Assembly: GCA_964419275.1 (NCBI GenBank)
Contig: CAYQOY010000001.1
Span: 15,218 to 79,217 of the forward strand
DNA length: 64,000 nt
Direction: 5' to 3'
DNA from: Candidatus Woesearchaeota archaeon
GTDB lineage: Archaea > Nanobdellota > Nanobdellia > Pacearchaeales > GW2011-AR1
In this document: positions 1 to 64,000 of the stretch, piece after piece
How the letters are laid out: each line of letters begins with the position of its first letter
How positions within the stretch are numbered: the stretch's first letter is position 1
The notes under the pieces: generated by a model
What the model was told of the DNA's origin: nothing
Seen by the model: only the letters and a program-made list of their open reading frames with translations
The model's database searches: none
Position numbers and translations under genes: made by a program

Positions 1-257
1 TAAAGAAAGAACATCTGCTATAGACTTAACATTGAATCCTATCTTCTTAAGTCTAGCGAAAAATGCTTGCTGTTCTTCTTGACTCGCAGTGATAAGGTTT
101 TTTGCCTTCTTTCTGATTAATTTAACTTTAGCATCAGCTTTCCAAATTTCAGTTTTGCTTTTTAATCCGAATTTCTCGATTATTATTGCTTCTTCGTCTA
201 TTCTTGCTTTATCAAAAGGTCTTTTTGGTCGTGAATAAAGTTTATGTTTTCTTTTCA
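1..257 (-). CDS. rps4: 30S ribosomal protein S4 (S9e family), N-terminal part; gene continues past the window start
   Basis: Reverse translation from the ATG at 257 gives MKRKHKLYSRPKRPFDKARIDEE...GFNVKSIADVL, a typical archaeal S4 N-terminus. It lies immediately downstream of S13 as in the conserved S13-S4-S11 operon. Confidence 0.8.
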
Positions 258-263
258 TTTTAT

Positions 264-791
264 TTATTTAGCAGCTGTTTTCTTTTTAATTCCAACACCC
301 TTGCTTCTGTTTCTTCTGAAATGACTCTTTGTTCTTTGTCCCCTTACTGGAAGATTCAAGTAGTGTCTTAACCCTTTGTAACTTCTAATTTGTTTTAATC
401 TTTTAATATCAAACTCTTTTTTTAATTCTAAGTCTGTTCCGACAAGATGCTCATCGTCTCCTGTTTCCCTGTCTTTTCTTCGGTTTAATAAGAATTTAGA
501 AAAAGTGGGTTTTTTGATGAAATCTGAAATTTTTTTTATGTCTACTTCATTTAATGCTCCAACTTTTGTTTTTTTGCTTATCCTTAAAGAAACGCAAACG
601 GCATTAGCAACACTCCAGGAAATTCCTTTTATTTTAGTAAGAGCTGGATAAATTGCCATATTTGCATCTACATCTGTTCCAAGAATTCTAACCATTCTGC
701 CCAAATGTTCTTGTTGCTTAGCTAGCATAGGGTTCATTTTAGGCTTTTGTGCTTCTTTCGTCGCTGTTTCTTGTTTTTCTTTTGCTTCCAT
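264..791 (-). CDS. rps13: 30S ribosomal protein S13 (S18e family)
   Basis: ORF-track protein has the conserved S13 C-terminus GLRHYLNLPVRGQRTKSHFRRNR. Size is 175 aa. Operon context with S4. Confidence 0.9.
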   Translation of the reverse strand: MEAKEKQETATKEAQKPKMNPMLAKQQEHLGRMVRILGTDVDANMAIYPALTKIKGISWSVANAVCVSLRISKKTKVGALNEVDIKKISDFIKKPTFSKFLLNRRKDRETGDDEHLVGTDLELKKEFDIKRLKQIRSYKGLRHYLNLPVRGQRTKSHFRRNRSKGVGIKKKTAAK

Positions 792-800
792 TGTATTTTT

Positions 801-1337
801 TTAATGAACGAACAAATTATATCTTTCCAAATCTACTAGCTCTTTAAAAATCCTTCTCTCAATAGCTTTTTGTGGGTCTGGAAGGTTTGGAACCCTTTTT
901 CGGATATCTTCAAAAGATTTGAAAGGTTCTTCTTCTCTTTGTTTAATTATTTCTTGCATATGCTTTTTTCCTAGTCCTGGCAAAAATTCTAGTTGGTGAA
1001 CTCTTTTGTTTATTGCATCTGATTTATTGTAAAATTCAACAAATTCTGCTTCTCTTTCTCCAACAATTCTTTTAATGAACTCTTCTAGTTGAGCTTTTCC
1101 TGCTTCGGTTAATTTGTCTCTTGCAAGTCTTCCAGAGATATAATAAACCTTGTCTCTTTTTCCTTCTCCGATATAAACTTTTTCTCCGATTTCAAAACTA
1201 GAACCTCTTCTAGGAACTAATTCCAATAGGGTAAGATTCTTTTCTCCGATAGCTTGTACTATGGGAATCATTTTTCTTTCCAAAGGGTATCCGTTTGGTA
1301 AATATTCTAGTACAATTGCATATTCTTCTTTTTCCAT
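801..1337 (-). CDS. DUF655/COG1491-family predicted nucleic-acid-binding protein (OB fold plus HhH)
   Basis: 178 aa protein sitting in the conserved archaeal L21e-RpoF-DUF655 neighbourhood. Helix-hairpin-helix-like LPGLGKKHMQEI segment. Confidence 0.55.
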   Translation of the reverse strand: MEKEEYAIVLEYLPNGYPLERKMIPIVQAIGEKNLTLLELVPRRGSSFEIGEKVYIGEGKRDKVYYISGRLARDKLTEAGKAQLEEFIKRIVGEREAEFVEFYNKSDAINKRVHQLEFLPGLGKKHMQEIIKQREEEPFKSFEDIRKRVPNLPDPQKAIERRIFKELVDLERYNLFVH

Positions 1338-1342
1338 GTTCT

Positions 1343-1645
1343 TTACCTGTAATGTTTAACTATATCCAATATTTTTTGGATTTCATCTTCATCTAATCTT
1401 ACGTCGATAAAGATTTTGTTTAAGTCTTCTGCATTTTCCGGCAAAAGATCTATAACTTTAGAGATATGCTCGGATTTTATTTTTAACAGATTTAGGTCTT
1501 GGAGTTTCGCTCTAAGCTCTTTAGCTTTTTTTGAGTCTATCTGAACAAACTTGTTTATGAAGCCGACTAACTCACTAGCACTATCATTACCTTTAAGGTA
1601 CTCTTCTGCTTCAGCCATACTTAATGATTCTCTATTTCTTATCAT
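1343..1645 (-). CDS. rpoF: DNA-directed RNA polymerase subunit Rpo4/F (Rpb4 homologue)
   Basis: 100 aa, helical. Pattern KELRAKL...KVIDLLPE...IF.D...DE matches the archaeal RpoF layout. Sits between L21e and DUF655 as in other archaea. Confidence 0.6.
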   Translation of the reverse strand: MIRNRESLSMAEAEEYLKGNDSASELVGFINKFVQIDSKKAKELRAKLQDLNLLKIKSEHISKVIDLLPENAEDLNKIFIDVRLDEDEIQKILDIVKHYR

Positions 1646-1938
1646 TTTGTTGTTTTTGGTTTCTTGTCAACTTTTGTTGTTTTTATTTGTTTTATTTTTT
1701 TCAGATGGACTGGATCAATTAAAAACTGTTTTTTTTCGTTTTGATCTTTTAATCCAAGAACATAAAATTTTCCTCGTTTCCCTTCGATGATTCCTGTTTT
1801 TCCTTGAAGTCTTAATGGAAATTTAGAATCTATTGTTGGTTCCTTAACTACTGCGGCGCTATCTCCAACTTCAAATTCTTGAAAGTGCTTGCTAAGCCCC
1901 GGCTTTCCACGACTTATTACTCGATTCATCTTTCCCAT
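1642..1938 (-). CDS. rpl21e: 50S ribosomal protein L21e
   Basis: 98 aa beginning MGKMNRVISRGKPGLSKHFQEFEVGD...GKTGIIEGKRGKFYVL, typical L21e. 4-bp overlap with rpoF. Confidence 0.85.
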   Translation of the reverse strand: MGKMNRVISRGKPGLSKHFQEFEVGDSAAVVKEPTIDSKFPLRLQGKTGIIEGKRGKFYVLGLKDQNEKKQFLIDPVHLKKIKQIKTTKVDKKPKTTK

Positions 1939-2009
1939 GTTTTAAACAAATAGACTTCATTTAAAAAGCTTCGCATGCTAAGTACATGCTAGAATTCTTA
2001 ATTCTGCGA

Positions 2010-2207
2010 TTAAAGCTTAGACATATTTAAACTTCTAGAGGTATTATTAAATAGCTCTAAATCGTTATTGTCTCTTGCATTTTCCATTGATGCGACGATT
2101 GCTTTAAACATTTTTTCGCCCCAAACTCCAACACCACATTTGTCACAAAAGTCAATAACACTGTTGTCTGAAATTTCGCTTTTGCAGTAAATACACTTTT
2201 TTGTCAT
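2010..2207 (-). CDS. small zinc-ribbon protein (CxxC...CxxC), function unknown
   Basis: 65 aa with CIYCKSEI and CDKCG cysteine pairs. No catalytic motifs recognised. Confidence 0.4.
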   Translation of the reverse strand: MTKKCIYCKSEISDNSVIDFCDKCGVGVWGEKMFKAIVASMENARDNNDLELFNNTSRSLNMSKL

Positions 2208-2315
2208 AGTCTCCTCCTTTATTCTGAAACTGTAGCCTCTAAAACCTGTTTTGTTTTTAAAGATTTGTATATCCTAAATAGTAACTTTTAAAAAGCAACC
2301 CGTTTACTAGAAAAT

Positions 2316-2513
2316 ATGATAATTCCAATAAGATGTTTTAGCTGCGGTAAACCAATCGGCCACTTGTGGGAAGAATATAAAAAACGGGTTGAGGCTGGAG
2401 AAAAGTCTGGGAAGGTTTTAGATGACCTGGGCTTGGAAAGATACTGCTGCAGATCAATTTTCTTAGGACAAACAGACTTGGTTAAGCTTGTTGGAAAATT
2501 CAAGAAAGTTTAA
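2316..2513 (+). CDS. rpoN: DNA-directed RNA polymerase subunit Rpo10/N (Rpb10 homologue)
   Basis: 65 aa starting [21 protein letters not shown], the hallmark RpoN N-terminus with a CxxC zinc site. Confidence 0.85.
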
Positions 2514-2531
2514 GTTTTGATTTTTTAAAAT

Positions 2532-2792
2532 CTAGCTCATTTTCCATCGAGAAATTTTTTTGCAATTTTCACATTTCACTGATTTGGTTTTTTTATTTAT
2601 TCTTATTTCCGGGTTTTTGTGAACATTAAAGCAGTATTTACAAAATAATTTCTTGTTTTCGCCTAGTTTGAGATTATGCTTCATTGCAAGAGTTTTTATT
2701 TTCTTAACTTGCTCGGAAGTTTTATTTTTTATATTTGAAAAGAATTCTTGAATTTCTTTTACAGCCTCGGTTTTTGATAATGTTTTTTGCAT
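2532..2792 (-). CDS. rnp4: RNase P protein component 4 (Rpp21/Rpr2 family)
   Basis: 86 aa, Lys-rich N-terminal helix followed by a C-terminal zinc ribbon FCKYC...CENCKK, matching the Rpp21 architecture. Confidence 0.55.
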   Translation of the reverse strand: MQKTLSKTEAVKEIQEFFSNIKNKTSEQVKKIKTLAMKHNLKLGENKKLFCKYCFNVHKNPEIRINKKTKSVKCENCKKISRWKMS

Positions 2793-3030
2793 TTGATTTT
2801 TAATAGGAAAAATTAAAAAATAAAAAAAGGTGAGAGGGCATTACTGTTTCGCACCCTTTTGGGGAACTAACGCAGTAACGTAATTGGCTTGACTTCTGAG
2901 TTCGGAAAGGGATCAGGTATTGTCCAACTACTGTGGCCTTCTACGATTTTTAGATAATCTAGCTGTTTTTAAGGTTTTTGGTATGCTTTGTGTTTGAAAA
3001 TAAAAACTAAGTTTGGAAAAGCTAAGTTTT

Positions 3031-3040
3031 TTATAATGCC
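3031..3040 (+). promoter_or_regulatory. TATA-box-like element (TTTTATAATG) about 20-28 bp upstream of tRNA-Leu
   Basis: Spacing and composition match archaeal tRNA promoters. Confidence 0.4.
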
Positions 3041-3058
3041 TAAAATATCAAACTTTAC

Positions 3059-3142
3059 GCGGAAATGCCGGAGTGGTCAAACGGGCTGGATTAAGGCTCC
3101 AGTGGCTTAGTGCCTGCGAAGGTTCGATCCCTTCTTTCCGCA
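3059..3142 (+). tRNA. tRNA-Leu (class II, long variable arm); anticodon reads AAG in the canonical fold
   Basis: 84 nt. Acceptor stem GCGGAAA/TTTCCGC. D-stem CCG/CGG with a 10-nt D-loop. Anticodon stem CTGGA/TCCAG with loop TTAAGGC. Variable arm GGCTTAGTGCC. T-arm GAAGG-TTCGATC-CCTTC. No encoded CCA. Confidence 0.85.
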
Positions 3143-3291
3143 TTGAACAATTGAAAGCGGCAAATAAGGTTGAATTATCCAAACAAAAACCTTTAAATAA
3201 TGTTATTTTCAAGACATATTGTATAACTCAATAAACCTGCGAGTTAAACGCGTAAGCAGGAGTTTCGACTTCTGTAAACATTATAAGAAAA

Positions 3292-3660
3292 ATGAAATCA
3301 AATACAAAAATAAATGAGCAAACAAGAAAGAAGACTAATCCTGAATTAGTTGGAGCAATTCTTGCTGCAAAGAAAAATGAAGCTTGGAAAAGAGTTGCTG
3401 AAATTCTTTCAAGCCCAAGAAAAAATAAAAGAGAAGAAAATTTAACAAGAATTAATGCTGAAGCTAAAGAGGGAGATGTGATTGTTATTCCGGGAAAAGT
3501 TCTTTCAATGGGAGAATTAAACAAAAAAATCAAAGTTGTCGCACTTAGTTTTTCTAAAGGCGCTGAAGACAAGATATTAAAAGCAAACTCAACAATCTCA
3601 ACAATAGTTGATGAAATTAAAAAGAATCCAGCTGCTAAAGCAGTTAAAATTTTAGAATGA
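3292..3660 (+). CDS. rpl18e: 50S ribosomal protein L18e
   Basis: 122 aa. NPELVGAILAAKKNEAWKRVAEILSSP...VIVIPGKVLSMGEL is typical L18e. Precedes L13-S9 as in the conserved operon. Confidence 0.85.
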   Translation: MKSNTKINEQTRKKTNPELVGAILAAKKNEAWKRVAEILSSPRKNKREENLTRINAEAKEGDVIVIPGKVLSMGELNKKIKVVALSFSKGAEDKILKANSTISTIVDEIKKNPAAKAVKILE

Positions 3661-4049
3661 AAATCATAGATGGGCAAAATGCAGTTTTAGGAAGAGTTGC
3701 TAGCTATGCAGCTAAAGAAGCTCTTAAGGGAGAGGACATCGCAATTGTTAATTGCAAAGATTTGATTATCACTGGAACAAAAAAATTCATTGAAAAAAGC
3801 ATCCAAGAAAGAAGAGGAAGAGTCGGATGGAGTAGACAAGGACAAAGATATTCTCGTTCCACTGAAAAAATGGTTAAAACCGCTATTAGGGGAATGATTC
3901 CTAATTATCGATTAGGAAGGGGAAAAATTGCATTTGAAAAAATAAAATGTTATTCTGATGTTCCAAAAGAATTTGAAAACTCTGAAAAAATTTCTATCGC
4001 AAAAGATAAGAAGAAAATCTTTGTTAAAGTTAAGGAGGTTTCTCAATGA
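3657..4049 (+). CDS. rpl13: 50S ribosomal protein L13
   Basis: MKIIDGQNAVLGRVASYAAKEALKGEDIAIVNC... is canonical archaeal L13. ATGA overlap with L18e. Confidence 0.9.
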   Translation: MKIIDGQNAVLGRVASYAAKEALKGEDIAIVNCKDLIITGTKKFIEKSIQERRGRVGWSRQGQRYSRSTEKMVKTAIRGMIPNYRLGRGKIAFEKIKCYSDVPKEFENSEKISIAKDKKKIFVKVKEVSQ

Positions 4050-4459
4050 AATCTGACAAAAGCAAAATAGTTCAATCAGGTAAAAGAAAAACAGCAGTAG
4101 CTAGAGCAGTTATAATCCCGGGAGAGGGCGTAATAAGATTAAACAAAAGAGATTACAAAACATTACCTTTCTTTGACAAATTAAGAATCGAAGAACCAAT
4201 AAGAATTGCAAAAGAAATTCTAGGAAATATTAACTTTGATGTTCTTATAACTGTTAGGGGCGGGGGACAGAAAGGACAAATTGAAGCTGCAAGAATCGCA
4301 CTTTCTAGGGCAATGGTTGATTTTACAAAATCCAAGGAATTAAAAGAAGCTTTCTTAACTTATGACAGAGGACTTCTTGTTGCAGATGTTAGAAGAAAAG
4401 AAGCTTACAAACCTGGAGACAGTAAGGCTAGAAGTAGAAGACAGAAATCTTATAGATAA
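4046..4459 (+). CDS. rps9: 30S ribosomal protein S9
   Basis: GKRKTAVARAVIIPGEG...GGGQKGQIEAARIALSRA...ARSRRQKSYR are conserved S9 motifs. Confidence 0.9.
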   Translation: MKSDKSKIVQSGKRKTAVARAVIIPGEGVIRLNKRDYKTLPFFDKLRIEEPIRIAKEILGNINFDVLITVRGGGQKGQIEAARIALSRAMVDFTKSKELKEAFLTYDRGLLVADVRRKEAYKPGDSKARSRRQKSYR

Positions 4460-4493
4460 TTATATTTTTATTTTGCTAGTTAATGCACAAGAA

Positions 4494-5054
4494 TTAATCA
4501 CAAGTGTACGCACAATTTGGATGATTCAATAATTCTTCAAGACTTAGATGAGAAAGGTAATACGCAACTCCGTCTGCAATTCTAACAATTCTTGGTTGGC
4601 TTCTTAAGTAAAAATTAGGGTCCGGAGTTTTTGTGTAATTTTTTGCTTGAATCTCAGCAAAATGCAAATAAGAAAGATGATGGATTAATTCTTTATCATA
4701 TCCCTCACAAGGTTCTCCGTCAAAATGAACTCCCAAATGGGCTTTTTCAAAGGTCTTTGTTTCTAAAAACTTTCTTATCAGCTTAGGAGCTTCATATCCT
4801 AAATTACAATGCTTATGTTTATACTTTTCATTTATTAAAAGTGCGAATAGATATTCTCCGCCTTGATTCAACCAGTCTAATGCTCCTTCTCTATCTCTTT
4901 TTGTGTGAAATTCTCTAGGAACTCCATCTTCAAAATCATAAGAAAACGCTGCAACAACGATCTCAGGTTTGTCTGGCTGATTTACTTTGCCTCGTTGGGC
5001 TTCATCTAACCCGCATATCAAATACGAATTTTCTGTTTGAATTTCTTCAATCAT
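4494..5054 (-). CDS. hypothetical protein with an RNase-HII-like N-terminal motif (ICGLDEAQRGKV)
   Basis: 186 aa. Only the N-terminal DEAxRG-like segment resembles RNase HII (IAGIDEAGRGPV). Downstream motifs are not in canonical order. Start overlaps the upstream recombinase-domain ORF by 8 bp (translational coupling). Confidence 0.3.
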   Translation of the reverse strand: MIEEIQTENSYLICGLDEAQRGKVNQPDKPEIVVAAFSYDFEDGVPREFHTKRDREGALDWLNQGGEYLFALLINEKYKHKHCNLGYEAPKLIRKFLETKTFEKAHLGVHFDGEPCEGYDKELIHHLSYLHFAEIQAKNYTKTPDPNFYLRSQPRIVRIADGVAYYLSHLSLEELLNHPNCAYTCD

Positions 5055-5589
5055 TTTGTTTTTCGTTTTTTAATCTTTCAAGTTTGTTTTGAACATGATT
5101 GAATAACGTTGAAGAAATCAAAGCGGGATGATTTCCTTCGTAAATCTGATTGTTGAATTTAACTTTCCCTATATAAGTAAAATTAGTAAGTATTTTTTTC
5201 AATCCATTGACAGAAAGGTTGTGCCTTTGCGCGAGCTGTCTTAAACTAATATTTTCATTTAGAAATTCCTGGAAGATATCTTCAATTTCATTTTTGTTTT
5301 CTGCTGGAATAAGCTTTTTATCTTCCATTTTATAACCGAATGGAACTCGTGACATTACTTTTCCTTTAGATGCTTGAGAAATCATTCCTTTTTTTTGTTT
5401 TTCACCAACTCCCGCATATTTTCTAAAGGAGTCTAGAACACTTCCGTTTATTTTCTCTGAGATATACTCTTGGAATTTTTCGGAATTATTTGGGGAAAAA
5501 TAATGACAGATGTCACAAAGGTAAACTTGGAACTTTTCTTTGTTTTTTTCAGAATCATGCCCACATTTCACACATCTTTTTCCACTCAT
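5047..5589 (-). CDS. zinc-ribbon plus serine-recombinase 'Recombinase'-domain protein lacking the catalytic resolvase domain
   Basis: N-terminal CVKCGH...CDICHY zinc ribbon. Central VPFGYK...IEDIFQEF...SLRQLAQ..N...G..W....V..IL.N..Y.G pattern typical of the Recombinase domain of large serine recombinases. Confidence 0.45.
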   Translation of the reverse strand: MSGKRCVKCGHDSEKNKEKFQVYLCDICHYFSPNNSEKFQEYISEKINGSVLDSFRKYAGVGEKQKKGMISQASKGKVMSRVPFGYKMEDKKLIPAENKNEIEDIFQEFLNENISLRQLAQRHNLSVNGLKKILTNFTYIGKVKFNNQIYEGNHPALISSTLFNHVQNKLERLKNEKQND

Positions 5590-6236
5590 TTGAAACTCAC
5601 TCCTCGGATAGTTAATTGTTTTATTAAATCTTTATTGTTCTTGAAAAGAATAGATGGAATTCCCAATTTTTTTGCTCCGTTAATATTCTCTGGTTTGTCA
5701 TCTATAAACAAAACTTGATTTTCAGATATTTTTAATTTTTTCAATGTTAATTTGAAAATTTCTGGTTCTGGCTTTCTTGTGCGAACCTGGCATGAAAAAA
5801 TTCTTTTTTTAAACAAATGCTTTAAGTGATACTGTTTAGAAAGATATTGCTTGTGAATCTTTCCAAGATTTGAAAGCAAGACTAAGTTATGTTTTCTTTT
5901 CAGTAAAACCAACAATAAAATCAGCTCTTTATTTGGCCAAAAAATAGAATTCCAAGCATTTTTGAAATCTTTATAAGAAACTTTGTTTACACCCAGTTCA
6001 GTTGCAAGGATTTTTAAGTAAACTCTTGGGCTTTTCCCTTTTTCCATCGCGTTGATAAAACTGTTTGTGTTTGAAGAGAGTATATGTGAGATTTTTTTCG
6101 CTGGAACATTCAAAATAGGCTCGAGTTTTTCAGCAGCGATTTTCTGATCATAAAAAACAACCACCCCCCCTAAATCAAATATAAGAGTATTCCTCTTGAA
6201 CTCATTTGCATTGGAATCACCTCTCTTTAGTTTCAT
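5586..6236 (-). CDS. HAD-superfamily hydrolase
   Basis: Motif I LIFDLGGVVV, motif II LLSN, motif IV LFIDDKPENI. Confidence 0.6.
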   Translation of the reverse strand: MKLKRGDSNANEFKRNTLIFDLGGVVVFYDQKIAAEKLEPILNVPAKKISHILSSNTNSFINAMEKGKSPRVYLKILATELGVNKVSYKDFKNAWNSIFWPNKELILLLVLLKRKHNLVLLSNLGKIHKQYLSKQYHLKHLFKKRIFSCQVRTRKPEPEIFKLTLKKLKISENQVLFIDDKPENINGAKKLGIPSILFKNNKDLIKQLTIRGVSFK

Positions 6237-6237
6237 T

Positions 6238-6444
6238 TTATTTTTTACGGATATTCTTACTCTTTTCTTTATTTTTTAAATTGGAATTTTTGAAAAGCTC
6301 TCTTTGATTAAGAATCATCAAAACAATTGCTCCGATAATAAATGCCCAATTAACCAAGAATGTTAAAGCAATGCACGCGAGAGCAATCAAAGAAAAAAAG
6401 AAGACTTTTTTATTTCTCAATTGCATGATATAATTTAGTTTCAA
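6238..6444 (-). CDS. small membrane protein
   Basis: 68 aa with two predicted TM segments. No homology recognised. Confidence 0.3.
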   Translation of the reverse strand: MKLNYIMQLRNKKVFFFSLIALACIALTFLVNWAFIIGAIVLMILNQRELFKNSNLKNKEKSKNIRKK

Positions 6445-6491
6445 GGGTTTTTAATTTTTTATTTCAATAAAATCTTCTTATTTTTTATTTT

Positions 6492-7343
6492 TCAGGTTTT
6501 ATCCTCGGAATTCAACTTTAAGTCGTCGATTGGGCTTTTAATCTTCTTTAATTCTTCTGAAGAAACATGCGCATAAAGCTGGGTTGTGCTAAGATTGCTA
6601 TGCCCTAATAGTTCTTGGATTAATCTTATATCTACTTTATTTTCCAAGAGATGTGTTGCAAAGCTATGCCTTAGCGTGTGGGGATGAACATCTTTCTTTA
6701 TTTTAGCTGCAATTGCTGCTCTTTTGATTATTTTTTGAATGTTTCTTTCTGTAATTTTTCCGTTTCTTCCGCTGAAAAGGTAAATCTCTTTTCTTTGTTT
6801 TTGATTTTCTGCTTGCTGTTTAAGCTCTTCAATTAAAAATTCCGGGATATTAAACAGCCTATCTTTTCTCCCTTTTGCTTGTCTAGCATATCCTGTTTTT
6901 TCTTCAAAAGATAAATCTGAAACTTTTAGGTTAGTTAGTTCAGATACCCGAAATCCGCATGCGTAAAGTAAACTTACAATTAGTTTGCTTTTTTTATTAG
7001 TTATTAAATCAATAAGTCTCGTGACTTCTTCTTTTGTTAAAACGGGGGGAATCCTCCTTTCTTTTTTTGGACGTTTTATGCCCTCAGTAATATCCTCTTT
7101 TAGCAAATTAGAGTAAGCGTATTTTACTGCAGACAAAAAAACAATTATTGAGGGGGAAGACATATTGGATATCTTAGACGCAATAAAGTTCTTAACATCC
7201 TGATTTTTGACTTGTTCTGGGTTCTTACTGCAGAAGTCTAGAAGTTCACTGTTCGCTCTTACATAATTCCTAATAGTATGCTCAGAATTTTTTGAAATCT
7301 TAAGCTCTACTTTTAGTTTATCTAAAAATTCTTGCTTGTTCAT
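6492..7343 (-). CDS. xerA: tyrosine recombinase XerA-like (integrase family)
   Basis: C-terminal catalytic signature: ...ARQAKGRKDR..., HTLRHSFATHLLENKVDIRLIQELLGHSNLSTTQLYAHV (R, HxxR, H, nucleophile Y). Confidence 0.85.
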   Translation of the reverse strand: MNKQEFLDKLKVELKISKNSEHTIRNYVRANSELLDFCSKNPEQVKNQDVKNFIASKISNMSSPSIIVFLSAVKYAYSNLLKEDITEGIKRPKKERRIPPVLTKEEVTRLIDLITNKKSKLIVSLLYACGFRVSELTNLKVSDLSFEEKTGYARQAKGRKDRLFNIPEFLIEELKQQAENQKQRKEIYLFSGRNGKITERNIQKIIKRAAIAAKIKKDVHPHTLRHSFATHLLENKVDIRLIQELLGHSNLSTTQLYAHVSSEELKKIKSPIDDLKLNSEDKT

Positions 7344-7429
7344 CTGTGCCTCTTTTACCCTAAAATTGTACGAACTTTTTATATGTTATGAAATTTCACT
7401 TTTCGTATTTTACTTGTTTCAGACGCGGT

Positions 7430-7457
7430 CCAAACAGCTGTTTAAACAGCTGTTTGG
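7430..7457. promoter_or_regulatory. perfect 28-bp palindrome CCAAACAGCTG-TTTAAA-CAGCTGTTTGG (11-6-11; dif-like or regulator-binding site)
   Basis: Read directly from the sequence. Lies about 90 bp upstream of the xerA start, in the divergent xerA/RRM intergenic region. Confidence 0.4.
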
Positions 7458-7589
7458 CTTTTGATCAACCAATTTATGAATTTTTCAAAAGGCATAACCT
7501 TAAAAATCGTGATTTATTGGAAAATGTAGAATAAGTAAATCTTGTTCTGTAATTAAATAAAACGTAGATTAATCTACAAGGATCGCGAA

Positions 7590-7943
7590 ATGAGTAAGAA
7601 ACTTTATGTAGGAAACTTGAACTTTAGTATGGATCACCAAAAGCTGAAAGACGCTTTCTCTGAATTCGGAGAAATCGAAGAAGCTGTGATTATACAAGAT
7701 AAGTTCTCTGGAAGATCCAAAGGATTCGGTTTCGTAACCTTCAAACAAGATGCAGATGCTGACAAGGCAATTGCTGCAATGAATGAAAAAGAAATTGAAG
7801 GCAGAAAAATAACTGTAAACGAAGCTAGACCAATGGAAGATAGACCATCTAGACCTCCAAGAAGAGACTTTGGTGGAAGAGGCGGAAGAGATGGCGGAAG
7901 ACCAGGTTTTAACAGAGATAGACCCCCTAGAAGATTTAACTAA
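7590..7943 (+). CDS. RRM-domain RNA-binding protein with RGG/Arg-Gly-rich tail
   Basis: RNP-2 LYVGNL and RNP-1 KGFGFVTF motifs. C-terminus PSRPPRRDFGGRGGRDGGRPGFNRDRPPRR. Confidence 0.8.
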   Translation: MSKKLYVGNLNFSMDHQKLKDAFSEFGEIEEAVIIQDKFSGRSKGFGFVTFKQDADADKAIAAMNEKEIEGRKITVNEARPMEDRPSRPPRRDFGGRGGRDGGRPGFNRDRPPRRFN

Positions 7944-8027
7944 AATTAATTAGGAAATATCTTTAGCTAAAAGCTAAATTTTTTAATTTTTATTTTTTAA
8001 TTTTAAATAACAAAAGAGAAGAACAAT

Positions 8028-8783
8028 TTATTTGAACTGATTGTTTAGTTCTTCTTCGTTTTCTTTTAAGTAAACTAAAGAAGACTTAACAAAAGACTCA
8101 AAATCTTTACTTTTTTCATATAACTTGTTAAGTTCTGCTAAAATAAATTTGCCTTTCAGAGTAATATTATCTAAAAAAGAATAGTAAAGCCGTTCTTTAG
8201 GCAAGTTTAGTTCTGAAACTTCTTTGGAAAAAAGAATTCCCGGAGCTATCTCGCTAAGTTTCCAAATTAAATGTGGGTGCTCAAACTCTTGTTCGTTTAC
8301 TTCTGGAAAGATCTCTTTTATTTTCTTAAAAAACAAAAAATGTGAAAGTTCGTGCAAAATTACTATTTTTACCTGTTCTTCATTCATTTTCCAGTAAAGA
8401 TCAAAAGTCTGGTATTTTAGATATCTGGGACAAATTGGATTTAAGGTTATTCTAGCCTTAAACTCTGAAAACTCCGGGCTCCAAGAGGTTTGTATTCTTT
8501 CTTGAATCAGCTTCAAGAAATTCTCGTTTACTTCTTTCCAAGCACGAGTATATCTTCCTTTTGCAAGGGCTAGGTCCTTGCTTCTCTCTTTTTCCTTTTC
8601 TTGAAAAAAATCCCAAATTGTTTGAGACTTATTTTTAGAAGATTTTAAGGATTCTATTAATTCAGGATAAGCTCTTTTAATGGATTCGTGAAAATGATAC
8701 TGGGGGTTTACGACTTTTTCTAAAAAAGAGAGATAATCTTTAATATTAGCTATTTCAAAAGTTACCTTTGGAAAGTCCTGCAT
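8028..8783 (-). CDS. hypothetical protein with HExxH motif (putative zinc metallopeptidase)
   Basis: 251 aa. VILHELSHFLFF contains HELSH. No other recognisable domain. Confidence 0.35.
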   Translation of the reverse strand: MQDFPKVTFEIANIKDYLSFLEKVVNPQYHFHESIKRAYPELIESLKSSKNKSQTIWDFFQEKEKERSKDLALAKGRYTRAWKEVNENFLKLIQERIQTSWSPEFSEFKARITLNPICPRYLKYQTFDLYWKMNEEQVKIVILHELSHFLFFKKIKEIFPEVNEQEFEHPHLIWKLSEIAPGILFSKEVSELNLPKERLYYSFLDNITLKGKFILAELNKLYEKSKDFESFVKSSLVYLKENEEELNNQFK

Positions 8784-8817
8784 ATTATTTTACCTTTTAG
8801 AGAAATAAATATTTTTT

Positions 8818-8848
8818 GGTTGATGTGCACTTAGATTAACTTAGTGAA
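8818..8848. repeat. copy A (partial) of intergenic repeat GGTTG(A)TGCACTTAG(A/G)TTA(A/G)CTTAGTGA
   Basis: Matches the cores of copies B and C with 3 differences. Lies about 35 bp upstream of the 8783 start codon. Confidence 0.5.
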
Positions 8849-8923
8849 CACTGTTTTTTTGAGATGAAATTCTTTAGATTTTTGCCTAAAAATGTCGAGT
8901 TCGCATAATGTACGTTGTACGTA

Positions 8924-9020
8924 CTTTTTTAGTGTTTTTTCAGCTTTTTTCAAGGTTTTTTAGAGTTTTTCGCGGATTTTCTGGGTTTTTGAGATTTTTC
9001 TCAGCTTTTTTGAATTTTTG
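8924..9020. promoter_or_regulatory. about ten T5-6 tracts phased at ~10 bp (predicted intrinsically curved DNA) in a divergent promoter region
   Basis: ...gtactttttt agtgtttttt cagctttttt caaggtttttt agagttttt cgcggatttt ctgggttttt gagattttt ctcagctttttt gaattttt... Confidence 0.5.
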
Positions 9021-9044
9021 TGAGTCTTAATACAGCTTGCTTTC

Positions 9045-9140
9045 AAAAAATTATAAAAAACTATGTTTCTGACTGCGAAATTTTTTATCAATTTTCTCGC
9101 GCTTCCGGCAGGTTGTGCACTTAGGTTAGCTTAGTGAATA
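9045..9140. repeat. copy B of a ~95-bp direct repeat (TATA-like AAAATTATAAAAAAC ... TTTTTATCAATT.TCT...CTTCCGGCAGGTTGTGCACTTAGGTTAGCTTAGTGA)
   Basis: About 85% identical to copy C at 10313-10407. Ends about 38 bp before the ATG at 9178. Confidence 0.55.
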
Positions 9141-9177
9141 AACAGATTTTATTTGATTTTATTTTGTATCCTCTCAG

Positions 9178-10314
9178 ATGTTCTCATATATTTTTTTAAA
9201 TGAATTTTTCTATTTTTTCTGGATGATTATTAATTTAAAGAGCGAGACAGATCTTTCTGGATTTTACGTTGTTTATGAAGGAGCTGCAAATTTCGAGAAA
9301 AAAGGACAGAGGGGGATTTCTCATTTGCTAGAACACCTTATGGCTAATGACCTCTTCTCCGTTGAGGAAGAGATAATCAAAGATGGAATTGACCTTAATG
9401 CAGAAACATCCCAAAACGACATGGTCTTTTTTATTACCGGATTAGAAAAAAACCTTGCTAAGTGGAGGGAACCTCTTCTTTCTTCTTTAAACAGATTAAA
9501 TTTCCCAGAAGAAAATTTTGAAAAAGAAAAAAATGTTGTTTTAGTGGAATATTTACAAGGTGTTTCAGATTTAGAGTCTAATCATCTTTTGAATCTCTGG
9601 AGAAATACATTAAATGTTTATGGTCCTTGGGGGTTAAAGGCTGACTTAGAAGGTTTAACCTGGACAGATTGTCAAGAACATTATAACTCTAGGTTTACCA
9701 AACCTTCAAAAATTATTAATGTTTCAAAAAATTTTAATTATAAAGACGATTCCATTCAATTTGAAACGCGAAAGTCGGAAAAAAGAATTAAACTGGGGGA
9801 TTATTCCGCTCCTTTAGAAGTGCTTGAATTCTCTCCAGAAATGACTTCAATTATCTGTATGTCTCCTATTATTGAAGAAGACTTTGCTTACGTTGATTTT
9901 ATCACCGATTTGATTTCAAGTGACTTAAATTCCCCTCTTTTTAAGAAGATTCGAGATAGGGGGCTTGCTTATGACTTGACTATGTCGGAAGAAAGGATTA
10001 ACAGGCAGGGGATTATTCTTTTAGGAACTTCTGTTTTAACTGAAAAAATAGAAGAAACCCTTGAAACAGTTGAAGAAGTTCTAAAAAACCCGAAAGAGTA
10101 CCTCTCTGAACGCCGAATTGATTTGATTAAATCTTCCTTAAAGGCTAGACAAGAAAAAGAAGAAATTTTAAGATTTGCGAACATTGATGAGTATATTCAT
10201 CCCGCTGAATGGAACGTTTACAACATATTAAATAAGATAGATTTAGCTAAAATCCAGGAAGTTTACAACAAGTATTTTAATTTTGACAATTGGTATATTT
10301 CTTGTTGCCCTTAA
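9178..10314 (+). CDS. M16 (pitrilysin) family peptidase-like protein, short form
   Basis: Inverted zinc motif HxxEH in GISHLLEHLMANDLF with downstream E (NAETSQND). 378 aa. Start may be the internal Met at 9223. Confidence 0.55.
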   Translation: MFSYIFLNEFFYFFWMIINLKSETDLSGFYVVYEGAANFEKKGQRGISHLLEHLMANDLFSVEEEIIKDGIDLNAETSQNDMVFFITGLEKNLAKWREPLLSSLNRLNFPEENFEKEKNVVLVEYLQGVSDLESNHLLNLWRNTLNVYGPWGLKADLEGLTWTDCQEHYNSRFTKPSKIINVSKNFNYKDDSIQFETRKSEKRIKLGDYSAPLEVLEFSPEMTSIICMSPIIEEDFAYVDFITDLISSDLNSPLFKKIRDRGLAYDLTMSEERINRQGIILLGTSVLTEKIEETLETVEEVLKNPKEYLSERRIDLIKSSLKARQEKEEILRFANIDEYIHPAEWNVYNILNKIDLAKIQEVYNKYFNFDNWYISCCP

Positions 10315-10407
10315 AAATTATAAAAAACCCTATTTTTGACACGAGATTTTTTTATCAATTCTCTAGAACTTCCGGCAGGTTGTGCACTTAGGTTAGCTTA
10401 GTGATAA
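10313..10407. repeat. copy C of the ~95-bp direct repeat
   Basis: Alignment to 9045-9140 is visible by eye. The core CTTCCGGCAGGTTGTGCACTTAGGTTAGCTTAGTGA is identical in the two copies. Confidence 0.55.
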
Positions 10408-10415
10408 TGAAAAAA

Positions 10416-10700
10416 GGCTGTTTGTCGCTGTTTTTTTGCTTTTAATTTTTTCTGAAAATTAAATTTTGTGGGTTAATAGAGAAGGTAATTTTATCGACGG
10501 AGAACTGACTGTTTAAGGGTGTTTAAACACCTGTTTAGAATTGCTTTTGGGTGTTTGTCGCTGTTTATCGCTGTTTAAACAGGCTGTTTGCCTTCTTTTT
10601 TTGACATAAACAGCTGTTTAAGTCTGTTTGTTAAGTGTTTATAGCTGTTTGAACTTATTTTTTCTGTAAATTTTATGAAAAATATTATGCTGTTTACGTC
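10416..10700. repeat. array of at least 12 CTGTTT / GTTTAAAC / AAACAGCTGTTT motifs
   Basis: Examples: ggctgtttgtcgctgttt, gtgtttaaacacctgtttag, gctgtttaaacaggctgtttg, aaacagctgtttaag, agctgtttg, gctgtttacg. All lie upstream of the ORF starting at 10716. Confidence 0.6.
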
Positions 10701-10715
10701 GATATTCTCCGACGG

Positions 10716-11372
10716 GTGCAAAACATTTTTAAACTGTTTATTATAATAACTATTATGTTTTGGTTTTTTAATAGAAAAAAAGAGGCAGAAGATATCAAAA
10801 AAGATGTTAAAGCGGGCTTTGAATCTGTAAAAAAAGACATTACATCTATTAGTGGATGGATAAATTACCTTGATTCTGAAAAAAATATTACCAAAAAAGA
10901 TGTTTTAGAGATAAAAGAGGATTTGTCTTCGATAAAAAAGGAACTTGAAGGATTAAAAAACGTTGTTTCTTTTATGGGCGAAGTTAAAACAAACAGGGTG
11001 TTTAAAACACCCGGGCGGGTGTTTGATAAACAAACAGCTGTTTTGCCTGTTCAAACAGCTGTTCAAACAGCTGTTCAAACACCAAATTTAGACAGATTTT
11101 CAACAACTGAAAGAGCAATCGTGTGGGTATTGCTAAATTCAGAGCTAAGGCTAAGTTATGATGACTTAGCTGCTGTCCTGGGAAAAGAGAGATCGACAAT
11201 TAGAGGTCAAATAAATTCGATAAAGCAAAAAAGTGACATAATTGAAGAAGTAGTTGAGTCAAATGGCAAAAAGAGAGTGTTTATACCTGAAGAAATCAAG
11301 GAAAAACTGCTCAAAAAGGCAAAAGTGAGAGTTAGCAGTACTAAAAAAGATAAAAAAAATGAAAAAAGTTGA
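10716..11372 (+). CDS. membrane-anchored coiled-coil protein with C-terminal winged-helix (HTH) domain
   Basis: N-terminal hydrophobic helix (LFIIITIMFWFF). Coiled-coil stretch DIKKDVKAGFESVKKDI...IKKELEGLKN. Low-complexity QTAVLPVQTAVQTAVQT linker. wHTH-like TERAIVWVLLNSELRLSYDDLAAVLGKERSTIRGQINSIKQK. Confidence 0.5.
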   Translation: MQNIFKLFIIITIMFWFFNRKKEAEDIKKDVKAGFESVKKDITSISGWINYLDSEKNITKKDVLEIKEDLSSIKKELEGLKNVVSFMGEVKTNRVFKTPGRVFDKQTAVLPVQTAVQTAVQTPNLDRFSTTERAIVWVLLNSELRLSYDDLAAVLGKERSTIRGQINSIKQKSDIIEEVVESNGKKRVFIPEEIKEKLLKKAKVRVSSTKKDKKNEKS

Positions 11373-11755
11373 GAAAAAATGAATCTGAAAAAGAAAAAAG
11401 TGAGTAATGGAGGGATTATTTCAAAAAACAGTAAAAGTGAGCATAAGGGTTAATTAAAAATCAACAAAAAATATGTAAAAAATGAGGGTTTTGTAGTGGG
11501 TAAAAATCCTTTAGATTCAACGAGAAAACGCCAATAAAGATCGAAAAAAGTCATAGAAATAGTTTATCGGTTAACCGATTAGATTATTTGAGGGCCTAAT
11601 TTCTCTTAGTTTATCGACGAGAAAATTTAAAAAAGAGTGAAAAGAAAATTTCAAAAGAATAAAAAGTTAGACTTTTCTTTGAATTTTTTGAAGGATTTCA
11701 TTTTATTTTTACGACGAGAAAGGGTCTGCTGAGAACAATTAAAAAAGGCTCAAAA

Positions 11756-12592
11756 TCAAAGATCTCTTAGTTGAATTATTGCGTTAAGTGAAGCAATTTT
11801 CTTTAAATTTTCGGAAATAGAAATTTTAATTTGTTTATTATTTACTTTTTCTTTTTGAATAGGGACACCTTTTTTTATCAATTTACCGACGTAATCTCTT
11901 ACAGAACTTTCACTAAGATTCAATTTCTGAGATAAACTTCGGTAATCTGAAAATCCTTGCTCTTCATCATACTGGTAAATTGCAGAAAAAACCAAAAACT
12001 CTTGCTCGGTAAGTTCTTTGAACTTTAACCTAACTTCTTTTTTTAGACTATCTAAGGAATTTAAAATTTCTAAAGCATTGTTAAGAGACTTGCTTTCTTT
12101 GTTGAATCCCCTTGTTTCAGAGATAAACCCTTCTTTTTGTGTCTGTTGGTTTGTCTGTTGGTTTGTCTGTTTGTCTGTTGGAACCCCTCCATTTCCAGTG
12201 GAAAAGCTCATATTTTGAGCCTTAGAAGGCTTAAAAGGGTAATTATCTGTTGGATTATCTGTTGGACTTGTTGGGTTAACCTGTCTGTTTGTCTGTTTTT
12301 CTAAGTTATCTGTCGGACTATCTTTTGAATGCTCTGAATACTTTTCAGAACAATTTTCGTCTAATCTTTCAGGAGAATACTGAAATTTAGAGTTGTATTC
12401 TGCACTATTTAAGTTAAAACCTTCTTTGGAAGAATAATCTGATTTCTTAAGGTAACTCTCTTCTTGATTAAGAAGAATCTCATCAAGTAAATCTCTTAAC
12501 TGATTTAATTGAAATTTAATCAAATCCATCTCGTTTCTCAAAGAAGCGATATCTGTTTTAACCTTGTCAAATGCCTCTTTGATTGGTTCCAT
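11756..12592 (-). CDS. coiled-coil protein with low-complexity linker and C-terminal winged-helix domain
   Basis: N-terminal IASLRNEMDLIKFQLNQLRDLLDE coiled coil. PTDNPTDN / QTNQQTNQQTQ repeats. C-terminal LTEQEFLVFSAIYQ...SDYRSLSQKLNLSESSVRDYVGKLIKKGV wHTH. Confidence 0.5.
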   Translation of the reverse strand: MEPIKEAFDKVKTDIASLRNEMDLIKFQLNQLRDLLDEILLNQEESYLKKSDYSSKEGFNLNSAEYNSKFQYSPERLDENCSEKYSEHSKDSPTDNLEKQTNRQVNPTSPTDNPTDNYPFKPSKAQNMSFSTGNGGVPTDKQTNQQTNQQTQKEGFISETRGFNKESKSLNNALEILNSLDSLKKEVRLKFKELTEQEFLVFSAIYQYDEEQGFSDYRSLSQKLNLSESSVRDYVGKLIKKGVPIQKEKVNNKQIKISISENLKKIASLNAIIQLRDL

Positions 12593-12623
12593 TTAATTGG
12601 TTGAAACAAGGAGTATAAAAAGA

Positions 12624-13403
12624 TTAATGTTGTTTATTAATCAGAATTCGAATTATCCTTTTGGTTTCTTCAGGGTCTTTTACTTGTATGCAGTCAACTC
12701 CTGTGGAAATCACAGGGTAATCATTTCCCCCAGGAAATAAGGCATCGCCTAGGAATAACATCTCTTCTTTTTTAAAGTTTAACTGCTCTTGAATCTTTGC
12801 AATCCCATACGCCTTGTCTATGCCTTTTTTAGTTACATCTAAAGACGTTGACCCTCCGATTCTAACAGAAAAGTCAGGTAATTTTTCTTGGAGTTTTTCT
12901 TGGAGTTTTTTTCTTTTTTCTGTGGTAGGGTCAAAAGACTCTTTTAATTCGCGAGGAGCTAGCTGACCTAGTGCAGAAAATGTGATCTGGCTTTCTCGAT
13001 CTTCAATTACTTCTCCATAAACTTTTTGAGGATGGATATACCCTGTTTCTTTGAAAACTTGGTGAAACGCAGAAAAAATCTTTTCTTTTTCTTCCTGTTG
13101 CAAAACATTTTCATAAACCTTTTGCCAATTTCCTTGATTGTGCTTATAAAAGCTTGTTGAACAGGTGGGAAAGATAAACAACCTCGAAAAGTCTGTTTCT
13201 TGACTCTGGTTTTTCAAGATTCCTAAAAATTGCTTCTCAAACTGAGGAAAACCCCCTCCAGAAATGACTGCGACACTCCTATTTTTCAAAAGCTCACTTA
13301 ATAGCCTTGCCATCTCTTTATCCATTTCAGACTTGCTTAAAGCTAGAGTCCCGTCTAAATCAAAAATAATCAACTTTTTGGAAGTTAATTCAAGATTATA
13401 CAT
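12624..13403 (-). CDS. HAD-IIB (Cof-like) sugar-phosphatase family hydrolase
   Basis: LIIFDLDGTL motif I, VISGG motif II, K...LFLGDALFPGGNDYPV motifs III/IV. Confidence 0.6.
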   Translation of the reverse strand: MYNLELTSKKLIIFDLDGTLALSKSEMDKEMARLLSELLKNRSVAVISGGGFPQFEKQFLGILKNQSQETDFSRLFIFPTCSTSFYKHNQGNWQKVYENVLQQEEKEKIFSAFHQVFKETGYIHPQKVYGEVIEDRESQITFSALGQLAPRELKESFDPTTEKRKKLQEKLQEKLPDFSVRIGGSTSLDVTKKGIDKAYGIAKIQEQLNFKKEEMLFLGDALFPGGNDYPVISTGVDCIQVKDPEETKRIIRILINKQH

Positions 13404-13414
13404 TTTGGTTTTTA

Positions 13415-13681
13415 TTATTGAATCTTTTTATATGCTTCGTAAGACTTACTGGAAAGTTTCCATCTAGCTCTTTTTTTATAACTAACTCCCTGAGGGTTTT
13501 TTTTGATTTGATCAACTAATCCTTTTTTAGATAAATCTATTAAAAGCCTTTTCACAAATTCCTCATCTCTAGCGATTTCTTTGGAAATTTGAGAGATGAA
13601 TAAGGGGCGAGGGTTATTCTCAAATAAAAGTGCCAGGATTTGTTCAGAAATTTTGGTTTTCTTTTCTTCAGAGATTCGCAT
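13415..13681 (-). CDS. small winged-helix DNA-binding protein (putative transcriptional regulator)
   Basis: 88 aa. ISQISKEIARDEEFVKRLLIDLSKKGLV recognition-helix-like segment followed by a basic wing (KKRARWKL). Confidence 0.45.
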   Translation of the reverse strand: MRISEEKKTKISEQILALLFENNPRPLFISQISKEIARDEEFVKRLLIDLSKKGLVDQIKKNPQGVSYKKRARWKLSSKSYEAYKKIQ

Positions 13682-13765
13682 AGGGCTTTAATACCGAATA
13701 ACTTTTTAAACGTATGTTTGATATTAAGAAACTCTTTAAACCAATTTCATCTAAGATTAAATGGA

Positions 13766-14812
13766 ATGAATCTTGAATTTAACTCTGGAAAAAAAGAAGA
13801 CGCTCAAAAATTTATAAGAAAACTGAAAAAAGAAGATAATCTTGCAATAATCAGCCACAACGATTTAGATGGGCTTGCTTCAGCTAAAATTTTAGAAAGA
13901 GTTAGTTCTCCTAGGTTAATTGAATTAGTTTCTTATGATAAAATCTCCGGGTTAGTGCCTTCTCTTAAAAAAAATAAAATAAACAAGATTATTTTTTCAG
14001 ATTTGTCTTTAGATTTTCCTGGAAGCCTTTCTAGCTTTGAATCTCTTGCAGAAATATTAGTTATAGACCATCATCAATTCAAAAACGACCTTAACTCAAA
14101 TAAAACTACTTTCTTGAATGCCCAGGGATATTGTGCTTCGTATATTTGTTATTCTCTTTTCTCAGAAAATGCAAATTTAAAGAACTTAGAATGGCTTGTC
14201 GCTCTTGCTTCTTTATCAGACTGGCTTTATTCAAAGAATGTTGATTGGATTAAACAAGTTTATGAAAGCCAGGGAGAAACATTTGAATTAAATGAAATTC
14301 AAAAAGGAAAGTTTTGGGAAAGTGTTTTAACAGTTTCGGACGGATTAATTTACTTCAAAGATAACCCGACAAAAGCTTACGAATTAATTAATTCCGAAAA
14401 ATTTGATTTAAAAGAAATAACCCCTTATGTTCAGAAAGTCAGGCAAGATTTGGATTTTAATTTAGATAGATTTGAAAAAGAAAAAGAGCCTATTCCCGGA
14501 GGATTTTTTTATGAAATGAAATCTGAATATGATCTGAATTCTAGATTCGCTTCTTTGATTAGTGGAAAAACACCTAATGAGACTTATGTTATTTCTACTA
14601 AGAATCATACCCTTTACAGAATCTCTGCAAGAAGAAGCGACGGAAAAAGGGACATGTCCGAGTTAGTTAAGTATCTCACTGAAGATTTAACTTTGATCAA
14701 TGCCGGAGGGCATGTTGCAGCAGCAGGATGTAATGTTCTTGAAACAGAGTATATTTCTTTTAAAGAAAAATTGAAACAGATTCCCGAAGAGATGTTTGTT
14801 TTGAAAAAATAA
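13766..14812 (+). CDS. DHH/DHHA1 family phosphoesterase (NrnA/RecJ-like nuclease)
   Basis: Motif I ISHNDLDGLASA, motif III LVIDHHQF, DHHA1 GGHVAAAG. Start set at the internal ATG 13766 because the longer ORF overlaps the convergent wHTH gene. Confidence 0.7.
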   Translation: MNLEFNSGKKEDAQKFIRKLKKEDNLAIISHNDLDGLASAKILERVSSPRLIELVSYDKISGLVPSLKKNKINKIIFSDLSLDFPGSLSSFESLAEILVIDHHQFKNDLNSNKTTFLNAQGYCASYICYSLFSENANLKNLEWLVALASLSDWLYSKNVDWIKQVYESQGETFELNEIQKGKFWESVLTVSDGLIYFKDNPTKAYELINSEKFDLKEITPYVQKVRQDLDFNLDRFEKEKEPIPGGFFYEMKSEYDLNSRFASLISGKTPNETYVISTKNHTLYRISARRSDGKRDMSELVKYLTEDLTLINAGGHVAAAGCNVLETEYISFKEKLKQIPEEMFVLKK

Positions 14813-14852
14813 AGCTGTTTTTAATGAGATCTGGAGAAAAAAATAAGAATCT

Positions 14853-15272
14853 TTATTTTTTTGCCTTGTTTTCTTTTCGAATCATTGGCAAGGGAACATG
14901 TAAGGGGAGATTTATTTCCTCTTCTAACTGCATTGCCTTAAGATTTGCTTTTCTTAAAACTGCGTTGAAAACAAAGATCTTGAAATCTTCTTCTACCTTT
15001 TTATCTTTCCACTGTTTTAATACTTCTTTGGACTGTCGTGGATCTAAAGAGATTAACAAATCTCCTTTAAATTCAATTTTAGCATAATTTGGAGAATAAT
15101 TGATTGCGTAAGAGAATTTAACCCCTAAAAATTCGTCTCTAGTTTTAAACAAATCTGCTTTTACTGTAGAAATTTCAGAAATATCAATTTTAGTCTCTAT
15201 TTTAACATTCTCTGCTTTATCTGCAAGCTTTTCTACGCTTATTTTTTTGAAGTTTAAACCGACTAATTTCAT
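14853..15272 (-). CDS. hypothetical protein
   Basis: 139 aa ORF with clean boundaries. No motif recognised. Confidence 0.3.
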   Translation of the reverse strand: MKLVGLNFKKISVEKLADKAENVKIETKIDISEISTVKADLFKTRDEFLGVKFSYAINYSPNYAKIEFKGDLLISLDPRQSKEVLKQWKDKKVEEDFKIFVFNAVLRKANLKAMQLEEEINLPLHVPLPMIRKENKAKK

Positions 15273-15318
15273 TTTATTTTAGTTAATTCTTTTTAATTTG
15301 GTTAGAATCTCTGAAGCT

Positions 15319-15624
15319 TTAAACTAAATCTTCTTCAGAAACGATCACAAAGTCCCCTATTGCAATAATAGAGTTATAAGGGATAAGTATGTCATTTGTG
15401 TGGGTTCTTTCAAGGTTAAGATTCTTGACATAAGCAGTGGAGTCTTTAACTACAAGGTTAATTAACTCTCCAGACTTAGTTTCAAAAGTAATATCCTTTA
15501 CAGCACCTAGTCTTTTTCCCTCTTTTGTGACAATCATCTTGCCCAAAATCGAATTAAATGGGTTTTTTTCTTGTTGCATGATTGATTGAAAGGGAATTGA
15601 TATATAAATTTTTCTATAACTCAA
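15319..15624 (-). CDS. PRC-barrel domain protein
   Basis: 101 aa. GKMIVTKEGKRLGAVKDITFETKSGELINLVV matches the PRC-barrel core pattern. Confidence 0.45.
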   Translation of the reverse strand: MSYRKIYISIPFQSIMQQEKNPFNSILGKMIVTKEGKRLGAVKDITFETKSGELINLVVKDSTAYVKNLNLERTHTNDILIPYNSIIAIGDFVIVSEEDLV

Positions 15625-15755
15625 GATAACGATTGTTTTAATGCTCTCGAAGAAGGTGAGCTAGATTTAATGATTTAGTTCTTCTTTTAGAAACAATTTA
15701 AAAAAAGAAGAAAAAAGGAGATTAATAACGGAGATTTAATTGTAATTAACCTAAA

Positions 15756-16004
15756 CCCCCTCACCCCTCAATTTCCAGTAGAAACATTTAAAAAAGAAAA
15801 ATTGATTTTTATTTTTTATTTTTTATTTATAAAATTATATATTATATATTATATATATTATAATAGTATAATAATATAAAGTTAATCGGTTTTCCATAAG
15901 AAATCTTGGTGTCTTTCTTATTCAGTAGTTATAATCCTTTATATAATATTTTAAGTTTTTTCGTTGGAAAAATTTATAATGAAGATGTTCCACTGGAAAT
16001 GAAC
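15756..16004. promoter_or_regulatory. oriC: replication origin (oriC): two inverted ORB (origin recognition box) elements flanking an AT-rich DUE, immediately upstream of orc1/cdc6
   Basis: Right ORB 15978-16004: GTTCCACTGGAAATGAACGTGTGGGAG. Left ORB (bottom strand of 15756-15788): TTTCTACTGGAAATTGAGGGGTGAGGGG. Both match the archaeal ORB core TTCCAGTGGAAAC followed by a G-string. Between them lies ~190 bp of >85% AT (ttatatattatatattatatatattataat). Confidence 0.65.
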
Positions 16005-16046
16005 GTGTGGGAGATATTATAAAAGTAAAATAAATAAAAAAATAAA

Positions 16047-17276
16047 ATGGGAGTAATTTTAGACGAAATTTTTGAATCTTTTGATAAAAATAAAATCTTC
16101 AAAAATAAAGAAGTTTTACAATCTAATTACAAACCTGAAGATATTCTTCATAGAGATGAGCATATCAAACAAATTGCTTCTATTCTTGCACCGGTGTTAA
16201 GAGGAGAAAAATGCAGTAACCTTTTCCTTTATGGAAAAACCGGAACAGGAAAGACCCTTTCAATTCAATATGTTCGAGACGAGATGCTTAAACGTGTTAA
16301 AAAAGAAGCAGAATTTATTCTCAAGATAGAATATCTTAATTGTAAATTAAAAAAGATCTCAGATACAGATTATAGAATTTTAGCAGAGTTAATTAAAAAA
16401 TTAGGGGGGCAAGTTCCCGACACAGGGCTTCCAACAGAAAGAGTTTATAATAAGTTCATCAATTTAATCGATTCGGAAAAGCAAGTCATTGTTCTTATTT
16501 TAGACGAAATCGATCAGGTTGTTAAAAAGATTTCTAGCGATTTTCTGTATAACTTAACGCGTCTTAATAACGAACTTTCTAAATCTAAACTATGTATTGT
16601 GGGAATAAGTAACGATCTAACTTTCTTAGATGAAATAGACCCCAGAGTTAGGAGTTCTCTTTCTGAAGAAGAGATTGTTTTTTTACCCTATAATGCAATT
16701 CAGCTTCAAGAAATTTTAAGAAAAAGGGCTTCAGAGGCATTCAAGGAGAATGTTCTTCAAGAAGGAGTTATTGAAAAGTGTGCTGCTTTTTCTGCTAAAG
16801 GTTATGGGGATGCTCGAAGAGCATTAGATTTGTTAAGAGTTGCAGGAGAACTTGCAGAGAGAGATAATTCTGAAAAAATAACTTTTAAGCATATAGATGA
16901 AGCAAATAAAAAATTAGAAAGTGACAAAGTTTTAGAAATAATTGAGTCTGAGCCGAAGCCTTTCCATTACGTTCTTAATTCAATAATTCAATTAACCGAG
17001 CAAAGAGTAAAAGAGGGGAAATCTTCTCATGAACCCATTTTTACCGGAGACGTTTATAATAACTATGCAGATTTTTGCAATAGAAATAAAATAGAAGTTC
17101 TAACACAAAGGAGAGTCTCAGATATAATTCAAGAATTTGATATGTTTGGAATAATCAATGTAAGGGTTGTTTCAAAAGGGAGAGGAGGAAGAATGAGAGA
17201 AATTAATTTAGTATTGCCTCAAGAAGTTATCTCTAAGGTAAAAGAGATTATTAGAAATTCAGTAGATTTTAGATGA
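16047..17276 (+). CDS. orc1: Orc1/Cdc6 replication initiator
   Basis: Walker A LYGKTGTGKT, Walker B VLILDEID, sensor ISND. C-terminal winged helix. 409 aa. Confidence 0.9.
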   Translation: MGVILDEIFESFDKNKIFKNKEVLQSNYKPEDILHRDEHIKQIASILAPVLRGEKCSNLFLYGKTGTGKTLSIQYVRDEMLKRVKKEAEFILKIEYLNCKLKKISDTDYRILAELIKKLGGQVPDTGLPTERVYNKFINLIDSEKQVIVLILDEIDQVVKKISSDFLYNLTRLNNELSKSKLCIVGISNDLTFLDEIDPRVRSSLSEEEIVFLPYNAIQLQEILRKRASEAFKENVLQEGVIEKCAAFSAKGYGDARRALDLLRVAGELAERDNSEKITFKHIDEANKKLESDKVLEIIESEPKPFHYVLNSIIQLTEQRVKEGKSSHEPIFTGDVYNNYADFCNRNKIEVLTQRRVSDIIQEFDMFGIINVRVVSKGRGGRMREINLVLPQEVISKVKEIIRNSVDFR

Positions 17277-17321
17277 ATTTTTCAAAACAGTAATAATCTT
17301 GGCAGGCTGCCGAAAATAAAA

Positions 17322-18905
17322 ATGGATGAAAAAGAAATTTTGAAATTTTGTTTGAAAAAAGGGATTCTTTTAGACAAAGAAGTTCTTAGTTTACTTAGTG
17401 AAGCCCTTGAGTCTGAAGCAGAAATGAAAGTTATTGAAAAAATAAGAGAAAATAGCCAAAAAAAGTTTATTACGAAAAATGTTTTCTGCGAGAATATAAA
17501 GCAAGTAAATCAGGTTTTTTCTTCTCTTTCTGAAGATAAAAAGAAAAAACTTGAAACGCTTAAGATTAAATTAGGGTTAGAACTGGAAATTTCTAAAGAA
17601 TCCGTCTCTTTGCAAAAAGCAACCCCGGAAAGTAGAGAATTTGCAGAAAAAAAAGATTTCGATGAAGATGAAAAAGTTAAAATCAAATCTTTGATCTCTT
17701 GTGTAAACAAAAAACCAGAAGTTGACGATTTTGTGAAATTCTTTAAAAGCAGGCTTACAAAAATGAGAACCGTTCTTCAAACTCATGCGAATTTAAAAGA
17801 TTTGGTTTCAATCAATAAACTTTCTGGAAATAGACACAAGGTATGTATTATCGGAATTGTTAGCTCTAAAAAAACAACCCAAAATAAGAACATTCTTTTA
17901 GAAGTTGAAGATTTGACAGGGAAAACAAGAGTATTAATTAATCAGAATCGTCCGGGACTTTACGAGAAAGGGGAAGAGATAGCTTTAGATTCGGTTATAG
18001 GGGTCGTTGGCGCAGGAAATGGAGAGATTATTTTTGCGGAAGATGTTATTTATCCAGATGCGATGATCACTGAAAGAAAAAGAGCGCCAACAGAAGAGAT
18101 TGCTGCATTTATTGGAGATGTTCATTACGGAAGTAAGCTTTTTATGAAAGAAAACTTTGTGAAATTTATAGAATACCTTAATGATGTTTCTTCTCCTAGC
18201 TCAGAAGCATCTAAAATAAAGTATCTTTTTGTTGTCGGAGACTTGGTCGCAGGAGTAGGAATTTATCCAGAGCAAGAGCCAGACTTAGAAGTCAAAGACT
18301 TAGAAAAACAATTTCAAGGCATCGCGGAACTTCTTGGAAATATTAGAAAAGACATAACAATTATTCTTTCTCCGGGAAATCACGACGGAGTTAGATTGAT
18401 GGAACCTCAGCCTCTTTTTGATAAAAGATACGCGGAACCTTTGTATAACTTAAAAAATGTGATCATCACGACAAATCCTGCTTACGCCACTATCGCTTGT
18501 TCAAAAAAGTTTTCTGGTTTCGAGGTTTTAACTTATCATGGATATTCTTATCCTTTTTATGTCGACAAAATTCCTTCTTTAATTAAAGTAGATGCAATAA
18601 ATGCCCCGGATAAAATAATGGCTTATCTTTTGAAAAATCGTCATCTTGCTCCAACCCACGCTTCTGTTCAATATTACCCTCTGGAAGAAGACCCTCTAGT
18701 TATAGAAAAAGTTCCAGATATTTTTGTTTCAGGGCACATTCACAAATCTGCTGTTTCATATTATAATAATATTCTAATGATTTCTTGTTCTGCTTGGGAA
18801 TCGATAACCGCTTTTCAGGAGAAAATGGGAAATAAACCAGATTTTTGTAAAGTCCCTATTGTAAATTTAAAAAATCGAACAGTTAAAATTTTGGATTTTG
18901 AATAA
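17322..18905 (+). CDS. polB: DNA polymerase II (PolD) small subunit DP1
   Basis: OB-fold region plus calcineurin-like phosphoesterase motifs GDVHYG, GDLVAG, GNHD, GHIH. 527 aa. Confidence 0.85.
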   Translation: MDEKEILKFCLKKGILLDKEVLSLLSEALESEAEMKVIEKIRENSQKKFITKNVFCENIKQVNQVFSSLSEDKKKKLETLKIKLGLELEISKESVSLQKATPESREFAEKKDFDEDEKVKIKSLISCVNKKPEVDDFVKFFKSRLTKMRTVLQTHANLKDLVSINKLSGNRHKVCIIGIVSSKKTTQNKNILLEVEDLTGKTRVLINQNRPGLYEKGEEIALDSVIGVVGAGNGEIIFAEDVIYPDAMITERKRAPTEEIAAFIGDVHYGSKLFMKENFVKFIEYLNDVSSPSSEASKIKYLFVVGDLVAGVGIYPEQEPDLEVKDLEKQFQGIAELLGNIRKDITIILSPGNHDGVRLMEPQPLFDKRYAEPLYNLKNVIITTNPAYATIACSKKFSGFEVLTYHGYSYPFYVDKIPSLIKVDAINAPDKIMAYLLKNRHLAPTHASVQYYPLEEDPLVIEKVPDIFVSGHIHKSAVSYYNNILMISCSAWESITAFQEKMGNKPDFCKVPIVNLKNRTVKILDFE

Positions 18906-21900
18906 AATGGAAACAGAAACATATTTTCATGATTTTGAAAAAGAAGTAAGGGTTGCGTACGCGATCGCAGACGTCGCAAGAAAAAAAGGATTGGACCCTG
19001 TTGATAAAATTGAAATACCTTTGGCAAAAAGTCTTGCGGAAAAAACAACGGGGTTGATAGCAACAATATATCCTCAGCTTACTGATTCCGGAGTTGTTCA
19101 ACGAATTCTAGATTTAGAAGAGCTTTATGGAAAATTGGATTCTGCTGTAGCATTTAAACTTGCAGAAGAAGTAGCCAAACAAAAATTTTGTACTTTCTCG
19201 AATCAGTTAGAAGCGATCGAAGCAGGGATTAGAATGGGGTTTGCTTACATCACCCTAGGAGTTGTTTCTTCTCCTATTGAAGGATTCACAGGAATCAAGA
19301 TAAGAAAAACTCGCAACGGAAAAGATTATTTTGAAGTATTTTTCTCTGGCCCAATCAGAAGTGCAGGAACAACCGCTTCTTGCATGGTTTTAATGTTAAT
19401 TGATTACTTAAGAGAGCTCTTCGGATATGCTAAATATGACCCTAGTGAAGATGAAATTAAAAGATATGTTACAGAAAATCACGATTATCATGAGAGGGTA
19501 ACAAATCTTCAGTATATGCCTACAGATGAAGAAATTGTTTTTTTGGCAAAAAACATTCCGATCCAGATTTCCGGGGAGCCAACAGAAAAGATTGAAGTTT
19601 CAAATTATAAAAATCTTGAAAGAATTGAAACAGATTTTGTCAGGGGAGGAATGTGCTTGATTTTTTCAGAGGGACTCGCTCAAAAAGCGGCAAAAGGATT
19701 TAGACTTTTAAAGGGAGTAAAGAAAAAAGATTTTCAAACAACTGGTTTTGATTTTTTAGAACAATATATCGAGCTTCATGATAAAAGAAATTATGGTAAG
19801 AACGTTTCAACAGACACCAGACCAACTTATATTAAAGATATCGTTGCGGGAAGGCCTATTTTTGGGCACCCTTCTCAAAGTGGAAGTTTTAGATTTAGAT
19901 ACGGAAGAAGTAGAGTATCTGGTTTTTCCGCTTCTTCGGTTCATCCAGCTACAATGGGAATCAGTGATAATTTTATTGCTATTGGGACTCAACTTAAAAT
20001 TGAAAAACCAACAAAAGGAACAGTCACCACTGTTTGCGATTTATTAGAAGGACCTATTGTAAAACTTTCCAACGGAAGTGTTAGAAAACCAAAAACTCTT
20101 GAGGAATCTAAAAAAATTTATCCAGATGTAACAGAAATAATTTATCTTGGAGATCTATTAATGCCTTTTAGCGACGTTGCAAATAGAAACGCAGTATTGC
20201 TTAAACCAGGATACGTTGAAGAATGGTGGGAATTAGAATTAAAAGAAAAATTCAAAGAAAAAAACCCGGAGTTAGATTTTAACACCTTGAATATAAATCC
20301 TTTTGAGATTAGTTTAGACCAAGCAATTGAAATCAGCAGAGAATATGGAATTCCTCTTCACCCAAAATTTATTTTATTCTGGACTCAGATTTCATTAGAA
20401 CAATTTTTAGGTTTGCTAGATTGGTTAAGTTATGCAAGACTTGCTGGAAAAATAATTCTTCCTTACAACAAATCTGAAAAAGAAAAATTTGAGTTAGGAA
20501 AGCGGGCATTAGAAGTATTGGGGATTGAACATGAAGTTACCTTAGAAAATGTGGTTTTAGATAAAGATGAAAGTAACATTTTGTTTTTGAACTTAGGTTT
20601 AGACTTGGAAATTTTAAATCAAGAGGGGCATTTATTGCAAGAATTTTTAGATAAATCTAAATTTGAAACAACTAAGATTAATCCAGAAGATAACTCTGAG
20701 GTTAAGAAGACTGTTTTAGAAATTATCAATTCTGTTAGCTTTTTTGTAATTAAAGATAAAGCAGGAGATTTTATTGGAGCAAGAATGGGGAGGCCTGAGA
20801 AATCTAAGCTTAGAAAACTTACAGGAAGCCCAAACACCTTGTTCCCAGTTGGAAAAGAAGGAGGGAGGCTTAGAAATGTTTATGATACTCTTAAAGCAGG
20901 GGAAATTAAGGGAGAATTTCCAATTTATTATTGTGGGAATTGTAATAAGGAAACAATTTATCCTTCTTGTGAAGATTGCGGAACAAAATGCAAAAAAATG
21001 TATTATTGTAAAGAGTGTGATTCTAAAAAAACAGAAGTTTGCCCAGAGCATAAAAATTGTCGTCCTTATGCTTATCAGTCATTAGACATACAGCATTATT
21101 TTCAAAAAGCAAAAGAAAAAATTTCCATAAAAGATGAAGAAATGCCTACATTAATTAAAGGGGTCAGAGGACTTTCGTCTGGGGGAAAACAAACAGAAAA
21201 TCTTGCAAAAGGAATCTTAAGAGCAAAATATGGTTTGCAGGTGAATAAAGATGGAACAATCAGACTAGATGCAACAGAATTGCCTTTAACTGCATTTAAA
21301 CCAAAAGAGATTTTTGTAAGTGTTGAAAAACTGAGAGAGCTGGGATATACAGAAGATATTTATGGAAAGCCCTTGGAAAATGACAACCAAATTTTAGAAT
21401 TAATGCCTCATGACATTCTGCTTCCTTGCTCTCCGGAAGGGACCGATGAAAAAGCAGATGATGTTTTCATTAAAATTGCTCAATTTATGGACGAACTTTT
21501 AGTTAAATTTTATGGATTACAGCCTTTTTACAAAGTTAAGAAAAGAGAAGATTTGGTAGGGAAATTAGGTGTTTGTATGGCCCCCCATAATTGCGCAGGA
21601 GTTGTTTCCAGGATAATTGGATTTTCTCACGCTCAAGGATTATATGCGAGTCCCTATATGCATGCTGCAATTAGAAGAGATTGTGATGGAGATGAAGTTG
21701 CCGTAATGCTTCTATTAGATGTTCTTTTGAACTTCTCAAGAGAATTTTTACCTGGGCATAGAGGTGGAACCCAAGATGCTCCTTTAGTTTTAAATGCTAA
21801 AATTAATGCAGGAGAAGTTGATGATCAAATTTTAGATTTAGAAATGGTTTCAGAATATCCTCTAGCTTTGTATCGTGCGGCAGAGCAGAAGAAACATTCA

Positions 21901-22437
21901 TCAGAAGTTTCTGTTATGAATGTTAAACTTGCACTTAAAGAACATAGAGATCCTTTTGTTAAAATTGGATTTACTCACGATACCTCAAATTTTAATCAGG
22001 GAGTTATGTGTTCTTCATATAAGTTATTTGGAACTATGTCTGAGAAAGTTCAACACCAGATGATGCTTGTTGAAAAACTAAGGGCTGCAGATACTTCAGA
22101 TACAGTTCGGTTAATTATTGAACGCCACTTTATCAGAGACTTGAAAGGTAATCTAAGAAAATTCTCAACACAGGAATTTAGGTGCGTTAAATGCAATGAA
22201 ATTGTAAGAAGGCCTCCTTTAACCGGAAAATGCCCTGCTTGCAAAGTTGGAAAATTAATATTTACAATAAACGAGGGTGGAATCAAGAAATATCTTGAGC
22301 CTGCTCTTGAGCTTGCAGAGAAATATCACCTTTCAGTTTATCTTCGCCAAAATTTAGAGATTACTAAAAGACAGGTGGAAAGTATTTTTGGAAAAGAGCC
22401 AGAAAAACAGGCAGGATTGGAAAGTTGGTGTAAATAA
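18898..22437 (+). CDS. polC: DNA polymerase II (PolD) large subunit DP2
   Basis: 1179 aa. Conserved DP2 blocks, e.g. GGMCLIFSEGLAQKA, CDGDEVAVMLLLD. C-terminal Cys clusters (CGNCNKETIYPSCEDCG; CVKCNE...CPACK). 8-bp overlap with DP1. No intein-sized insertion. Confidence 0.85.
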   Translation: MNKMETETYFHDFEKEVRVAYAIADVARKKGLDPVDKIEIPLAKSLAEKTTGLIATIYPQLTDSGVVQRILDLEELYGKLDSAVAFKLAEEVAKQKFCTFSNQLEAIEAGIRMGFAYITLGVVSSPIEGFTGIKIRKTRNGKDYFEVFFSGPIRSAGTTASCMVLMLIDYLRELFGYAKYDPSEDEIKRYVTENHDYHERVTNLQYMPTDEEIVFLAKNIPIQISGEPTEKIEVSNYKNLERIETDFVRGGMCLIFSEGLAQKAAKGFRLLKGVKKKDFQTTGFDFLEQYIELHDKRNYGKNVSTDTRPTYIKDIVAGRPIFGHPSQSGSFRFRYGRSRVSGFSASSVHPATMGISDNFIAIGTQLKIEKPTKGTVTTVCDLLEGPIVKLSNGSVRKPKTLEESKKIYPDVTEIIYLGDLLMPFSDVANRNAVLLKPGYVEEWWELELKEKFKEKNPELDFNTLNINPFEISLDQAIEISREYGIPLHPKFILFWTQISLEQFLGLLDWLSYARLAGKIILPYNKSEKEKFELGKRALEVLGIEHEVTLENVVLDKDESNILFLNLGLDLEILNQEGHLLQEFLDKSKFETTKINPEDNSEVKKTVLEIINSVSFFVIKDKAGDFIGARMGRPEKSKLRKLTGSPNTLFPVGKEGGRLRNVYDTLKAGEIKGEFPIYYCGNCNKETIYPSCEDCGTKCKKMYYCKECDSKKTEVCPEHKNCRPYAYQSLDIQHYFQKAKEKISIKDEEMPTLIKGVRGLSSGGKQTENLAKGILRAKYGLQVNKDGTIRLDATELPLTAFKPKEIFVSVEKLRELGYTEDIYGKPLENDNQILELMPHDILLPCSPEGTDEKADDVFIKIAQFMDELLVKFYGLQPFYKVKKREDLVGKLGVCMAPHNCAGVVSRIIGFSHAQGLYASPYMHAAIRRDCDGDEVAVMLLLDVLLNFSREFLPGHRGGTQDAPLVLNAKINAGEVDDQILDLEMVSEYPLALYRAAEQKKHSSEVSVMNVKLALKEHRDPFVKIGFTHDTSNFNQGVMCSSYKLFGTMSEKVQHQMMLVEKLRAADTSDTVRLIIERHFIRDLKGNLRKFSTQEFRCVKCNEIVRRPPLTGKCPACKVGKLIFTINEGGIKKYLEPALELAEKYHLSVYLRQNLEITKRQVESIFGKEPEKQAGLESWCK

Positions 22438-22476
22438 TTTGAGAATATTTTACTTTGTAAAAAAGTTTGATTTAAG

Positions 22477-22785
22477 ATGTTTAAAAAATCTGAAAAACTA
22501 GAAAATAAGATCAAGAGGTTTAAGGAAAAAGTTAGCTCGGGATTTTTAGAAAAAGAAATAGGTGAAAAAACAATGTTAGGTGGAGCAACATCTTTTCTTT
22601 TAGGTGTAATGGGAACATTAGATTATATCGATTCCTTTAAAAATCCCGCTCCTCCAGGATATCCTTTCAATAAAGTTTTAGAACATCTTTCAGATTATCA
22701 GCTAGTTTATCTTGGCGTAGGAGTAGGGGCTATCCTTGTTGGAGATTATTTATACAATAAAGGAGTAAGCAAAAAGAAAAATTAG
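22477..22785 (+). CDS. small hypothetical membrane protein
   Basis: 102 aa with two hydrophobic segments. Confidence 0.3.
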   Translation: MFKKSEKLENKIKRFKEKVSSGFLEKEIGEKTMLGGATSFLLGVMGTLDYIDSFKNPAPPGYPFNKVLEHLSDYQLVYLGVGVGAILVGDYLYNKGVSKKKN

Positions 22786-22797
22786 ATTATTTTAAAA

Positions 22798-24036
22798 CTA
22801 CAAAGTCAAATAAAACACAATTGTGGGAATCAATAAACAGCCCATCATATGAGTTCTTCTTACTTGATAAGAAATACAATAAATTCCGGTGAGAGTTGAA
22901 ATTGCAAAAACAACTAGTCCTAAAAAACCAGAGATTATTAAAATTACTAAAGACAAAATGCCGAGGGTTATAATTGAAATCTTAGGGTAATTTACTTGAG
23001 AAATCTTTTTGGAAAAAAATCTGGCAAGCTTTTCAGTAAGAAAAAAAGAAATAATTCCCGAGATAAAAGTTACAACTAAAATAAGAACTAAAAGTTGAAA
23101 TGAAAATTGCCCCATTAAATTGCTTATTGCAGCTGCTGCACCTGTTCGGTTTCTTGAGATTAAATAAAGAGTAACAAATGAAAATCCCATTACAATGGTG
23201 TTTGTTGCTCCTAATAAAACAAGAAATGACTTTTGATCGGTTTTTGAAATAGAGCTTCCAATTACTGCTGCTTGTCCGCTGCCAAGCCCGGGGAGTAAAC
23301 TGGAAATTGGTGAAGCGATTGTAGCTCCAATCAAAGGCAAAATCATTTTTTTATTTGGCTTTAAATGAGTAATCTCTTGTTCTGGAATTTTGGGTTTTGT
23401 TTTAATGCTCATGATTAAAGAAGATGCTCCAAATAGCCCAGAAAGCAAGGGAAGAAGCGGTTCTTTCAATGAATTTAAATTAAGAACAATTAATCCTAAG
23501 ATTCCTGTTAATAAAAAAACAAAAAGTGCTTGGGATTTCCTTTTTTCTGAAAAGATTAGCATGCCCACAACAAAAATAAGAAGCAAAGCCATAAGAGGAA
23601 TTTGCGGAATAAAATTGATTTGAGGAATTTGAATTTTAGTTAAAAGAATTTCTTGAAATTTTGGAAGAATTAGAAAAGCAAGAGGGGTAATTAAAATTAC
23701 AATAAAAATAGCAGCAAGGCTTCCGTAATTTGTTAGCATAACTGCTTGGTAACCTTGTCCTTGGTTTAGCATTTCATGTCCTGGAAGAATTGAGAGTTCT
23801 GTTTCAGTGTCAGGGCAGCCAAGGAAGATTGATGGAATAAAATCAATAAACGTATTAGTTATTGCCATCGCAACAATTAATACAATCAAATAAACTGGTT
23901 GAATCAACCCAGAAACACCTGCTGAAAGTGCAACAAGAAGGGTTCCAACAAGATTTGTGTGAATTCCAGGCATTAAGCCCGTAAAAACACCCGCAACTAT
24001 TCCAAGAAACGCAAATAGAATTATTTCTAAAAGCAT
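22798..24036 (-). CDS. polytopic membrane protein (TctA/DUF112-like)
   Basis: 412 aa with at least 10 predicted TM helices. GLMPGIHTN and PGLGSGQAA motifs reminiscent of the TctA family. Confidence 0.35.
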   Translation of the reverse strand: MLLEIILFAFLGIVAGVFTGLMPGIHTNLVGTLLVALSAGVSGLIQPVYLIVLIVAMAITNTFIDFIPSIFLGCPDTETELSILPGHEMLNQGQGYQAVMLTNYGSLAAIFIVILITPLAFLILPKFQEILLTKIQIPQINFIPQIPLMALLLIFVVGMLIFSEKRKSQALFVFLLTGILGLIVLNLNSLKEPLLPLLSGLFGASSLIMSIKTKPKIPEQEITHLKPNKKMILPLIGATIASPISSLLPGLGSGQAAVIGSSISKTDQKSFLVLLGATNTIVMGFSFVTLYLISRNRTGAAAAISNLMGQFSFQLLVLILVVTFISGIISFFLTEKLARFFSKKISQVNYPKISIITLGILSLVILIISGFLGLVVFAISTLTGIYCISYQVRRTHMMGCLLIPTIVFYLTL

Positions 24037-24081
24037 TAGCTTTTAGAGTTCCCTGTTTGTTTTATAGTTTTCTTTAGTGGA

Positions 24082-24513
24082 TTATATCTTTATTTTTTCC
24101 CAGTAATTCAATTTTGTTTTCAAATTGTATTTTCTTTTCTGAGCTAGATGGTTCATGGAGTCATTCCATTCTCTTACAAGAAAAGTAATTCTTTTCACTC
24201 TATTTTTCTTGGCGTAGTTTTCCATCCATTCAATTAATAAGTTAGCAATCCCCTTTCCTCTGTGTTTTTTTGAAACAGCAACACTTTCCAAGTAAAGAGC
24301 TTTGTCTTTGTTTAAAGAAAACTCATTAAATCCAACAACTTCCTTGTTTATTTCTGCAACAATTAAATGAATTTCCCTGTCTTTCAACATTTTTTCAAAA
24401 AGGTCTTTGTTGTATTCTCCAGGATAATCTTCAATACTTGTTTCTCCTTTTACAATTTTAACTAATTCCGGAATATCTTTTCTTGTTGCCTTTCGGATTT
24501 TGATTTCTTCCAC
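24082..24513 (-). CDS. GNAT family N-acetyltransferase
   Basis: Acetyl-CoA binding motif VSKKHRGKGIANLLI. Confidence 0.7.
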   Translation of the reverse strand: MEEIKIRKATRKDIPELVKIVKGETSIEDYPGEYNKDLFEKMLKDREIHLIVAEINKEVVGFNEFSLNKDKALYLESVAVSKKHRGKGIANLLIEWMENYAKKNRVKRITFLVREWNDSMNHLAQKRKYNLKTKLNYWEKIKI

Positions 24514-24629
24514 TATTAAATTAAGTTTTTAGGGTATTTATTTCTTTTTAGAAATAATAAAAAATTCAAAAATCTCAACAAAATTTAAAAACATCTTTAT
24601 GTTGTTCTAAGAATAAAAGAGTTGAATCG

Positions 24630-27600
24630 ATGAGAAATAAAAATTTCATAAAGGCGTTTGTTTTTCTTTTTGTAGTTGTTGTTTTGCTATTATCTGTTAA
24701 TAGCATTATCACTTTCACCGGAAAAGTTATAACTGAAAGCCAATCCTCCGTACAAAATTCTAATTTCATGCTGGATTCTTTCAGAAGGACAAATCTCGAG
24801 AGCATTAATTCAGTTAATTTGCATGGAGAAATTCCTTCTTCTGTAACTCAAATTAATATGAATACTTTTCAAGAAGGAAATCTTTTTGAAACCGAGTCGC
24901 AAGAGCCTTCTTTGAATTATTCTGGATTTATTGTTGAACTAAAAGAAGAGCCAAGAGTTAAGAAAAGAGTTGAATTAGAAGAATTAGCAAAAAAGAATCA
25001 AGAAATCATAGACACATATCCAGTTTATAGTCCAATTAAGGTGTTAAATTTAATTTCTGGTGTAGATGAAAAAAATTTAGACATTTTCATCGCAAGCGCT
25101 CAACAAAGACAAATCTCTGAGAAAGAAAAAGTTAAGTCTGAGGTTGTTAATCTTGTTCAAGAAAAAATTAATCAAGGAAAAAATCCTTTAACGGGAAATG
25201 CAATATTCGAGGATACACAAATAAACCCGGAGAATATTATTACTGCAGAGTTTCAAGAACTTTTCAATGGTTTTGCAATAAATGTTGATGAAGAAACAGC
25301 AAGAGAAATTGGAGAAATTGAGGGCGTTAAAAGAGTTTGGCCAAATATGATTGTTCAAGCAACTTTAATGGATTCTGTTCCATTGATTCAAGAAGGAATT
25401 CCTTCAGGACAATTAGATTTCGAGGGAAATGATTGTACTATTTCGAGAAAAGAATGCTTAACTGGAAAAGGTGTTAAAATTGCGATACTGGATACGGGTG
25501 TTGATTACACTCATCCAGATTTAGGGGGATGTACTCTGGAGCAAGTTCTAGCTGGAACTTGTGAAAAAGTTATAAGCGGGCAGAATTTTGTTTGGGAAAA
25601 TGGTTTTTTATATCCCAATAAATTTTTAGATGATTATGGTCATGGTACACACTGTGCTGCAACTGCCGCAGGTGAAGGTGTTTTAAAAGGAGTTGCCCCG
25701 GAAGCAAAAATCTTAGCATATAAGGTACTTAATTCTGAAGGTAGTGGGACGTATGGATGGATACTTGGGGGAATTGAAAAATCGATAGAAAATAATGCAG
25801 ATATTTTAAGTTTAAGTTTTGGATCAATTTATGGAAATCCAGATGATCCACTTTCTCAAGCAGTAGATAATGCTGTTTTGGTGGGCAAGGTTGTTGTCGT
25901 TGCTGCAGGAAATGATGGAGAGGATGGGAAAGAGACTATTGGAAGCCCAGGAGTAGCAAGAAGAGTAATAACCGTGGGAGCAGTCACTAAAAATGATTTT
26001 CTTGCATATTTTTCTTCAAAAGGACCCGTAAGATGGAAAAATTCTGAAGGAATCGAGCAAGAATTGGTTAAACCAGATGTTCTTGCACCAGGAGTTTCTA
26101 TTTGCGCAGCGCAAGCTTCTCAAGATAAAATCTGGCAAGAAGTTTACACTTATTATGATGAAAATATTCACTGCATAGATGAAACCCACATATCTATCTC
26201 TGGAACATCTATGGCAACACCTCATGTTGCAGGAACAGCAGCATTATTGAAACAAAAAAATATGAGCTTAAGCCCAGAAGAAATAAAACAGATTCTAAAA
26301 ATGAATTCAATAGACTTGGGGTTAAGTATCTTTGAGCAAGGGATGGGGCGGATTAATGTTTCAAAATCTTTAAGAGAAGAAGTTCCTCTTGTTTCTGTTA
26401 ATGTCTTTCTTTCGGGCGATATCCTTAGATTTCAGGGATCTGTTCAAAGTTTAGAACCACGAAAATATTACTTAGAATACTTTAATAGATACTCCTCTCT
26501 TTGGGAGTCTGTATCTTCTGAGTTAACCTCTGGAGAGTTTGATTTAGAAATGAGCAAGGGACATTTTAATAATGAACGAGGATTATTTAGAATTAAGACT
26601 CTCTTTCCTAATAAAAAAGAATTTTATTACTACTTCTTTAGCCCTTATTTAAACAACTTTGATATTGAACGAGTAGGGCTGATTAGCCCTTATATGACAT
26701 CTCCCCTTGAGCAAGTAACCTTGGATGTTAACACTGATTATATCTATCCTTCTTACGACATTGAAATTAAAAAACCTTTTGAAGAAGACTGGGAGATAAT
26801 TTATTCTTCTTCAGAGCCATTAAAAAAAGGGCAGACAATAACCTTTCAAACAGGCAATTTTTTAGCAGGTAAATATACTTTGAGACTGGTTGCAAAAAGA
26901 GCAGATTCAACTAAGGTGATTAGTCCTTCTTTTTTTGCAGTGTTCATTGAAATGAGTGCCGAGGATAAGATCAAGCCCCTCAATTTTAAGGTTTATCCTC
27001 TCTCACCTTCTTTTTTAAAAGGAGACGATAACTATCTAGTTCTTGCAGAAACCGCAGAAACCTCTGAAATGGATGGTGTTCCTCGTTGGAAGATTCATGT
27101 CTTTAAAGGAGATGAAGAAATCTCTTTGATAGATGAATTAAAAAATAAAAATTTTCATCCTCTTTTAATCTATCCTCTGTCTGATTACGGACATATAGGG
27201 TTTTTACCTTTTTTTAAAGCGGAAGAATTATCTCTTTTCTTGTTAAGTGAAGTAGATGATACTCAAAGATATTCCAGTTATGATAGCTATCTCCGCTTGG
27301 GAGAAGTAAACTTGCAAGGGGAATATCTAGATAGTTGGCCTTATCATCTAGTGGAGGGACTATTAAATCAGTTCTGGTTTAAGCAGTTAATCAAATCCCC
27401 TGAAAAAAATTTCTTTTGGGGTTTTTATGGAAATAACTCTTTTTTCAAGGAATATATGGCTCTCCCTCCGGGAGAGAAGAGCTCAGTTTATTGTTTATAT
27501 ACGAACAAGTACATTCAAAGCTTAGAAAAAGAATTTTTTATTTTTGATAACTCCGGAAATTTAATTAAAAAAATTTCTGATAAAATTTTTAAAGAAGGAG

Positions 27601-29762
27601 AAATCGATTTTGATGATTGTAGTTATAGGTTGGCACATTATAGCATTTATTTCAAAGATAATGAAAGTGAATATCTTCTAAGTTCTTTATGGAGAAGGTC
27701 TAATTCCGATGAAGATCTTTTAGAACCGGGCCAAGTTTCTGTTTGGGATGCGGGAGAGCTTACTTTAGATTTGGTGGATTTAAAAGAAGGGAAAATTATA
27801 GCATCTAAAGAAATAAAAGAAGTGGGCGGAGACTGGATCGAGGCTTCTCCTAATCCTTTGGTTATAAATTCAAGTGGAGAAATTATCTTTGTTTTACCCA
27901 TAAACAAGCACCCTTCAGCAGGAGACGCGTGGTATCTTGATAATCAATCTTCAGAAATGTATCTATTAGATAAAGAACTGCAAATAATCAGAAAAACCAC
28001 TCCTGTTCGAGGTTATGTTTTAAGTACCGAACCCGTAGTCTTGGAACAAGATTCAAAAATATATCTTGTTGCAAGATATTATCGAGGAATTAGCAGACGT
28101 GACTTGAAAACTAAATTGATAATTTCTGATTTAGAGGGAAATATTGTTCGTGAATTTGGGCAAGAACAATCAAGCACCTCTGAATTAACTACGTTACAAT
28201 CGAGGGCTATAGTTACGGGGGACATTAACAATGATGGAATTACAGAGATAATTACTTTTATTGGAGAAGTTGATTCGGAAGGCTCTTCGTGGATCAAAAT
28301 CTATAATTTTTTTGGGGAATTAGTTCGGGAAATAGAAATCCCCAACCTTTATTTTGCTAGTATCACGGATCAAATAAGTTTAGGAGATTATGATAAAAAT
28401 GGTAAACTAGATTTATCTCTTATTCTAAATGAGTATTATCGAGATGGTCCTTTTGGTAAAGAGGGAAATTCTACATTATATCGTTTTGATTTAGGTTATG
28501 ACTATCTTCCTGAAAATCTTTATTGGCCAGACTTTTACGACTCTCAAAATAGCAGATATTACAACTCTGTTCAAAGTCAAATTCAACTACCGTTTTTAGA
28601 TGTAACTGCTCCAATTTATTCAGACGCAAATCATAGCAATACAACTACAGGACAAGCAACTGAGTTTTCTGTTCTCTGGGGGGATGAAACTTCTTTAAAT
28701 CCAAATGGAAAATATATCTTTTCAACTAATAACACGGGAATTTGGATAAATGATTCTGAAGTTAAATTTTCCATGACTCCAATCTGGGCGAATGTCACAA
28801 AAACTTTGGTTTCTCAAGTAGGAGTCACAATAGGTTATAGATGGTATGCTTCAGACAACGCAAGCAACTGGAACTCCACTCCAATTTATTCTTTTGTTAC
28901 AGCTCCTTCTTCACCGATTCCAATTATAGATAAAACAGCTCCAACTTATTCAAATGTAGGACATCAAATAAGTCTTAGTAATTTAAAGTCTACAACCATA
29001 AAATTCTTCTCCTACTGGAACGATGAAACTTCTTTGAATCCAAATGGACAGTATATCTTTTCTACAAATGCTTCAGGTGTATGGAAGAATAATTCTCCAA
29101 TTAAATTTTCAATAACTCCTAGTTGGGCAAATAGCACTTTGACCATTAGCACTGGTGCAAAGGTAATTGGTTATAAATGGTACGCTTCAGATAATGCAAG
29201 TAATTGGAATTCCACCCAAGTTTATTCTTTGAAAGTTGGTAATATTGTACTTCCTCCAGAGAATCCTGTTCCTGTTGAGCCACCTAAAGAAACTCCGAAT
29301 CCTGTAGAACCACCAATAGAAGAAGAACCTATTCCAATAAAACCAACTGAACCAATTAAACAATCCGGAGATGTTTATCCTCCAACATATATGAATGTAG
29401 TTCATTTAAACACTTATGCAGGGCTTCCAGCAGCGTTTTCAATAACCTGGATAGATGAAACTTCATTAACACCTAATGGAGAATATATCTTTTCAACAGA
29501 TAACTCTGGGCAATGGGTAAATGATACTCCTGTTAAATTTGGAACATCTACTTCTGCAATTGTTGGAAAAAGCATAACTGTCCCGGTAACAAAAATATTA
29601 ACTTCTCAATCTGGAAAAACAGTAAGTTATAGGTGGTATGCTTCAGATAATTCTGGAAACTGGAGAGCAACCGAAACTTATTCTTTCGTTACAAAAACTA
29701 ATTGGAGAACTCTTTTGAGCAGAGTCACGGGAAACATTATAAGATTCTTCTTTAAAGAATAA
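24630..29762 (+). CDS. giant secreted subtilisin-like (S8) serine protease with FG-GAP-like repeats and a triplicated ~100-aa C-terminal domain
   Basis: Signal/anchor helix. Catalytic triad VKIAILDTGVD (D), HGTHCAATAAG (H), GTSMATPHVAGTAALL (S). DINNDGITEI and GDYDKNGKLD repeats. Three C-terminal copies of ...WxDETSLxPNGxYIFSTxNxGxWxN...YxWYASDNxxNW..T.xYS. Pro-rich linker PVPVEPPKETPNPVEPP. Many N-x-S/T sequons. Confidence 0.85.
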   Translation: MRNKNFIKAFVFLFVVVVLLLSVNSIITFTGKVITESQSSVQNSNFMLDSFRRTNLESINSVNLHGEIPSSVTQINMNTFQEGNLFETESQEPSLNYSGFIVELKEEPRVKKRVELEELAKKNQEIIDTYPVYSPIKVLNLISGVDEKNLDIFIASAQQRQISEKEKVKSEVVNLVQEKINQGKNPLTGNAIFEDTQINPENIITAEFQELFNGFAINVDEETAREIGEIEGVKRVWPNMIVQATLMDSVPLIQEGIPSGQLDFEGNDCTISRKECLTGKGVKIAILDTGVDYTHPDLGGCTLEQVLAGTCEKVISGQNFVWENGFLYPNKFLDDYGHGTHCAATAAGEGVLKGVAPEAKILAYKVLNSEGSGTYGWILGGIEKSIENNADILSLSFGSIYGNPDDPLSQAVDNAVLVGKVVVVAAGNDGEDGKETIGSPGVARRVITVGAVTKNDFLAYFSSKGPVRWKNSEGIEQELVKPDVLAPGVSICAAQASQDKIWQEVYTYYDENIHCIDETHISISGTSMATPHVAGTAALLKQKNMSLSPEEIKQILKMNSIDLGLSIFEQGMGRINVSKSLREEVPLVSVNVFLSGDILRFQGSVQSLEPRKYYLEYFNRYSSLWESVSSELTSGEFDLEMSKGHFNNERGLFRIKTLFPNKKEFYYYFFSPYLNNFDIERVGLISPYMTSPLEQVTLDVNTDYIYPSYDIEIKKPFEEDWEIIYSSSEPLKKGQTITFQTGNFLAGKYTLRLVAKRADSTKVISPSFFAVFIEMSAEDKIKPLNFKVYPLSPSFLKGDDNYLVLAETAETSEMDGVPRWKIHVFKGDEEISLIDELKNKNFHPLLIYPLSDYGHIGFLPFFKAEELSLFLLSEVDDTQRYSSYDSYLRLGEVNLQGEYLDSWPYHLVEGLLNQFWFKQLIKSPEKNFFWGFYGNNSFFKEYMALPPGEKSSVYCLYTNKYIQSLEKEFFIFDNSGNLIKKISDKIFKEGEIDFDDCSYRLAHYSIYFKDNESEYLLSSLWRRSNSDEDLLEPGQVSVWDAGELTLDLVDLKEGKIIASKEIKEVGGDWIEASPNPLVINSSGEIIFVLPINKHPSAGDAWYLDNQSSEMYLLDKELQIIRKTTPVRGYVLSTEPVVLEQDSKIYLVARYYRGISRRDLKTKLIISDLEGNIVREFGQEQSSTSELTTLQSRAIVTGDINNDGITEIITFIGEVDSEGSSWIKIYNFFGELVREIEIPNLYFASITDQISLGDYDKNGKLDLSLILNEYYRDGPFGKEGNSTLYRFDLGYDYLPENLYWPDFYDSQNSRYYNSVQSQIQLPFLDVTAPIYSDANHSNTTTGQATEFSVLWGDETSLNPNGKYIFSTNNTGIWINDSEVKFSMTPIWANVTKTLVSQVGVTIGYRWYASDNASNWNSTPIYSFVTAPSSPIPIIDKTAPTYSNVGHQISLSNLKSTTIKFFSYWNDETSLNPNGQYIFSTNASGVWKNNSPIKFSITPSWANSTLTISTGAKVIGYKWYASDNASNWNSTQVYSLKVGNIVLPPENPVPVEPPKETPNPVEPPIEEEPIPIKPTEPIKQSGDVYPPTYMNVVHLNTYAGLPAAFSITWIDETSLTPNGEYIFSTDNSGQWVNDTPVKFGTSTSAIVGKSITVPVTKILTSQSGKTVSYRWYASDNSGNWRATETYSFVTKTNWRTLLSRVTGNIIRFFFKE

Positions 29763-29807
29763 TTTCTTTTTAGAAATATTTAATAATCAAATCTGTTTAA
29801 GTTAAAC

Positions 29808-30854
29808 ATGGAAAAGAAATCGCTTAAGAATTCTAAACTAAGCGTTGAAGAAAGATTAGAACTAGTTAAAAGAAACATAGAAGAAATTCTTGGAGAAGAA
29901 CAACTAATTGAGCTTTTAAAATCCAAGAAAACACCAGTAATTTACTGGGGAACTGCAACTACAGGAAAACCTCATGTAGGATATTTATTACCTGCATTGA
30001 AGATAGCTGATTTTTTGAAAGCAGGATTTGAAGTTAAAATACTCTTAGCAGATATTCATGCAACCCTAGATAATGTTCCTTGGGAAATTGTTGAAAAAAA
30101 GTATAATTATTATAAAAAAATAATTCCTCTTTTAATTAAATCTGTTGGAGCAGACACTAAAAATTTGAAGTTCGTCAAGGGAAGCGAGTTAGAGTTAAAT
30201 CCAAAATATATGTATGATCTTTTGAAGCTTTCTTCATTGGTTTCAATTCATGATGCATCCAAAGCTTCTTCAGATGTTGTAAAAGCAATCGAAAATCCTA
30301 AGCTTTCTGGAATTATTTATCCTTTAATGCAGACTCTTGATGAAGAATACTTGAAAGCAGACTGTCAACTCGGAGGAACAGACCAAAGAAAAATTATGGT
30401 TTTAGCTAGAGAGAATCTTCCTAAGATGGGTTACAAACCTCGAGTGGAAATTATGAATCCTTTAATTCCCGGACTTATCGGAGAAAAAATGTCTTCTTCA
30501 GATGAAAAATCTAAAATTGATTTGATGGACTGCCCTGAAACAATTGCAAAAAAAATGATTTGTGCAGAGTGTGTTGCAGGAAATGCAGATAATGGAATAA
30601 TGTCTTTTTTGAAATATATTTTGATGACAATTAAAAAAGACAAAAAAGAAAAGTTCATTGTAAAGAGAGATGCTAAATTTGGAGGAGATCTTTCTTATTC
30701 TAATTACGAGGATATTGAAAGAGATTTTGTAAGCAAAAAACTTCATCCTTTAGACTTGAAAAATGCAGTTTCCAAAGAGATAGCTAAATTATTAGAACCA
30801 ATTGCAAAAGAAAAAGAAGCTTTAGAAAAACTTGCAAAAGCAGCTTATTCTTAA
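29808..30854 (+). CDS. tyrS: tyrosyl-tRNA synthetase (archaeal type)
   Basis: HIGH-class motif GKPHVGY, KMSSS (KMSKS) motif. Strong similarity to the M. jannaschii TyrRS pattern IYPLMQ...GG.DQRKI..LAREL...KMSSS...FGGDL...LHP.DLKNAV. Confidence 0.85.
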   Translation: MEKKSLKNSKLSVEERLELVKRNIEEILGEEQLIELLKSKKTPVIYWGTATTGKPHVGYLLPALKIADFLKAGFEVKILLADIHATLDNVPWEIVEKKYNYYKKIIPLLIKSVGADTKNLKFVKGSELELNPKYMYDLLKLSSLVSIHDASKASSDVVKAIENPKLSGIIYPLMQTLDEEYLKADCQLGGTDQRKIMVLARENLPKMGYKPRVEIMNPLIPGLIGEKMSSSDEKSKIDLMDCPETIAKKMICAECVAGNADNGIMSFLKYILMTIKKDKKEKFIVKRDAKFGGDLSYSNYEDIERDFVSKKLHPLDLKNAVSKEIAKLLEPIAKEKEALEKLAKAAYS

Positions 30855-30874
30855 AAATAATTTAATCTTCAAGG

Positions 30875-31798
30875 TTATCTTGTCTTAAATTCAACAACAT
30901 CCAAATCTTTTAGTTCATGCTTTAATCCAACTTTTTGTCCTGCGAATTTTGAACTTGGGCCCCATATTTTTGTTTCACTAACTTTTTCAGAGAATCCCTT
31001 TAAGATTTTTTCAGCAACATCCCTCACTGTCGATTCTGGTTCCAGAATAACTGGCTTGTCTTTGTCTTTGTTTACTTCTTTTCCCGGTTCTTTGAGATAA
31101 ACTCTAATTTTATCAAAACTTTTGAAAATCTTTTCCTTGAGTTCATCGTAATTTTCTTGAGTTTCACCAGAAATCATTACAAATTCATATTTCTTAGACT
31201 GAAGTGTTGAAGAAATTTTTCTAATTTCATTTGCAGAAAGAGAATCTATCTTGTTGAAAAGAATTATTCTTTTTCCATAAGCTCTTTCTGTTTGTTTTTC
31301 AATTTCAGAAATTTGAGCAATTTCTGTCACGAGAAATAAAAGAGTGTCTGCAGAATTAACAAGCCCTTTGTCATAATATTCTGAGCCTATTGCAGGAATC
31401 TCCATTATCTGAATATTTGTACCAGCATAGTGCATTATTCCTTGAACAGGTTGTTTTGTGGTAAACCCATAATGCGCAATTTCTGGTTTAGTGTTTGTTA
31501 GATTTGCAAGAAGAGTGGATTTTCCCGTGTTAGCAAATCCTACAATAACTGCTTGCATATCCTCTTTTTTTATTCCTGGTTTTTTTGAGCCTTTGCTAGT
31601 TTTTCGCGTTGATTCGATCTTCTCTTTAAGCTTAATATACCTTGTTTTAAGATTAGCTAGCATTTTTTCACTGGATTTGTGCTTAGGGCATTCTTTTATC
31701 ATTTCTTCAAGGCACTTAAGTTTCTCTTCATTTGTTTTAGCCAAGAAAAATTGCGCTTCTGCTTTTTTATACTGGGGAGATTGGTTTGTGGATGCCAT
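30875..31798 (-). CDS. DRG/Obg-family GTPase with C-terminal TGS domain
   Basis: G1 VIVGFANTGKSTL, G2 GFTTKQPV, G4 NKID. DRG-like helical N-terminus. TGS-like C-terminus (VYLKEPGKE...STVRDVAEKI). G3 is atypical (MEIPAI instead of DxPG). Confidence 0.6.
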   Translation of the reverse strand: MASTNQSPQYKKAEAQFFLAKTNEEKLKCLEEMIKECPKHKSSEKMLANLKTRYIKLKEKIESTRKTSKGSKKPGIKKEDMQAVIVGFANTGKSTLLANLTNTKPEIAHYGFTTKQPVQGIMHYAGTNIQIMEIPAIGSEYYDKGLVNSADTLLFLVTEIAQISEIEKQTERAYGKRIILFNKIDSLSANEIRKISSTLQSKKYEFVMISGETQENYDELKEKIFKSFDKIRVYLKEPGKEVNKDKDKPVILEPESTVRDVAEKILKGFSEKVSETKIWGPSSKFAGQKVGLKHELKDLDVVEFKTR

Positions 31799-31857
31799 TT
31801 TGGTGCTTAATTCTCTTTAACCCTTTAATATTTAAATATCTTTTAATTAAAAAAGTT

Positions 31858-32655
31858 ATGAAAATAAAAGAAACAGGACTTTCTAAAGAACAGTTAATAT
31901 CTAAAATAATTGAAAAAAAAGAATTTTCCGAGCTTCCAAAAATTGATGTAGAAAATGTTTTCAATAAATTCAACAAACCAAGTTATTCAGACGAAGAAAA
32001 AATTAAGCTAACGAGGGATTCTTTGCGAAAGATTTTTTCAGGGTTTAGCAGTCAAAAGATTTTCTCTTTGAAAGAAAAGTCTTCGGAATGGCATTTGAAA
32101 AAGCATCTTTCCACCAGAGAAAGGCTGCCTCACTTTTCCAAGATTTATTCTAAGATTTTTTCTGGAATGCCTAAAAAAATAAGTATAATTGATTTAGGAG
32201 CAGGAATAAACGGATTAAGTTACAGCTTTTTTGAAAAAGTTGGCTTTAAAGTAGAATATACTGCAGTAGAATCTGTTGGGCAACTCGTAACTGCTATGAA
32301 TGAATTCTTTGTTAAAGAAAAATTATCCGGGCGTGCTGTCAAAATGAGTTTATTCGACCTAGAAAATCTGAAAAAGTTAATTGAAAAAACTCCCCAACCC
32401 AGATTGACTTTTTTGTTTAAAGTTATTGATTCTCTTGAAGCTATAGAAAAAGATTACTCGAAAAAGCTGATTGACTATTTGGCAGGAAATTCTGAAAAAG
32501 TTGTTGTAAGTTTTGCAACAGAAAGTATGATTAAACGAACTAAATTCCGAGCAAATCGTAATTGGATAATTGAATTTTTAAAAGAGAATTTTAATGTTTT
32601 AGATGACTTTTCCTATGGCGGAGAAAGATTCTTTGTTTTAACTAAGAGAAACTGA
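31858..32655 (+). CDS. FmrO/Rmt-Arm-like rRNA methyltransferase homologue (16S rRNA m7G1405 MTase family)
   Basis: Block similarity to RmtB/ArmA: HLSTRERL...YSKIFS...ISIIDLGAGINGLSY (vs HASTKERL...YDFIFS...RVLDIACGLNPLAL), FLFKVIDSLE, VVVSFATESMIKR (vs MAVSFPTRSLGGR). Start set at the internal ATG 31858. Confidence 0.5.
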   Translation: MKIKETGLSKEQLISKIIEKKEFSELPKIDVENVFNKFNKPSYSDEEKIKLTRDSLRKIFSGFSSQKIFSLKEKSSEWHLKKHLSTRERLPHFSKIYSKIFSGMPKKISIIDLGAGINGLSYSFFEKVGFKVEYTAVESVGQLVTAMNEFFVKEKLSGRAVKMSLFDLENLKKLIEKTPQPRLTFLFKVIDSLEAIEKDYSKKLIDYLAGNSEKVVVSFATESMIKRTKFRANRNWIIEFLKENFNVLDDFSYGGERFFVLTKRN

Positions 32656-32700
32656 GTTAATTGTACAATATTTTAAAAACTAGCAAACCTTTTTTTATTT

Positions 32701-33903
32701 ATGACTAAAATTCAAAGAAAAATTTTGAAAAACGGCATGGTTGTTCTTTTTGAAAAAAGAAATCTTCCTGTAGTGAGCGTGGCATTTGCTTCTAAAGCAG
32801 GGGGAATAAACGAAGCTGTTTATGAAAAGGGAATTTCACATTACATTGAGCATATGCTTTACAAAGGAACACCCAAACGAGACGCAAAAAAGATTGCTGA
32901 AGAAATTGAAAAGAATGGAGGTGTTCTTAATGGATTTACAGATGAAGATTTAACAGCCTTTTGGTGTAAAATGCCCAGCAAACATCTTAAGACTGCATTA
33001 GAAGTTTTAGGAGACATGGTTGAAAATCCTGTTTTTGACGAAAAAGAATTGGAAAAAGAAAGAAAAGTTATTTTTGAAGAAATGAAAATGCGGAAAGACA
33101 ATCCCGGAATTTATGTTTTCGACAAATTAGGAAGTTTGCTTTACGAACCTCCTTTTGGAATCTCACTTATAGGAACAGAAAAAACAATGGGTGCGATTAA
33201 TCGGGAAAAGATTATTGATAAATTCAAGAAGCTTTATCAGCCAAGCAATATGATTTTATGTGTTGTGGGAAAAGCTAACTTTAATGAAATTGTTAAATTT
33301 GCAGAAAAAAGATTTTCATTTAAGAAAGCAGAAGTTCCAAAGCAAAAGATTATTGCAATAAATAAATCTCAAATCGAAAAGCGAACAGGAATTGACCAGG
33401 CAAATCTCGTTTTTGCTTATCATGTTCCAAAAATAAAAGACAAGAGAATCTATGCCTCTATGGTTTTGAATACTTTGCTTGCAGGAGGGATGTCTTCAAG
33501 GCTATTTGCTGAAATCAGGGAAAAAAGAAATCTTGCTTATTCGATTCGAGGAGGATTAGACACAGGAAAAGATTATGGGCATGCCTACATTTATGTTGGA
33601 ACTTCCAAGGAAAATGTCGCTAAAGTTAAACAGTTAATAATCGAAGAATTTCAAAAAGTTTCCCGAGATATTTCAGAAAAAGAATTAAAGCAAGTTAAAG
33701 AGCAAATAATTGGAAATTACAAAATTTCTGTCGAGGATTCTTACTCCCAAATGATTAATCTTCTTTATAGCGAAACTTTTGATAATATAAAAAATTACGA
33801 AAAGTACGAGAAATATATTTCTGAAGTTAAAATAAGCGAGATTAAAGAATTAGCTAAGAAAGCAATTGAGAAATACAGTTTTTTCGCTCTTATCCCTAAA
33901 TAA
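32701..33903 (+). CDS. M16 (pitrilysin) family zinc peptidase
   Basis: HxxEH motif GISHYIEHMLYKGT, downstream E in EEMKMR. 400 aa. Confidence 0.75.
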   Translation: MTKIQRKILKNGMVVLFEKRNLPVVSVAFASKAGGINEAVYEKGISHYIEHMLYKGTPKRDAKKIAEEIEKNGGVLNGFTDEDLTAFWCKMPSKHLKTALEVLGDMVENPVFDEKELEKERKVIFEEMKMRKDNPGIYVFDKLGSLLYEPPFGISLIGTEKTMGAINREKIIDKFKKLYQPSNMILCVVGKANFNEIVKFAEKRFSFKKAEVPKQKIIAINKSQIEKRTGIDQANLVFAYHVPKIKDKRIYASMVLNTLLAGGMSSRLFAEIREKRNLAYSIRGGLDTGKDYGHAYIYVGTSKENVAKVKQLIIEEFQKVSRDISEKELKQVKEQIIGNYKISVEDSYSQMINLLYSETFDNIKNYEKYEKYISEVKISEIKELAKKAIEKYSFFALIPK

Positions 33904-33948
33904 AATTAAGATAGGTAATTATAAATTAAAAATCAAGAGTTAACCAAA

Positions 33949-34764
33949 ATGTTTGTTGTAAAAGTTCCGGGCGTTGATGGATTGGGAAAAACAGATGGAT
34001 GCGAAAAAGCAGGAAATGCTATTTTAAAATCTCTTTACGATATTAAAACTAATGAGCAAGGAAAAAAGATAGATGTCAAAGCATTGGATTTAGAAGAGAT
34101 CCATTTAGACAATTCTAATTTAGATTTCACCAACAAGTTGATCTATGAAAATTCCAGAGAAATTTTTGAAACCAAAGAAAGAACAATTTTTTTAGGAGGA
34201 GATCATTCAGTTAGCTATTCTCTTGTGAATGCTTTCTTAGATTATTGTGCTGAAAATAAGCAACTTCCTTTTTTGATCGTTTTTGATGCTCATGTTGACT
34301 GTATAGAAAGTTCTGAAAAGCAAAAAAGAAAGTTTCCTAGCCATAGAGAATGGCTAAGAAGAATTGTCGAACTAGGCTTTCCTAGTCAGAATATCCTCTT
34401 TGTCGGAGCCCGCGCGTTTCAAGAAAATGAATTTGAGTTTCTAAGACAAAAGAACATTAAAGTGGTTTCAATGAATAATTTTGTTGAGGACATTCAAGAG
34501 ATGGGAGATATAATCACAGAATTTTCCAGAGGCAAGAATCTTTATGTTTCAATAGATCTAGATGTTTTAGATTGCGTTTTTGCTCCGGGAACAAGTTATT
34601 CTGAAAATGGAGGATTTAGCAGCAGAGATTTTCTTTATCTTATCCAAAGAGTAAATAAGATCAAAAATCTTCGTGCAATAGATTTAGTTAATTTAAATCT
34701 TAAAAAAGATGAAAAAGAACAAACAGTCAAGCTTGCTGCAAAAATCCTTTCCGAGATAGTTTAA
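33949..34764 (+). CDS. speB: arginase/agmatinase-family ureohydrolase (probable agmatinase)
   Basis: Mn-binding motifs GGDHS, DAHVD, SIDLDVLDCVFAPG. Confidence 0.7.
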   Translation: MFVVKVPGVDGLGKTDGCEKAGNAILKSLYDIKTNEQGKKIDVKALDLEEIHLDNSNLDFTNKLIYENSREIFETKERTIFLGGDHSVSYSLVNAFLDYCAENKQLPFLIVFDAHVDCIESSEKQKRKFPSHREWLRRIVELGFPSQNILFVGARAFQENEFEFLRQKNIKVVSMNNFVEDIQEMGDIITEFSRGKNLYVSIDLDVLDCVFAPGTSYSENGGFSSRDFLYLIQRVNKIKNLRAIDLVNLNLKKDEKEQTVKLAAKILSEIV

Positions 34765-34806
34765 AGAATTAATACAATTTATAAATCAAATTTATTTTAT
34801 TGATAA

Positions 34807-35436
34807 ATGAATAAAAAATTAGCTTTATTGATACTGTCTGATATTTTAATCGTCAGTAGTTTTGGACTCATTGGCCCGATATTTGCATTATTCATTAATC
34901 AAGACTTAAACGGGGGAGTTCTTTCTGCAGGAATTGCCACCGCAATTTATTGGGGGGTTAAATCTCCAATTCAGTTACCTCTTTCAAAATACTTGATAGA
35001 TAAACACAAGAGAAAGACACAATTGCTTTTGATAGGGACTTTTTTGATGATAACTGTTCCTTTAATGTACGTTCTTGCTCAAGACGTTAAGCTAATTTTT
35101 TTGGCACAAGCAGTTTATGGATTTGGGACAGCTTTAGCTTATCCTTCCTGGTTTAGCTTGTTTACAACTTATATGGACAAAACGAAAAAAGGTTTTGAGT
35201 ATTCTCTTTGGAGCACAAGCATAGGGTTGGGCTCTGGCGCAGCTGCATTTTTTGGAGCAAGTATAGCTAAAGTTCTCGGATTTCGTTCACTTTTCTTGGT
35301 AGTTGGAGCAATTGCTTTCACAGGATTTTTAATCTTGATAATTCTGGATAGAATCGAAAATAAGAAAGGCTTTGCTACCGAAAAAAAGAAAAATTTTCCA
35401 AAAAAAGTTCTTAATTTTTCCAAAATTAAAAAATAA
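34807..35436 (+). CDS. membrane protein (MFS-like six-helix unit)
   Basis: 209 aa, about 6 TM segments. No definitive motif. Confidence 0.35.
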   Translation: MNKKLALLILSDILIVSSFGLIGPIFALFINQDLNGGVLSAGIATAIYWGVKSPIQLPLSKYLIDKHKRKTQLLLIGTFLMITVPLMYVLAQDVKLIFLAQAVYGFGTALAYPSWFSLFTTYMDKTKKGFEYSLWSTSIGLGSGAAAFFGASIAKVLGFRSLFLVVGAIAFTGFLILIILDRIENKKGFATEKKKNFPKKVLNFSKIKK

Positions 35437-35462
35437 AAATCAAATAAATAAAAATAATCAAA

Positions 35463-35984
35463 ATGAGATTATTTATTTCCTTGGACATTCCTGAAAAAAT
35501 AAAAAAAGAAATTCTTGAGATTCAAAACAATCTGCCGGAATTTAAGGGCAAGAAAACCGAGAAACAAAATCTTCATTTAACTTTAAAGTTTCTAGGAGAA
35601 GTATCAGAGAGCAAACTAGAAGAAATCAAAAATAAGCTTTCTGAAATTAAACTTTCAGGGTTTAAAACAAAAATTTCTAAAATAGGATTCTTTTCTAAAT
35701 CTGAGATAAGGATAATTTGGCTTTCTATGGGTGATTGTGAGAAACTTCAAGAAGAAATCGATGAAAAATTAAAAGAAATTTTTCCAAAAGAAAAAAGATT
35801 TATGGGGCATTTGACTATTGCAAGAGTTAAATCTGTGAAGGATAAGAAAGGGTTCATAGAATATCTAAATAAAACAAAAATTTCCGAGATGGAGTTTTCA
35901 GTGAAAGAGTTTAACTTAATGCAGTCAATTCTCAAATCTTCTGGTCTAGATTATAAGGTTCTGAAATCTTATCCCTTGCTTTAA
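35463..35984 (+). CDS. ligT: 2'-5' RNA ligase / 2H phosphoesterase (LigT/ThpR)
   Basis: Two H-x-T/S-x motifs: HLTLKFLG and HLTIARVK. 173 aa. Confidence 0.7.
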   Translation: MRLFISLDIPEKIKKEILEIQNNLPEFKGKKTEKQNLHLTLKFLGEVSESKLEEIKNKLSEIKLSGFKTKISKIGFFSKSEIRIIWLSMGDCEKLQEEIDEKLKEIFPKEKRFMGHLTIARVKSVKDKKGFIEYLNKTKISEMEFSVKEFNLMQSILKSSGLDYKVLKSYPLL

Positions 35985-36679
35985 TTTTTTGGAGAGTATG
36001 TTTCTTCAATAAGTTTGAAGATTTCTGCTTTTTTGCCAATAACTTCATTTAATTGCTCTTGTGAAGCATTGGCAATGTTTTTTATGGTTTTGAATTTTTC
36101 AAGAAGCTTCTTTGCTGTTTTGGGACCTATTCCCGGAAAACCCTCAATAATGAACTGAATCTGCTCGTTTTTGCTTAAAGATTTTCTAGAAATGTTTAGC
36201 GAGTTTTCTTTTTCTTTTTTTTGAAGAATAGTGAAAATGAATCTAGCTGTATCTTCTGGATTTTTTGTGAACAAAACAGGAATTTTGTGTTTCAACATGA
36301 TTGAAAGCAAGAAACCCCTTATGGAATTTGCATGAACCCCGGATTCGTGACTGTCAGAGTATAATTCTTGCTCGTAAATCCCCTCTATGACAAGAAGAGG
36401 CGACTCGTATTGCTTTAGCCCTTCTAACTGAGAAACCAATCTTTGGTTTATCATTGAAGAAATGAAATCTGAAACTGTTTTTCGTTCAATCGCAATTCCA
36501 TTCACTAAATAATCCGCAACTTTTAGCTCTTTGAATTCTATTTCAATCCCTAACTTGGAAAGATTTGCCGGGACAAAAGAATTTTTCTCTCTGTAATCCA
36601 CAATTACTTTCAGGGGTTCTCGGAAAGATTTATTCTCTTTTTTCTTTGAGAATATCTGTGAAAAATTGGAATTTTCCAT
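35981..36679 (-). CDS. XPF/Hef-type ERCC4 nuclease with C-terminal HhH2 (short archaeal XPF / Hef nuclease module)
   Basis: ERK nuclease motif IAIERKTVSDF. Tandem HhH FPGIGPKTAKKLLEKF. Start set at the internal ATG 36679, because the longer ORF to 36847 overlaps the IMPDH gene. Confidence 0.7.
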   Translation of the reverse strand: MENSNFSQIFSKKKENKSFREPLKVIVDYREKNSFVPANLSKLGIEIEFKELKVADYLVNGIAIERKTVSDFISSMINQRLVSQLEGLKQYESPLLVIEGIYEQELYSDSHESGVHANSIRGFLLSIMLKHKIPVLFTKNPEDTARFIFTILQKKEKENSLNISRKSLSKNEQIQFIIEGFPGIGPKTAKKLLEKFKTIKNIANASQEQLNEVIGKKAEIFKLIEETYSPKN

Positions 36680-36740
36680 AGCGTTTTCATTGTGCTTGAG
36701 TTTAATTATATTTTTATACTCTAAAAAACTGAGATTTTTC

Positions 36741-37793
36741 GTGGCAAGAATAATTGGAAAAGGATACACTTTTGATGATGTTTTGGTTATTCCTAAGTAT
36801 AACAAAGTTGTTTCCAGAAAAGATGTTGTATTGAAAACGCGCGTCACAAAAAATCATTTTTTAGATATGCCTTTGGTGGCTTCTAATATGGATACTGTTT
36901 GCGAGGCTAAGATGGCTATCGCTTTTGGAAGAATGGGGGGATTAGGAATTTTGCATAGATTTTGTTTAATCGAAGAGCAGTGCTCCTGGGTTAAAGAGGT
37001 GAAAAAAGCAGGATTGCTTTGCGCAGCAGCTGTTGGCTTGAAAGATTTAGAACAAAGAGTCAGCGCTCTTGTTGAATCAGGAGTTGACATTCTTGTTTTA
37101 GATGTTGCACATGGGCATTCCAAATATGTTGGAAAAGCATTGGATTGGATAAAAGAAAAATATCCAAAAAAAGATGTAATGGTTGGAAATATTGCAACAA
37201 AAGATGCAGCTGAATACTTCATCAGCAAAGGTGCAGATGCGCTTAAGGTAGGAATAGGCCCTGGTTCTTTGTGCACAACAAGGATTATGACTGGCGCAGG
37301 AGTTCCCCAATTAACTGCAATTATGGATGTTTATGAAGCTAGTCAAGGAAGAGTTCCTATCTGCGCAGACGGGGGAATAAGAATTCCGGGAGATTTAACC
37401 AAAGCAATTGGAGCAGGCGCAGATACAATTATGGTTGGAAGCATTATCGCAGGAACTGATGAAACCCCTGGAGAAATTATTGAAGATGAAAAGGGAAAAT
37501 ATAAAATTTATAGGGGAATGGCAAGTTATGAAGCAACAATCAAAAGATATGAAATGGATGGAAAAAAGAAAGATGAAATAATAAGTGTTGAAGGAGAAAA
37601 AACAAAAGTTAAATTCAATGGGCCTGTTGAGCCAATCTTAAAAAAATTCCTTGGAGGGTTAGCTTCAGGAATGACTTATGTTGGAGCAGATTGTATTGAA
37701 AAGTTAAAAGGGAAAGCTGATTTCATCGAAGTCAGTAATGCTGGATATATTGAAGGAACAGCACACAAGTTTAGAGAGATGAATAAAATTTAG
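36741..37793 (+). CDS. guaB: IMP dehydrogenase/GMP reductase family protein (no CBS subdomain)
   Basis: [12 protein letters not shown]-terminus, catalytic loop [19 protein letters not shown]. Probable GTG start at 36741; the ORF-track TTG start at 36666 overlaps the nuclease gene. Confidence 0.75.
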
Positions 37794-37822
37794 TTCTAAT
37801 TTATTTTTTAAATTGATTATTT

Positions 37823-39421
37823 TTAATCTAATTTGTCTAATGTTGTTTGCTTTTCAGATTTTTCTTTTAATGTTTCTTGAGAGTTATCTTCAGAAAAAAT
37901 ATCCATTCCGTTAGTCATATCTTTTTTAATGGAGCTTATTGCTGTTTGCATCTTTTTTTCTCTAGCTCTGGAAACATAATAAAAAGATTCATCCCTAGTA
38001 GCTTTGGTTATCATAATCATCAGTTTTCCCGGTTTAAGTCTAGCTGTTCTTCCTGCTCTTTGAATTGTACGAATTGCAGAAGCAACAGGCTCATAGAAAA
38101 TAACAACACTGACCTCAGGGATATCCAAGCCCTCTTCTCCAATAGAAGTAGCGCAAAGGACATTTAATTCTCCAGAAGAAAAATCTACAATCATTCTTTT
38201 TTGTTCTTTTTGACTTAAGCCTTCCCCTTTCTTTTTTGTTTGCCCAATGAAAACACCTGCTTTTATTCCAGAAATTTTATTTAATGTTTTTGAAATCTGA
38301 AGAGCTGTGTCTCGGAATTGAGAAAACACAATTATCTTTGCAGAAGAATTCTTTGTTTTTTCGAATTCAACTATTTCGGCAAGCTTGTTTATTTTTGGAT
38401 GTTCAATTCCTTTTTTCAAAAGTTCTGCAGAGCGAATAAATGCAAGATTCATCTCTGGGCGTTTCATTAGCTGCTGAACTCCCTTGCTTTTCATTTTCGC
38501 AGCCTGGTCAAATAAGTCTGCAAGATAATCATGGAATCCTTTAAGAGTCTGAGTTTCAAGAAGTTCAATCGCATGCTGAAGTTTGATTGCACTAGCGCAA
38601 GAAGACGCACCTTTCATCACATTGAAATTTTTATTTCCCTTTGAAAGCGAGTTCATAATTCTTTTTTGAAGAAGAATAAGATTTGTTTTTGTTGGAGCCT
38701 CAAATAAAAGATGCCTAGATTTGAGTTCATCGATGTAAATATCATTAACTTGTTTCATCATCCTTCTTATTTCTTCAATCTCTGAAGGAAGTTCGACAAC
38801 AACTTTTTCAAATTCTCTTTCTTGAAGATTATGCTTTACATCTTCACTTTCACGAGTCCTTAGCTCAACTTCTTCAATAGAAAGATTTTTGCAAATCTCT
38901 TTTATCTTTGAAACTTCGCTTCCCGGAGAAGCGGTTAATCCTAAAATTCTGGGGTGTTGTGAGGTTTCTTTGTATTTTTGAGCAACATAAGTGTAATCGT
39001 AATTTTTCATGCATCTGTGCGCTTCATCTTCCACTAAAAGGCAAACATCGCTTAAATCATAAAGTTTTTTTTTCAAATCATTTGCAATACATTGAGGTGT
39101 TGAAAAAATTATGTCTGCAGTTTTCCAAATTTTTTTTCTTTGGTCTGCCTTAACTGTTCCTGTGAAAAGTTGCAAATCTCCGAAAAGTTCAGAAAGATGG
39201 CTTGTGAAAAAATTTAAATGTTGTTCTGCTAGAGGGCGGGTAGGGGCTAAAAATAAAACTTTTTCTCCTGGAAATTGTTTCATTCTTTGAATCGCAAGCA
39301 TTAATGCAATCAAAGTTTTACCTAATCCTGTTGGAAGGACAACCAAGCAGTTTTTTTCAAGACAGCTTTCTAATATCTTTTGTTGATAATCCCTAGGGGA
39401 TATGTCTTTTAAAAATTCCAT
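37823..39421 (-). CDS. hef: Hef/FANCM-like superfamily-2 helicase (helicase module only)
   Basis: Motif I LPTGLGKT, motif II VEDEAHR, motif III LTASP, motif VI QRAGRTAR. Inserted helical domain. 532 aa. No ERCC4 domain in this ORF. Confidence 0.75.
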   Translation of the reverse strand: MEFLKDISPRDYQQKILESCLEKNCLVVLPTGLGKTLIALMLAIQRMKQFPGEKVLFLAPTRPLAEQHLNFFTSHLSELFGDLQLFTGTVKADQRKKIWKTADIIFSTPQCIANDLKKKLYDLSDVCLLVEDEAHRCMKNYDYTYVAQKYKETSQHPRILGLTASPGSEVSKIKEICKNLSIEEVELRTRESEDVKHNLQEREFEKVVVELPSEIEEIRRMMKQVNDIYIDELKSRHLLFEAPTKTNLILLQKRIMNSLSKGNKNFNVMKGASSCASAIKLQHAIELLETQTLKGFHDYLADLFDQAAKMKSKGVQQLMKRPEMNLAFIRSAELLKKGIEHPKINKLAEIVEFEKTKNSSAKIIVFSQFRDTALQISKTLNKISGIKAGVFIGQTKKKGEGLSQKEQKRMIVDFSSGELNVLCATSIGEEGLDIPEVSVVIFYEPVASAIRTIQRAGRTARLKPGKLMIMITKATRDESFYYVSRAREKKMQTAISSIKKDMTNGMDIFSEDNSQETLKEKSEKQTTLDKLD

Positions 39422-39438
39422 TTTATTCTACAAAAAGT

Positions 39439-40071
39439 TTAGATTATAAATATACTGAAAAAGAATCCAATAAAAATAAGAGCCACTAAAAATATCCATA
39501 AAGAAAGATTTCCAAAAAAGATTTTATTTCCGTCCAAATTTGAAACAGGAATCATATTGAACAACGCGTAGAAAATATTAATCCTTGAAAATTCAGGGAA
39601 TCCGAATAAGTATCCTATTAAAGCGAGTAATAGATTCATTGCAATCCCTGATGCTGCAATCCATCCAATTTCCTCTTCTGCCATTTCTGAGAATTTGTAT
39701 AATCCATGCCTTCTGGCAGCCTTGTAAGCTTCAGGTTCTGTGTCAAAAACTAAACAAGCCATCCAGATAAAAATATTTATCGGAAAGAAAAACATCTTAA
39801 AAATAATTGGCATAACAATTCCTCCGGGAATTGGTTGAGTGAAATGGAATTCTTTTCTGAATCCGTATCTATATATCTCCCATATTTTTATTTTAATTTT
39901 AGCGTCAAAGAAATAAGCAACTATTTTTTTGGCAAGAATATTCAAAAAAGACACAAGAAAAAAAGAGACAAACAAAGAGAAGTAAACTTGTTTCCCTCCA
40001 AAAGGATTCATTAAGAAGCTGATGATAACTGAAACTAATAAAATGCTGGTAATCTCTTTTATGCTAAACAT
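39439..40071 (-). CDS. polytopic membrane protein, site-2-protease (M50)-like with LDG motif but no HExxH
   Basis: NMIPVSNLDGNKIF resembles the S2P LDG motif. HExxH is not found. Confidence 0.35.
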   Translation of the reverse strand: MFSIKEITSILLVSVIISFLMNPFGGKQVYFSLFVSFFLVSFLNILAKKIVAYFFDAKIKIKIWEIYRYGFRKEFHFTQPIPGGIVMPIIFKMFFFPINIFIWMACLVFDTEPEAYKAARRHGLYKFSEMAEEEIGWIAASGIAMNLLLALIGYLFGFPEFSRINIFYALFNMIPVSNLDGNKIFFGNLSLWIFLVALIFIGFFFSIFII

Positions 40072-40210
40072 GTTTCACTTAAGCTAGAGATTTTTATAAA
40101 CTTATTCTTTAATTTAATTTAAACCTCCCTCGCAGCTATTCAAATATCCGTTGATGTTATAGATAACAAATAACGGAAAAGTATTTAAATCGTTTACATT
40201 AATTTAATGT

Positions 40211-40492
40211 ATGAAAATCAAAAAAATTACAGAGGTTTTGGGTGTAAAAGTTTACACAGATTCTGGAGATTACTTCGGAGAGATTGAAGAAGCAAATCTT
40301 TACGAAAATAAGATAGATGGTTGGAAAATAAGAGTTGGCGGAGGCATAGCTTCTCTTATTGGAGGCGCTAAAGGAGTTATAATTCCTCACCAGTTTGTTA
40401 AGGCTATGAGTGATATTATCATAATAAACTCTTCTGCATTACCAAGTCCAGCTGAACCAGGATTTGAAGAAATGACCGAAGACTTAATGTAA
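40211..40492 (+). CDS. PRC-barrel domain protein
   Basis: 93 aa. GVKVYTDSGDYFGEIEEANLYENKIDGWKIRV is a PRC-barrel-like pattern. Confidence 0.45.
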   Translation: MKIKKITEVLGVKVYTDSGDYFGEIEEANLYENKIDGWKIRVGGGIASLIGGAKGVIIPHQFVKAMSDIIIINSSALPSPAEPGFEEMTEDLM

Positions 40493-40493
40493 G

Positions 40494-41009
40494 ATGGCTG
40501 CTGAAGAAACTATATTTTTGCAACACTGGTTATTTACCAAATTCCTACTTCCTTTCTTATTAGTATTTTTAATTGCATTTGCTTTATTGGAGAAGACTAA
40601 AGTCCTTGGAGAGGGTAACAAACAGTTAAACGCATTAGTTTCTTTTGTAATTGGATTTATTTTTGTTGGAGTTGCTGGACCTGCTTTGATGGTAAGCAAT
40701 TTAATGCTTTTCTTGAGCGTCGCTTTGGTTATAGTTTTTGTAACTTTACTGATTTGGGGCGCAGTTAGTGGAAAAGCGGATTTAAGCATAGTCACTAATA
40801 ACAAAGTTGCAATTATAGTGTTGTTTGCTTTGGTTATTCTTTCAATTGTTTATGCTAGTCTTTGGGCAGCAGGAATAGAGATAGACAAGTTCATTATAGA
40901 TCCTTTATTTAATCAGTCTGGTAGTGAGGCAATTTGGACAAATGTAGGATTTGTTGTAATAATTGCCTTGGCACTTGCTTTGGTTTTAAGAGGAAAAGCT
41001 AGCTCTTAA
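40494..41009 (+). CDS. membrane protein
   Basis: 171 aa, 4-5 TM helices. Start overlaps the stop of the upstream PRC-barrel gene. Confidence 0.3.
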   Translation: MAAEETIFLQHWLFTKFLLPFLLVFLIAFALLEKTKVLGEGNKQLNALVSFVIGFIFVGVAGPALMVSNLMLFLSVALVIVFVTLLIWGAVSGKADLSIVTNNKVAIIVLFALVILSIVYASLWAAGIEIDKFIIDPLFNQSGSEAIWTNVGFVVIIALALALVLRGKASS

Positions 41010-41058
41010 TTTTATATTTTCTCGAAACATATTTAAATAATAATCCCTATTTTTTTTC

Positions 41059-41664
41059 ATGATTGAGAGGTTAATTTTTTTAGCAGCTTTTGTTGGCGCT
41101 GAAAGTTCTGGAAACTCAATAGGCACTTTTTTAGAGAATGCCGGATTTTACAGTTATATCCTCCCCTTCTTGCTTTTATTTGCTTTAATTTTTGGAGTTC
41201 TTTCTAAGTTAGAATTATTCAAAGATAACAAGGGAGTTATAGTATTAATTGCAATGAGTGTTTCACTGATGGCGTTGCAAGTGCCTTTAGTTCCAAAATT
41301 CTTTGCAGAATTATTTCCTAAAGTCGGAGTCGGACTTTCAATCATCTTAGGAGTACTAATCTTGTTTGGGATGTTTATTGATAAAAATAAGCAATGGATA
41401 TTGTACATACTCTTAGCGATAGGAGCAATCATCACTGCAGTGGTTGTTTATCCTAGTTTTAGCGATGTGTTTGGCATAAAAAGTTCTGCTTCTAGTTATG
41501 ATATTGGAGTTATTTTAGGATGGGTTTTAGTGGGAATTGTTGTTTTGATTGCAATTGCCGCAATCGTGGGATGGAAGCTTCCTGTTCCAAAAAGTTCAGA
41601 AAAATCTAGTTCACAACAGCCATATCACCCTTATTTATTTTATCCTCCTGCTCAATCTTCTTAA
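41059..41664 (+). CDS. membrane protein
   Basis: 201 aa, 5-6 TM helices. C-terminal PYHPYLFYPP. Confidence 0.3.
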   Translation: MIERLIFLAAFVGAESSGNSIGTFLENAGFYSYILPFLLLFALIFGVLSKLELFKDNKGVIVLIAMSVSLMALQVPLVPKFFAELFPKVGVGLSIILGVLILFGMFIDKNKQWILYILLAIGAIITAVVVYPSFSDVFGIKSSASSYDIGVILGWVLVGIVVLIAIAAIVGWKLPVPKSSEKSSSQQPYHPYLFYPPAQSS

Positions 41665-41672
41665 TTTTTTAA

Positions 41673-42488
41673 TTAACTTCTTTTTCTTAATTTTTGCGCA
41701 GGGTCAACTCTATTTGGCTTTTGAAAAGAATTCTCTGCTAAGTCCATTAAAGGATTAAGAGTTTTGCTAAAAGATTCTTGCATCATGGACATTTCTTTTT
41801 TTATTCCTTCAAGTGTGCTAGAATAAGAGCCAACTTTATCTAGAATTGCGATTTGTAACTTGTCTAATGTCAAATCAATTCTTTTGACTCTTTCTGAAAT
41901 GTAATCTATTCTTGTCTGGGCCAATGTTTTGAATTCTTCTAATTCATCTAATCTTTTTCTTATTTCAGCAGTTTTTTCTGAGACAACTTGCTGGGCAATA
42001 TCTATCAAAGTCTCTGTGCTTGTGTTGGGCGCATATCCGGAATAAGCTTGCTGAGCGTAAGGATCTTGATACTGTTCAGGGGCATAACCCTCTTGAGGAT
42101 AAGATTGTTGAGGAACAGCAAGATAATTATCTTGTGCAGCGGGAGTGTAAGTCTCTTGAGGAGAATAATAATCTTTAGGTTCTGGAGATTGAGTTTTGTA
42201 ATTTACAGAAGGAGAATAACTTTCTTCTTGTTCTTCGTTTTCCGGAGCGTATCTTTCTTTAGAAGATTTTTCTGGCAGAGAATAAAACTCTTGAGGAGCA
42301 TAATCTTCATTCTGAGGAGGAACAAGTGAGTCCCCTCTTATTCCTGTTACTGCAGCCTTTATGCTTGCTTGATTAAGCGCGTCACTTATTGCTTTTGGTG
42401 AGATTCCTTGTTCTCTAAGATTGTAAATAATATCTTCGTCGTTCATTCCTTCTTCTCTCATTTTTGTTACTTGTTCTAGTGTTCCCAT
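41673..42488 (-). CDS. P/Y/Q-rich low-complexity protein with small N-terminal helical domain and C-terminal coiled coil
   Basis: Repeats of Y.P.E/Q (YAPQEFY, YAPENEE, YSPSVNY, YSPQETY, YAPEQYQDPYAQQAY). C-terminal heptad-like region. Divergent from the pilus ATPase gene. Confidence 0.35.
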   Translation of the reverse strand: MGTLEQVTKMREEGMNDEDIIYNLREQGISPKAISDALNQASIKAAVTGIRGDSLVPPQNEDYAPQEFYSLPEKSSKERYAPENEEQEESYSPSVNYKTQSPEPKDYYSPQETYTPAAQDNYLAVPQQSYPQEGYAPEQYQDPYAQQAYSGYAPNTSTETLIDIAQQVVSEKTAEIRKRLDELEEFKTLAQTRIDYISERVKRIDLTLDKLQIAILDKVGSYSSTLEGIKKEMSMMQESFSKTLNPLMDLAENSFQKPNRVDPAQKLRKRS

Positions 42489-42489
42489 T

Positions 42490-42810
42490 TTATTGTATTA
42501 ATTGTCTTCTTTCCAAAGGTTGAAACATTCTCGCTTGCTTAGTTAATATCTCTAAATCTTCTTTTCTTGCAAATTTAGATAACTCTCCTGAAAGAGTTTC
42601 TAAAAAAGATACCATCCTGTTTACTTCTTGTTTAAGGAGTTCAACATCTTTTTTTAATGTTAAAACTTCTTGTTTGGTTTTTTCTCTGGTTTCAATAAGA
42701 TTTTTTCCTATTAAAATCATTTGATTTTTCAGCGTTCTTTGTTTGTCATCTAAATCTGTTAATGCGCTGTTAATTCCTTGCATATCTGATGGTTCTGTTT
42801 GATTATTCAC
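42490..42810 (-). CDS. small coiled-coil protein
   Basis: 106 aa. Continuous heptad pattern (LTLKKDVELLKQEVNRMVSFLETLSGEL). Confidence 0.35.
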   Translation of the reverse strand: MNNQTEPSDMQGINSALTDLDDKQRTLKNQMILIGKNLIETREKTKQEVLTLKKDVELLKQEVNRMVSFLETLSGELSKFARKEDLEILTKQARMFQPLERRQLIQ

Positions 42811-42904
42811 GTTATTTAAAAAATGCTAAACTAGTTTAAAATTGTTTTGTTTGTTGAGGTTAATTAATCAATAAAGTTTTAAATCAGAATATCTTAATTT
42901 TATT

Positions 42905-45193
42905 ATGGAATTTGAACAGGGAGCAGCTCTTTATTCTTATCAAGTTAAAAAAGAGGGCGGTGAAGATGTTTTGTATATCAATTATCTAGGTGCGCCCTTT
43001 GTTCCGGATTTAGCTGGTTCTGCAGAGATTATGGAAAGAACAATGGATGCACTTATTGAAAATCCCAATGTTTCTAGAATTGTTTTTGTTCAACAAAAGA
43101 ATTACAATTACGATTTCAAAGAAACTTCTTTGATATTGGAAATTGCTCAACTTTATGTTTACTTAATTAAACAAGAACAAATACTTTCCAGAGAAAAATT
43201 AGTAACATTCAATGAACAATTTCACTCTTCAAGGTACAAGGAAATGTTTTCTTTTCTTTATTTGTTGAAAAGAGACCCGGTCTCAGCATACGCTACTCTG
43301 GAAGACACTATTGTTCACGCGAAGGTCATCTTAGAAAGAATGGGTGATGAAATGGCAAGAGACCAAGCTAATTATGTAAGACTTCTAGAGAAAATTTTCA
43401 TTTTATTAAGCTCAACAAAACTCATTTCTCAAGTCAAAGATTACATATCAGATTATTCCAAGGGAAGCAGAGAAATTTATTACCGCGTTTTCAAAGCAGA
43501 TGTAATTCCCAATTTCACTTTCACAAGGCTTGTTTCCGAATTGCCAGAAGATGCAGAGATTGTAGACCAATACAAAATTTCCAGCGGAGAGTATGATGAA
43601 TCTCTTGTTACAATTTTAAGAAGCAAAGAAGAAGCTAAAATGATTTACCATATTGTTCCTCCAGAAAATAATTTAAATGAATCTCAGAATATGCTTTTGA
43701 ATTTAGCTAAGAATGTTTTAATTGAGCACCAGCCTCGTGCAGAAGAATTTACAGACACTGAAAGAACAAGACATGTTTTTTTTAACATTGCCCGAGATTT
43801 ATTGCAAGATTTAGCGCAAACAAAAAAGATTCTCCTTAAGTATCCTGATTTAAACACCTTAGCAACAATTCTTGTAAGGCATACAATCGGTTTCGGAGTT
43901 ATCGAGGTTCTTTTGCAAGACAAAAAAATTCAGGATATTGTTTTGAATGCGCCTATTCCTTTGACTAAGATTTTTTTAAGGCATCAGGATTATGAAGAGT
44001 GTGCAACAAATATTCTTCCAAGCCAGGAAGAGGTTGACTCTTGGGCTTCAAAATTCAGAATGATTTCTGGAAGGCCTTTAGATGAAGCTAATCCTATTTT
44101 AGACACCCAATTGGAAATAGAAAAACTTAGAGCCAGAATTGCAATTGTTCAGCAGCCTCTTTCTCCAATGGGGATATCTTATGCAATTAGAAAACACAGA
44201 GAAGAGCCTTGGACATTGCCGCTGTTTATTAGAAATAGAACCCTGAATTCTTTTGCTGCAGGATTATTGAGTTTTCTTATTGATGGAGCAAGAACAATGC
44301 TTATTGCTGGAACAAGAAGCTCTGGTAAAACTTCTTTGCTGGGAAGTTTAATGCTTGAAATTTTGCCTAAAACTAGAATCATCGTTATTGAAGATTCTTT
44401 GGAGCTGCCATTGGATGCTTTAAGAAAATTAAACTACGATGTTCTCAGAATGAAGGTTCGTTCTGCTTTGCTTAAAACAACAACAGAAGTTTCAGCTTCA
44501 GATGGAATCAGAACCAGTTTAAGACTTGGAGATTCTTCTTTGATTATCGGTGAAGTTAGAAGCGCAGAAGCAAAAGCTCTTTATGAAGCAATGAGAATTG
44601 GTGCGCTTGCAAATGTCGTGGCTGGAACAATTCACGGTGCTTCACCTTATGATGTTTTTGACAGGGTTGTAAATGATTTGAATGTCCCAACAACAAGTTT
44701 CAAAGCAACAGACATAATTGTAGTTACAAATCCGATTAAATCTGCAGATGGGCTTTCTTCTAAAAAAAGAGTTTTGCTTGTAACAGAAGTTAGAAAGCAC
44801 TGGACAAAAGATCCTCTTCTTGAAAAAGGGTTTGTTGATTTGCTTAGATACAATGTTGAAAAAGATGAATTAGAACCCACAGAAGATTTGATTAATGGAG
44901 ACAGTGAAATAATCAAAAGCATTGCGTCAAGTGTTAAGGGCTGGGCTGGAAATTGGGATGCGGTTTATGATAATATTCTTTTAAGAGCTAAAATTAAGCA
45001 AGAGATAGTTGATGTTGCTGAAAGAATAGGCAATGAAAGGTTGCTTGAGGCTAAATTCAATGTTTTTGCTAATCAAGTCTTCCACAGGATTTCCAGCGAA
45101 GTTAGAGAAGAATTTGGATTGCCTTATTCAGATAAAGTTTTCCCTCGCTGGCAGAAATGGCTTAATGAGGAAATTAAGAGCGGCAAATGGTAA
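42905..45193 (+). CDS. FlaI/VirB11/GspE-family secretion ATPase with ~300-aa N-terminal extension (pilus assembly ATPase)
   Basis: Walker A AGTRSSGKTS, Asp box IIVIEDSLEL, Walker B/His box GEVRSAEA...AGTIHG. 762 aa. Confidence 0.8.
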   Translation: MEFEQGAALYSYQVKKEGGEDVLYINYLGAPFVPDLAGSAEIMERTMDALIENPNVSRIVFVQQKNYNYDFKETSLILEIAQLYVYLIKQEQILSREKLVTFNEQFHSSRYKEMFSFLYLLKRDPVSAYATLEDTIVHAKVILERMGDEMARDQANYVRLLEKIFILLSSTKLISQVKDYISDYSKGSREIYYRVFKADVIPNFTFTRLVSELPEDAEIVDQYKISSGEYDESLVTILRSKEEAKMIYHIVPPENNLNESQNMLLNLAKNVLIEHQPRAEEFTDTERTRHVFFNIARDLLQDLAQTKKILLKYPDLNTLATILVRHTIGFGVIEVLLQDKKIQDIVLNAPIPLTKIFLRHQDYEECATNILPSQEEVDSWASKFRMISGRPLDEANPILDTQLEIEKLRARIAIVQQPLSPMGISYAIRKHREEPWTLPLFIRNRTLNSFAAGLLSFLIDGARTMLIAGTRSSGKTSLLGSLMLEILPKTRIIVIEDSLELPLDALRKLNYDVLRMKVRSALLKTTTEVSASDGIRTSLRLGDSSLIIGEVRSAEAKALYEAMRIGALANVVAGTIHGASPYDVFDRVVNDLNVPTTSFKATDIIVVTNPIKSADGLSSKKRVLLVTEVRKHWTKDPLLEKGFVDLLRYNVEKDELEPTEDLINGDSEIIKSIASSVKGWAGNWDAVYDNILLRAKIKQEIVDVAERIGNERLLEAKFNVFANQVFHRISSEVREEFGLPYSDKVFPRWQKWLNEEIKSGKW

Positions 45194-45235
45194 GTTTATA
45201 GCAAGATTTATATATTTCTTAAGTTATTTTTACCT

Positions 45236-45454
45236 ATGAAACAATCAAGAAAAAAGAAATTTGACAAATCTTTATTTCTAGCCTGGCTCGCCGTGGTTAG
45301 TTATGTTATAGCTTTAATTTTTATTTCTGTGAATATAACCGGAAATGTGATAAATAATTCTGGTGCTCCAGACAGTTCCAGAATAATCAGTATCGGAACC
45401 TTTTTCTTAGGGCTTTGCTTTACTTTTTTTTATTTTAAAACTAAGAACAGATAG
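45236..45454 (+). CDS. small membrane protein between ATPase and platform genes
   Basis: 72 aa, two TM segments. Confidence 0.3.
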   Translation: MKQSRKKKFDKSLFLAWLAVVSYVIALIFISVNITGNVINNSGAPDSSRIISIGTFFLGLCFTFFYFKTKNR

Positions 45455-45511
45455 CCACAAAGATTTATTAATTGTTTTTACATTTTTAAGATAGTTTAAC
45501 CGAGGTGCTAA

Positions 45512-47677
45512 ATGTCTTTACCTAATCAAAATCCGCCAAGCGTAGATGATATTTTAAAAAAATACGGAAGAAAAATTGAAAAGCAAATCAACAGTTCGCC
45601 TCTTTCTTACCAAAAAGGAAATTACAGCCAGTCTTATTCCAAGTTCAAGCAAGAAATGGCTCCAGAATGGTCAAGATATGAACGATGGTGCAACATCCTT
45701 GGAAACACTTTGAAAGTAAAAGCTTCAAAAAAAGATGAAGAAAAAATCAAGAAATACTTAGAGATAGCTCATCTTGACGTTGAACCCTGGCAAGCAATTA
45801 CTCTCGGGTTAACTGCTTTTATCGGTGTTTTTTTTCTTAATTTAATTCTTTCTTTGTCTATATTTTTTATAACAACCAGTTTTCCAGGAACATTTTTTCT
45901 TTTGATGTTAATTTTTTCTTTGTTTATTTATTCTTACGTGAACAGTTATCCAGAAAGATTTGCCAACAAATGGAGGCTTAAAGCTTCATCTCAAATGGTC
46001 CCTGCTATTTTGTATGTTGTTGTTTACATGAGGCATACTCCTAATCTTGAAAAAGCAATTGCTTTTGCCGCAGAAAATATAGAATACCCCCTTTCCTTGG
46101 ATTTAAGAAAGGTTTTTTATGATGTTGAAATAGGAAAATTCTCAACAATAAAAGAAAGCTTAGATAATTACTTGGAAGTTTGGAGAGATTATTCTCCGGA
46201 ATTTATTGAGTCTTTCCATTTAATTGAAAGCAGCCTCTTTGAGCCCGGAGAAGACAGAAGAATTTCTGTTTTAGAAAAATCTATTCAAGTTGTTTTGGAT
46301 GGTGTTTATGACAGAATGCTTAAGTTTGTTCATGAAACAAAAGGCCCTGTTCAAAATACTTACATGTTGGGAACTGTTCTTCCTGTTTTAGGATTAGCGT
46401 TGCTTCCTTTAGCTTCGGTTATGATTGCAGATATGCTTAATGCAGATCATGTTTTCATGCTTTACAACTTAATTATTCCCTTTTTAGCTTTTTTCTTAAT
46501 GAATAAATACATGATGATGCGTCCAGGAGGACATGGAGAAACTTCTTTTTTAGAAAGAAACCCTAAGTATTCTTCTTTTAAAAATAATAGACATTATGTT
46601 AAAGCTTCTTTAATCGCAATTCCTTTAATTATTCTCGGATTTTTGCCTTTGATATTTCAGTATACCCCTCTTCCCGAACTTTTAGGATTACAAAAAGATT
46701 ATACTCTTGCTCAGTTGAAATTAGGCAGTTCTGAAGATCAAATGTTTTTTGGATTTGTTGGAAAACCCGGAGAACCGGTTAAAGGTCCATTTGGAATTGG
46801 TGCATCTATTCTAAGCATGTTTGTTCCTTTAGGAATCGCTCTATTCTTTTCTATTGCTTATACCAGTAAAACTAAGGAAATGATAAAAGAAAGAAATAAA
46901 ACCAAAGAGTTAGAAAAAGAATTCAACAGTTCACTTTTCCAGCTAGGAAATAGAATCGGAAATGGAACGCCTCCAGAGCTGGTTTTTAGCAAAGTTGCTG
47001 AATCTTCCAGAGGAATGAAAACTGAGGATTTCTTTAGAAAAGTTAGCTATAATATTCAAAGACTTGGAATGAGTGTTGAAAACGCTTTGTTTGAGAACAG
47101 AAGGGGAGTTATGAATGAGTACCCTTCCGGGTTAATTGCAACAAGCATGAGAATCTTAGTTGAGGCAGCCAAAAAAGGATTGCACATTGCAGCAGTTAGT
47201 TTGATGAGCATTTCAGAGTATATTAAAAATATTCAGAAAATTAATGATAGGCTAAAGGATATGCTTGCTGAAACTGTTTCAGATATGAAAAGTAATATGA
47301 CTTTCTTAACGCCTCTTCTAGCAGGTGTTGTTGTCGGACTTTCAACAATGATCACTAATATTCTGGGAAAAGTTAATCTTTTAGAAAGTTTGCAAGACCA
47401 GGAAATTTCGGGTATTGGCAATGTCTTAAAGATGATGGATATTAAATTAATGATTCCTCCTTATTTCCTTCAACTTGCAATCGGAATTTATTTGGTTCAA
47501 ATAATCTTTATTTTAACGCAAACTTTAGTCACAATAGACGCCGGTGAAGATGAGCTTGAAAGACTTAATAAAACTGGAAAAAACCTTAAGGCCGGAATGT
47601 TGTTTTACTTTTTCACTGCAGCAATTACCACTCTGATTTTATTTGCAATATCTTCTTCAGTTTTATCTGGAATGTGA
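45512..47677 (+). CDS. FlaJ/TadC-like polytopic membrane platform protein (T2SS-F-like)
   Basis: 721 aa. Two blocks of TM helices separated by cytoplasmic helical domains. Position immediately after the FlaI-like ATPase. Confidence 0.6.
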   Translation: MSLPNQNPPSVDDILKKYGRKIEKQINSSPLSYQKGNYSQSYSKFKQEMAPEWSRYERWCNILGNTLKVKASKKDEEKIKKYLEIAHLDVEPWQAITLGLTAFIGVFFLNLILSLSIFFITTSFPGTFFLLMLIFSLFIYSYVNSYPERFANKWRLKASSQMVPAILYVVVYMRHTPNLEKAIAFAAENIEYPLSLDLRKVFYDVEIGKFSTIKESLDNYLEVWRDYSPEFIESFHLIESSLFEPGEDRRISVLEKSIQVVLDGVYDRMLKFVHETKGPVQNTYMLGTVLPVLGLALLPLASVMIADMLNADHVFMLYNLIIPFLAFFLMNKYMMMRPGGHGETSFLERNPKYSSFKNNRHYVKASLIAIPLIILGFLPLIFQYTPLPELLGLQKDYTLAQLKLGSSEDQMFFGFVGKPGEPVKGPFGIGASILSMFVPLGIALFFSIAYTSKTKEMIKERNKTKELEKEFNSSLFQLGNRIGNGTPPELVFSKVAESSRGMKTEDFFRKVSYNIQRLGMSVENALFENRRGVMNEYPSGLIATSMRILVEAAKKGLHIAAVSLMSISEYIKNIQKINDRLKDMLAETVSDMKSNMTFLTPLLAGVVVGLSTMITNILGKVNLLESLQDQEISGIGNVLKMMDIKLMIPPYFLQLAIGIYLVQIIFILTQTLVTIDAGEDELERLNKTGKNLKAGMLFYFFTAAITTLILFAISSSVLSGM

Positions 47678-47739
47678 TAAGATTCTAAACGCAATTCAGA
47701 AAGAAAAACATTTATTAATTATTTGTCTTTGATAACCTT

Positions 47740-47886
47740 ATGAAGAAAAGAGGACTTGTTATAAGCTATACAACTAAAATTGTTATTCTGGCTATTCTGC
47801 TTTTGCTGATGTTGATAGGGTATGCTGCATTAAAAGAAACAGGGGTTTCATTTGTGGATAGAATAGGAGATATCTTTAAGGGTTAA
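47740..47886 (+). CDS. very small pilin-like ORF (48 aa; not in ORF track)
   Basis: MKKRG|LVISYTTKIVILAILLLLMLIGYAAL has a class-III-like N-terminus. Hand-translated; below the 60-aa track threshold. Confidence 0.25.
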   Translation: MKKRGLVISYTTKIVILAILLLLMLIGYAALKETGVSFVDRIGDIFKG

Positions 47887-47887
47887 A

Positions 47888-48913
47888 ATGGGAGAGCTTA
47901 TTCCAAACACAACAACCAAGTTTATTTTGTCTGCAGCTTTGATTATAATAATAACAGTTGCTATTGGCGCTTTGTTTTCAAATTCTTTTCTTCCTTGGAT
48001 TAAAGGTTTTATTACAGAATGGAATCCCTTCCGCCCAGCAGAAGGATGGGAATTGACAATAATAAGTAAAACTGATTTCACAGAGCCAATCCCCGAATGG
48101 GTTATTGATAGATATTTAGAAGAAACTTTTGAAGAATTAACTGAAAAAAATATCTTAAATACTGTTGGTCAAGGTTCTTCTTGTTATAACGAACCCTATC
48201 CCCTCAGAACGAATGTAAACAAAATTGAAGAAGGAAGAGACTTAACAGCTCTTTGGAAGGAATACAAAGAAAACGTAGACACAACTAATCCCTGCACCTC
48301 AAGTTGCTCTTTGAATTGGAAGTTACTTAATCAAAATGAACAAGATCGAGAAAAACTTAAAGAATATCTTTTTTTATGGGGCTTTTGTAAGAATCATAAT
48401 AATTTAGGAAATCTGCAATTCAGTAAATTATCTGACATTTCTGTTCAACCTAATTTAATTCATTTTAGAAATATGATTATTCATAAAAAAGTGTTTGAAG
48501 TAGGTTCGGATTATATCAAAAATATTCTCATTTCTCAAGGAACAGACGCATATAAAATAATTTACCCCTCTTTTTCTGGAACATATGAAAAAGTTTATTC
48601 TGAATTAATCACCGGAAGGGATTATAATGATAAAATCTATTGTCCTCTTTGGAGCAATGGGCAAATAAAAGAGGGGGGAATTTGTAAAGATTCTCGAGTT
48701 AAATCCAACGTTGTGACCTTAGTTTCTAAGGGCGGATTAAATAGAGAAGTTTCTCTTTTTATGGTTTGGACAAATGATGAAGGAAAGCTTATCTGTGAAG
48801 AAGATAAAACTGACAAGTTACTTTCTCCTCGTAGCTCTTGTACTATTAAAATGAATGGAAATAAAGAAATATTTGTTAAAGCAGCTCCTCTCGGACTTTT
48901 AGAAGGCTTTTAA
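47888..48913 (+). CDS. secreted/membrane-anchored Cys-rich protein
   Basis: N-terminal hydrophobic anchor (FILSAALIIIITVAIGALF). Multiple Cys pairs (SSCYNEP, CTSSCSLNWK, CPLWSNGQIKEGGICKD). Confidence 0.4.
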   Translation: MGELIPNTTTKFILSAALIIIITVAIGALFSNSFLPWIKGFITEWNPFRPAEGWELTIISKTDFTEPIPEWVIDRYLEETFEELTEKNILNTVGQGSSCYNEPYPLRTNVNKIEEGRDLTALWKEYKENVDTTNPCTSSCSLNWKLLNQNEQDREKLKEYLFLWGFCKNHNNLGNLQFSKLSDISVQPNLIHFRNMIIHKKVFEVGSDYIKNILISQGTDAYKIIYPSFSGTYEKVYSELITGRDYNDKIYCPLWSNGQIKEGGICKDSRVKSNVVTLVSKGGLNREVSLFMVWTNDEGKLICEEDKTDKLLSPRSSCTIKMNGNKEIFVKAAPLGLLEGF

Positions 48914-48921
48914 TTAACAAA

Positions 48922-49533
48922 ATGAAAAATAAAAAAGGATTTTTTTTAGCAGAAGAAACGATTCGGTTGATTGTAGGGGCTCTTATTTTAGTAAGTTTAG
49001 TTTCCCTTCTTGCTTTTTTATACTACTCTTCTCAACAAGATCAAGAACTTAAATTTGCAGAGAGTTCTTTAATCTATCTCGTGAGTCGTCTTGAAGCAGG
49101 AGATAAAGAGGTTATTCTTTTTGGACCTAAAGGATGGTACCTCATAGTAAACTCTGCTTGCAGGAATCTTGAAAATGTTCCTTGTATGTGCTTGCAAAAA
49201 GGACTTGGTTTTGGAGATTCTCCTGGAGAAGCCCAAAAAAGTGTTTGCATCAAAAATGATTTGAACATTAAAGTTTATCACGGCGAGACAGTATATGAAG
49301 AGATTTCCTCAGGTGTACAAGTGATTTGCGAAAGCGCTATTATGCTTAGTCCCCCTCAAAAAATCTGGGTTAAATCTTCTCCAGATAAAAAAATTCCATA
49401 TATTTTAACATTACAAGAATCTATAGAAATTTCAAATAACGCAGAATTTAAAGAGGGATGTAAATCTTCAATAGTAGAGTCCCCTTCAAATTCAAATGAA
49501 GTTAGACCTCGTATAGAAGGGAGTGATGCATAA
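48922..49533 (+). CDS. pilin-like protein with class III signal peptide
   Basis: MKNKKG|FFLAEETIRLIVGALILVSLVSLLAFLYY (Glu at +5 after the putative cleavage site). Cys-rich mature part. Confidence 0.55.
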   Translation: MKNKKGFFLAEETIRLIVGALILVSLVSLLAFLYYSSQQDQELKFAESSLIYLVSRLEAGDKEVILFGPKGWYLIVNSACRNLENVPCMCLQKGLGFGDSPGEAQKSVCIKNDLNIKVYHGETVYEEISSGVQVICESAIMLSPPQKIWVKSSPDKKIPYILTLQESIEISNNAEFKEGCKSSIVESPSNSNEVRPRIEGSDA

Positions 49534-49634
49534 TGGAATTTGAAACTTTAATAAAATATTTAATATGGATTATTTTTGTAGGGATAGCCTTAGCTGCAAT
49601 TTATTCCTTATTTAATAAAGCAGGAGTTATCTAA

Positions 49635-50630
49635 ATGAAATTCAATAAAAAAGGAGAAGTCGATGCGCAGATATTGAAAATAATCTTAGTAATAGCAGCA
49701 TTTTTGATAATTATTCTTTTAGTTATAAGATTTAATTTCACTAAGTCTATTGAGGATAATGTTTGTCGAGCTTCTATTTCTTTACAGTCTAAAGGAGGAA
49801 TTATTGGGGGCATTGCGAATAATGCTTTTTCTGCAAACTGTAAAACAAATTATGTTTGCATTTCTGGAGGAAAAAAGTGTTTGGGAATAAATCCAACAGA
49901 AACAATCAAGGTTGACGCCTCAGATAAAACTGAAATTATGAAAGCGATTGCAGATGAAATGGTTGATTGCTGGTGGGCTTATGGTGAAGGTAAAATGGCT
50001 TTTGCCGAAAGAGAAACTTGGAAAACAAATCTTGCTTGTGCAGCTTGTTCAAGAATTGTTTTTGACGAAAAAATTCAACAAACACAAGCAGAGATTTCTT
50101 ATCAAGATTTTTATAACTTTTTAACAGATTTTAAAAAATCCCCTTCTGAAACTTATTCTCAGTATATGTATAACACTAATAATGTAGACTATATCAATAA
50201 CCAATTTTCTGGAATTCGTTATAATTCAGTTTTTAGGCTTAGTTATATAAAAGATTATATCAAAAGCGAGGATTTAACTTTTAATCGAAAATTAGATTTT
50301 AAAAAAGATTATTACATCATAATTGGTTCTGCAAGACAGTCTTGGTTTGATGATAATTCTAATTGGATTTTTGGAGCAGCTGCAACAATTGTAGTTGGAG
50401 GAACATTACTTGCTACTGGCGGGACTGCTGCCCCTATTGTTATGGGAATCTCCACTGTTGCAAAAGGGACTGCGATAGGATTAGCTGGAGCAGGAACAGT
50501 TGGGGCAACTTTGATTTATAACTCGGTATTTAAACCAACAGATGATTCATACATTTTTTCTCCGATTATTTTAGAAGCTGATTCTTTAAAAGAAGTTCAG
50601 TGCCAAGAATACATAACTCTCCCCGGATAA
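49635..50630 (+). CDS. pilin-like protein with class III signal peptide and Gly-rich hydrophobic C-terminus
   Basis: MKFNKKG|EVDAQILKIILVIAAFLIIILLVI. C-terminal GAAATIVVGGTLLATGGTAAPIVMGISTVAKGTAIGLAGAGTVG. Confidence 0.55.
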   Translation: MKFNKKGEVDAQILKIILVIAAFLIIILLVIRFNFTKSIEDNVCRASISLQSKGGIIGGIANNAFSANCKTNYVCISGGKKCLGINPTETIKVDASDKTEIMKAIADEMVDCWWAYGEGKMAFAERETWKTNLACAACSRIVFDEKIQQTQAEISYQDFYNFLTDFKKSPSETYSQYMYNTNNVDYINNQFSGIRYNSVFRLSYIKDYIKSEDLTFNRKLDFKKDYYIIIGSARQSWFDDNSNWIFGAAATIVVGGTLLATGGTAAPIVMGISTVAKGTAIGLAGAGTVGATLIYNSVFKPTDDSYIFSPIILEADSLKEVQCQEYITLPG

Positions 50631-50686
50631 GCAGCTTCTTTATTTTCTATAAACATTTATTAATCTGTTTTTGTATTTTTTATAGT

Positions 50687-51106
50687 ATGAAATTATTAGG
50701 GATTAAGAGTAAAAGAGGAGAAAGTCTTTTGATGGAGAATATAATGTTTATTCTTATAACTGCTGTTTTTTTGGCAATGTTGATTACTTTTCTTGTTTCC
50801 AAGATGAATAGCCTTGCGATTTATGAAGAAATTTATGCAAAGAAAATAGCTTTGATATTAGATTATGCAAAGCCTGAGATGAAGATAGAAATTAATCTGG
50901 ATGATATCATGCCCAAAGAGAAATTAGAAAAAGAAGGCATAAGTTTTGATGGTTCTGTTTTTATTCAAGGTAATTTAGTTAATGTTAAACTTTATCCTGA
51001 AGGTAAAGGCTATTCTTATGCTTTTTTCAGTGATGTAAAAATTACTAGTTATTATTACAGTGCAGATAGAAACTCTTATGTTTTTATAATCGGGGGGTAT
51101 AACTGA
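50687..51106 (+). CDS. pilin-like protein with class III signal peptide
   Basis: MKLLGIKSKRG|ESLLMENIMFILITAVFLAMLITFLV. Start at internal ATG 50687, after the stop of the previous gene. Confidence 0.5.
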   Translation: MKLLGIKSKRGESLLMENIMFILITAVFLAMLITFLVSKMNSLAIYEEIYAKKIALILDYAKPEMKIEINLDDIMPKEKLEKEGISFDGSVFIQGNLVNVKLYPEGKGYSYAFFSDVKITSYYYSADRNSYVFIIGGYN

Positions 51107-51107
51107 A

Positions 51108-51623
51108 ATGCTCAATAAAAAAGGGGGACAAAAAGTTCTTTTTGTTTACTGGTTTGCGATATTCGTTATTATCACTGGCGGAGTGGTGTATATGGCTTCT
51201 GTTTTTTACGGAGCTCCTCACAATGTAAGAGAAGTTGAGTCCCAAGCACTTTTAGAAAGGGCTGTTGATTGTATTTCTGAAAAAGGGTATATTCATGAAG
51301 ATTTTTTAAATAAAAAAATAACTGATGAAACTCTCCTGGATTTTTGTCATTTCAATTTTGAAATTCCTTCCTCGGAAAAAAATCCGGTTGGTCAATATTA
51401 TCTTAAAATTGAATTTTTCAAATTTGATTCTTCTAAAGATTTAGCGATGGGAGAAAAAGTTTTAAGTTTAAACGCAGGAAATCCAAATCTTGATGCACCC
51501 CGGGAAATTTTAAAAGAGAATTATATTTCTCCGAAATTTGTTTATCTTTTAGACAAACAAGGCAATCCTTATGTAATTAAAATTAGCTCTATTGTGGGAA
51601 AGTTCAACGAAAATGTTAAATAA
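51108..51623 (+). CDS. pilin-like protein with class III signal peptide
   Basis: MLNKKG|GQKVLFVYWFAIFVIITGGVVYMA. Confidence 0.5.
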   Translation: MLNKKGGQKVLFVYWFAIFVIITGGVVYMASVFYGAPHNVREVESQALLERAVDCISEKGYIHEDFLNKKITDETLLDFCHFNFEIPSSEKNPVGQYYLKIEFFKFDSSKDLAMGEKVLSLNAGNPNLDAPREILKENYISPKFVYLLDKQGNPYVIKISSIVGKFNENVK

Positions 51624-52098
51624 AAAAGCTCAAGTTGGAGAAGGAATAACCTGGATTTTCACAACAATTGTGATAATTGTTTTTTTAGTTGCAGCAGTTC
51701 TTATAACTGACAAACTAGTGGAGGTAAAAGGATGGGCAACTAAAGCGCGAGAGATTTTTTCTCTTAAAGAGCAAACAGAAAAAATTGATAAGGATTTTAT
51801 TTTTTCCAAGTCTGTTTCAAGTTTTTTGTTAGTTAAAAGTTCAGACTCTGAAAAATTGTTTGGTTTGAAACCAAGAATAATCTCTTCGGGGATAGTTGAA
51901 GTTTCGGAATTTATCTTTGGAAATCTAGACCCCGTTCATTTAGGGCCAATTGGCAATCTTATCTCTGTATTAATTAATGAAGAAGCCGGAGTTTTCAGCG
52001 GTCCGCAATCAGAGAATCTCCCTTTGAAAAATTTAGAAAATCTATTCAGCACAATTAAATCTCAAGCAAATCTCGGAGGTATTGGTGAGAAATTATAA
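51613..52098 (+). CDS. pilin-like protein with class III signal peptide
   Basis: MLNKKA|QVGEGITWIFTTIVIIVFLVAAVLIT. Start set at internal ATG 51613. Confidence 0.5.
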   Translation: MLNKKAQVGEGITWIFTTIVIIVFLVAAVLITDKLVEVKGWATKAREIFSLKEQTEKIDKDFIFSKSVSSFLLVKSSDSEKLFGLKPRIISSGIVEVSEFIFGNLDPVHLGPIGNLISVLINEEAGVFSGPQSENLPLKNLENLFSTIKSQANLGGIGEKL

Positions 52099-52106
52099 TT
52101 TTTAAA

Positions 52107-52454
52107 ATGATGAATCGAAAAAAAGCAACATCAATTCCGATTATGGTTTTAGTTATAGGTGCTTTAGTGGTTTTCACTTTTGCAATAATGAGCTTTGTGA
52201 AAAATTTATCTAGCACTAGAAGCACTTCTTTAGATTTAGAGCCATTGAAAGAAGTTTATATCGATGCAGTAGGATTTTATTTTTACAGGAATCTAGGGCA
52301 GTCAAACGAAGAAGCTTTCAATAAGATAAATAACCCTGAATCAGGAAAGTCTGTGAAATTAGAAAAAGATTATTTGACAATCTCTCGTTCAAAAGGTTCT
52401 GTTTCTGTTCTTTATCGCATTAATATTAAAGAGATTTCTTCTGAAGGTGAATAA
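52107..52454 (+). CDS. small pilin-like protein with class III signal peptide (major-pilin candidate by size)
   Basis: MMNRKKA|TSIPIMVLVIGALVVFTFAIMSF. 115 aa. Confidence 0.5.
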   Translation: MMNRKKATSIPIMVLVIGALVVFTFAIMSFVKNLSSTRSTSLDLEPLKEVYIDAVGFYFYRNLGQSNEEAFNKINNPESGKSVKLEKDYLTISRSKGSVSVLYRINIKEISSEGE

Positions 52455-52509
52455 TCCAAGGAAAGCAAATCATAGAAATATTTATAAATCCCTACTGAAT
52501 ATTCTTGAT

Positions 52510-53436
52510 ATGCACAACAAAAGAGGTCAAGAATTTGGAATAAATTCTGCTGTACTTATTGTTATAGTTATCATTGTTCTTGGAATAATTGTTGCTGGAG
52601 TTTCCATGGGCTGGGAAAATTTAACTGCCTGGATTCAGCCAGACACTGTTTCTATAACTGCAGGAAAATGCTCTACTTCTTGTGGAGTGAATAATCAAAT
52701 AGATTTTTGTTCAAGTCCTAAATCCTTTAAAGCAAGCAGAGCAACAGTTCGCGCAGTTACAAGTGACGAAGCTCTTGCAACATATAACCTTTCATATAAA
52801 AATGAGCAAAAACTATTCCAATCAGTAAGAGAAGAATATCTTAAGAAAACATTTGAATATCAGATTTATAATACTAGTGCAGGAATATATCAAATTCCTA
52901 CAGATTATAATCCTACCAAATACACACATCCAGATAATAATTCTATTAATATCTCTGATTTCCTTAAAAATAAAGGTGTCACAGACCCAGAAAATTATCT
53001 TTCTCCTTCAAAGTTAATTAAACTAATTCCTAAAGCAGGTGAAGAAGGTTACTTAAAATCTAATGCAATTTTCCCAGAATTGTTTGCACTCGATGCTTCA
53101 CCAACAGACGGGAAGAGCATTAAATTTAAGAGTTTAGATTCTTCAACAGGAGAGGACACAGAACTTAGAAATACCTTAATCGAGTTAGCTAAAGATTCTG
53201 CTACCCGAAATTATTTAACAGCAGCAAAAAATTTAATGTATTATATGCAAGTAAAAGAAAAAGAAGGTTCTATAACTGGAATTAAAGTTAATGAATTTTC
53301 TTGCGCAGCTTTATCCGAACACCCTGTTTGGAAAGAATACTTCAAGAAATGTAGAGAGGATAACTTACTTTGTGAAGGGAAAAGTGCAGCAAGCAGTTCA
53401 GACTTAGAGACCTACTTAAAGATTAAACAAAGATAG
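52510..53436 (+). CDS. pilin-like protein with class III signal peptide
   Basis: MHNKRG|QEFGINSAVLIVIVIIVLGIIVAGV. Start at internal ATG 52510. Cys-containing extracellular part. Confidence 0.5.
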   Translation: MHNKRGQEFGINSAVLIVIVIIVLGIIVAGVSMGWENLTAWIQPDTVSITAGKCSTSCGVNNQIDFCSSPKSFKASRATVRAVTSDEALATYNLSYKNEQKLFQSVREEYLKKTFEYQIYNTSAGIYQIPTDYNPTKYTHPDNNSINISDFLKNKGVTDPENYLSPSKLIKLIPKAGEEGYLKSNAIFPELFALDASPTDGKSIKFKSLDSSTGEDTELRNTLIELAKDSATRNYLTAAKNLMYYMQVKEKEGSITGIKVNEFSCAALSEHPVWKEYFKKCREDNLLCEGKSAASSSDLETYLKIKQR

Positions 53437-53504
53437 ATATAGCCATTTAATCTATTTTTTATCTTTCTTAAACTCGCAAGAATTATAAACTAGATTTTAT
53501 TTTT

Positions 53505-54869
53505 TTGTTTATGAAATATCAAAGAGGACAAGCTGTAGTTTCGCATAGTTTAATTTATTTTATTATTGCTTTAATGGTTCTTGTAGGCTTGTTGGTTTAC
53601 TTAACCTTGGGCAAGGAGATTATTCCTAGGCAAGACACTAATTTAGATGATTTAGCTTCTCAGTGCGATACATTGTGTTCTCTTAAAGATCAAGAAGGAT
53701 TTTGCGAGAATATCCGTCCATTAGTAATAAAAGGCAAGAAAGTGGAAACAGAAACTTGCGCTTCTCTTGCAAGAGATTATCCAAATATCTTCCAAGGATG
53801 TTCTTTTTTTAGTTGCTCTAATTCTCAGGCATACTCTTTTTATTCCTATGTCAGTTCAGGCGGGTTTATTCAACAAAGCACAGGGTTGCTTGAAAATGGG
53901 GTTATATTAAATGTATTTAATACTCAGATGGAAGATGTCCTTCCAGATGCTTTTAAAGTTAGTCTTGATGATATAACCGAAGCAAGAGCAATATTAAATA
54001 ATAAAGGCATACTTTCAGGAGCAGACATTGATGCAGGAATTGGCCCGCGATTTTCTTCTGCACTTATTCTTTTCCAGTTGGAATATCTTGGAAAAGATAA
54101 GGTTACAGGGCTTCCAAATAAAGAAACTTTAGATGAGCTAGCAAAGTTAAAAAATTCCGACGGAACAATAAACTTGCCTTCCTTTCAAAGTTGGGGCAAA
54201 CCAGAACCCACAGATTGGAGCAAGAGTCAGGGCAGTTTAAATATAAACGACTTAGTGGTTTTGCCTTCTGCAGAAAAATCCGCTTCTGGGAAAACACTAT
54301 ACGCTTTTGTCGAAAAAGAAACAGCAATTGCTTGGGCGTTTTTAATCCGAGAAGCTATGGAAGAAACAGAGCCAGAATTAGATTTAGAAAGATTTGTTTT
54401 AGTCGATGCAGACGGGGGCTATAGGCCTTTGTATAACCAAATGGTAGTGTTGTTACAATATGGGTGTTGCAAGTATAAAGATTCTTGTAAATCTTTTCCT
54501 AGCCCTCAATTAAGCACTTATGTAAATATTCCTGCTTGGGATAATAAAGATTCTGCTAAAAACTGGATTGAGAAAAATTATAATGCTTACTGCAACAACC
54601 CTGGAGAATTGGAGTTTAATAATCTCTTATCGCAGATTAATACCGGAGCTTTAAAAGGAACAGCCACTGGAGCTCATTCAAGAGGAACAGCATTAGATTT
54701 TAATTTGAAAAATAATCAGAATATAATGTCAGATGTTCAAGGAAAATGGTTAGAAGAAAATGGGAGAAATTTTGGTTTTTGCCCTTATCTAAATAAAGAC
54801 ACACCCGAACCTAATGATTATATTGAAACTTGGCATTGGGAGTATAAAGGCGTTGATGGTTGTTCTTAA
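53505..54869 (+). CDS. pilin-like N-terminus fused to peptidoglycan-binding domain and VanY/M15-like (LAS) metallopeptidase domain
   Basis: MFMKYQRG|QAVVSHSLIYFIIALMVLVGLLVYL. PG_binding_1-like AGIGPRFSSALILFQLEYLGKDKVTGLPNKETLDEL. LAS motifs H..G.A.D (AHSRGTALDF) and E.WHWEY (IETWHWEYKG). Confidence 0.6.
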   Translation: MFMKYQRGQAVVSHSLIYFIIALMVLVGLLVYLTLGKEIIPRQDTNLDDLASQCDTLCSLKDQEGFCENIRPLVIKGKKVETETCASLARDYPNIFQGCSFFSCSNSQAYSFYSYVSSGGFIQQSTGLLENGVILNVFNTQMEDVLPDAFKVSLDDITEARAILNNKGILSGADIDAGIGPRFSSALILFQLEYLGKDKVTGLPNKETLDELAKLKNSDGTINLPSFQSWGKPEPTDWSKSQGSLNINDLVVLPSAEKSASGKTLYAFVEKETAIAWAFLIREAMEETEPELDLERFVLVDADGGYRPLYNQMVVLLQYGCCKYKDSCKSFPSPQLSTYVNIPAWDNKDSAKNWIEKNYNAYCNNPGELEFNNLLSQINTGALKGTATGAHSRGTALDFNLKNNQNIMSDVQGKWLEENGRNFGFCPYLNKDTPEPNDYIETWHWEYKGVDGCS

Positions 54870-54908
54870 TTGCGAAATTATTATAAACTCTTTTTTATTT
54901 TAATAAAC

Positions 54909-55643
54909 ATGAACAAAAGAGGACAAGAGTATGTAATTACTATGATTGTAGTTCTCGCTTTAATGACTTTAATTCTTGGGCTTTATATGGGTTGGATTGA
55001 CACAAGCATTCCAGTGATAAATAGTCTTATAGGAAAAGAAAACCTTGATTTGAGAGTGCAAGAGTGTAATAATGCTTGCAATAGCATTCCTCCCCAATCA
55101 TATGCTTATTGCCAAAAAACTAGAAAGCTTACACTTCCCGATAAAAAGAAAACAGAAGGAACTTGTTACGAATTTTCTAGGGGAGAAAATATCCCCGCAG
55201 AATATAAATCTTATTTTCAATCTTGCGAAAAAATAAATTGTGAAGAATTTTTAGGTGGAGTAGAAGCAGAGGAGGAAGATGGGGGGGAAGATGAAGAAGC
55301 TGAATCGCCTTTAAATCCGGAAAATCTTATTCTCAAGATGAATGCGTATACCTTAAAAAGCGGAGAAAGTAGAGTACTAGATTTAAATAATAATAATTTA
55401 TACAAAATTATAGGATCTAATAGTGCTGCAATTCCTTTAGCAACAATCATTCTTTCTAAAGATATAAACAGCTGTGATTATCCCCCTATTAAGATTAATG
55501 CAGGAACCTATTCCCTTTTGTCAATGGTGTACGATCTTAATAACCACCAAAACGTTAAATATTTTATTGATGACACTATTGATAATGGTAAAAATCCTTG
55601 TGTTCGTTTAAATCAGTTTACCTTTAAAGAATGGCTTATCTAA
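54909..55643 (+). CDS. pilin-like protein with class III signal peptide and acidic stretch
   Basis: MNKRG|QEYVITMIVVLALMTLILGLYMGW. EAEEEDGGEDEEAES. Cys-rich. Confidence 0.5.
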   Translation: MNKRGQEYVITMIVVLALMTLILGLYMGWIDTSIPVINSLIGKENLDLRVQECNNACNSIPPQSYAYCQKTRKLTLPDKKKTEGTCYEFSRGENIPAEYKSYFQSCEKINCEEFLGGVEAEEEDGGEDEEAESPLNPENLILKMNAYTLKSGESRVLDLNNNNLYKIIGSNSAAIPLATIILSKDINSCDYPPIKINAGTYSLLSMVYDLNNHQNVKYFIDDTIDNGKNPCVRLNQFTFKEWLI

Positions 55644-55697
55644 TTCTCTTTGTTGTTTCTTTTCTCCGAAAATGTTTATAAATTCTCGAAGGCTCTA

Positions 55698-56666
55698 ATG
55701 GCTATGAGGGGAATTGAAAACAAACGAGCGCAGGGTGCATCCATTGAAACAGTCATAGGTTTTGTTTTAGGTGCAATAGTTTTGGTTTTAGCAATTTTTT
55801 ATTTCACTGGAAACTTTGATTTAATATTAAATTTGTTTTTTAGGGAGAATGTTGATAAAATTATTGCAAAATGTGATTCTTTTTGCGATTTAAAGCAAAC
55901 ATATAACTATTGCGAGTTAAATCAAAAAGTTGTTTTTTCATCAAAAGAAAAAGAACAAGGTTCTTGCTATGCTCTTTCACTGGCTTATTCATATTTTCCT
56001 AGCTGTCCTTCTTTGGATTGTCAAACTAGAGCACGACAACTTTTAAGTGATTCAAAATATGACCTTGTCGAGGGGAATACAATGAGAGGTGATAAATCTA
56101 AGATTTCCCAAGTTCTTGAATCAGCGAAAAATCTTGAAACAACAAAATCCAGCCGTTCTTGTAATTGTGGAACAAGTTGTGATGATTATGCGGGATATTT
56201 AATTGCTGCAGCACAACAAGTAAATTCAGCTGGATTTTCCAAAGATCCTTTAGATCCTTTGTTGATTGCTGCTTTGTTGATGCAAGAAACAAATTGCAAT
56301 GCTCAAGCAGGATTTCCCTACACGACTTCTGGAAAAGCATATGGGATTGCTCAAATTGTTCCGAGTGTTTGGTGTGGACAGACGCCCCTCTTAAGTGTTC
56401 AAACATCTGCTTGTGTAAACCAGCTTAAATCTGCTGAAACAAGCATACTTTCTGCTGCAGATATTTTAAAAAAGAATTATCGAGTAGGAGATAAACTGTT
56501 TGAAGGTGCTTGTATTGTTGAGTATTCTTCTAAAAAATATTCTGGCTGGGCAGCTGCATTAAGAGGCTATGTTGGTTGGGGATGTGCTGAAGGGCATGAC
56601 TCTTATGTAACAGATGTTATACTTCTTTACACTCAATTAAAAGAAAAGTATAATTCCTTGAACTAA
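55698..56666 (+). CDS. pilin-like N-terminus fused to lytic-transglycosylase (SLT/lysozyme-like) domain
   Basis: MAMRGIENKRA|QGASIETVIGFVLGAIVLVLAIFYF. SLT motifs LLMQETNCNAQAGFP (E-S/T catalytic block) and SGKAYGIAQIVPSV (G.A.GLMQ.MP.T block). Confidence 0.55.
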   Translation: MAMRGIENKRAQGASIETVIGFVLGAIVLVLAIFYFTGNFDLILNLFFRENVDKIIAKCDSFCDLKQTYNYCELNQKVVFSSKEKEQGSCYALSLAYSYFPSCPSLDCQTRARQLLSDSKYDLVEGNTMRGDKSKISQVLESAKNLETTKSSRSCNCGTSCDDYAGYLIAAAQQVNSAGFSKDPLDPLLIAALLMQETNCNAQAGFPYTTSGKAYGIAQIVPSVWCGQTPLLSVQTSACVNQLKSAETSILSAADILKKNYRVGDKLFEGACIVEYSSKKYSGWAAALRGYVGWGCAEGHDSYVTDVILLYTQLKEKYNSLN

Positions 56667-56814
56667 ATTCAAATTTCCAATTAAAAACTAAGATGTCAGA
56701 TTATGCTGTTCCGGACAAGAGAAATAAGGGAAAAGATAAGAAAAAGAATAGAAAGAAGTATCCTTACAGGCATGGCGGGAAGCAAAGAACAAAAGAGGAG
56801 ATTTAATCGTATCT

Positions 56815-57687
56815 ATGATTGAAATAATTGTTTTGGTTGCTCTTGCATTAATCTGGCTGGTATTTGCCAGTGTTCATGATGTTCGAACAACAGAAGTTCC
56901 TGACTGGCTTAATTTTTCTTTGATTGCTTTTGCACTTGGCTTCAGGTTTTTTTACTCTTTATTTGCTTTGGTAAATTTTAGTTTCTTTTTTCAAGGCTTA
57001 ATTGGATTGGGAATATTCTTTGTTTTGGGAAATTTATTTTATCATGGAAAAATGTTTGCAGGTGGAGATGCAAAGCTTATGATTGCCTTGGGAACAATTT
57101 TGCCTTTTTCCTTTAGTTTAGTTGAAAATTTGAAGCTGTTTGTCGCATTTTTGCTCGTTTTCTTTTTAACAGCTTCTATTTTTGGGATTTCCACTAGCAT
57201 TTATTTTGCAATTAAAAACAAAAACAATTTCAAAAAAGAATTCATTAAAACTTATCAGAAAAATAAAAAAATAAGCTTGGTTGTTCAAGCATTGGCTTTA
57301 ATTGTGATGATGCTTGGGTTGATTAATCAACAAGGATTATTTTATCTTGGAATTTTTGTTTTTCTAAGCCCCTTGCTTTTTAATTTTGCAAAATCTGTCG
57401 ACGAGGCTTGTATGGTTAAGCTTGTCGATTCCAATAAGCTGATGGAAGGAGACTGGCTTTACAAACCTATTTTAGTTGGAAATAAAAAAATACTTGCAAA
57501 ATGGGATGGATTAAGCAAACAAGAAATAAAGCTCATTCAAAAACATAAAAAATTTGTATGGATTAAAAAAGGAGTTCCCTTCGTGCCTGTTTTTTTGATT
57601 AGTTTTATTATACTCTGCGTTTTATTTTTGTTTTTTAAGGAATTCTTCTTGGAAACCAGATACTTTTTTCTTGCTCTGGGTGCTTAG
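56815..57687 (+). CDS. prepilin peptidase (A24 family; PibD/FlaK-like)
   Basis: Polytopic membrane protein. First catalytic Asp region SVHDVRTTEVPD. Second catalytic motif GGDAKLMIALG. Confidence 0.7.
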   Translation: MIEIIVLVALALIWLVFASVHDVRTTEVPDWLNFSLIAFALGFRFFYSLFALVNFSFFFQGLIGLGIFFVLGNLFYHGKMFAGGDAKLMIALGTILPFSFSLVENLKLFVAFLLVFFLTASIFGISTSIYFAIKNKNNFKKEFIKTYQKNKKISLVVQALALIVMMLGLINQQGLFYLGIFVFLSPLLFNFAKSVDEACMVKLVDSNKLMEGDWLYKPILVGNKKILAKWDGLSKQEIKLIQKHKKFVWIKKGVPFVPVFLISFIILCVLFLFFKEFFLETRYFFLALGA

Positions 57688-58231
57688 GATTGTCTTCAAC
57701 TGTTGATTCTTTAGAATTGTCTTTAGCTTCTTGTTTTTCATTTTTTGAATTTTCTTTTTTTTCTTGTTTATCTTCTTCTTGTTTATTCTCTTTTTCCGAG
57801 TTTGTTTTATTTTCTGATTTTTCAACTTCGTGGCTTTTAGTTTCATCTTCTTTGATGAATAAGCTTCGTACTTCTTCAAGCTCTTCTTGGGTTGCTTTGT
57901 ATCTTTCTGAAGAAATGCTTTCATCGTTGTAAACAGGAATTAAATTAATTATCCCATGTCCCTGGAAATCCACAGTGGCAATTTCAATATCCTTGGAATT
58001 TAATTTTTCTTTGAGCTGAGAGGCAAGCTTTTGGGCAAAAAGGATAATCTTGCTTTTCATTTCTTTTAGCTGAAGATGCTCTTTTGGCAAAACCATCGTA
58101 TGCCCTTTGGAAACAGGATTAATTTCCAGAACTGCCACAGCCTCTTGAATCTCAGAAATTTTGTAGCCAGCAATTTTTTCAGAAGCGATAAGGCAGAAAA
58201 CACAATTTTGATTTTCAGATTCTTGTGCCAT
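57635..58231 (-). CDS. HIT-family protein with Lys/Glu-rich C-terminal tail
   Basis: N-terminal CVFCLI. Histidine-triad-like DFQGHGIINLIP. Low-complexity tail EKENKQEEDKQEKKENSKNEKQE. Overlaps the 3' end of the prepilin peptidase gene convergently. Confidence 0.5.
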   Translation of the reverse strand: MAQESENQNCVFCLIASEKIAGYKISEIQEAVAVLEINPVSKGHTMVLPKEHLQLKEMKSKIILFAQKLASQLKEKLNSKDIEIATVDFQGHGIINLIPVYNDESISSERYKATQEELEEVRSLFIKEDETKSHEVEKSENKTNSEKENKQEEDKQEKKENSKNEKQEAKDNSKESTVEDNPKHPEQEKSIWFPRRIP

Positions 58232-58277
58232 TAAAAATTAACAACTAATTGGTATTAAAATTTATCCAATTGAGTGT

Positions 58278-58550
58278 TTATCCAATTGCTCTTCTTAAAT
58301 CAATAACTTCCACAGAATTAACATTCTCAATTGTTCTTAACTCTTGCTCTAAATCCTCAAGTTCGTTTTCTTCTGGCCAAGCAAATCCCGCTATAACTGC
58401 AATTAATCCAAACGCAATTGGCTGCTGTTCAAAAACAGGATTAAGAACTTTTTTTGATTCAATAATCTTTTTAGCGTCTTCGGTTATCTTGTCTAAGTCT
58501 ACGCCAGGGGCTGTAGGCATTATTTTCATTTTAACTAAAGCTGTTCCCAT
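58278..58550 (-). CDS. ef1b: translation elongation factor aEF-1 beta
   Basis: 90 aa. MGTALVKMKIMPTAPGVDLDKI...IAFGLIAVIAG...NVNSVEVIDLRR matches the aEF-1beta family pattern. Confidence 0.8.
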   Translation of the reverse strand: MGTALVKMKIMPTAPGVDLDKITEDAKKIIESKKVLNPVFEQQPIAFGLIAVIAGFAWPEENELEDLEQELRTIENVNSVEVIDLRRAIG

Positions 58551-58646
58551 GAGGTTTTTTATGAGGTTTCTTTTATAAATGTTTTGAAAAATTAGTGGGT
58601 TTTAAACTATCGCAATACTTAAAAAATAGCTTCTGTTTTTCTTGGA

Positions 58647-59588
58647 ATGTTAGAAAATTATTCCAAGCTTCTTGAGAGGATTTCCAGACATTCAGGAATC
58701 GATAAAGAGGAAATTGAAAGAAGAGTTGAAGCTAAAAGAGCAAAGCTTTCAGGGCTTATTAGCAAAGAGGGTGCTGCTCAAATTGTCGCTAGTGAATTGG
58801 GAATCTCCTTTGATAATGAGATGCTTAAAATAAATGAGCTTTTGCCTGGAATGAAAAAGGTTAATGTTATTGGAAAAGTAATCCACCTTTCCCCTGTAAG
58901 AAGCTTTATGAGAAAAGGCCAAGAAGGAAAAGTTGTGAATTTAACTTTAGCAGATGAAACAGCTAACATAAAAGTTGTGCTTTGGGATATGAATCATATT
59001 ATTCTTGTTGAAAATAATGACTTAAAGCTGGGAGATGTGATTGAAATTTCAAATGGAACAATGCGAGACAATGAGCTTCACTTAGGAAGTTTTTCTAATC
59101 TTAAGCGTTCTTCAGAAGAAATTAAGACCGTTGTAACTCAAAAAGCAGTTCATGAAAAAAAGATTTCTGAAAGCGTTGCTTCAGAGACAGTCAAGCTGCG
59201 AGCTTTTGTTGTAAGTGTACTGGGCCCAAGATTCTTTGAAACTTGCCCTGAATGCAGAAAAAAAGTTCAGAAAGAGTCTGATGGTTTTATTTGCGCAGAG
59301 CACGGAAAAGTTATTGCCGACAAAAGAGCCCTGGTAAATCTTGTTTTAGACGATGGCACAGAAACAATCCGAGCAGTGGTGTTCTCAGATAATTTTTCTA
59401 AACTAGGATTAACTGATTTGGAAGATATAGAAAAGACTTCAGTACAAAAAGAAGAGCTTTTAGGAAAAGAAATGTTTTTTTCTGGAGAAATAAGAGTAAA
59501 CAAATTCTTTAACAACAACGAATTGAATATTGAATCAATGGAATTTGTTGATGTTGATAAACTTCTTTCAGATTTAGAAAAAAATTAA
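58647..59588 (+). CDS. rpa: replication protein A-like ssDNA-binding protein (OB folds plus zinc ribbon)
   Basis: OB-fold blocks (VNVIGKVIHLSPVRSF...KVVNLTLADETANIKVVLW). CPECRKKV...CAEHGKV zinc ribbon. Confidence 0.6.
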   Translation: MLENYSKLLERISRHSGIDKEEIERRVEAKRAKLSGLISKEGAAQIVASELGISFDNEMLKINELLPGMKKVNVIGKVIHLSPVRSFMRKGQEGKVVNLTLADETANIKVVLWDMNHIILVENNDLKLGDVIEISNGTMRDNELHLGSFSNLKRSSEEIKTVVTQKAVHEKKISESVASETVKLRAFVVSVLGPRFFETCPECRKKVQKESDGFICAEHGKVIADKRALVNLVLDDGTETIRAVVFSDNFSKLGLTDLEDIEKTSVQKEELLGKEMFFSGEIRVNKFFNNNELNIESMEFVDVDKLLSDLEKN

Positions 59589-59592
59589 GCAT

Positions 59593-60063
59593 ATGCTTAT
59601 TAGAACCCATTTAGCGATCTCAATCTTTTTTATCTTACTATTTTTTCCTTTTTTCGAAAACAAAATCCTTTTTTGCATTGTGATGATTGTTGCAACTTTT
59701 CTTCCAGACATCGATAGCTCTCGTTCCAAAATTGGAAAAAGCTTTTTGTTGCGCCCATTGCAATTATTTTTTGGGCATCGCGGAATTTTGCACAGTTTTA
59801 CTTTTGCATTAATGTTGAGCGTGTTAATTTTCTTTTTTTCGCAAGAAGTTTCAATAGCATTCTTTTTAGGATATGGATTGCATTTGATTGCAGACAGCTT
59901 TACTTTTATGGGAATAACTCCCTTTTACCCTATTTCTAAAAAATGGAAAGGGTTAATTAAAACAGGTGGTTGGACAGAAGCAATTATTTTCATGATCCTT
60001 GTTTTGTTGAACTTGGGATTGCTGTATTTTAGACTGGTTGAATGGATTAATTTTCCTCGATAA
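59593..60063 (+). CDS. membrane-bound metal-dependent hydrolase (DUF457/YdjM-like)
   Basis: LPDIDSSRS, HRGILHSFTF, HLIADSFT motifs. 156 aa, 4 TM. Confidence 0.5.
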   Translation: MLIRTHLAISIFFILLFFPFFENKILFCIVMIVATFLPDIDSSRSKIGKSFLLRPLQLFFGHRGILHSFTFALMLSVLIFFFSQEVSIAFFLGYGLHLIADSFTFMGITPFYPISKKWKGLIKTGGWTEAIIFMILVLLNLGLLYFRLVEWINFPR

Positions 60064-60128
60064 TTGCTTTTTGAAATATATATCTTAATCCGAACAATCT
60101 TTATAAACAGACTAAAGGTAGAAAAGAT

Positions 60129-61193
60129 ATGGCTGAAGATTATGAAGAAGATGAGGAATTAGAAGAAGAGGTTGAAGAAAAAGAAGAGAAATCTGAAAAA
60201 AAATCTAAATCTACTAAAGAAAAAGGCAAAGAAAAAGAGCCTACTTTAACTGATTTGCCCGGCGTTGGACCTGCTGTTGCAGCGAAATTAGAATCTGCAG
60301 GAATTTTTGATCTAATGTCTTTAGCTGTTATGGGGCCCACGGAATTAGGCGATATTGCTGGAGTTAGCCCTGCTGTTGCAAGAAAAGCTATTCAAGCAGC
60401 TAGAAAGATGATGGATTTGGGATTTGTTGATGGCGCTGAATATGCTAAAAAAAGAGAATCTGTTCATTTTATTACAACTGGAAGTAAAAATCTTGACGAA
60501 CTCTTGGGTGGAAGAGGTGTTGAAAGCCGAGCAATCACAGAAGCTTTTGGAGCATATGGAAGTGGTAAAACTCAGCTAGGTTTATCGCTTGCTGTTAATG
60601 TCCAGTTACCTTTAGAAAAAGGAGGGGCAGAAGGAAAATGTGTGTTTATTGATACAGAGGGAACATTCAGACCTTCAAGAATAAAGCAGATTGCTGAAGC
60701 TCTCGGAGCAAATCCTGACAAGGTATTGAAAAATATACTTGTTGCTCGTGCCTTCAACTCAGATCATCAGATTTTACTTTTAGATAGAATTTCTGAAATG
60801 ATTAAAGAAGGCGAGCCAATTAAACTGATTATTGTCGATTCTTTAACAGCACACTTCAGAGCTGAATTTTCTGGAAGAGGACAATTAGCAGACAGGCAGC
60901 AGAAGCTTAATCAGTATATTCATAATTTAATGAAAATAGCAGAGCAATTTAATTTAGCAATTTATGTTACAAATCAGGTTATGGCAAATCCTGCTCAAAT
61001 GTTTGGAGACCCAACTGTTGCTGTTGGAGGGAATATTGTTGCACACGCTTCGACTTACAGAATTTATTTGAGAAGAGGTAAAAAAGATTCCAGAGTTGCA
61101 AAGTTAATTGACAGTCCTAATCTTCCAGACAATGAAACAATCTTTTATCTCAGTGAAGGTGGGTTGAAAGATGATTCAAAGGAAAAAGACTAA
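60129..61193 (+). CDS. radA: DNA repair and recombination protein RadA, with acidic/Lys-rich N-terminal extension
   Basis: HhH LPGVGPAVAAKL. Walker A GAYGSGKTQ. Walker B LIIVDSL. Typical RadA C-terminus. First ~40 aa are E/K-rich low complexity. Confidence 0.9.
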   Translation: MAEDYEEDEELEEEVEEKEEKSEKKSKSTKEKGKEKEPTLTDLPGVGPAVAAKLESAGIFDLMSLAVMGPTELGDIAGVSPAVARKAIQAARKMMDLGFVDGAEYAKKRESVHFITTGSKNLDELLGGRGVESRAITEAFGAYGSGKTQLGLSLAVNVQLPLEKGGAEGKCVFIDTEGTFRPSRIKQIAEALGANPDKVLKNILVARAFNSDHQILLLDRISEMIKEGEPIKLIIVDSLTAHFRAEFSGRGQLADRQQKLNQYIHNLMKIAEQFNLAIYVTNQVMANPAQMFGDPTVAVGGNIVAHASTYRIYLRRGKKDSRVAKLIDSPNLPDNETIFYLSEGGLKDDSKEKD

Positions 61194-61232
61194 ATAAATA
61201 ATTTTAAAAAATAAAATAACCCTTCTAATCCC

Positions 61233-62393
61233 ATGAAAACCTACATAACTTCTGAGTCTGTAACAGAAGGACATCCTGACAAAATTTGTGATCAAATTTC
61301 AGATGCAATACTAGATAAACTTATTGCACAGGATCCCAGTTCTAGAGTAGCTGTTGAAACTCTTGTGACAACTGGGAGTGTTCACGTTGCTGGAGAAGTT
61401 ACCAGCGAAGGATTTGCAGATATTCATGAGATTGTAAGAAATACCCTTAAAAGAATAGGATATAATGATCCTGAGTTTGGAATGGATTATGAAGATGCAG
61501 GCGTTTGGGTAAGTATTCATTCTCAAAGTCTAGATATTTCTCAAGGAGTTAATGAAAAAACAAACGGAGAACAAAAAGAACAAGGTGCAGGAGATCAAGG
61601 AATGATGTACGGCTTTGCTTGCAATGAAACTCCTGAATTAATGCCTATGCCGATTATTTATGCTCATAAACTCGCAAAAGCTCTTGCGAGTTTCAGAAGA
61701 TCTGGCGCGTTAAATAAGGGATTGGGCCCAGATGGAAAAACTCAAGTTACAGTGGAATATGAAAACGGAAAACCAAAAAGAATCGACACTATTGTAATTG
61801 CTCAACAGCATAAAAAACAAGTTAGTGAGAATAAGCTAAGAAAAGAAATTTACAGAAAAGTTATTGTACCGGTTTGTGGAAAGTTAATTGATAGACAAAC
61901 TAAAATTCATATTAACGCTACAGGAAGATTTGTCATCGGTGGGCCTGAAGGAGATACCGGATTAACTGGAAGAAAAATTATTGTGGACAGCTATGGGGGC
62001 GTTGGAAGAGTCGGCGGAGGATGTTTTAGTGGAAAAGATCCTTCAAAAGTCGACAGAAGTGGTGCTTATATTGCAAGGCATATCGCAAAGAATATCGTTG
62101 CTGCAAAACTTGCTGACAAATGTGAGATTCAAATAAGTTATGCGATTGGAATAGCCAAGCCTGTTTCAGTTCACATAGACTGCTTTAATACAAATAAAAT
62201 TCCAGAAGAGCAAATAAGAAAAATTGTTGCTGAAACATTTGACTTGCGCCCTAAGGCAGTTATTGAGTATCTTGATTTGAAAAAACCAATTTATGAAAAA
62301 ACAGCCAGCTACGGCCATTTTGGAAGAAGCGAATTTTCTTGGGAAAAAACCGACAAAGTTGAAGAATTGAGAAAAAAAGCAGGTTTAGCTTAA
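61233..62393 (+). CDS. metK: S-adenosylmethionine synthetase, bacterial/eukaryotic MetK type
   Basis: [97 protein letters not shown]. Near-identical blocks to E. coli MetK. Confidence 0.9.
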
Positions 62394-62470
62394 AGGTATT
62401 CTTTTCTATTTTTATCTTCGGCAACAAAAAGATAATTTTATAATCTTGTTTTGATTGATTCTTATACCAC

Positions 62471-62911
62471 ATGAAATCTTTGGTAATTTATTATTCACAT
62501 TTTGGAAATACTCGAGTTATTGCAGAAAGAATTGCAAGGCAGCTCGGAGAGGATTCTCGAGCAATTTCCATAGATTCTTTTGATATGAGTTATCTTAAGG
62601 GAGTTAAATTATTGGTTGTTGGGAGCCCTATTTTAGGTTGGATGCCTTACGAAAAAATTCAAACATTTTTGAATAGCCTTAAACCCGGAGAATTAAGGGG
62701 AGTTAAGGCTGTTAGTTTTGACACTCGTGTTAAGCTTTTCATTCATGGTGATGCAGCATCAAAAATTTCAAAAAAATTAGAAGAAGCTGGAGCAGAAATT
62801 ATTATCCAACCTCAAGCATTTTATGTTAAAGGACAAAGCGGTCCCCTTTTTCCAGGGGAAATTGAGAAAGCGAAAGCTTGGGCGGATATGATTAAAATAA
62901 ATTTTAAGTGA
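62471..62911 (+). CDS. flavodoxin-like fold protein
   Basis: MKSLVIYYSHFGNTRVIAERIA is an FMN-binding-loop-like N-terminus. 146 aa. Confidence 0.45.
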   Translation: MKSLVIYYSHFGNTRVIAERIARQLGEDSRAISIDSFDMSYLKGVKLLVVGSPILGWMPYEKIQTFLNSLKPGELRGVKAVSFDTRVKLFIHGDAASKISKKLEEAGAEIIIQPQAFYVKGQSGPLFPGEIEKAKAWADMIKINFK

Positions 62912-62971
62912 GCAAGCTAACAAATTCAAATAGATTTAAAATTGTTTGAAACAATATAAAAAAGGTGAAGT

Positions 62972-63712
62972 ATGTCAAGATCAAAAATTCCTAAGGATAT
63001 TGAAGAATTTCCTAAAAGATTAAAAGCCTTTGTTTGGATTATCCTTTTATTAATTCTTTTTGGAACAGTAGGATTCAGAATCATCTCTGAAAAAACATTC
63101 AAAGCGGCGTTCATTAGAACTTTTCAGACTCTTGCAGTAATGTTTCGCCCAGATAGCACAACTCCCGAAAGGATATTAGAGATTTTCCTCGCTCTTGTAG
63201 GCGTTTTCTTGATTTGGTGGGTTTTATGGAGCTTTGCAGATATGGTGCTTGAAGGAAGTCTAAAAAAGTATTTAAAAACAAGATTCTATTCTGCTAAAAT
63301 GGAGAGTATGAAAAATCACACAATTATTGTTGGCGCCGGAAGAGTTGGCGAGGAAATCGCACAAAGTTTGGCTAAAAAGAAAAAGGATTTTATTCTGATT
63401 GAATCAGATACCAAAGTCACTTCAGGTTTAAGGAAAAGTAAATATGTTTTCATTGAAGGAGATGCTTTAAATGAGGATATTCTTAAACGAGCAGGAATTG
63501 AAAAAGCTTCTAGAATAATTTTGACATTGCCTAAAACTGAGCAAAATATTTTGATTACTTTAACTGCTAAAGAATTGAATTCTAAAATCGAAGTGCATTC
63601 CAGATGTGAAAGCCCGGGATTGGTTTCAAAATTAAAACGAGCCGGAGCAAAAATCGTTGTTGTTCCTGAAATTGTCGCAGCAGATAAGATTGCCGACGAA
63701 TTGGGGCTTTAA
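62972..63712 (+). CDS. TrkA-N (RCK) domain protein with N-terminal membrane helices
   Basis: Two N-terminal TM helices, then Rossmann GxGxxG IIVGAGRVGEEIAQSL. No GYGD selectivity filter seen. Confidence 0.55.
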   Translation: MSRSKIPKDIEEFPKRLKAFVWIILLLILFGTVGFRIISEKTFKAAFIRTFQTLAVMFRPDSTTPERILEIFLALVGVFLIWWVLWSFADMVLEGSLKKYLKTRFYSAKMESMKNHTIIVGAGRVGEEIAQSLAKKKKDFILIESDTKVTSGLRKSKYVFIEGDALNEDILKRAGIEKASRIILTLPKTEQNILITLTAKELNSKIEVHSRCESPGLVSKLKRAGAKIVVVPEIVAADKIADELGL

Positions 63713-63725
63713 TTTAATTTTTAAA

Positions 63726-64000
63726 ATGAATCATTCTTGGAAAGTTGGATTTAATTTCGGAGTAACTTCGGGGATTATTACAACTCTTGGACTTATGGTG
63801 GGATTAAACACTGCAACAAGTTCTAAACTAGCAATTGTCGGAGGAATTTTAACAATCGCTGTTGCCGATGCTTGTTCTGACGCATTGGGGATTCACATCT
63901 CAGAAGAAGGAGAAAACAAACACACTCGAAAGCAAATTTGGGAGTCTACTTTTGCAACTTTCTTTTTCAAATTTATTTTTGCTTCGATTTTTATTGTTCC
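63726..64000 (+). CDS. VIT1/CCC1-family-like membrane protein (partial; runs off the window end)
   Basis: GVTSGIITTLGLMVGLNTATSS...GGILTIAVADACSDALGIHISEE resembles the VIT-family N-terminal half. Confidence 0.35.
   Translation, partial: MNHSWKVGFNFGVTSGIITTLGLMVGLNTATSSKLAIVGGILTIAVADACSDALGIHISEEGENKHTRKQIWESTFATFFFKFIFASIFIV

Follow-up and report, generated by a model that had tools for sequence, protein, structure and literature searches.

A perfect 28-bp palindrome beside an archaeal xerA gene is probably a satellite of a CTGTTT-box repeat family rather than a dif site

What does a perfect 28-bp palindrome do next to the gene of a Xer-type recombinase in an archaeal genome? The window analyzed here, that is, the whole stretch of 64,000 nucleotides (64 kb), is archaeal, with 33% GC and genes that include those for archaeal ribosomal proteins, cdc6/orc1, and both PolD subunits. 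The contigs related to it are metagenome-assembled genomes (MAGs) of Pace-/Woese-/Nanoarchaeota. The palindrome, CCAAACAGCTGTTTAAACAGCTGTTTGG (7430–7457, without strand), had been described in an earlier note as a candidate dif site with two 11-bp arms around a 6-bp spacer, or alternatively as the strongest site in a family of transcription-factor operators whose half-sites recur at 10.5–11.1 kb. Comparative data favor the second proposal. The palindrome is probably a recently acquired satellite, a putative binding site of a lineage-wide CTGTTT-box system, and not a Xer recombination site.

The palindrome is real, and so is its position beside xerA. It is housed in the intergenic region 7344–7589, from which two genes diverge. 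Its near edge is 86 bp upstream of the start codon of xerA (7343, minus strand), and 133 bp separate it from the start of a gene for a glycine/arginine-rich RNA-binding protein with an RRM domain (7590–7943, plus strand; Pfam RRM_1, 4e-25). It lies approximately 60 bp from each of the two predicted divergent TATA boxes (about 7380 and about 7503) and overlaps neither core promoter. Within the window, to which this copy number refers, the 28-mer has a single match even when 3 mismatches are allowed (0 in 100 shuffles), yet its 12-bp units recur. It is also the longest perfect palindrome in the window, followed by one of 16 bp; the longest ones of 200 mononucleotide shuffles had a mean length of 17 bp and a maximum of 28. 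Inverted repeats of the 11-6-11 type with up to 2 mismatches occur 29 times in the window and approximately 20 times in shuffled sequence, so the geometry alone carries little information.

The composition of the palindrome is simple. It can be written as CC-(AAACAGCTGTTT)x2-GG, with two tandem 12-bp palindromic boxes, and it contains four alternating CTGTTT/AAACAG hexamers. Since the 12-bp palindrome AAACAGCTGTTT is duplicated in tandem (2+12+12+2), a 24-bp palindrome with an 11-6-11 appearance follows. The 11-6-11 division is thus not the natural parsing of this sequence, and the tandem parsing fits instead.

The neighboring gene (6492–7343, minus strand) encodes a tyrosine recombinase of 283 aa with matches to Pfam Phage_integrase (1e-43) and to a SAM-like N-terminal domain (4e-10). 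Among solved structures, the best match is XerA of P. abyssi (4a8e, 3e-43), followed by XerA of T. acidophilum (5hxy, 2e-36), and the alignment to these relatives spans the conserved catalytic motifs HxLRHSFATH, LLGH, and Y. By its sequence, the protein is a bona fide XerA. Homologues are numerous in Pace-/Woese-/Nanoarchaeota (2904 at E<=1e-60); an exact-protein look-up of the XerA from the window returned no identical record. The relatives used for comparison were gathered via a genome scan and homologue searches.

The 28-bp 11-6-11 geometry and the 86-bp distance to xerA would suit dif, or an additional Xer site where chromosome dimers are resolved by XerA. Dif-type sites of this lineage are often found directly upstream of xerA (L009, L012, L014, L099, and L100), and the same 24-mer occurs upstream of xerA in a second genome (L008/L022). 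The sequence speaks against this proposal. Escherichia coli dif, GGTGCGCATAATGTATATTATGTTAAAT, is the reference for the dif match counts of the palindrome and of the sites of the lineage; the palindrome matches it at only 5/28 positions, as opposed to 17–21 for the dif-type sites of the lineage. It has no likeness to the half-site GTTCGYAYAA, which is conserved across the lineage and is present in the xerA promoter itself. Directionality at tyrosine recombinase sites requires an asymmetric central region, and the palindrome has no polarity because it is fully symmetric, including its spacer TTTAAA. It is not conserved either: 5/28 positions are changed in L034/L035, and it is missing from L036 and L025, whereas the site at 8898–8925 described below stays 28/28. 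Moreover, the units of the palindrome recur in arrays elsewhere. The palindrome therefore has the geometry of a dif site and neither its sequence, nor its conservation, nor its polarity. Comparison largely refutes the proposal, and we regard it as barely credible.

The putative chromosome-dimer resolution site is instead assigned to 8898–8925 (plus strand), 1.5 kb from the palindrome. In this best candidate, AGTTCGCATAA-TGTACG-TTGTACGTACT, the two 11-bp arms are imperfect and the 6-bp spacer is asymmetric. It was the sole strong match in a half-site scan of the window, with half-site scores of 11/11 and 10/11, and its arms agree with each other at 8/11 positions. The match to E. coli dif is 18–19/28, within the 17–21/28 found for dif-type sites of the lineage. 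In L025, the site is 28/28 identical within a surrounding spacer that is 78% identical and has indels. It appears to combine every property of a dif site that was checked here, namely geometry, consensus likeness, conservation, occurrence once per locus, and linkage to xerA. In annotation, the palindrome at 7430–7457 should not carry the dif label, and 8898–8925 is the candidate to be named.

Related genomes contain comparable sites. Dif-type sites are located 0.1–8 kb from xerA in 10 related genomes, including L002, L003, L007, L009, L011, L012, L014, L099, and L100, and in five of these (L009, L012, L014, L099, and L100) the site is directly in front of xerA. Full 11-6-11 sites are, for example, AGTTCGTACAA-TATACA-TTGTGCGAACC in L009, AGTGCGTATAA-GGTACA-TTACACGCAGT in L012, and GGTGCGTATAA-GGTATA-TTATATGCCCT in L014. 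The scan pattern was built from a subset of sites, and those of the window, L003, L007, L011, L099, and L100 emerged afterwards. In 294 kb, a strict threshold gave 6 dif-type sites compared to 0 in 30 shuffles, and a loose threshold gave 10 compared to 0.8. Sites of the same class, AGTTCGTATAA-N6-TTATACGTACT, are present on 61 viral contigs, and the architecture is therefore that of a widely used Xer-type core. No description of Xer/dif in DPANN archaea was found in the literature searched. Other DPANN genomes can be scanned for dif with the consensus (A/G)GTTCG(Y)A(Y)AA-N6-TT(R)T(R)CG(W)AC.

Ten phased T4-7 tracts with a period of 9–11 bp (8926–9020, plus strand) abut the dif candidate on its right. 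The tracts are kept in L025, where the bases between them vary, and this region is likely intrinsically bent flanking DNA.

The dif half-site has a second location, at the xerA promoter. The predicted xerA core promoter (7366–7384, minus strand) consists of a TATA-like element, ATATAAAAA, directly followed by the exact dif-type half-site GTTCGTACAA (7366–7375, minus strand). In homologues, the conserved element AGTTCGTAYAAT is found just downstream of the xerA TATA box, and in some genomes (L009, L012, and L014) this element makes up one half of a complete 11-6-11 site. The promoter block with CATAACATATAAAAAGTTCGTACAATT is invariant in five relatives, and the arrangement of TATA plus GTTCGYAYAA is also present in L004, L005, L007, L009, L010, L099, and L100. 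This block may serve as the xerA promoter, and a dif half-site within it suggests autoregulation by XerA. In L009, L099, and L100, the order is dif, approximately 25 bp, TATA, half-site, and the xerA ATG. Because of this layout in three genomes, the dif-xerA module is probably the ancestral arrangement. Between xerA and the dif candidate, the window and L025 have the RRM gene, and the window additionally has a gene of 251 aa (8028–8783) that is missing from L025. We asked whether the 251-aa gene had entered at dif by an IMEX-type insertion; a second dif-like site, looked for at the other border of the gene, was not found.

These features can be compared with described systems. In archaeal XerA/dif systems (P. 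abyssi, Thermoplasma, and Sulfolobales; PMC2958812), as in the window, a XerA protein is accompanied by an imperfect 11-6-11 site. Thermococcales dif matches bacterial dif at 14–18/28 positions (Cortez et al. 2010, PMC2958812), a degree of resemblance similar to that of the site at 8898–8925. The dif of Sulfolobales is close to xerA (Cortez et al. 2010, PMC2958812), as is the present candidate. The flagged palindrome shares with archaeal dif its length and spacing alone. A difference is that the candidate is approximately 7 kb from oriC and not in the terminus region, which departs from the bacterial and Thermococcales pattern; in addition, many relatives have dif directly before xerA, followed by the extra promoter half-site. 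The earlier comparison of the palindrome with difSL/xerS and difH/xerH (PMC5357621), in which site and recombinase gene are adjacent, holds for the lineage, where recombinase gene and site form one module (L009, L099, and L100), but fails for the palindrome, as a different sequence serves as the site. The lineage also differs from these systems in its XerA family, its 28-bp site with a 6-bp spacer, and the lack of an FtsK partner, and in the window the module is split by the inserted RRM gene and the 251-aa gene.

If the palindrome is not dif, its units provide the better guide to its identity. As the earlier note had rightly cautioned, its 12-bp center and half-sites recur near 10.5–11.1 kb. 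The unit AAACAGCTGTTT has two further exact copies (10608 and 11032) and three with 1 mismatch (10525, 11053, and 11065), and CTGTTTAAACAG recurs at 10571. We refer to these elements as CTGTTT boxes, with the forms AAACA-SS-TGTTT and TGTTTAAACA. Throughout the 64-kb window, 7430 and 10400–11100 are the only places where [C/G]TGTTT units reach a density of at least 4 per 200 bp. The primary array (10419–10740, plus strand) comprises approximately 18 [C/G]TGTTT units in the spacer 10315–10754, upstream of a gene that we call wHTH1, and reaches 17 units per 300 bp compared to a window mean of 0.8. Its units are mostly direct repeats spaced at 10–13 bp, with the palindromic boxes GGTGTTTAAACACC, CTGTTTAAACAG, and AAACAGCTGTTT among them, and an inverted repeat formed by CGACGGAGAA (10495) and TTCTCCGACG (10705) brackets the array. 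Downstream of the TATA box of wHTH1, one final CTGTTT unit precedes the ATG. A second cluster of boxes lies inside the wHTH1 coding region (11028–11082, plus strand), where AAACAGCTGTTT and then twice AAACAGCTGTTC encode the linker KQTAV..VQTAVQTAVQT.

Both clusters are shared with relatives. An upstream array with 8–18 units per 300 bp, compared to a background of about 1, was found at every wHTH1 homologue examined (11 genomes: the window, L025, L028, L031, L032, L033, L003, L007, L011, L099, and L100), and the box cluster in the coding linker was also present in every homologue examined. In the linker KQTxV..VQTxVQTxVQTP, the Q, T, and V residues are invariant, and x, which corresponds to the center of the DNA palindrome, alone varies. 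The threonine codon of the linker is ACA in 21/21 cases (44% in background genes) and the glutamine codon is CAA in 20/21, which keeps AAACA-NN-TGTT in the DNA. The ACA codon bias suggests selection at the DNA level, to which homogenization of the repeats could also contribute. By these comparisons, the palindrome appears to be a member of the CTGTTT-box family: it is made of the same unit as the wHTH1 arrays, and motif and candidate binder co-occur across genomes.

The gene wHTH1 (10755–11372, plus strand) encodes a protein of 205 aa that is predicted to have a long N-terminal helix (coiled coil), a disordered linker of QT[A/G]V repeats, and a C-terminal winged helix-turn-helix. Its true start is the ATG at 10755 and not the GTG at 10716, because homologues begin with MFW... 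We found 2363 homologues with approximately 70% identity, all in Pace-/Woese-/Nanoarchaeota and all annotated as hypothetical. The AlphaFold model (mean pLDDT 71) has a helix at residues 2–76, disorder at 77–116, and the winged helix-turn-helix at 117–187. A Pfam search placed wHTH1 in no family, with only sub-threshold matches to HTH_11 and DUF1664, and its profile had no match among PDB sequences. Foldseek matches were generic winged helices of the MarR type, and therefore no specific function can be transferred to wHTH1. The genomic association makes wHTH1 the candidate binder of the CTGTTT boxes. An alternative candidate is wHTH2 (11756–12592, minus strand), a second protein with a coiled coil and a winged helix and with weak Pfam matches to DnaD_N and HTH_24, which always adjoins wHTH1 in conserved synteny.

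Modeled structures place winged-helix repressors of the MarR type (to which, for example, MepR and SlyA belong) closest to the predicted DNA-binding domain of wHTH1. Like the operators of such repressors, CTGTTT boxes are short palindromes near promoters, and one unit lies downstream of the TATA box, ahead of the presumed regulator's own gene. At the sequence level (Pfam and PDB sequences), wHTH1 belongs to no family, and the order of its domains is reversed: the coiled coil is N-terminal and the winged helix-turn-helix C-terminal, with a disordered linker between them. Its putative sites also differ from MarR operators, as they form phased arrays of 13–18 units and are found in the coding region as well. 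The CTGTTT motif and Pacearchaeota origin or winged-helix proteins were also looked for in the literature, with no relevant result.

The origin of replication is close to both genes. The oriC candidate mentioned in the earlier note is real: inverted ORB-like elements, TTTCCAGTAGAA and TTCCACTGGAAA, flank an AT-rich stretch, the predicted unwinding region, at 15762–16009 (without strand), upstream of cdc6/orc1 (16047–17276) and 8.3 kb from the palindrome. The elements were called with the established ORB consensus. In every locus with wHTH1 and cdc6 both in view, wHTH1 is 3–5 kb from cdc6-polD/oriC. CTGTTT boxes were also considered as ORB or origin elements themselves, a role rejected on the grounds that the canonical ORB-like repeats at 15762–16009 are without any CTGTTT cluster.

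Outside the wHTH1 locus, boxes of this type occur as satellites. The exact 24-mer is rare in metagenomes, where it was found on 4 contigs (L021, L022, L023, and L024). In L024, it forms the center of a 56-bp perfect palindrome, with a wHTH1 homologue 140 bp downstream. In L022 (equal to L008, an unrelated Woesearchaeote), the gene order differs: the 24-mer precedes xerA by 42 bp, and no wHTH1 gene lies within 10 kb. This copy overlaps the last codons (KQLFKQLF) of a HAD gene, and its sequence is therefore partly explained by coding. The copy in L021 adjoins a tRNA, and L023 is a contig of uncertain nature. L032 and L033 have other satellites, which neighbor a serine-recombinase gene and the 3' end of a radical-SAM gene; some satellites of these two genomes are at the 3' ends of convergent genes, which does not agree with promoter control. 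The 24-mer had no match in the viral contigs searched, and an origin as a virus or plasmid att site is thus unsupported.

The history of the palindrome can be followed in close relatives. At its position, L034/L035 (XerA 93% identical) have CTGTTTAAACAT-CAAACAGCTGTTT-AAATAGCTGGTT, with 5/28 differences and without symmetry; the L034 version carries a third CTGTTT-family unit, CTGTTTAAACAT. The palindrome is missing together with a whole segment of approximately 50 bp from L036 (XerA 87% identical) and from L025 (wHTH1 91% identical, fully syntenic). The flanks of this segment are nearly invariant in relatives, both on the xerA side, with the TATA box and the GTTCGTACAA block, and in the approximately 125 bp upstream of the RRM-gene ATG. 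The segment with the palindrome is the sole variable part of the otherwise invariant xerA/RRM intergenic region. Absence in close relatives implies that the site is dispensable. A pattern of presence, decay, and absence is the turnover that would be expected of a regulatory site, and the perfect symmetry could be a by-product of one 12-bp slippage event.

From sequence data, the palindrome is predicted to be a protein-binding repeat or operator-like site of an uncharacterized family. In the mechanism that we propose, wHTH1, or its constant neighbor wHTH2, would recognize TGTTT/AAACA half-sites via its winged helix. The N-terminal coiled coil may mediate oligomerization, and the long flexible linker may allow direct and inverted repeats to be used alike. 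The double box at 7430–7457 would then be occupied by two dimers or a tetramer, and binding there may modulate the promoter of xerA, of the RRM gene, or of both, each approximately 60 bp away. Looping between the double box and the main array, 3 kb away, is also conceivable. A set of 13–18 phased units far exceeds a simple autoregulatory operator, and the real role may therefore not be transcriptional.

Other explanations of the palindrome have to be weighed against this one. It may be a neutral by-product, in which a short insertion was followed by 12-bp replication slippage of a palindromic sequence without any function. A tandem 12-bp palindrome automatically gives a 24-bp palindrome, and the same 12-bp duplication occurs inside the coding region of L008/L022. 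The palindrome also lies in the sole non-conserved part of its intergenic region, with a decayed version in L034/L035 and none in L025 and L036; since relatives can dispense with it, a functionless slippage product is plausible in principle. Chance is a poor source of the unit itself, as the 12-mer is expected approximately once per 8 Mb (a composition estimate) and is found twice here and upstream of xerA in an unrelated genome. The 12-mer is, moreover, the consensus unit of a deeply conserved array family, and the third unit of L034, CTGTTTAAACAT, means that several family units are gathered at one spot. Overall, we judge a neutral origin unlikely. A role through structure, as a cruciform or hairpin barrier, a terminator, or a symmetric BRE-TATA-BRE bidirectional promoter on TTTAAA, is very improbable. 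As single-stranded DNA, the palindrome can form a hairpin with a 12-bp stem (−13.2 kcal/mol, z = −5.5), its center TTTAAA looks like an archaeal TATA box, and some family members are between convergent gene ends. The palindrome has nothing to terminate, however, as the genes on its two sides are oriented away from it, and invariant, better-placed TATA-like elements are found approximately 60 bp to each side and are kept in relatives without the palindrome. Hairpins are impossible for most family members, which are direct repeats. There was also no Rfam match; at permissive thresholds, the region 6–17 kb gave only sub-threshold chance matches.

It is distinctly unlikely that the boxes are loading or bridging sites of a centromere-like or iteron-like system that organizes the chromosome near the origin, with the palindrome as a satellite that helps to fold the xerA-dif-oriC neighborhood. 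The 13–18 units at 10–13 bp have helical phasing and are nearer to plasmid centromeres and iterons than to operators. With plasmid iterons/Rep and type II/III centromeres (parC/ParR-like), the CTGTTT arrays have in common direct repeats at about one helical turn, a position just upstream of the presumed binder gene, admixed inverted repeats, and an adjacent origin. All boxes of the window are within 7.4–11.1 kb, near oriC at 15.8–16.0 kb; wHTH1 keeps its 3–5 kb distance to cdc6/oriC wherever both are in view, and it is more conserved than XerA (~70% vs ~65%). The proposal is, however, drawn from architecture alone. Among the genes listed for the neighborhood, none was noticed that would encode a partner ATPase, and no Rep or motor protein was identified at the CTGTTT locus, which, unlike iterons and plasmid centromeres, is chromosomal, conserved across the lineage, and has a conserved unit of just 6–7 bp. 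The double box of L008/L022 is far from any wHTH1 gene, and the final CTGTTT unit before the wHTH1 ATG, downstream of the TATA box, is in the classical position of an archaeal repressor.

A satellite binding site of the CTGTTT-box system thus is the explanation that we prefer for the palindrome. Whether or not transcription is what the boxes control, dif, xerA, the array-binding candidate, and oriC are packed into approximately 10 kb of these tiny genomes. It is quite unlikely that the arrays and the oriC-adjacent wHTH1 constitute an undescribed chromosome-maintenance system of Pace-/Woese-/Nanoarchaeota (DPANN), in which satellites tie xerA-dif to the origin. If true, the system would be centromere-like or a module for the control of both replication and segregation, and the tie to the origin could be physical or regulatory. 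In either case, a protein family with more than 2000 members and no annotation gains a predicted DNA motif, which makes its binding directly testable in vitro.

A single dif-type half-site, that is, one arm of an 11-6-11 Xer site, lies directly downstream of the TATA-like box of the tyrosine recombinase gene xerA (6492-7343, minus strand). This half-site, GTTCGTACAA (7366-7375, minus strand), is conserved lineage-wide in this position and does not vary in five close relatives; it is also found upstream of xerA in L004, L005, L007, L009, L010, L099, and L100. This arrangement suggests that XerA autoregulates its own promoter.

The RRM gene, which diverges from xerA and starts at 7590, is preceded by approximately 125 bp (7470-7589) that are nearly invariant among relatives. 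Within this region, a perfect 14-bp palindrome, GTAGATTAATCTAC (7564-7577), is located directly before the start codon, and the region could represent a structured 5' leader.

The dif candidate itself (8898-8925) is abutted on its right side by ten T4-7 tracts with a phasing of 9-11 bp (8926-9020), which are likely to form bent DNA beside the site. The tracts are kept in the syntenic close relative L025 (8203-8275), where the intervening bases differ. The sites of L003 and L007 also have an A-tract-rich flank on one side. Between the RRM gene and the dif candidate, a 251-aa ORF (8028-8783, minus strand) carries a HELSH (HExxH-like) motif and matched no Pfam family. It is missing from L025, and its C-terminal end seems to be present in L034, a relative with a 93%-identical XerA. 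The ORF is an indel adjoining the dif candidate, and its far border showed no second dif-like site.

A conserved 22-bp element, GTGCACTTAGGTTAGCTTAGTG, is confined to the xerA-dif-wHTH1 neighbourhood and occurs at 8825-8846, 9115-9136, and 10382-10403, always in the orientation of wHTH1, the coiled-coil and winged-helix gene at 10755-11372. Two to three copies per locus are present in L002, L003, L006, L007, L009, L025, L028, and L031-L033. TTCCGG-N4-GTT often precedes the element. Each copy of a repeat of approximately 95 bp in the window (9046-9140 and 10313-10408) ends with this element, for which Rfam gave no match.

Upstream of wHTH1, the array of CTGTTT boxes is bracketed by a conserved inverted repeat, (AT)CGACGGAGAA ... 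TTCTCCGACG (10495-10504 and 10705-10714), with equivalents in L003, L025, L031-L033, L099, and L100. Downstream of the repeat lie the TATA-like box of wHTH1, a final CTGTTT unit, and then the ATG. The same boxes as in the array also occur inside the gene (11028-11082), where they encode a QTAV/QTGV repeat linker. The Thr codon of this linker is always ACA, and homologues vary only at the residue of the palindrome centre; judged from these sequences, it is possible that the coding sequence is constrained by a DNA-binding motif.

CTGTTT boxes were also found in other genomes. In L024, a 56-bp perfect palindrome (1-56), CCAGTAGATAATTTTT-(24-mer)-AAAAATTATCTACTGG, is situated upstream of a wHTH1 homologue and has at its centre the 24-mer of two tandem 12-bp boxes that forms the core of the palindrome upstream of xerA. 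In L032 (7547-7580), L033 (7956-8014), and L031 (7410-7421), a lysine-2,3-aminomutase-like gene has composite CTGTTT boxes at its 3' end. These boxes are adjoined by a serine-recombinase gene, with no xerA nearby in these genomes, and are a second case of CTGTTT boxes adjoining a site-specific recombinase gene.

Xer-type core sites close in sequence to the dif candidate, such as AGTTCGTATAA-TGTTTG-TTATACGTACT, are carried by 61 viral contigs from IMG/VR (L037-L097). Xer-like recombinases borne by phages may use these sites as attP or for inversion. The GC content of these contigs differs widely, from 29 to 62%.

What the first reader, a model, noticed from the sequence alone, without database searches (positions are those of the whole stretch)
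10416..11090. Dense array of CTGTTT / AAACAGCTGTTT palindromic motifs upstream of, and continuing into, a membrane-anchored wHTH protein gene
At least 12 CTGTTT hexamers occur in ~290 bp (10416-10700), many as palindromes (GTGTTTAAACAC, CTGTTTAAACAG, AAACAGCTGTTT). Three more CAAACAGCTGTT copies sit inside the coding sequence (11030-11090), where they encode the QTAVQTAVQT linker. CAGCTG is expected only ~5 times by chance in a 64-kb window of this composition, but is concentrated here and at 7430-7457. This looks like a multi-site operator for a DNA-binding protein (autoregulation by the adjacent wHTH proteins is the simplest guess). Alternatively it is a nucleoid-organising or partition-like site cluster.
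Basis: seen in the sequence. Interest (0 to 1): 0.65.

Follow-up and report, generated by a model that had tools for sequence, protein, structure and literature searches.

The report
Binding-site array written into its regulator's gene
A dense, deeply conserved array of short protein-binding DNA motifs lies upstream of, and inside the coding sequence of, a DNA-binding protein gene next to the replication origin of a tiny (DPANN) archaeon; the part of the protein encoded there looks conserved mainly because the DNA itself is the functional element.

Summary
G[C/G]TGTTT[A/G] half-sites occur 18 times in 320 bp (10418-10740; at most 7 in simulations), 9 more times inside the gene (10991-11082), and as a 28-bp palindrome at 7430-7457. 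The window is a Pacearchaeota-like archaeon. In 80 related species the same array lies upstream of the orthologous gene, at 12 times background. Neighbouring sites are spaced exactly 10 bp apart or abut as palindromes. The gene (true start 10755) encodes a long helix, a disordered linker and a winged helix. The intragenic sites lie in the linker codons. Synonymous positions there are frozen (Ala GCT 100% against 33% background), and the motif is read in all three frames, so selection acts on the DNA. Distant subfamilies with a different recognition helix carry different frozen repeats at the same place (CGTTCATGAACG; AAGTGAC). The locus sits about 3 kb from oriC/orc1 in 57 of 59 genomes, and the paralogous neighbour carries a full Orc1 recognition box in its own linker codons. 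Best reading: a two-block operator for the gene's own product (cooperative binding, looping, autoregulation), possibly with an origin-linked role. Binding is inferred, not shown. No report was found in the literature searched.

The parts
10417..10740 (+). Upstream block of motif A (half-site G[C/G]TGTTT[A/G]). It holds 15 sites on the + strand and 3 on the - strand, many exactly 10 bp apart.
   Evidence: The orthologous blocks in 79 loci hold a mean of 9.2 sites per 400 bp, against 0.74 in the background. The 10-bp spacing is shown.
10571..10619 (.). Conserved core of the array: a triple site (CTGTTTAAACAGGCTGTTTG), then a T-tract, then AAACAGCTGTTT.
   Evidence: The triple-site core is present in 51 of 79 loci at a median position of -176. 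In 32 loci it is followed by another AAACAS site, and 29 of those have a T5+ tract in between.
10720..10733 (+). BRE/TATA-like promoter element (AAAACATTTTTAAA), 22-35 nt upstream of ATG 10755. This implies a leaderless or short-leader mRNA.
   Evidence: Conserved at the same distance in the related loci. Coordinates. The promoter function is inferred.
10755..11372 (+). wHTH1 gene (205 aa): residues 2-77 form one long helix, 78-111 are disordered, and 112-186 form a winged helix-turn-helix.
   Evidence: More than 2400 homologues, and the listed hits of 63-100% identity carry Pacearchaeota/Nanoarchaeota names where named. AF2 model. Foldseek matches MarR/MepR/ArsR/Lrs14-like wHTH proteins.
10989..11083 (.). 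Intragenic block of motif A, in the linker codons (about 79-110). It holds 9 half-sites, mostly on the - strand.
   Evidence: Synonymous-codon entropy is 0.20-0.33 of expectation for codons 81-112, against 0.6-0.94 elsewhere. The motif is read in three frames. There is no conserved RNA structure.
7430..7457 (.). Secondary motif-A site: the perfect 28-bp palindrome CCAAACAGCTGTTTAAACAGCTGTTTGG. It lies 89 bp upstream of the xerA-like gene (6492-7343, - strand) and 158 bp upstream of the RRM gene (7590-7943, + strand).
   Evidence: Dimeric motif-A sites lie 16-330 bp upstream of xerA in 7 loci.
10494..10500 (+). Motif B (TTATCGACGR). Other window copies lie at about 10699-10715 (inverted pair abutting the BRE/TATA), 11614-11620 and 11712-11718.
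   Evidence: YCGACGR occurs almost only at -300..-200, -100..0, +100..+200 and +800..+1000 relative to the gene start across 81 loci. Coordinates.
11756..12592 (-). wHTH2, a likely paralogue with the same architecture (pairwise BLASTP is not significant), convergent with wHTH1. Its linker codons carry TCTGTTKG/(CTGT)n repeats (12140-12181 and 12245-12300).
   Evidence: Present in 69 of 69 loci. Pfam DnaD_N and HTH_36/HTH_24 hits. Codons 97-152 are frozen, with an entropy ratio as low as 0.04. Sequence.
12182..12206 (+). A full origin recognition box (CCCC...TTTCCAGTGGAAA) inside the linker codons of wHTH2 (peptide S-T-G-N-x-G-V).
   Evidence: Codons TCC 71/71, GGA 71/71, GGG 70/71 and GTT 67/67. 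It closely matches the oriC box at 15774. ORB-like elements lie at this position in most loci.
13415..13681 (-). wHTH88, an 88-aa protein consisting of a winged helix only, conserved in the cluster.
   Evidence: Weak Rrf2/TrmB hits. Present in 66 of 69 loci.
14853..15272 (-). Conserved 139-aa neighbour with a SecB-like fold.
   Evidence: AF2 pLDDT 86.5. Foldseek matches SecB and the Rv1957 chaperone, TM 0.5-0.58, E about 4e-4. It is also adjacent in the distant subfamily loci.
15765..16015 (.). Canonical oriC: an ORB at 15774, an AT-rich unwinding element at about 15790-15880, and an inverted ORB at 15988, directly upstream of orc1/cdc6 (16047-17276), polD DP1 (17322-18905) and DP2 (18898-22437).

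Best explanation
The CTGTTT array is a two-block cluster of binding sites on double-stranded DNA for a sequence-specific dimeric protein. The most likely binder is the product of the gene it surrounds (wHTH1).

Shown:
- The half-site G[C/G]TGTTT[A/G] is arranged as direct repeats exactly 10 bp apart (one face of the helix) and as abutting palindromes.
- One block lies 100-300 bp upstream of the promoter. The other lies in the DNA that encodes the protein's disordered linker.
- Selection there acts on the nucleotides.

Inferred:
- wHTH1 dimerises or oligomerises through its 75-residue N-terminal helix.
- Its two winged helices read the palindromes, and extra half-sites recruit further copies cooperatively.
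- Complexes on the two blocks, about 450 bp apart and in opposite predominant orientation, bridge and loop out the promoter and the 5' half of the gene. Alternatively, the intragenic block acts as a roadblock to transcription.
- Either way the result is negative autoregulation. In some species the neighbouring xerA promoter is co-regulated.
- Because the cluster lies beside oriC and the likely paralogue carries an Orc1 box in the same position, the circuit is probably tied to replication or cell-cycle control.
For: 1. The array is conserved. Upstream site density in 79 loci averages 9.2 per 400 bp, against 0.74 in the background. De novo 8-mers such as GGTGTTTA and GGCTGTTT are 137-224 times enriched. 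The positional peak is at -300..-100.
2. The geometry fits double-stranded DNA. The commonest spacing of adjacent same-strand pairs is exactly 10 bp (96 pairs, with secondary peaks near 20 and 29-30). Inverted pairs abut with a gap of 0-1 nt.
3. Selection acts on the nucleotides inside the coding sequence.
   - Thr is ACA in 95-99% of cases (background 47%).
   - Ala is GCT in 100% (33%), and Gly is GGT in 100% (21%).
   - Val82 and Val89 are GTG in 98% and 89% (10%).
   - The synonymous-entropy ratio is 0.20-0.33 in the linker codons, against 0.86-0.94 in the invariant wHTH domain.
   - The dimeric site is read in three frames: QT[AG]V 171 times, KQ[VL]F 48 times and TN[RS][VL]F 25 times.
   - This region is predicted to be disordered.
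4. The gene product is a plausible binder: it has a MarR/Lrs14-like winged helix.
5. The embedded motif changes with the recognition helix.
   - Homologues with an ST[ILV]RGQ[IVM]N helix keep QT-rich linkers down to about 31% identity. Subfamilies with other helices lose them.
   - The VTxRRHINDI subfamily has CGTTCATGAACG 3-4 times at +245..+380, with TTC/AAC/GTT codons in 18 of 18 cases against 34/25/45% background. That palindrome occurs nowhere else within 4 kb either side.
   - The single NYSTVKNIIY locus examined has AAGTGAC five times, read in two frames.
6. The motif is specific to this locus: 419 dimeric hits inside it, against 34 clusters in 1.25 Mb outside, 7 of which lie just upstream of xerA.
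Against: - No binding experiment exists. The assignment of the binder rests on co-location and on covariation across only three subfamilies, one of which is a single locus.
- Most upstream sites lie 100-300 bp from the TATA box rather than over it. Only the window and its closest relative among the loci inspected have a site between the TATA box and the ATG. This is unusual for a simple archaeal repressor.
- In the likely paralogue wHTH2, the frozen linker DNA includes a box for a different protein, Orc1. Linker-embedded sites therefore need not be self-sites.
- A second conserved motif (B) and, in about 8 species, a full ORB share the region. The element may belong to a larger origin-linked nucleoprotein structure.
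- The distant subfamily has no upstream array.
Confidence: 0.55

Rival explanations
1. The array is an origin-linked architectural element, iteron-like or centromere-like. Its protein complex would act in replication initiation control, or in tethering or segregating the origin region, and autoregulation would be at most a side effect.
For: - The locus lies a median 3.2 kb from orc1 in 57 of 59 genomes. The order is conserved: array, wHTH1, wHTH2, wHTH88, SecB-like gene, oriC, orc1, polD.
- A full ORB is frozen into the linker codons of wHTH2 in 71 of 71 species. In about 8 species another full ORB lies between the array and the wHTH1 promoter.
- Direct repeats phased at 10 bp resemble parC/tubC centromeres and plasmid iterons.
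- wHTH2 hits DnaD_N and HTH_36, domains found in replication initiators.
Against: - A complete canonical oriC (two inverted ORBs around an AT-rich element) lies directly upstream of orc1, and no motif A occurs there.
- The cluster contains no ParA, ParM or TubZ-type NTPase, helicase or primase gene.
- No distinct unwinding element adjoins either block.
- The distant subfamily keeps intragenic sites although orc1 is not within 4 kb.
Confidence: 0.25
2. The sites are bound by a different protein of the cluster (wHTH2, wHTH88) or by an unlinked factor that regulates wHTH1. Self-binding would then be wrong.
For: - Three winged-helix proteins are co-conserved with the array, so synteny cannot tell them apart.
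- The linker DNA of wHTH2 carries a site for a non-self protein, Orc1.
- In several species the linker of wHTH2 contains CTGTTTG repeats resembling motif A.
Against: - The embedded motif changes together with the recognition helix of the protein that carries it, in three subfamilies.
- In six of the distant-subfamily loci the sites persist although tblastn finds no wHTH2 relative, and none of the ten has a wHTH88 relative.
Confidence: 0.13
3. The element acts at the RNA level. The repeats would form mRNA structure, or bind an RNA-binding protein such as the nearby RRM protein, to control translation or stability.
For: - The window's linker RNA folds far better than shuffled controls (z = -4.5).
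- The upstream block is mostly CTGTTT and the intragenic block mostly AAACAG, so the two are complementary.
- A promoter-like element with a hairpin lies just upstream of the array, so the array might be transcribed.
Against: - RNAalifold on 81 orthologues gives -1.2 kcal/mol, with no covariation term and no compensatory pairs.
- Direct repeats spaced exactly 10 bp apart match the DNA helical repeat, not RNA pairing.
- The conserved TATA box 22-35 nt before the ATG leaves the upstream block outside the main mRNA.
- Rfam gives no hit.
Confidence: 0.04
4. The palindromes are recombination sites (dif- or att-like) for the neighbouring XerA-type or serine recombinases.
For: - The site at 7430-7457 has the 11-6-11 geometry of Xer sites and lies 89 bp from xerA.
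- Recombinase genes recur in the variable region upstream of the array.
- SSV-type integrases are a precedent for a recombination site inside an ORF (abstract of PMC7253208).
Against: - Archaeal dif sites are single-copy, lie far from oriC and are not next to xerA (PMC2958812). Here there are dozens of copies beside oriC.
- The xerA-proximal sites differ in arrangement between species.
- Arrays of half-sites phased at 10 bp are not recombinase substrates.
Confidence: 0.03

Closest known systems
Lambdoid phage origin inside the O gene (oriλ and the O initiator)
   Same: Repeated binding sites for a winged-helix-type DNA-binding protein lie in the middle of that protein's own gene. Adding or losing repeats adds or removes residues in the protein (PMC7466680).
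   Different: - No AT-rich unwinding element adjoins the sites here.
- wHTH1 has no detectable homology to O or Rep initiators.
- A second block lies upstream of the promoter.
- A separate Orc1-type origin lies about 3-5 kb away.
- A replication role has not been shown.
Plasmid centromeres bound by small adaptor proteins (parC/ParR of R1, tubC/TubR of pBtoxis). This comparison is from general knowledge.
   Same: Arrays of about 10-12-bp direct repeats lie upstream of the operon that encodes their binder. TubR is a winged helix. The complex forms on one face of the DNA and also autoregulates.
   Different: No ParM, TubZ or ParA partner gene is present. Part of the array lies inside the coding sequence. 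The setting is chromosomal and origin-proximal in an archaeon.
parS within spo0J/parB, and the bipartite bacterial oriC flanking dnaA. This comparison is from general knowledge.
   Same: Binding sites for an origin-region protein lie inside or on both sides of its own gene, next to the replication origin.
   Different: The protein families are different. Here there are many phased half-sites, family-wide frozen synonymous positions, and lineage-specific motifs.
MarR/Lrs14/Sta1-type archaeal winged-helix regulators that autoregulate
   Same: The fold of the C-terminal domain is the same, with weak Sta1 hits (and Lrs14 for wHTH2) in NCBIfam. The targets are palindromic and include the regulator's own gene.
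   Different: - wHTH1 has a long N-terminal helix and a disordered linker.
- It is below threshold for every Pfam and NCBIfam model.
- Its operators lie 100-300 bp upstream and inside the coding sequence, rather than over the TATA box.
Archaeal origin recognition boxes bound by Orc1/Cdc6
   Same: They are clustered, conserved protein-binding repeats close to orc1.
   Different: Motif A has no similarity to the ORB dyad TTCCAGTGGAAA. True ORBs are present separately, at 12193, 15774 and 15988.

Membership tests
Archaeal ORB/oriC element | Sequence matches the ORB dyad (TTCCAGTGGAAA), with or without a G-string | tested here: not met
   Motif A is G[CG]TGTTT[AG]. ORB-like matches in the window lie only at 12193, 15774 and 15988.
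Archaeal ORB/oriC element | Flanks an AT-rich unwinding element directly beside orc1/cdc6 | tested here: not met
   The unwinding element and the inverted ORBs lie at 15765-16015. The array lies 5.3 kb away in the window and about 3 kb away in relatives.
Iteron origin inside the initiator gene (λ O type) | Repeated binding sites located within the coding sequence of the putative binder | tested here: met
   Nine half-sites lie in codons 79-110, with frozen synonymous positions.
Iteron origin inside the initiator gene (λ O type) | The protein is homologous to known replication initiators (Phage_rep_O, Rep_3, DnaD-like) | tested here: not met
   wHTH1 gives only sub-threshold HTH_11 and Sta1 hits and no sequence match in the PDB. 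The neighbouring wHTH2, not wHTH1, passes the DnaD_N threshold at 28.8 bits against a cut-off of 27.
Iteron origin inside the initiator gene (λ O type) | An adjacent AT-rich unwinding region, and replication initiation at the site | not testable with these tools
   No outstanding AT-rich tract follows the intragenic block. Initiation mapping needs an experiment or read-depth data.
Plasmid-type centromere (parC/ParR, tubC/TubR) | An array of short direct repeats at helical phasing, upstream of the operon that encodes the binder | tested here: met
   The commonest spacing of adjacent same-strand pairs is exactly 10 bp (96 pairs). The array lies at -300..-100.
Plasmid-type centromere (parC/ParR, tubC/TubR) | A cognate NTPase motor (ParM, TubZ or ParA) encoded in the same cluster | tested here: not met
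   The cluster genes are wHTH1, wHTH2, wHTH88 and a SecB-like protein. Pfam and NCBIfam find no NTPase domain in the conserved cluster genes between the array and orc1.
MarR/Lrs14-like autoregulated wHTH regulators | Winged helix-turn-helix fold | tested here: met
   AF2 pLDDT is 79-91 for residues about 111-180. Foldseek matches MepR, MarR, AbfR2 and ST1889 with E from 2e-4 to 4e-3.
MarR/Lrs14-like autoregulated wHTH regulators | Passes the family profile thresholds (Pfam or NCBIfam) | tested here: not met
   The best hits are HTH_11 at 16.8 bits (cut-off 25) and Sta1 at 16.2 bits (cut-off 80).
MarR/Lrs14-like autoregulated wHTH regulators | The protein binds the operator at its own gene | not testable with these tools
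   The only evidence is indirect: the motif changes with the recognition helix.
Xer/dif recombination site | 11-bp inverted arms separated by a 6-bp spacer | tested here: met
   7430-7457 reads CCAAACAGCTG-TTTAAA-CAGCTGTTTGG. The geometry is as described in PMC2958812.
Xer/dif recombination site | A single site per replicon, in the terminus region and not next to xerA | tested here: not met
   The same motif occurs dozens of times, and the site lies 8.6 kb from oriC and 89 bp from xerA.
Known RNA families (Rfam) | A match at or above the gathering score | tested here: not met
   There are only two sub-threshold chance hits in 7300-16100.

The most novel reading that the evidence does not exclude
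A family of archaeal coiled-coil/winged-helix proteins writes its own operator, or iteron array, into the DNA that encodes its disordered interdomain linker.

- The linker peptide would be conserved because the DNA is the functional element.
- The embedded motif would co-evolve with the recognition helix: AAACAGCTGTTT, CGTTCATGAACG and AAGTGAC in three subfamilies.
- In the origin-proximal likely paralogue, the same slot holds an Orc1 recognition box.

Together these genes would form a previously unrecognised regulatory or architectural module attached to the replication origin of Pacearchaeota-type DPANN archaea.
Probability: 0.45. Interest if true: 0.85.

Novelty: new variant of a known kind. 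Interest (0 to 1): 0.74.

Why it matters
1. It would be a clear, family-wide case of dual coding. A stretch that looks like the best-conserved peptide of a protein, yet is predicted to be disordered, appears to be conserved for its DNA. This matters for reading conservation in linkers generally.

2. It identifies conserved cis-elements and candidate regulators beside the replication origin in DPANN archaea. These organisms are uncultivated, have very small genomes and few regulators, and their replication and cell-cycle control is essentially unstudied. The elements are motif A, motif B and an ORB inside a gene. The candidate regulators are three winged-helix proteins, with a SecB-like protein as a further conserved neighbour.

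3. It gives directly testable predictions. Each subfamily's protein should bind the repeat embedded in its own gene. These tests can be done with recombinant proteins alone, without cultivation.

Tried and rejected
- **Array as the replication origin.** Rejected. Canonical ORBs and an unwinding element lie upstream of orc1 at 15765-16015, and motif A is absent there.
- **Coding copies as a by-product of a QTAV peptide repeat plus AT-rich codon usage.** Rejected. Synonymous positions are frozen, including rare codons, and the motif is read in three frames.
- **Conserved RNA structure.** The single-sequence fold is strong, but the 81-sequence consensus fold is essentially nil. Rfam gives nothing.
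- **Transmembrane anchor.** It depends on the GTG 10716 start, which overlaps the conserved promoter. Homologues start at MFW.
- **Pairwise BLASTP between the cluster's wHTH proteins.** wHTH1 against wHTH2, and wHTH88 against wHTH2, gave no significant alignment. wHTH1 and wHTH2 are linked only by shared architecture and motifs seen by eye.
- **PDB sequence search for wHTH1.** Nothing significant.
- **Some 'secondary' motif hits upstream.** These turned out to be a coding coincidence in serine recombinases (peptide DKQLFEQ).
- **Upstream arrays in the distant FMNVQ subfamily.** None found. Only the intragenic palindromes are present.
- **Homologue search for subfamily P0239.** It returned only the query itself, so that subfamily rests on one locus.
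- **Literature searches.** Searches on DPANN origins, ORBs in coding regions, the TDRQT peptide motif and origin-associated proteins found no description of this system.
Full report
**Observation.** The region was read directly.
- On the + strand, CTGTTT starts at 10418, 10428, 10509, 10531, 10561, 10571, 10584, 10614, 10624, 10645, 10690 and 10734. GTGTTT starts at 10519, 10551 and 10635. The complementary AAACA[CG] occurs at 10525, 10577 and 10608.
- Inside the ORF there are nine more half-sites between 10991 and 11082, including three copies of CAAACAGCTGTT.
- [CG]TGTTT, counted on both strands, gives 18 hits in 320 bp. Second-order Markov simulations of the window gave a densest 320-bp window of 4.2 on average and never more than 7.
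- AAACAGCTGTTT with up to one mismatch matches 7 times against 0.54 expected. GSTGTTTR matches 34 times against 6.8, and 21 of those lie in 10417-11083 or 7431-7456.
It lies between a XerA-like recombinase gene and an RRM-protein gene.

**Context.**
- The window is 33% G+C.
- It encodes Orc1/Cdc6 (16047-17276) followed by both subunits of DNA polymerase D, so it is archaeal.
- The intergenic DNA just upstream of orc1 holds a textbook origin: TTTCCAGTAGAAAC preceded by CCCC at 15774, an extremely AT-rich stretch, and an inverted TTCCACTGGAAA at 15988. The CTGTTT array is therefore not the canonical origin. It lies 5.3 kb from it.
- The gene behind the array has more than 2400 homologues. All the listed ones with names come from Pacearchaeota, Nanoarchaeota or 'Woesearchaeota' MAGs, at 63-91% identity.
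- These homologues start at the ATG at 10755 (MFWFF...).

**Conservation of the array.** I fetched 80 loci, one per species, around homologues of the gene.
- In the 400 bp upstream of the gene, the hexamer family occurs 9.2 times on average, against 0.74 per 400 bp in the rest of the same loci. Of 79 loci, 73 have five or more copies.
- An unbiased k-mer comparison recovers the motif on its own. GGTGTTTA is enriched 224-fold, GGCTGTTT 137-fold and ACAGGCTG 204-fold.
- Sites peak between -300 and -100, with a 2.5:1 bias to the + strand. A second peak lies at +200 to +350, inside the gene, with the opposite bias.
- The position-weight summary gives G-[C/G]-T-G-T-T-T-[A/G].
- The commonest spacing of adjacent same-strand sites is exactly 10 bp (96 pairs), with secondary peaks near 20 and 29-30. 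Inverted neighbours abut with a gap of 0 or 1 nt.
- A core, [CG]TGTTT-AAACAS-STGTTT, then a T-tract, then AAACAS, recurs at about -176.
- The number and order of sites differ between species while the motif does not. Together with the helical phasing, this is the signature of a protein-binding array on duplex DNA.

**The coding-sequence copies are selected as DNA.** An AF2 model built on 20 homologues predicts one long helix (residues 2-77), a disordered segment (78-111, pLDDT below 50), and a confident winged helix-turn-helix (residues 112-186, pLDDT about 79-91). The winged helix resembles MarR/MepR/ArsR/Lrs14-type regulators. The intragenic sites fall exactly in the disordered segment, yet that segment is the most conserved part of the protein.

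Codon analysis over 81 orthologues explains why:

| Residue (in the linker codons) | Codon and share | Local background |
|---|---|---|
| Thr | ACA, 95-99% | 47% |
| Ala | GCT, 45/45, 51/51 and 41/41 | 33% |
| Gly | GGT, 42/42 | 21% |
| Val82 / Val89 | GTG, 98% / 89% | 10% |
| Arg81 | AGG, 93% | 25% |
| Gln88 | CAG, 96% | 33% |

- Synonymous-codon entropy falls to 0.20-0.33 of expectation for codons 81-112. It stays at 0.86-0.94 in the invariant winged-helix domain.
- The dimeric site AAACAS(N)STGTT is read in all three frames: as QT[AG]V (171 times), KQ[VL]F (48) and TN[RS][VL]F (25). Of 81 genes, 61 use at least two frames.
- The variable residue in QTxV is Ala, Gly or Pro (GCT, GGT, CCT). 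These are the amino acids whose codons fit the degenerate S positions of the DNA motif.
- A conserved RNA structure does not explain this. The window's RNA folds well (z = -4.5). However, the consensus fold of the 81 sequences is -1.2 kcal/mol with no compensatory pairs, and Rfam gives nothing.

**Who binds?** Synteny cannot decide. wHTH1, a convergent likely paralogue wHTH2 (11756-12592), and an 88-residue winged-helix protein (13415-13681) are all co-conserved (69/69 and 66/69 loci). Evidence for self-binding comes from wider relatives.
- A search of 1.8 billion cluster representatives finds only 242 clusters, so this is a small, clade-restricted family.
- Relatives with an ST[ILV]RGQ[IVM]N recognition helix keep QT-rich linkers down to about 31% identity. 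Relatives with other helices lack them.
- The most distant group (helix VTxRRHINDI) has the linker peptide FMNVQSFMNVQ.
  - In eight distinct metagenomic loci this is always encoded TCG TTC ATG AAC GTT CAA. That gives the palindrome CGTTCATGAACG 3-4 times at +245 to +380.
  - TTC, AAC and GTT are used in 18 of 18 cases, against 34%, 25% and 45% background.
  - The palindrome occurs nowhere else within 4 kb, and there is no upstream array.
- The one locus examined from a third group (helix NYSTVKNIIY) has five AAGTGAC repeats in its linker DNA, read in two frames (KVT and KSD), plus GTGAC-N4-GTCAC.
- So the family-wide, ancestral feature is a cluster of lineage-specific repeats in the linker-coding DNA. 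These repeats change when the recognition helix changes. This is what self-recognition predicts. It remains an inference from three groups, one of which is a single locus.

**Specificity and extra targets.**
- Dimeric motif-A sites occur 419 times within -450..+620 of the gene in the 81 loci. Only 34 clusters occur in the remaining 1.25 Mb.
- Seven of these lie 16-330 bp upstream of xerA, including the window's 28-bp palindrome. Several others are a coding coincidence in serine recombinases.
- The palindrome has the 11-6-11 geometry of Xer sites. However, archaeal dif sites are single-copy, lie far from oriC and are not beside xerA (PMC2958812). I read it as a shared operator, not as dif.

**The wider locus.**
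- The gene order is conserved: array, wHTH1, wHTH2, wHTH88, a 139-residue protein, oriC, orc1, polD. orc1 lies a median 3.2 kb downstream in 57 of 59 loci with enough flank.
- A second motif, TTATCGACGR, is almost confined to four positions in the locus: -300..-200, abutting the TATA box, +100..+200 inside the gene, and the wHTH1/wHTH2 intergenic region.
- wHTH2 shows the same phenomenon more strongly. Codons 129-152 are frozen: TCC 71/71 against 7% background, GGG 70/71, GAC 63/63, with an entropy ratio of 0.04.
- The wHTH2 DNA they spell is ATTTCCACTGGAAATGAAGGGGTTCC followed by (ACAG)n. This is a complete origin recognition box with a G-string. In the window it lies at 12182-12206 and closely matches the oriC box at 15774.
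- In about eight species another full ORB lies between the motif-A array and the wHTH1 promoter.
- The 139-residue neighbour has a SecB-like fold. It also accompanies the distant subfamily, where orc1 is not nearby.

**Mechanism.**

Shown:
- A conserved, helically phased, two-block array of sites.
- Nucleotide-level selection in the linker codons.
- A winged-helix product.
- Motif and helix changing together across subfamilies.
- Restriction of the motif to this locus.
- Proximity to the origin.

Inferred:
- wHTH1 dimers or oligomers, formed through the long N-terminal helix, bind the palindromes and spread cooperatively over the phased half-sites.
- The upstream and intragenic blocks, about 450 bp apart and in opposite predominant orientation, are bridged. 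This loops out the promoter. Alternatively, the intragenic block blocks elongation.
- Either way the result is negative autoregulation, with xerA co-regulated in some lineages.

I put this at 0.55. The main rival (0.25) is that the complex is primarily an origin-linked architectural element, iteron-like or centromere-like.
- It is weakened by the complete canonical oriC nearby, by the absence of any motor or helicase partner, and by the distant subfamily that keeps intragenic sites away from orc1.
- The two readings are not mutually exclusive.

**Novelty.** Operators, iterons and centromere arrays are known kinds of element. Binding sites inside the binder's own gene have precedents (λ O; parS in spo0J).

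What I could not find described is any of the following:
- this family;
- the family-wide embedding of lineage-specific sites in the linker-coding DNA with frozen synonymous positions;
- an Orc1 box embedded in a gene's linker codons;
- this origin-proximal module in DPANN archaea.

I classify it as a new variant of a known kind, with high interest.

Noticed in passing
window 12182-12206 (inside wHTH2, 11756-12592, - strand): A complete origin recognition box (CCCC...TTTCCAGTGGAAA) is encoded in the linker codons of wHTH2 (peptide STGNxGV). Its synonymous positions are frozen in 71 of 71 species, and it closely matches the oriC box at 15774. It is followed by (ACAG)n/TCTGTTKG repeats, which encode TDRQ/TNQQ.
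   Followed up: partly
window 10494-10500, ~10699-10715, 11614-11620, 11712-11718; related loci L001-L080: A second conserved motif, TTATCGACGR. Across 81 loci it is almost confined to four positions around wHTH1: -300..-200, abutting the BRE/TATA, +100..+200 inside the coding sequence (where it encodes LSSIK), and the intergenic region downstream. The binder is unknown.
   Followed up: partly
window 8825, 9115 and 10382 (+ strand); 50 of 81 loci: A conserved element of about 70 nt: a TATA-like AAATTTTTTATCAATT, about 28 nt, then GTTGTGCACTWAGGTTAnCTTAGTG (a hairpin). It is always on the same strand as wHTH1 and often present twice. In the window and in L001 two copies flank the M16 peptidase gene (9178-10314). 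One copy lies just upstream of the CTGTTT array. Its function is unknown; it could be a promoter plus 5' hairpin, or an insertion boundary.
   Followed up: partly
window 8925-9035: About ten T5-6 tracts phased every 10-11 bp, in an ORF-free stretch. This is the classic signature of intrinsically bent DNA.
   Followed up: no
window 14853-15272 (- strand): A conserved 139-residue protein with no family hit but a confident SecB-like fold (pLDDT 86.5; SecB and the Rv1957 chaperone, TM 0.5-0.58). It neighbours wHTH1-family genes even in distant subfamilies that are not near orc1. It might chaperone their disordered linkers, by analogy with the SecB-like chaperone of the M. tuberculosis HigA1 antitoxin.
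   Followed up: partly
L007, L011, L035, L042, L046, L058, L059 at about -120..-140 from the wHTH1 start: In about eight species a full ORB (TTTCCAyTGGAAAtgcnGGGGCTTCGACAC) lies between the motif-A array and the wHTH1 promoter. Its distal part resembles motif B.
   Followed up: no
L008 7380-8754; L072 6522-8489; window 6492-7343: The region upstream of the array varies between species and repeatedly holds recombinase genes: XerA-like in 27 of 58 loci, and serine recombinases in others. It may be an insertion hotspot next to the origin cluster.
   Followed up: no
window 6815-6822 and 6851-6858 (inside xerA): An inverted pair of GCTGTTTA sites 36 bp apart inside the xerA coding sequence. This may be chance.
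   Followed up: no
window 12624-13403 and 13640-14812: tblastn finds a relative of the phosphomannomutase-like HAD gene in none of the 80 related loci, and of the DHH/DHHA1 (RecJ/GAN-like) gene in only one, so in this genome they appear to be inserted into the otherwise conserved cluster. This stretches the distance from the array to orc1 from about 3.2 kb to 5.3 kb.
   Followed up: no
window 7590-7943: An RRM-domain protein with an RGG-rich tail, in an archaeal genome, divergent from xerA. The two share the intergenic region that holds the 28-bp motif-A palindrome.
   Followed up: no

Follow-up and report, generated by a model that had tools for sequence, protein, structure and literature searches.

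A probable oriC1-type replication origin with three origin recognition boxes upstream of orc1 in a mesophilic DPANN archaeon

The closest known counterparts of the locus studied here are the oriC1-type origins of Pyrococcus, Sulfolobus and the haloarchaea. In Pyrococcus abyssi and P. furiosus, oriC is followed by cdc6/orc1, dp1 and dp2 and contains two long origin recognition boxes (ORBs) in inverted repeat, many shorter boxes of the mini-ORB kind, along with a pair of AT-rich stretches, and an additional ORB occurrence lies within a protein-coding gene, dp1, a few kilobases from the origin (PMC1904270). The oriC1 of Sulfolobus, which is defined by Orc1-1, has three boxes (ORB1, ORB2 and ORB3), with an inverted pair flanking the duplex unwinding element (DUE) and orc1-1 adjacent. 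In the haloarchaeal oriC1 of Haloarcula hispanica and Haloferax volcanii, inverted ORBs with G-strings at their outer ends enclose a DUE, with orc1 adjacent and dp1 nearby.

We analyzed a 64-kb stretch of a nanoarchaeal genome (hereafter the window) and found that the region 15756-16013 shares these features (Table 1). It is very probably a canonical origin of the oriC1 type, an ordinary kind of element with the architecture of the Pyrococcus and Sulfolobus origins, and we put at roughly 85% the probability that it is a chromosomal replication origin, possibly the only one, of this Pacearchaeota/Woesearchaeota-like member of the Nanoarchaeota (DPANN). This reading is supported by motif identity, motif statistics, box polarity, duplex instability, conservation, the orthology of the adjacent initiator and a switch in gene orientation. 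The first-pass annotation of this DNA had proposed an archaeal oriC here, and at the level of sequence that proposal was borne out, as the hallmarks of an Orc1-dependent archaeal origin were all found and are kept in relatives.

Table 1. Features of the candidate origin and its surroundings, in window positions.
Feature	Position	Strand	Description
wHTH gene (host of ORB-c)	11756-12592	minus	Coiled-coil, disordered linker and MarR/Lrs14-like wHTH domain (Pfam, AF2 model)
ORB-c	12180-12205 (pattern match 12183-12203)	minus	TTCCACTGGAAAT-GGA-GGGGTT, then a degenerate (GACA)n tract; encodes FSTGNGGVPTDKQT
PRC-barrel gene	15319-15579	minus	Pfam PRC; reads away from the origin; own TATA box at ~15600-15612
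ORB-L	15756-15784	minus	Full origin recognition box TTTCTACTGGAAATTGAGGGGTGAGGGGG; core TTCTACTGGAAAT at 15771-15783; G-string GGGGTGAGGGGG directed away from the DUE
DUE	15785-15891	strand-neutral	Opens with conserved block ATTTAAAAAAGAAAA; includes TATATATTATATATTATATATATT
ORB-M	15892-15923 (pattern match 15892-15912)	plus	ORB-like box TTCCATAAGAAAT-CTTGGTGT-CTTTCTT; repeat D7
TATA region	15924-15946	plus	Conserved AGTAGTTATAAT-CC-TTTATATAA; TATA-box-like element at 15938-15946
Conserved TTTTTTCGTTGG	15956-15967	plus	Column conservation in 70 modules; between TATA box and ORB-R
ORB-R	15987-16013	plus	Full origin recognition box GTTCCACTGGAAATGAACGTGTGGGAG; parts GTTCCACTGGAAAT-GAAC-GTGT-GGGAG; G-string away from the DUE, towards orc1
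orc1/cdc6	16047-17276	plus	Pfam Cdc6_lid, Cdc6_C and AAA; NCBIfam TIGR02928 above cutoff
PolD small subunit DP1	17322-18905	plus	Pfam Metallophos and DNA_pol_E_B
PolD large subunit DP2	18898-22437 (gene caller start 18907)	plus	Pfam PolC_DP2_N, central and catalytic domains

The locus also departs from each of the known systems. Whereas Pyrococcus has many mini-ORBs, only three boxes occur here; ORB-M and ORB-R keep a fixed spacing of ~98 nt and enclose a TATA-like box, the intragenic box lies in an upstream wHTH gene instead of dp1, and the genome, of 33% G+C, is that of a mesophilic DPANN archaeon. Relative to Sulfolobus, the DUE carries internal conserved blocks, ATTTAAAAAGAAA and TATATTATATAGTATATA, that have no known binding protein; a short conserved block of this kind inside the DUE may be reminiscent of the ucm. 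The PolD genes come after orc1 here, unlike in Sulfolobus, and to our knowledge the Sulfolobales have no PolD. [quoted passage not shown]

Both ORB strings quoted in the first-pass annotation are present. The bottom-strand string was located at 15756-15784, and the top-strand string lies at 15987-16013, some 9 nt above the 15978-16004 originally assigned to it. Measured against the euryarchaeal consensus GTTCCAGTGGAAAC-AAA----GGGGG (PMC1868953), ORB-R retains the core and, at the proper distance from it, the G-string, and it is almost identical to P. furiosus ORB1, whose reverse-strand reading is GTTCCAGTGGAAATGAAACTCTGGGGGG (PMC1904270). A pattern combining core and G-string (TYCYANNGGAAAYN8GRGNG) matched the 64 kb at ORB-L and ORB-R only and was not matched in 100 shuffles. 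The looser, 21-nt family pattern TYCYANNRGAAAYNNNNGKGT gave four matches in the window, against 0.01 expected, which include ORB-M. This box has no real G-run, and its weak G-string makes it resemble a mini-ORB. ORB-L has the opposite orientation to ORB-M and ORB-R, the AT-rich element lies between them, and the G-strings of the two inverted full boxes point outward from the DUE, a polarity that is also seen in the oriC1 of Haloarcula hispanica (PMC3936714). The expected pair of inverted full ORBs was found, with a total of three boxes and a fourth located 3.6 kb away inside a gene.

Conservation was assessed in 80 related, species-level nanoarchaeal loci. The density of the ORB pattern in these loci was 2.3 per kb over the 700 nt preceding orc1, as compared to 0.059 per kb elsewhere, a ~40-fold enrichment, and every match outside the 700-nt zone fell between 1 and 5 kb upstream of orc1, the stretch in which the gene bearing ORB-c sits. 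Together with the four matches in the window, this distribution answers the earlier concern that ORB-like motifs might be scattered over non-origin loci. The module composed of ORB-M, the TATA-like box and ORB-R was present in 70 of 81 loci, with ORB-M ~98 nt (96-99) upstream of ORB-R, and an inverted ORB-L with its C-string and the conserved start of the DUE was found in 49 related loci. In relatives, 16-340 nt separate ORB-R from the orc1 ATG downstream of it; in the window, orc1 starts 34 nt past the box. Identity to one related locus (L004) was 0.97 for the DUE, 1.0 for ORB-M and 0.96 for ORB-R, as compared to 0.63 for orc1 third codon positions and 0.70 for the left flank. In this comparison, with orc1 third positions as the neutral proxy, the origin core evolves far slower than neutral sites.

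The fourth match to the family pattern, ORB-c, is a full ORB-like sequence within a coding region, a few kilobases from oriC and conserved across related loci, and it looks like an intragenic ORB of the kind described in Pyrococcus dp1. It was present in each of the 52 loci in which the C-terminal domain identified the host gene, and its codon choice is frozen: Ser is TCC in 52/52 (6.5% background), Gly is GGG in 51/52 (19% background) and Asp is GAC in 48/48 (22% background), whereas conserved residues elsewhere in the gene use 2-6 codons each. We tentatively suggest that ORB-c may be a genuine Orc1 site under selection as DNA that imposes an SxGNxGVPTD(RQTD)n linker peptide across Nanoarchaeota and, with (GACA)n, forms a distal origin-control element. 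On this proposal the peptide would be imposed on the disordered linker of a conserved, origin-neighboring regulator, and possible roles of ORB-c and (GACA)n are looping to oriC, a titration of Orc1 similar to that by E. coli datA, or coupling of wHTH expression to initiator occupancy.

A serious, if doubtful, alternative is that ORB-c is not an Orc1 site and reflects a conserved peptide motif (SxGNxGVPTDRQ) or a by-product of the microsatellite. The box is within an open reading frame in each of the 52 loci with the gene, the peptide is conserved, the GNHD motif of DP1 likewise gives an accidental mini-ORB-like string, and slippage at the adjoining (GACA)n tract could homogenize the sequence. 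A peptide motif does not account for the fixation of rare codons, and the changes that do exist alter the residue (T/I/S/N; G to R) and fall where the intergenic ORBs are variable too, in the center of the box (TTCCA-NN(G/A)-GAAAT). The spacing of the G-string is that of ORB-L, and the linker that contains the peptide is predicted to be disordered (pLDDT <50). Also against a peptide motif are the restriction of the pattern in relatives to the orc1 upstream region and the 1-5 kb stretch holding the wHTH gene, and the precedent of an Orc1-bound ORB cluster within Pyrococcus dp1 (PMC1904270). A second origin at ORB-c was considered and rejected, as no low-stability stretch was found near 12.2 kb.

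The host gene of ORB-c had 1367 homologs, and among the best 120 of these the named ones were almost all from DPANN archaea (Nanoarchaeota, Pacearchaeota and Diapherotrites). In relatives it is always divergent from orc1 and 1.7-4.7 kb upstream of it, making it a conserved origin neighbor. Identification of the protein as Cdt1/WhiP or DnaD was rejected: matches to DnaD_N/HTH_36 (Pfam) and Lrs14/LysM (NCBIfam) were weak, and a Foldseek search of the PDB with the predicted model returned MarR-like folds. Generic wHTH regulator is the most fitting description of the protein.

Turning to the intergenic region, the first-pass annotation had described a spacer of ~190 bp of nearly pure A/T between the two full boxes. 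The spacer is AT-rich; it measures 203 bp and is not uniform, being interrupted by ORB-M and the TATA-like box. Only its left 106 bp stand as the DUE, and the right part of what had been assigned to this element looks like the orc1 promoter. The A+T content was 92.5% over 15785-15890 and 96% over 15786-15886, as compared to 81% over 15921-15987 in the right part of the spacer. No 100-mer of the window is less stable than 15786-15886 (z 5.6), and the DUE was least stable at the 60-, 100- and 150-mer scales alike (z 5.0-5.6). Its first ~80 nt are kept across relatives. A search of the intergenic region against Rfam found no RNA gene at the gathering thresholds, and extension to E-values of up to 1 added a single, meaningless miRNA match.

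The right part of the spacer has the appearance of a promoter. A TTTAWAWA-like box occupied the TATA position in 66 of the 70 modules, and the element at 15938-15946 is probably the orc1 promoter. The conserved block at 15956-15967 is a possible transcription start region. In some relatives the G-string of ORB-R occupies the expected Shine-Dalgarno position, and its conservation there could be in part translational.

From work on Sulfolobus, Aeropyrum and Pyrococcus, we infer Orc1 binding, MCM loading, origin firing and autoregulation at 15756-16013 as follows. Monomers of the Orc1-1-type initiator encoded directly downstream would bind each ORB with fixed polarity, the winged helix on the TTCCA-NNN-GAAAT dyad and the AAA+/ISM region on the G-string. 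Since ORB-L is inverted with respect to ORB-M and ORB-R and the G-strings point outward, the winged-helix sides would face the 106-bp, 93-96% A+T segment at 15785-15891, onto which ATP-bound Orc1 would recruit MCM and where the duplex would open. ORB-M, the TATA-like box and ORB-R would form a rigid module of ~125 bp that probably doubles as the orc1 promoter/operator, in which case occupancy by Orc1 would also repress orc1.

The same module raises the possibility that the boxes are solely transcriptional operators of orc1 and the divergent gene, bound by Orc1 or another factor, with replication starting elsewhere. The TATA-like box between ORB-M and ORB-R and the location of ORB-R between the TATA element and the ATG would fit such a role, and yet we consider it improbable. 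Operators alone leave unexplained the inverted third ORB, the conservation of the AT-rich element (97% against 63% for the neutral proxy) and its rank as the least stable sequence in the window, as well as the switch in gene orientation described below. Furthermore, all studied archaea with such a layout use the locus as an origin (PMC4010727, PMC12141716), and autoregulation is compatible with origin function.

Pfam confirmed that orc1/cdc6 and the genes for both PolD subunits lie directly downstream of the boxes, as had been annotated, and the resemblance to the Pyrococcus locus held, the order oriC-orc1-dp1-dp2 being that of P. abyssi and P. furiosus (PMC1904270). Comparison of Orc1 with the PDB gave matches to 2qby_A (E = 7e-96) and 2v1u_A (E = 6.5e-83), with Sso Orc1-1 the closest relative among solved structures, and the recognition helix of its winged helix (TQRRVSDII) is identical to that of Sso Orc1-1. 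By these similarities the adjacent initiator is identified as an Orc1-1 ortholog closest to Sso Orc1-1 and Ape ORC1. On the other side of the origin, the promoter block of the PRC-barrel gene (aatatataaacttttctgt) is kept in relatives. We also asked whether dp1 holds a cluster of ORBs, as it does in Pyrococcus. A string that recurs in the DP1 genes of relatives, TTCTCCTGGAAATCATGA, encodes the phosphoesterase motif SPGNHD and was rejected as an ORB because, on inspection of the sequences, the neighboring codons vary and there is no G-string.

Within the window, 11 genes to the left of the origin are on the minus strand and 7 on the plus strand, while to its right 8 are minus and 33 plus. The best split in gene orientation was at 15.5-16.5 kb (Fisher p = 0.003). 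The minimum of the raw cumulative GC skew was at 2.3 kb and not at 15.9 kb; skew follows the coding strand, and because this effect dominates and only 16 kb lie to the left of the origin, GC skew is uninformative as a locator on 64 kb. GC3 skew between co-oriented and head-on genes was marginal (p = 0.05 overall; p = 0.65 on the 16-kb left side). With a view that spans 64 kb and a GC skew that does not turn at the locus, one might suppose a dormant or secondary origin, with the main origin elsewhere, as in multi-origin archaea. This is very unlikely, given that genomes in the phylum are small, e.g., 0.84 Mb (bioRxiv 10.64898/2026.05.13.725050), that the universally conserved oriC1 is defined by initiators of the Orc1-1 type, to which this one belongs, and that strong purifying selection acts on the origin core across 70 genomes. 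Chance matches in AT-rich intergenic DNA, or a plasmid or viral replicon, are refuted by our own tests: although TTCCA/GGAAA-like words are fairly common in a genome of 33% G+C and a core-only search with TTCCAGTGGAAAC at ≤3 mismatches, dropped as too noisy, gave 45 matches against 22 expected, the extended patterns gave no shuffle matches, the layout is kept in 70 loci and the surroundings in the window are chromosomal (5S rRNA, a tRNA, ribosomal protein S13, a class I tRNA synthetase and XerA).

The oriC1/ORB/Orc1 type of origin is itself well known; what may be new is its anatomy in DPANN archaea. Our search of the literature found no paper linking 'origin recognition box' with DPANN, and a 2026 preprint rotated 208 Nanobdellota genomes to the orc1 gene and went no further (bioRxiv 10.64898/2026.05.13.725050); as far as this search shows, the anatomy of the origin in the phylum was previously undescribed. 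The locus and its 70 relatives provide a precise, testable model that combines three ORBs with a DUE whose start is conserved and a promoter module of fixed spacing, which could be used to anchor and rotate DPANN genomes and to estimate growth rates from metagenome coverage. If true, the proposed role of ORB-c would be a clean case of a cis-element constraining a protein sequence and would add to one earlier precedent, the ORB cluster of Pyrococcus dp1. Taken as a whole, the locus indicates that these reduced genomes retain the oriC1/Orc1-1 system with essentially no change.

The region immediately upstream of orc1/cdc6 is predicted, from its sequence, to be a textbook origin of the oriC1 type, which is widely conserved and defined by Orc1-1 (PMC12141716). 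The first-pass annotation had placed an origin at 15756-16047 and quoted two origin recognition box (ORB; dyad core plus G-string) strings. Both were found in the window, the top-strand copy (ORB-R) lying ~9 nt further right than had been given. The euryarchaeal ORB consensus is GTTCCAGTGGAAAC-AAA----GGGGG (PMC1868953), and ORB1 of P. furiosus, to which Cdc6/Orc1 binds in vitro, is GTTCCAGTGGAAATGAAACTCTGGGGGG when the reverse strand is read (PMC1904270); ORB-R (GTTCCACTGGAAAT-GAAC-GTGT-GGGAG) has nearly the same sequence and identical spacing. Because searches with the core only were noisy (45 matches in the window vs. 22 expected), the extension beyond the core matters. A core-plus-G-string pattern matched only ORB-L and ORB-R in the 64 kb and nothing in shuffled sequence, and a looser family pattern, TYCYANNRGAAAYNNNNGKGT, gave exactly four matches in the window vs. 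0.01 expected: ORB-L, ORB-R, a third box (ORB-M) and a fourth at 12183-12203 (ORB-c).

Features of the predicted origin and its surroundings (window coordinates)
Feature	Position	Strand	Sequence or remarks
5S rRNA gene	2830-2944	-	~13 kb left of origin
tRNA gene	3059-3142	+	~13 kb left of origin
XerA-type tyrosine recombinase	6492-7343	-	NCBIfam NF040815 above cutoff; 9 kb from origin
wHTH gene	11756-12592	-	278 aa; N-terminal helix, long linker, C-terminal MarR/Lrs14-like wHTH domain
ORB-c	12180-12205	-	TTCCACTGGAAAT-GGA-GGGGTT; inside wHTH gene
DHH/DHHA1 protein	13640-14812	+	weak archaeal RecJ/GAN similarity
PRC-barrel gene	15319-15579		upstream; transcription directed away from origin region
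ORB-L	15756-15784	-	TTTCTACTGGAAATTGAGGGGTGAGGGGG
Duplex unwinding element (DUE)	15785-15891
ORB-M	15892-15923 (pattern match 15892-15912)	+	TTCCATAAGAAAT-CTTGGTGT-CTTTCTT; after DUE
TATA-like box	15938-15946		within AGTAGTTATAAT-CC-TTTATATAA, 3' of ORB-M
TTTTTTCGTTGG			between TATA-like box and ORB-R
ORB-R	15987-16013	+	GTTCCACTGGAAATGAACGTGTGGGAG
orc1/cdc6	16047-17276		Pfam
PolD DP1	17322-18905		Pfam
PolD DP2	ends 22437		Pfam
S8 subtilase, secreted-type	24630-29762	+	1710 aa; weak FG-GAP repeat match; largest gene of window

The 203 bp between ORB-L and ORB-R, previously read as a single A/T block, proved to be composite, and the order is therefore inverted ORB-L, DUE, ORB-M, a promoter-like segment, ORB-R and orc1. 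The AT-rich element itself was confirmed, but the DUE is narrower than proposed, since ORB-M and the probable promoter lie within its supposed extent. A+T content is 92.5% at 15785-15890 and 96% at 15786-15886, the least stable 100-mer in the whole window (z 5.6); 60- and 150-nt windows pointed to the same location. The G-strings of all boxes are directed away from the DUE, the same polarity as in Haloarcula hispanica oriC1, with a C-run at its left end and a G-run at its right (PMC3936714), and Sulfolobus oriC1 likewise combines three ORBs with a DUE flanked by an inverted pair (PMC12141716). Two blocks within the DUE (15785-15800 and 15830-15862), ATTTAAAAAGAAA adjoining ORB-L and TATATTATATAGTATATA, are also conserved in relatives and could correspond to the Sulfolobus ucm or be TATA-like elements. 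With the corrected coordinates, third ORB, narrower DUE and probable promoter, the original reading of the locus as oriC is supported.

Pfam confirmed orc1/cdc6 and both PolD subunits downstream, as first annotated. The closest homologs of the window Orc1 belong to MAGs labeled Nanoarchaeota, Pacearchaeota or Woesearchaeota; a literature search found no published origin anatomy for this lineage. The protein contains Cdc6 lid and winged-helix domains, its nearest solved structures are S. solfataricus Orc1-1 (2qby_A, E 7e-96) and A. pernix ORC1 (2v1u_A, E 6.5e-83), and its winged-helix segment TQRRVSDII is identical in Sso Orc1-1. The window is chromosomal, carrying 5S rRNA, tRNA, ribosomal protein S13, class I tRNA synthetase and XerA genes; a fragmentary serine-recombinase-like ORF lies at 5047-5589. 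Left of 15.9 kb 11 genes are on the minus and 7 on the plus strand, and to the right 8 and 33, co-orientation being maximal with a split at 15.5-16.5 kb (Fisher p 0.003). Third-position skew of co-oriented vs. head-on genes in the window was marginal, and raw cumulative GC skew, which within these 64 kb tracks the coding strand, had its minimum at 2.3 kb. A mini-ORB-like string in DP1, TTCTCCNGGAAAT (18368-18380), was rejected as a protein-level coincidence, as it encodes the phosphoesterase motif SPGNHD; its position in relatives is ~+2.2 to +2.6 kb, counted from the start of orc1.

Conservation was assessed in 80 loci from one scan of species-representative genomes, with Orc1 70-93% identical to that of the window. 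Of 81 loci, the window among them, 70 share an ungapped alignable block of ~125 nt from ORB-M through ORB-R, with the consensus TTCCAt..GAAAT..aGGtGTttTTCTTttTtAGTaGT.ATAAt..TTTATAtAA ... TTTtCca..ggAAa, a start-to-start spacing of 96-99 nt and a TATA-like box in 66 of the 70. Inverted ORB-L with its C-string was found in 49 loci, followed by a conserved TTTAaAAA block, a T-rich stretch and a TATATTATATA-rich stretch. The distance from ORB-L to ORB-M was 81-574 nt (median 231, median A+T 0.89), the added length of longer spacers consisting largely of simple repeats; the window version, at 108 nt, is among the most compact. Matches to the family pattern numbered 2.3 per kb over the 700 nt preceding orc1 vs. 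0.059 per kb across the other 768 kb, where all 45 matches fell 1-5 kb upstream of orc1, the location of the wHTH gene. Compared with the closest distinct species (L004), identity was 63% at orc1 third codon positions and 70% in the left flank vs. 97% in the DUE, 100% in ORB-M, 96% in ORB-R and 86% in ORB-L. The 320 nt upstream of orc1 are identical in three contigs from other samples encoding identical Orc1.

In 17 of the 80 loci (L009, L018, L023, L028, L029, L034-L037, L043, L045, L056, L058, L064, L068, L074, L079) the contig stops <650 nt ahead of orc1; breaks appear to be frequent in assemblies of the AT-rich spacer with its many simple repeats, e.g., the (AAT)n runs of L011, L071 and L080. 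One orc1-origin contig (L055; DATKUW010000042.1) is archaeal and filed under a 'Bacillota bacterium' MAG, probably a binning error.

We infer Orc1 binding, MCM loading and origin firing at the window locus by analogy with the systems already studied: each ORB would be bound by an Orc1 monomer, its winged helix contacting the dyad and its AAA+/ISM region the G-string, the inverted ORBs would turn the winged-helix sides toward the DUE, and ATP-bound Orc1 would recruit MCM there (PMC12141716). The rigid ORB-M/TATA/ORB-R module sets a probable promoter between two predicted initiator sites, with ORB-R between the TATA-like box and the orc1 ATG, a layout suggestive of autorepression by Orc1. The G-string of ORB-R ends 34 nt before the ATG in the window; in many relatives (L005-L010, L019, L021, L072, L083) it (GTGTGGGTG, GGTGGGAG) stops 4-12 nt before, at the Shine-Dalgarno position, and may double as such a sequence.

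The fourth box, ORB-c, lies within the wHTH gene, a conserved origin neighbor divergent from orc1 in every case and 1.7-4.7 kb upstream, in the usual order wHTH, 88-aa gene, ~140-aa gene, PRC-barrel gene and oriC. In the window lineage and the neighbors of L004, the DHH/DHHA1 gene forms an insertion that separates the wHTH gene from the origin; the insertion is absent in typical relatives, e.g., L007. The C-terminal domain served to locate the gene in 52 loci, all of which carry ORB-c. A second origin at ORB-c was ruled out, the surrounding DNA having no unstable stretch. Several observations suggest that it is the DNA, not the peptide, that is constrained. Rare codons are fixed in the box (Ser TCC 52/52, background 6.5%; Gly GGG 51/52, 19%; Asp GAC 48/48, 22%; Pro CCA 34/34), whereas other equally conserved residues of the gene use 2-6 codons each. 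Substitutions change the amino acid (T/I/S/N, Gly to Arg) and fall at the same central positions as the variation among the intergenic boxes, TTCCA-NN(G/A)-GAAAT; the G-string spacing is that of ORB-L, and the encoded peptide, SxGNxGVPTD, lies in a predicted disordered linker (pLDDT <50). Directly 3' of ORB-c is a (GACA)n tract encoding (TDRQ)n in every frame, degenerate in the window (CCAACAGAC repeats, 12130-12180 and 12240-12275); slippage by one unit would frameshift the downstream wHTH domain, and all assembled copies are in frame. A direct precedent for a box inside a gene is the ORB cluster in Pyrococcus dp1, a conserved feature of Thermococcales to which Cdc6/Orc1 binds both in vivo and in vitro (PMC1904270). 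ORB-c is a candidate Orc1 site at which binding is considered likely, and this conserved intragenic box is the most interesting by-product of the origin analysis.
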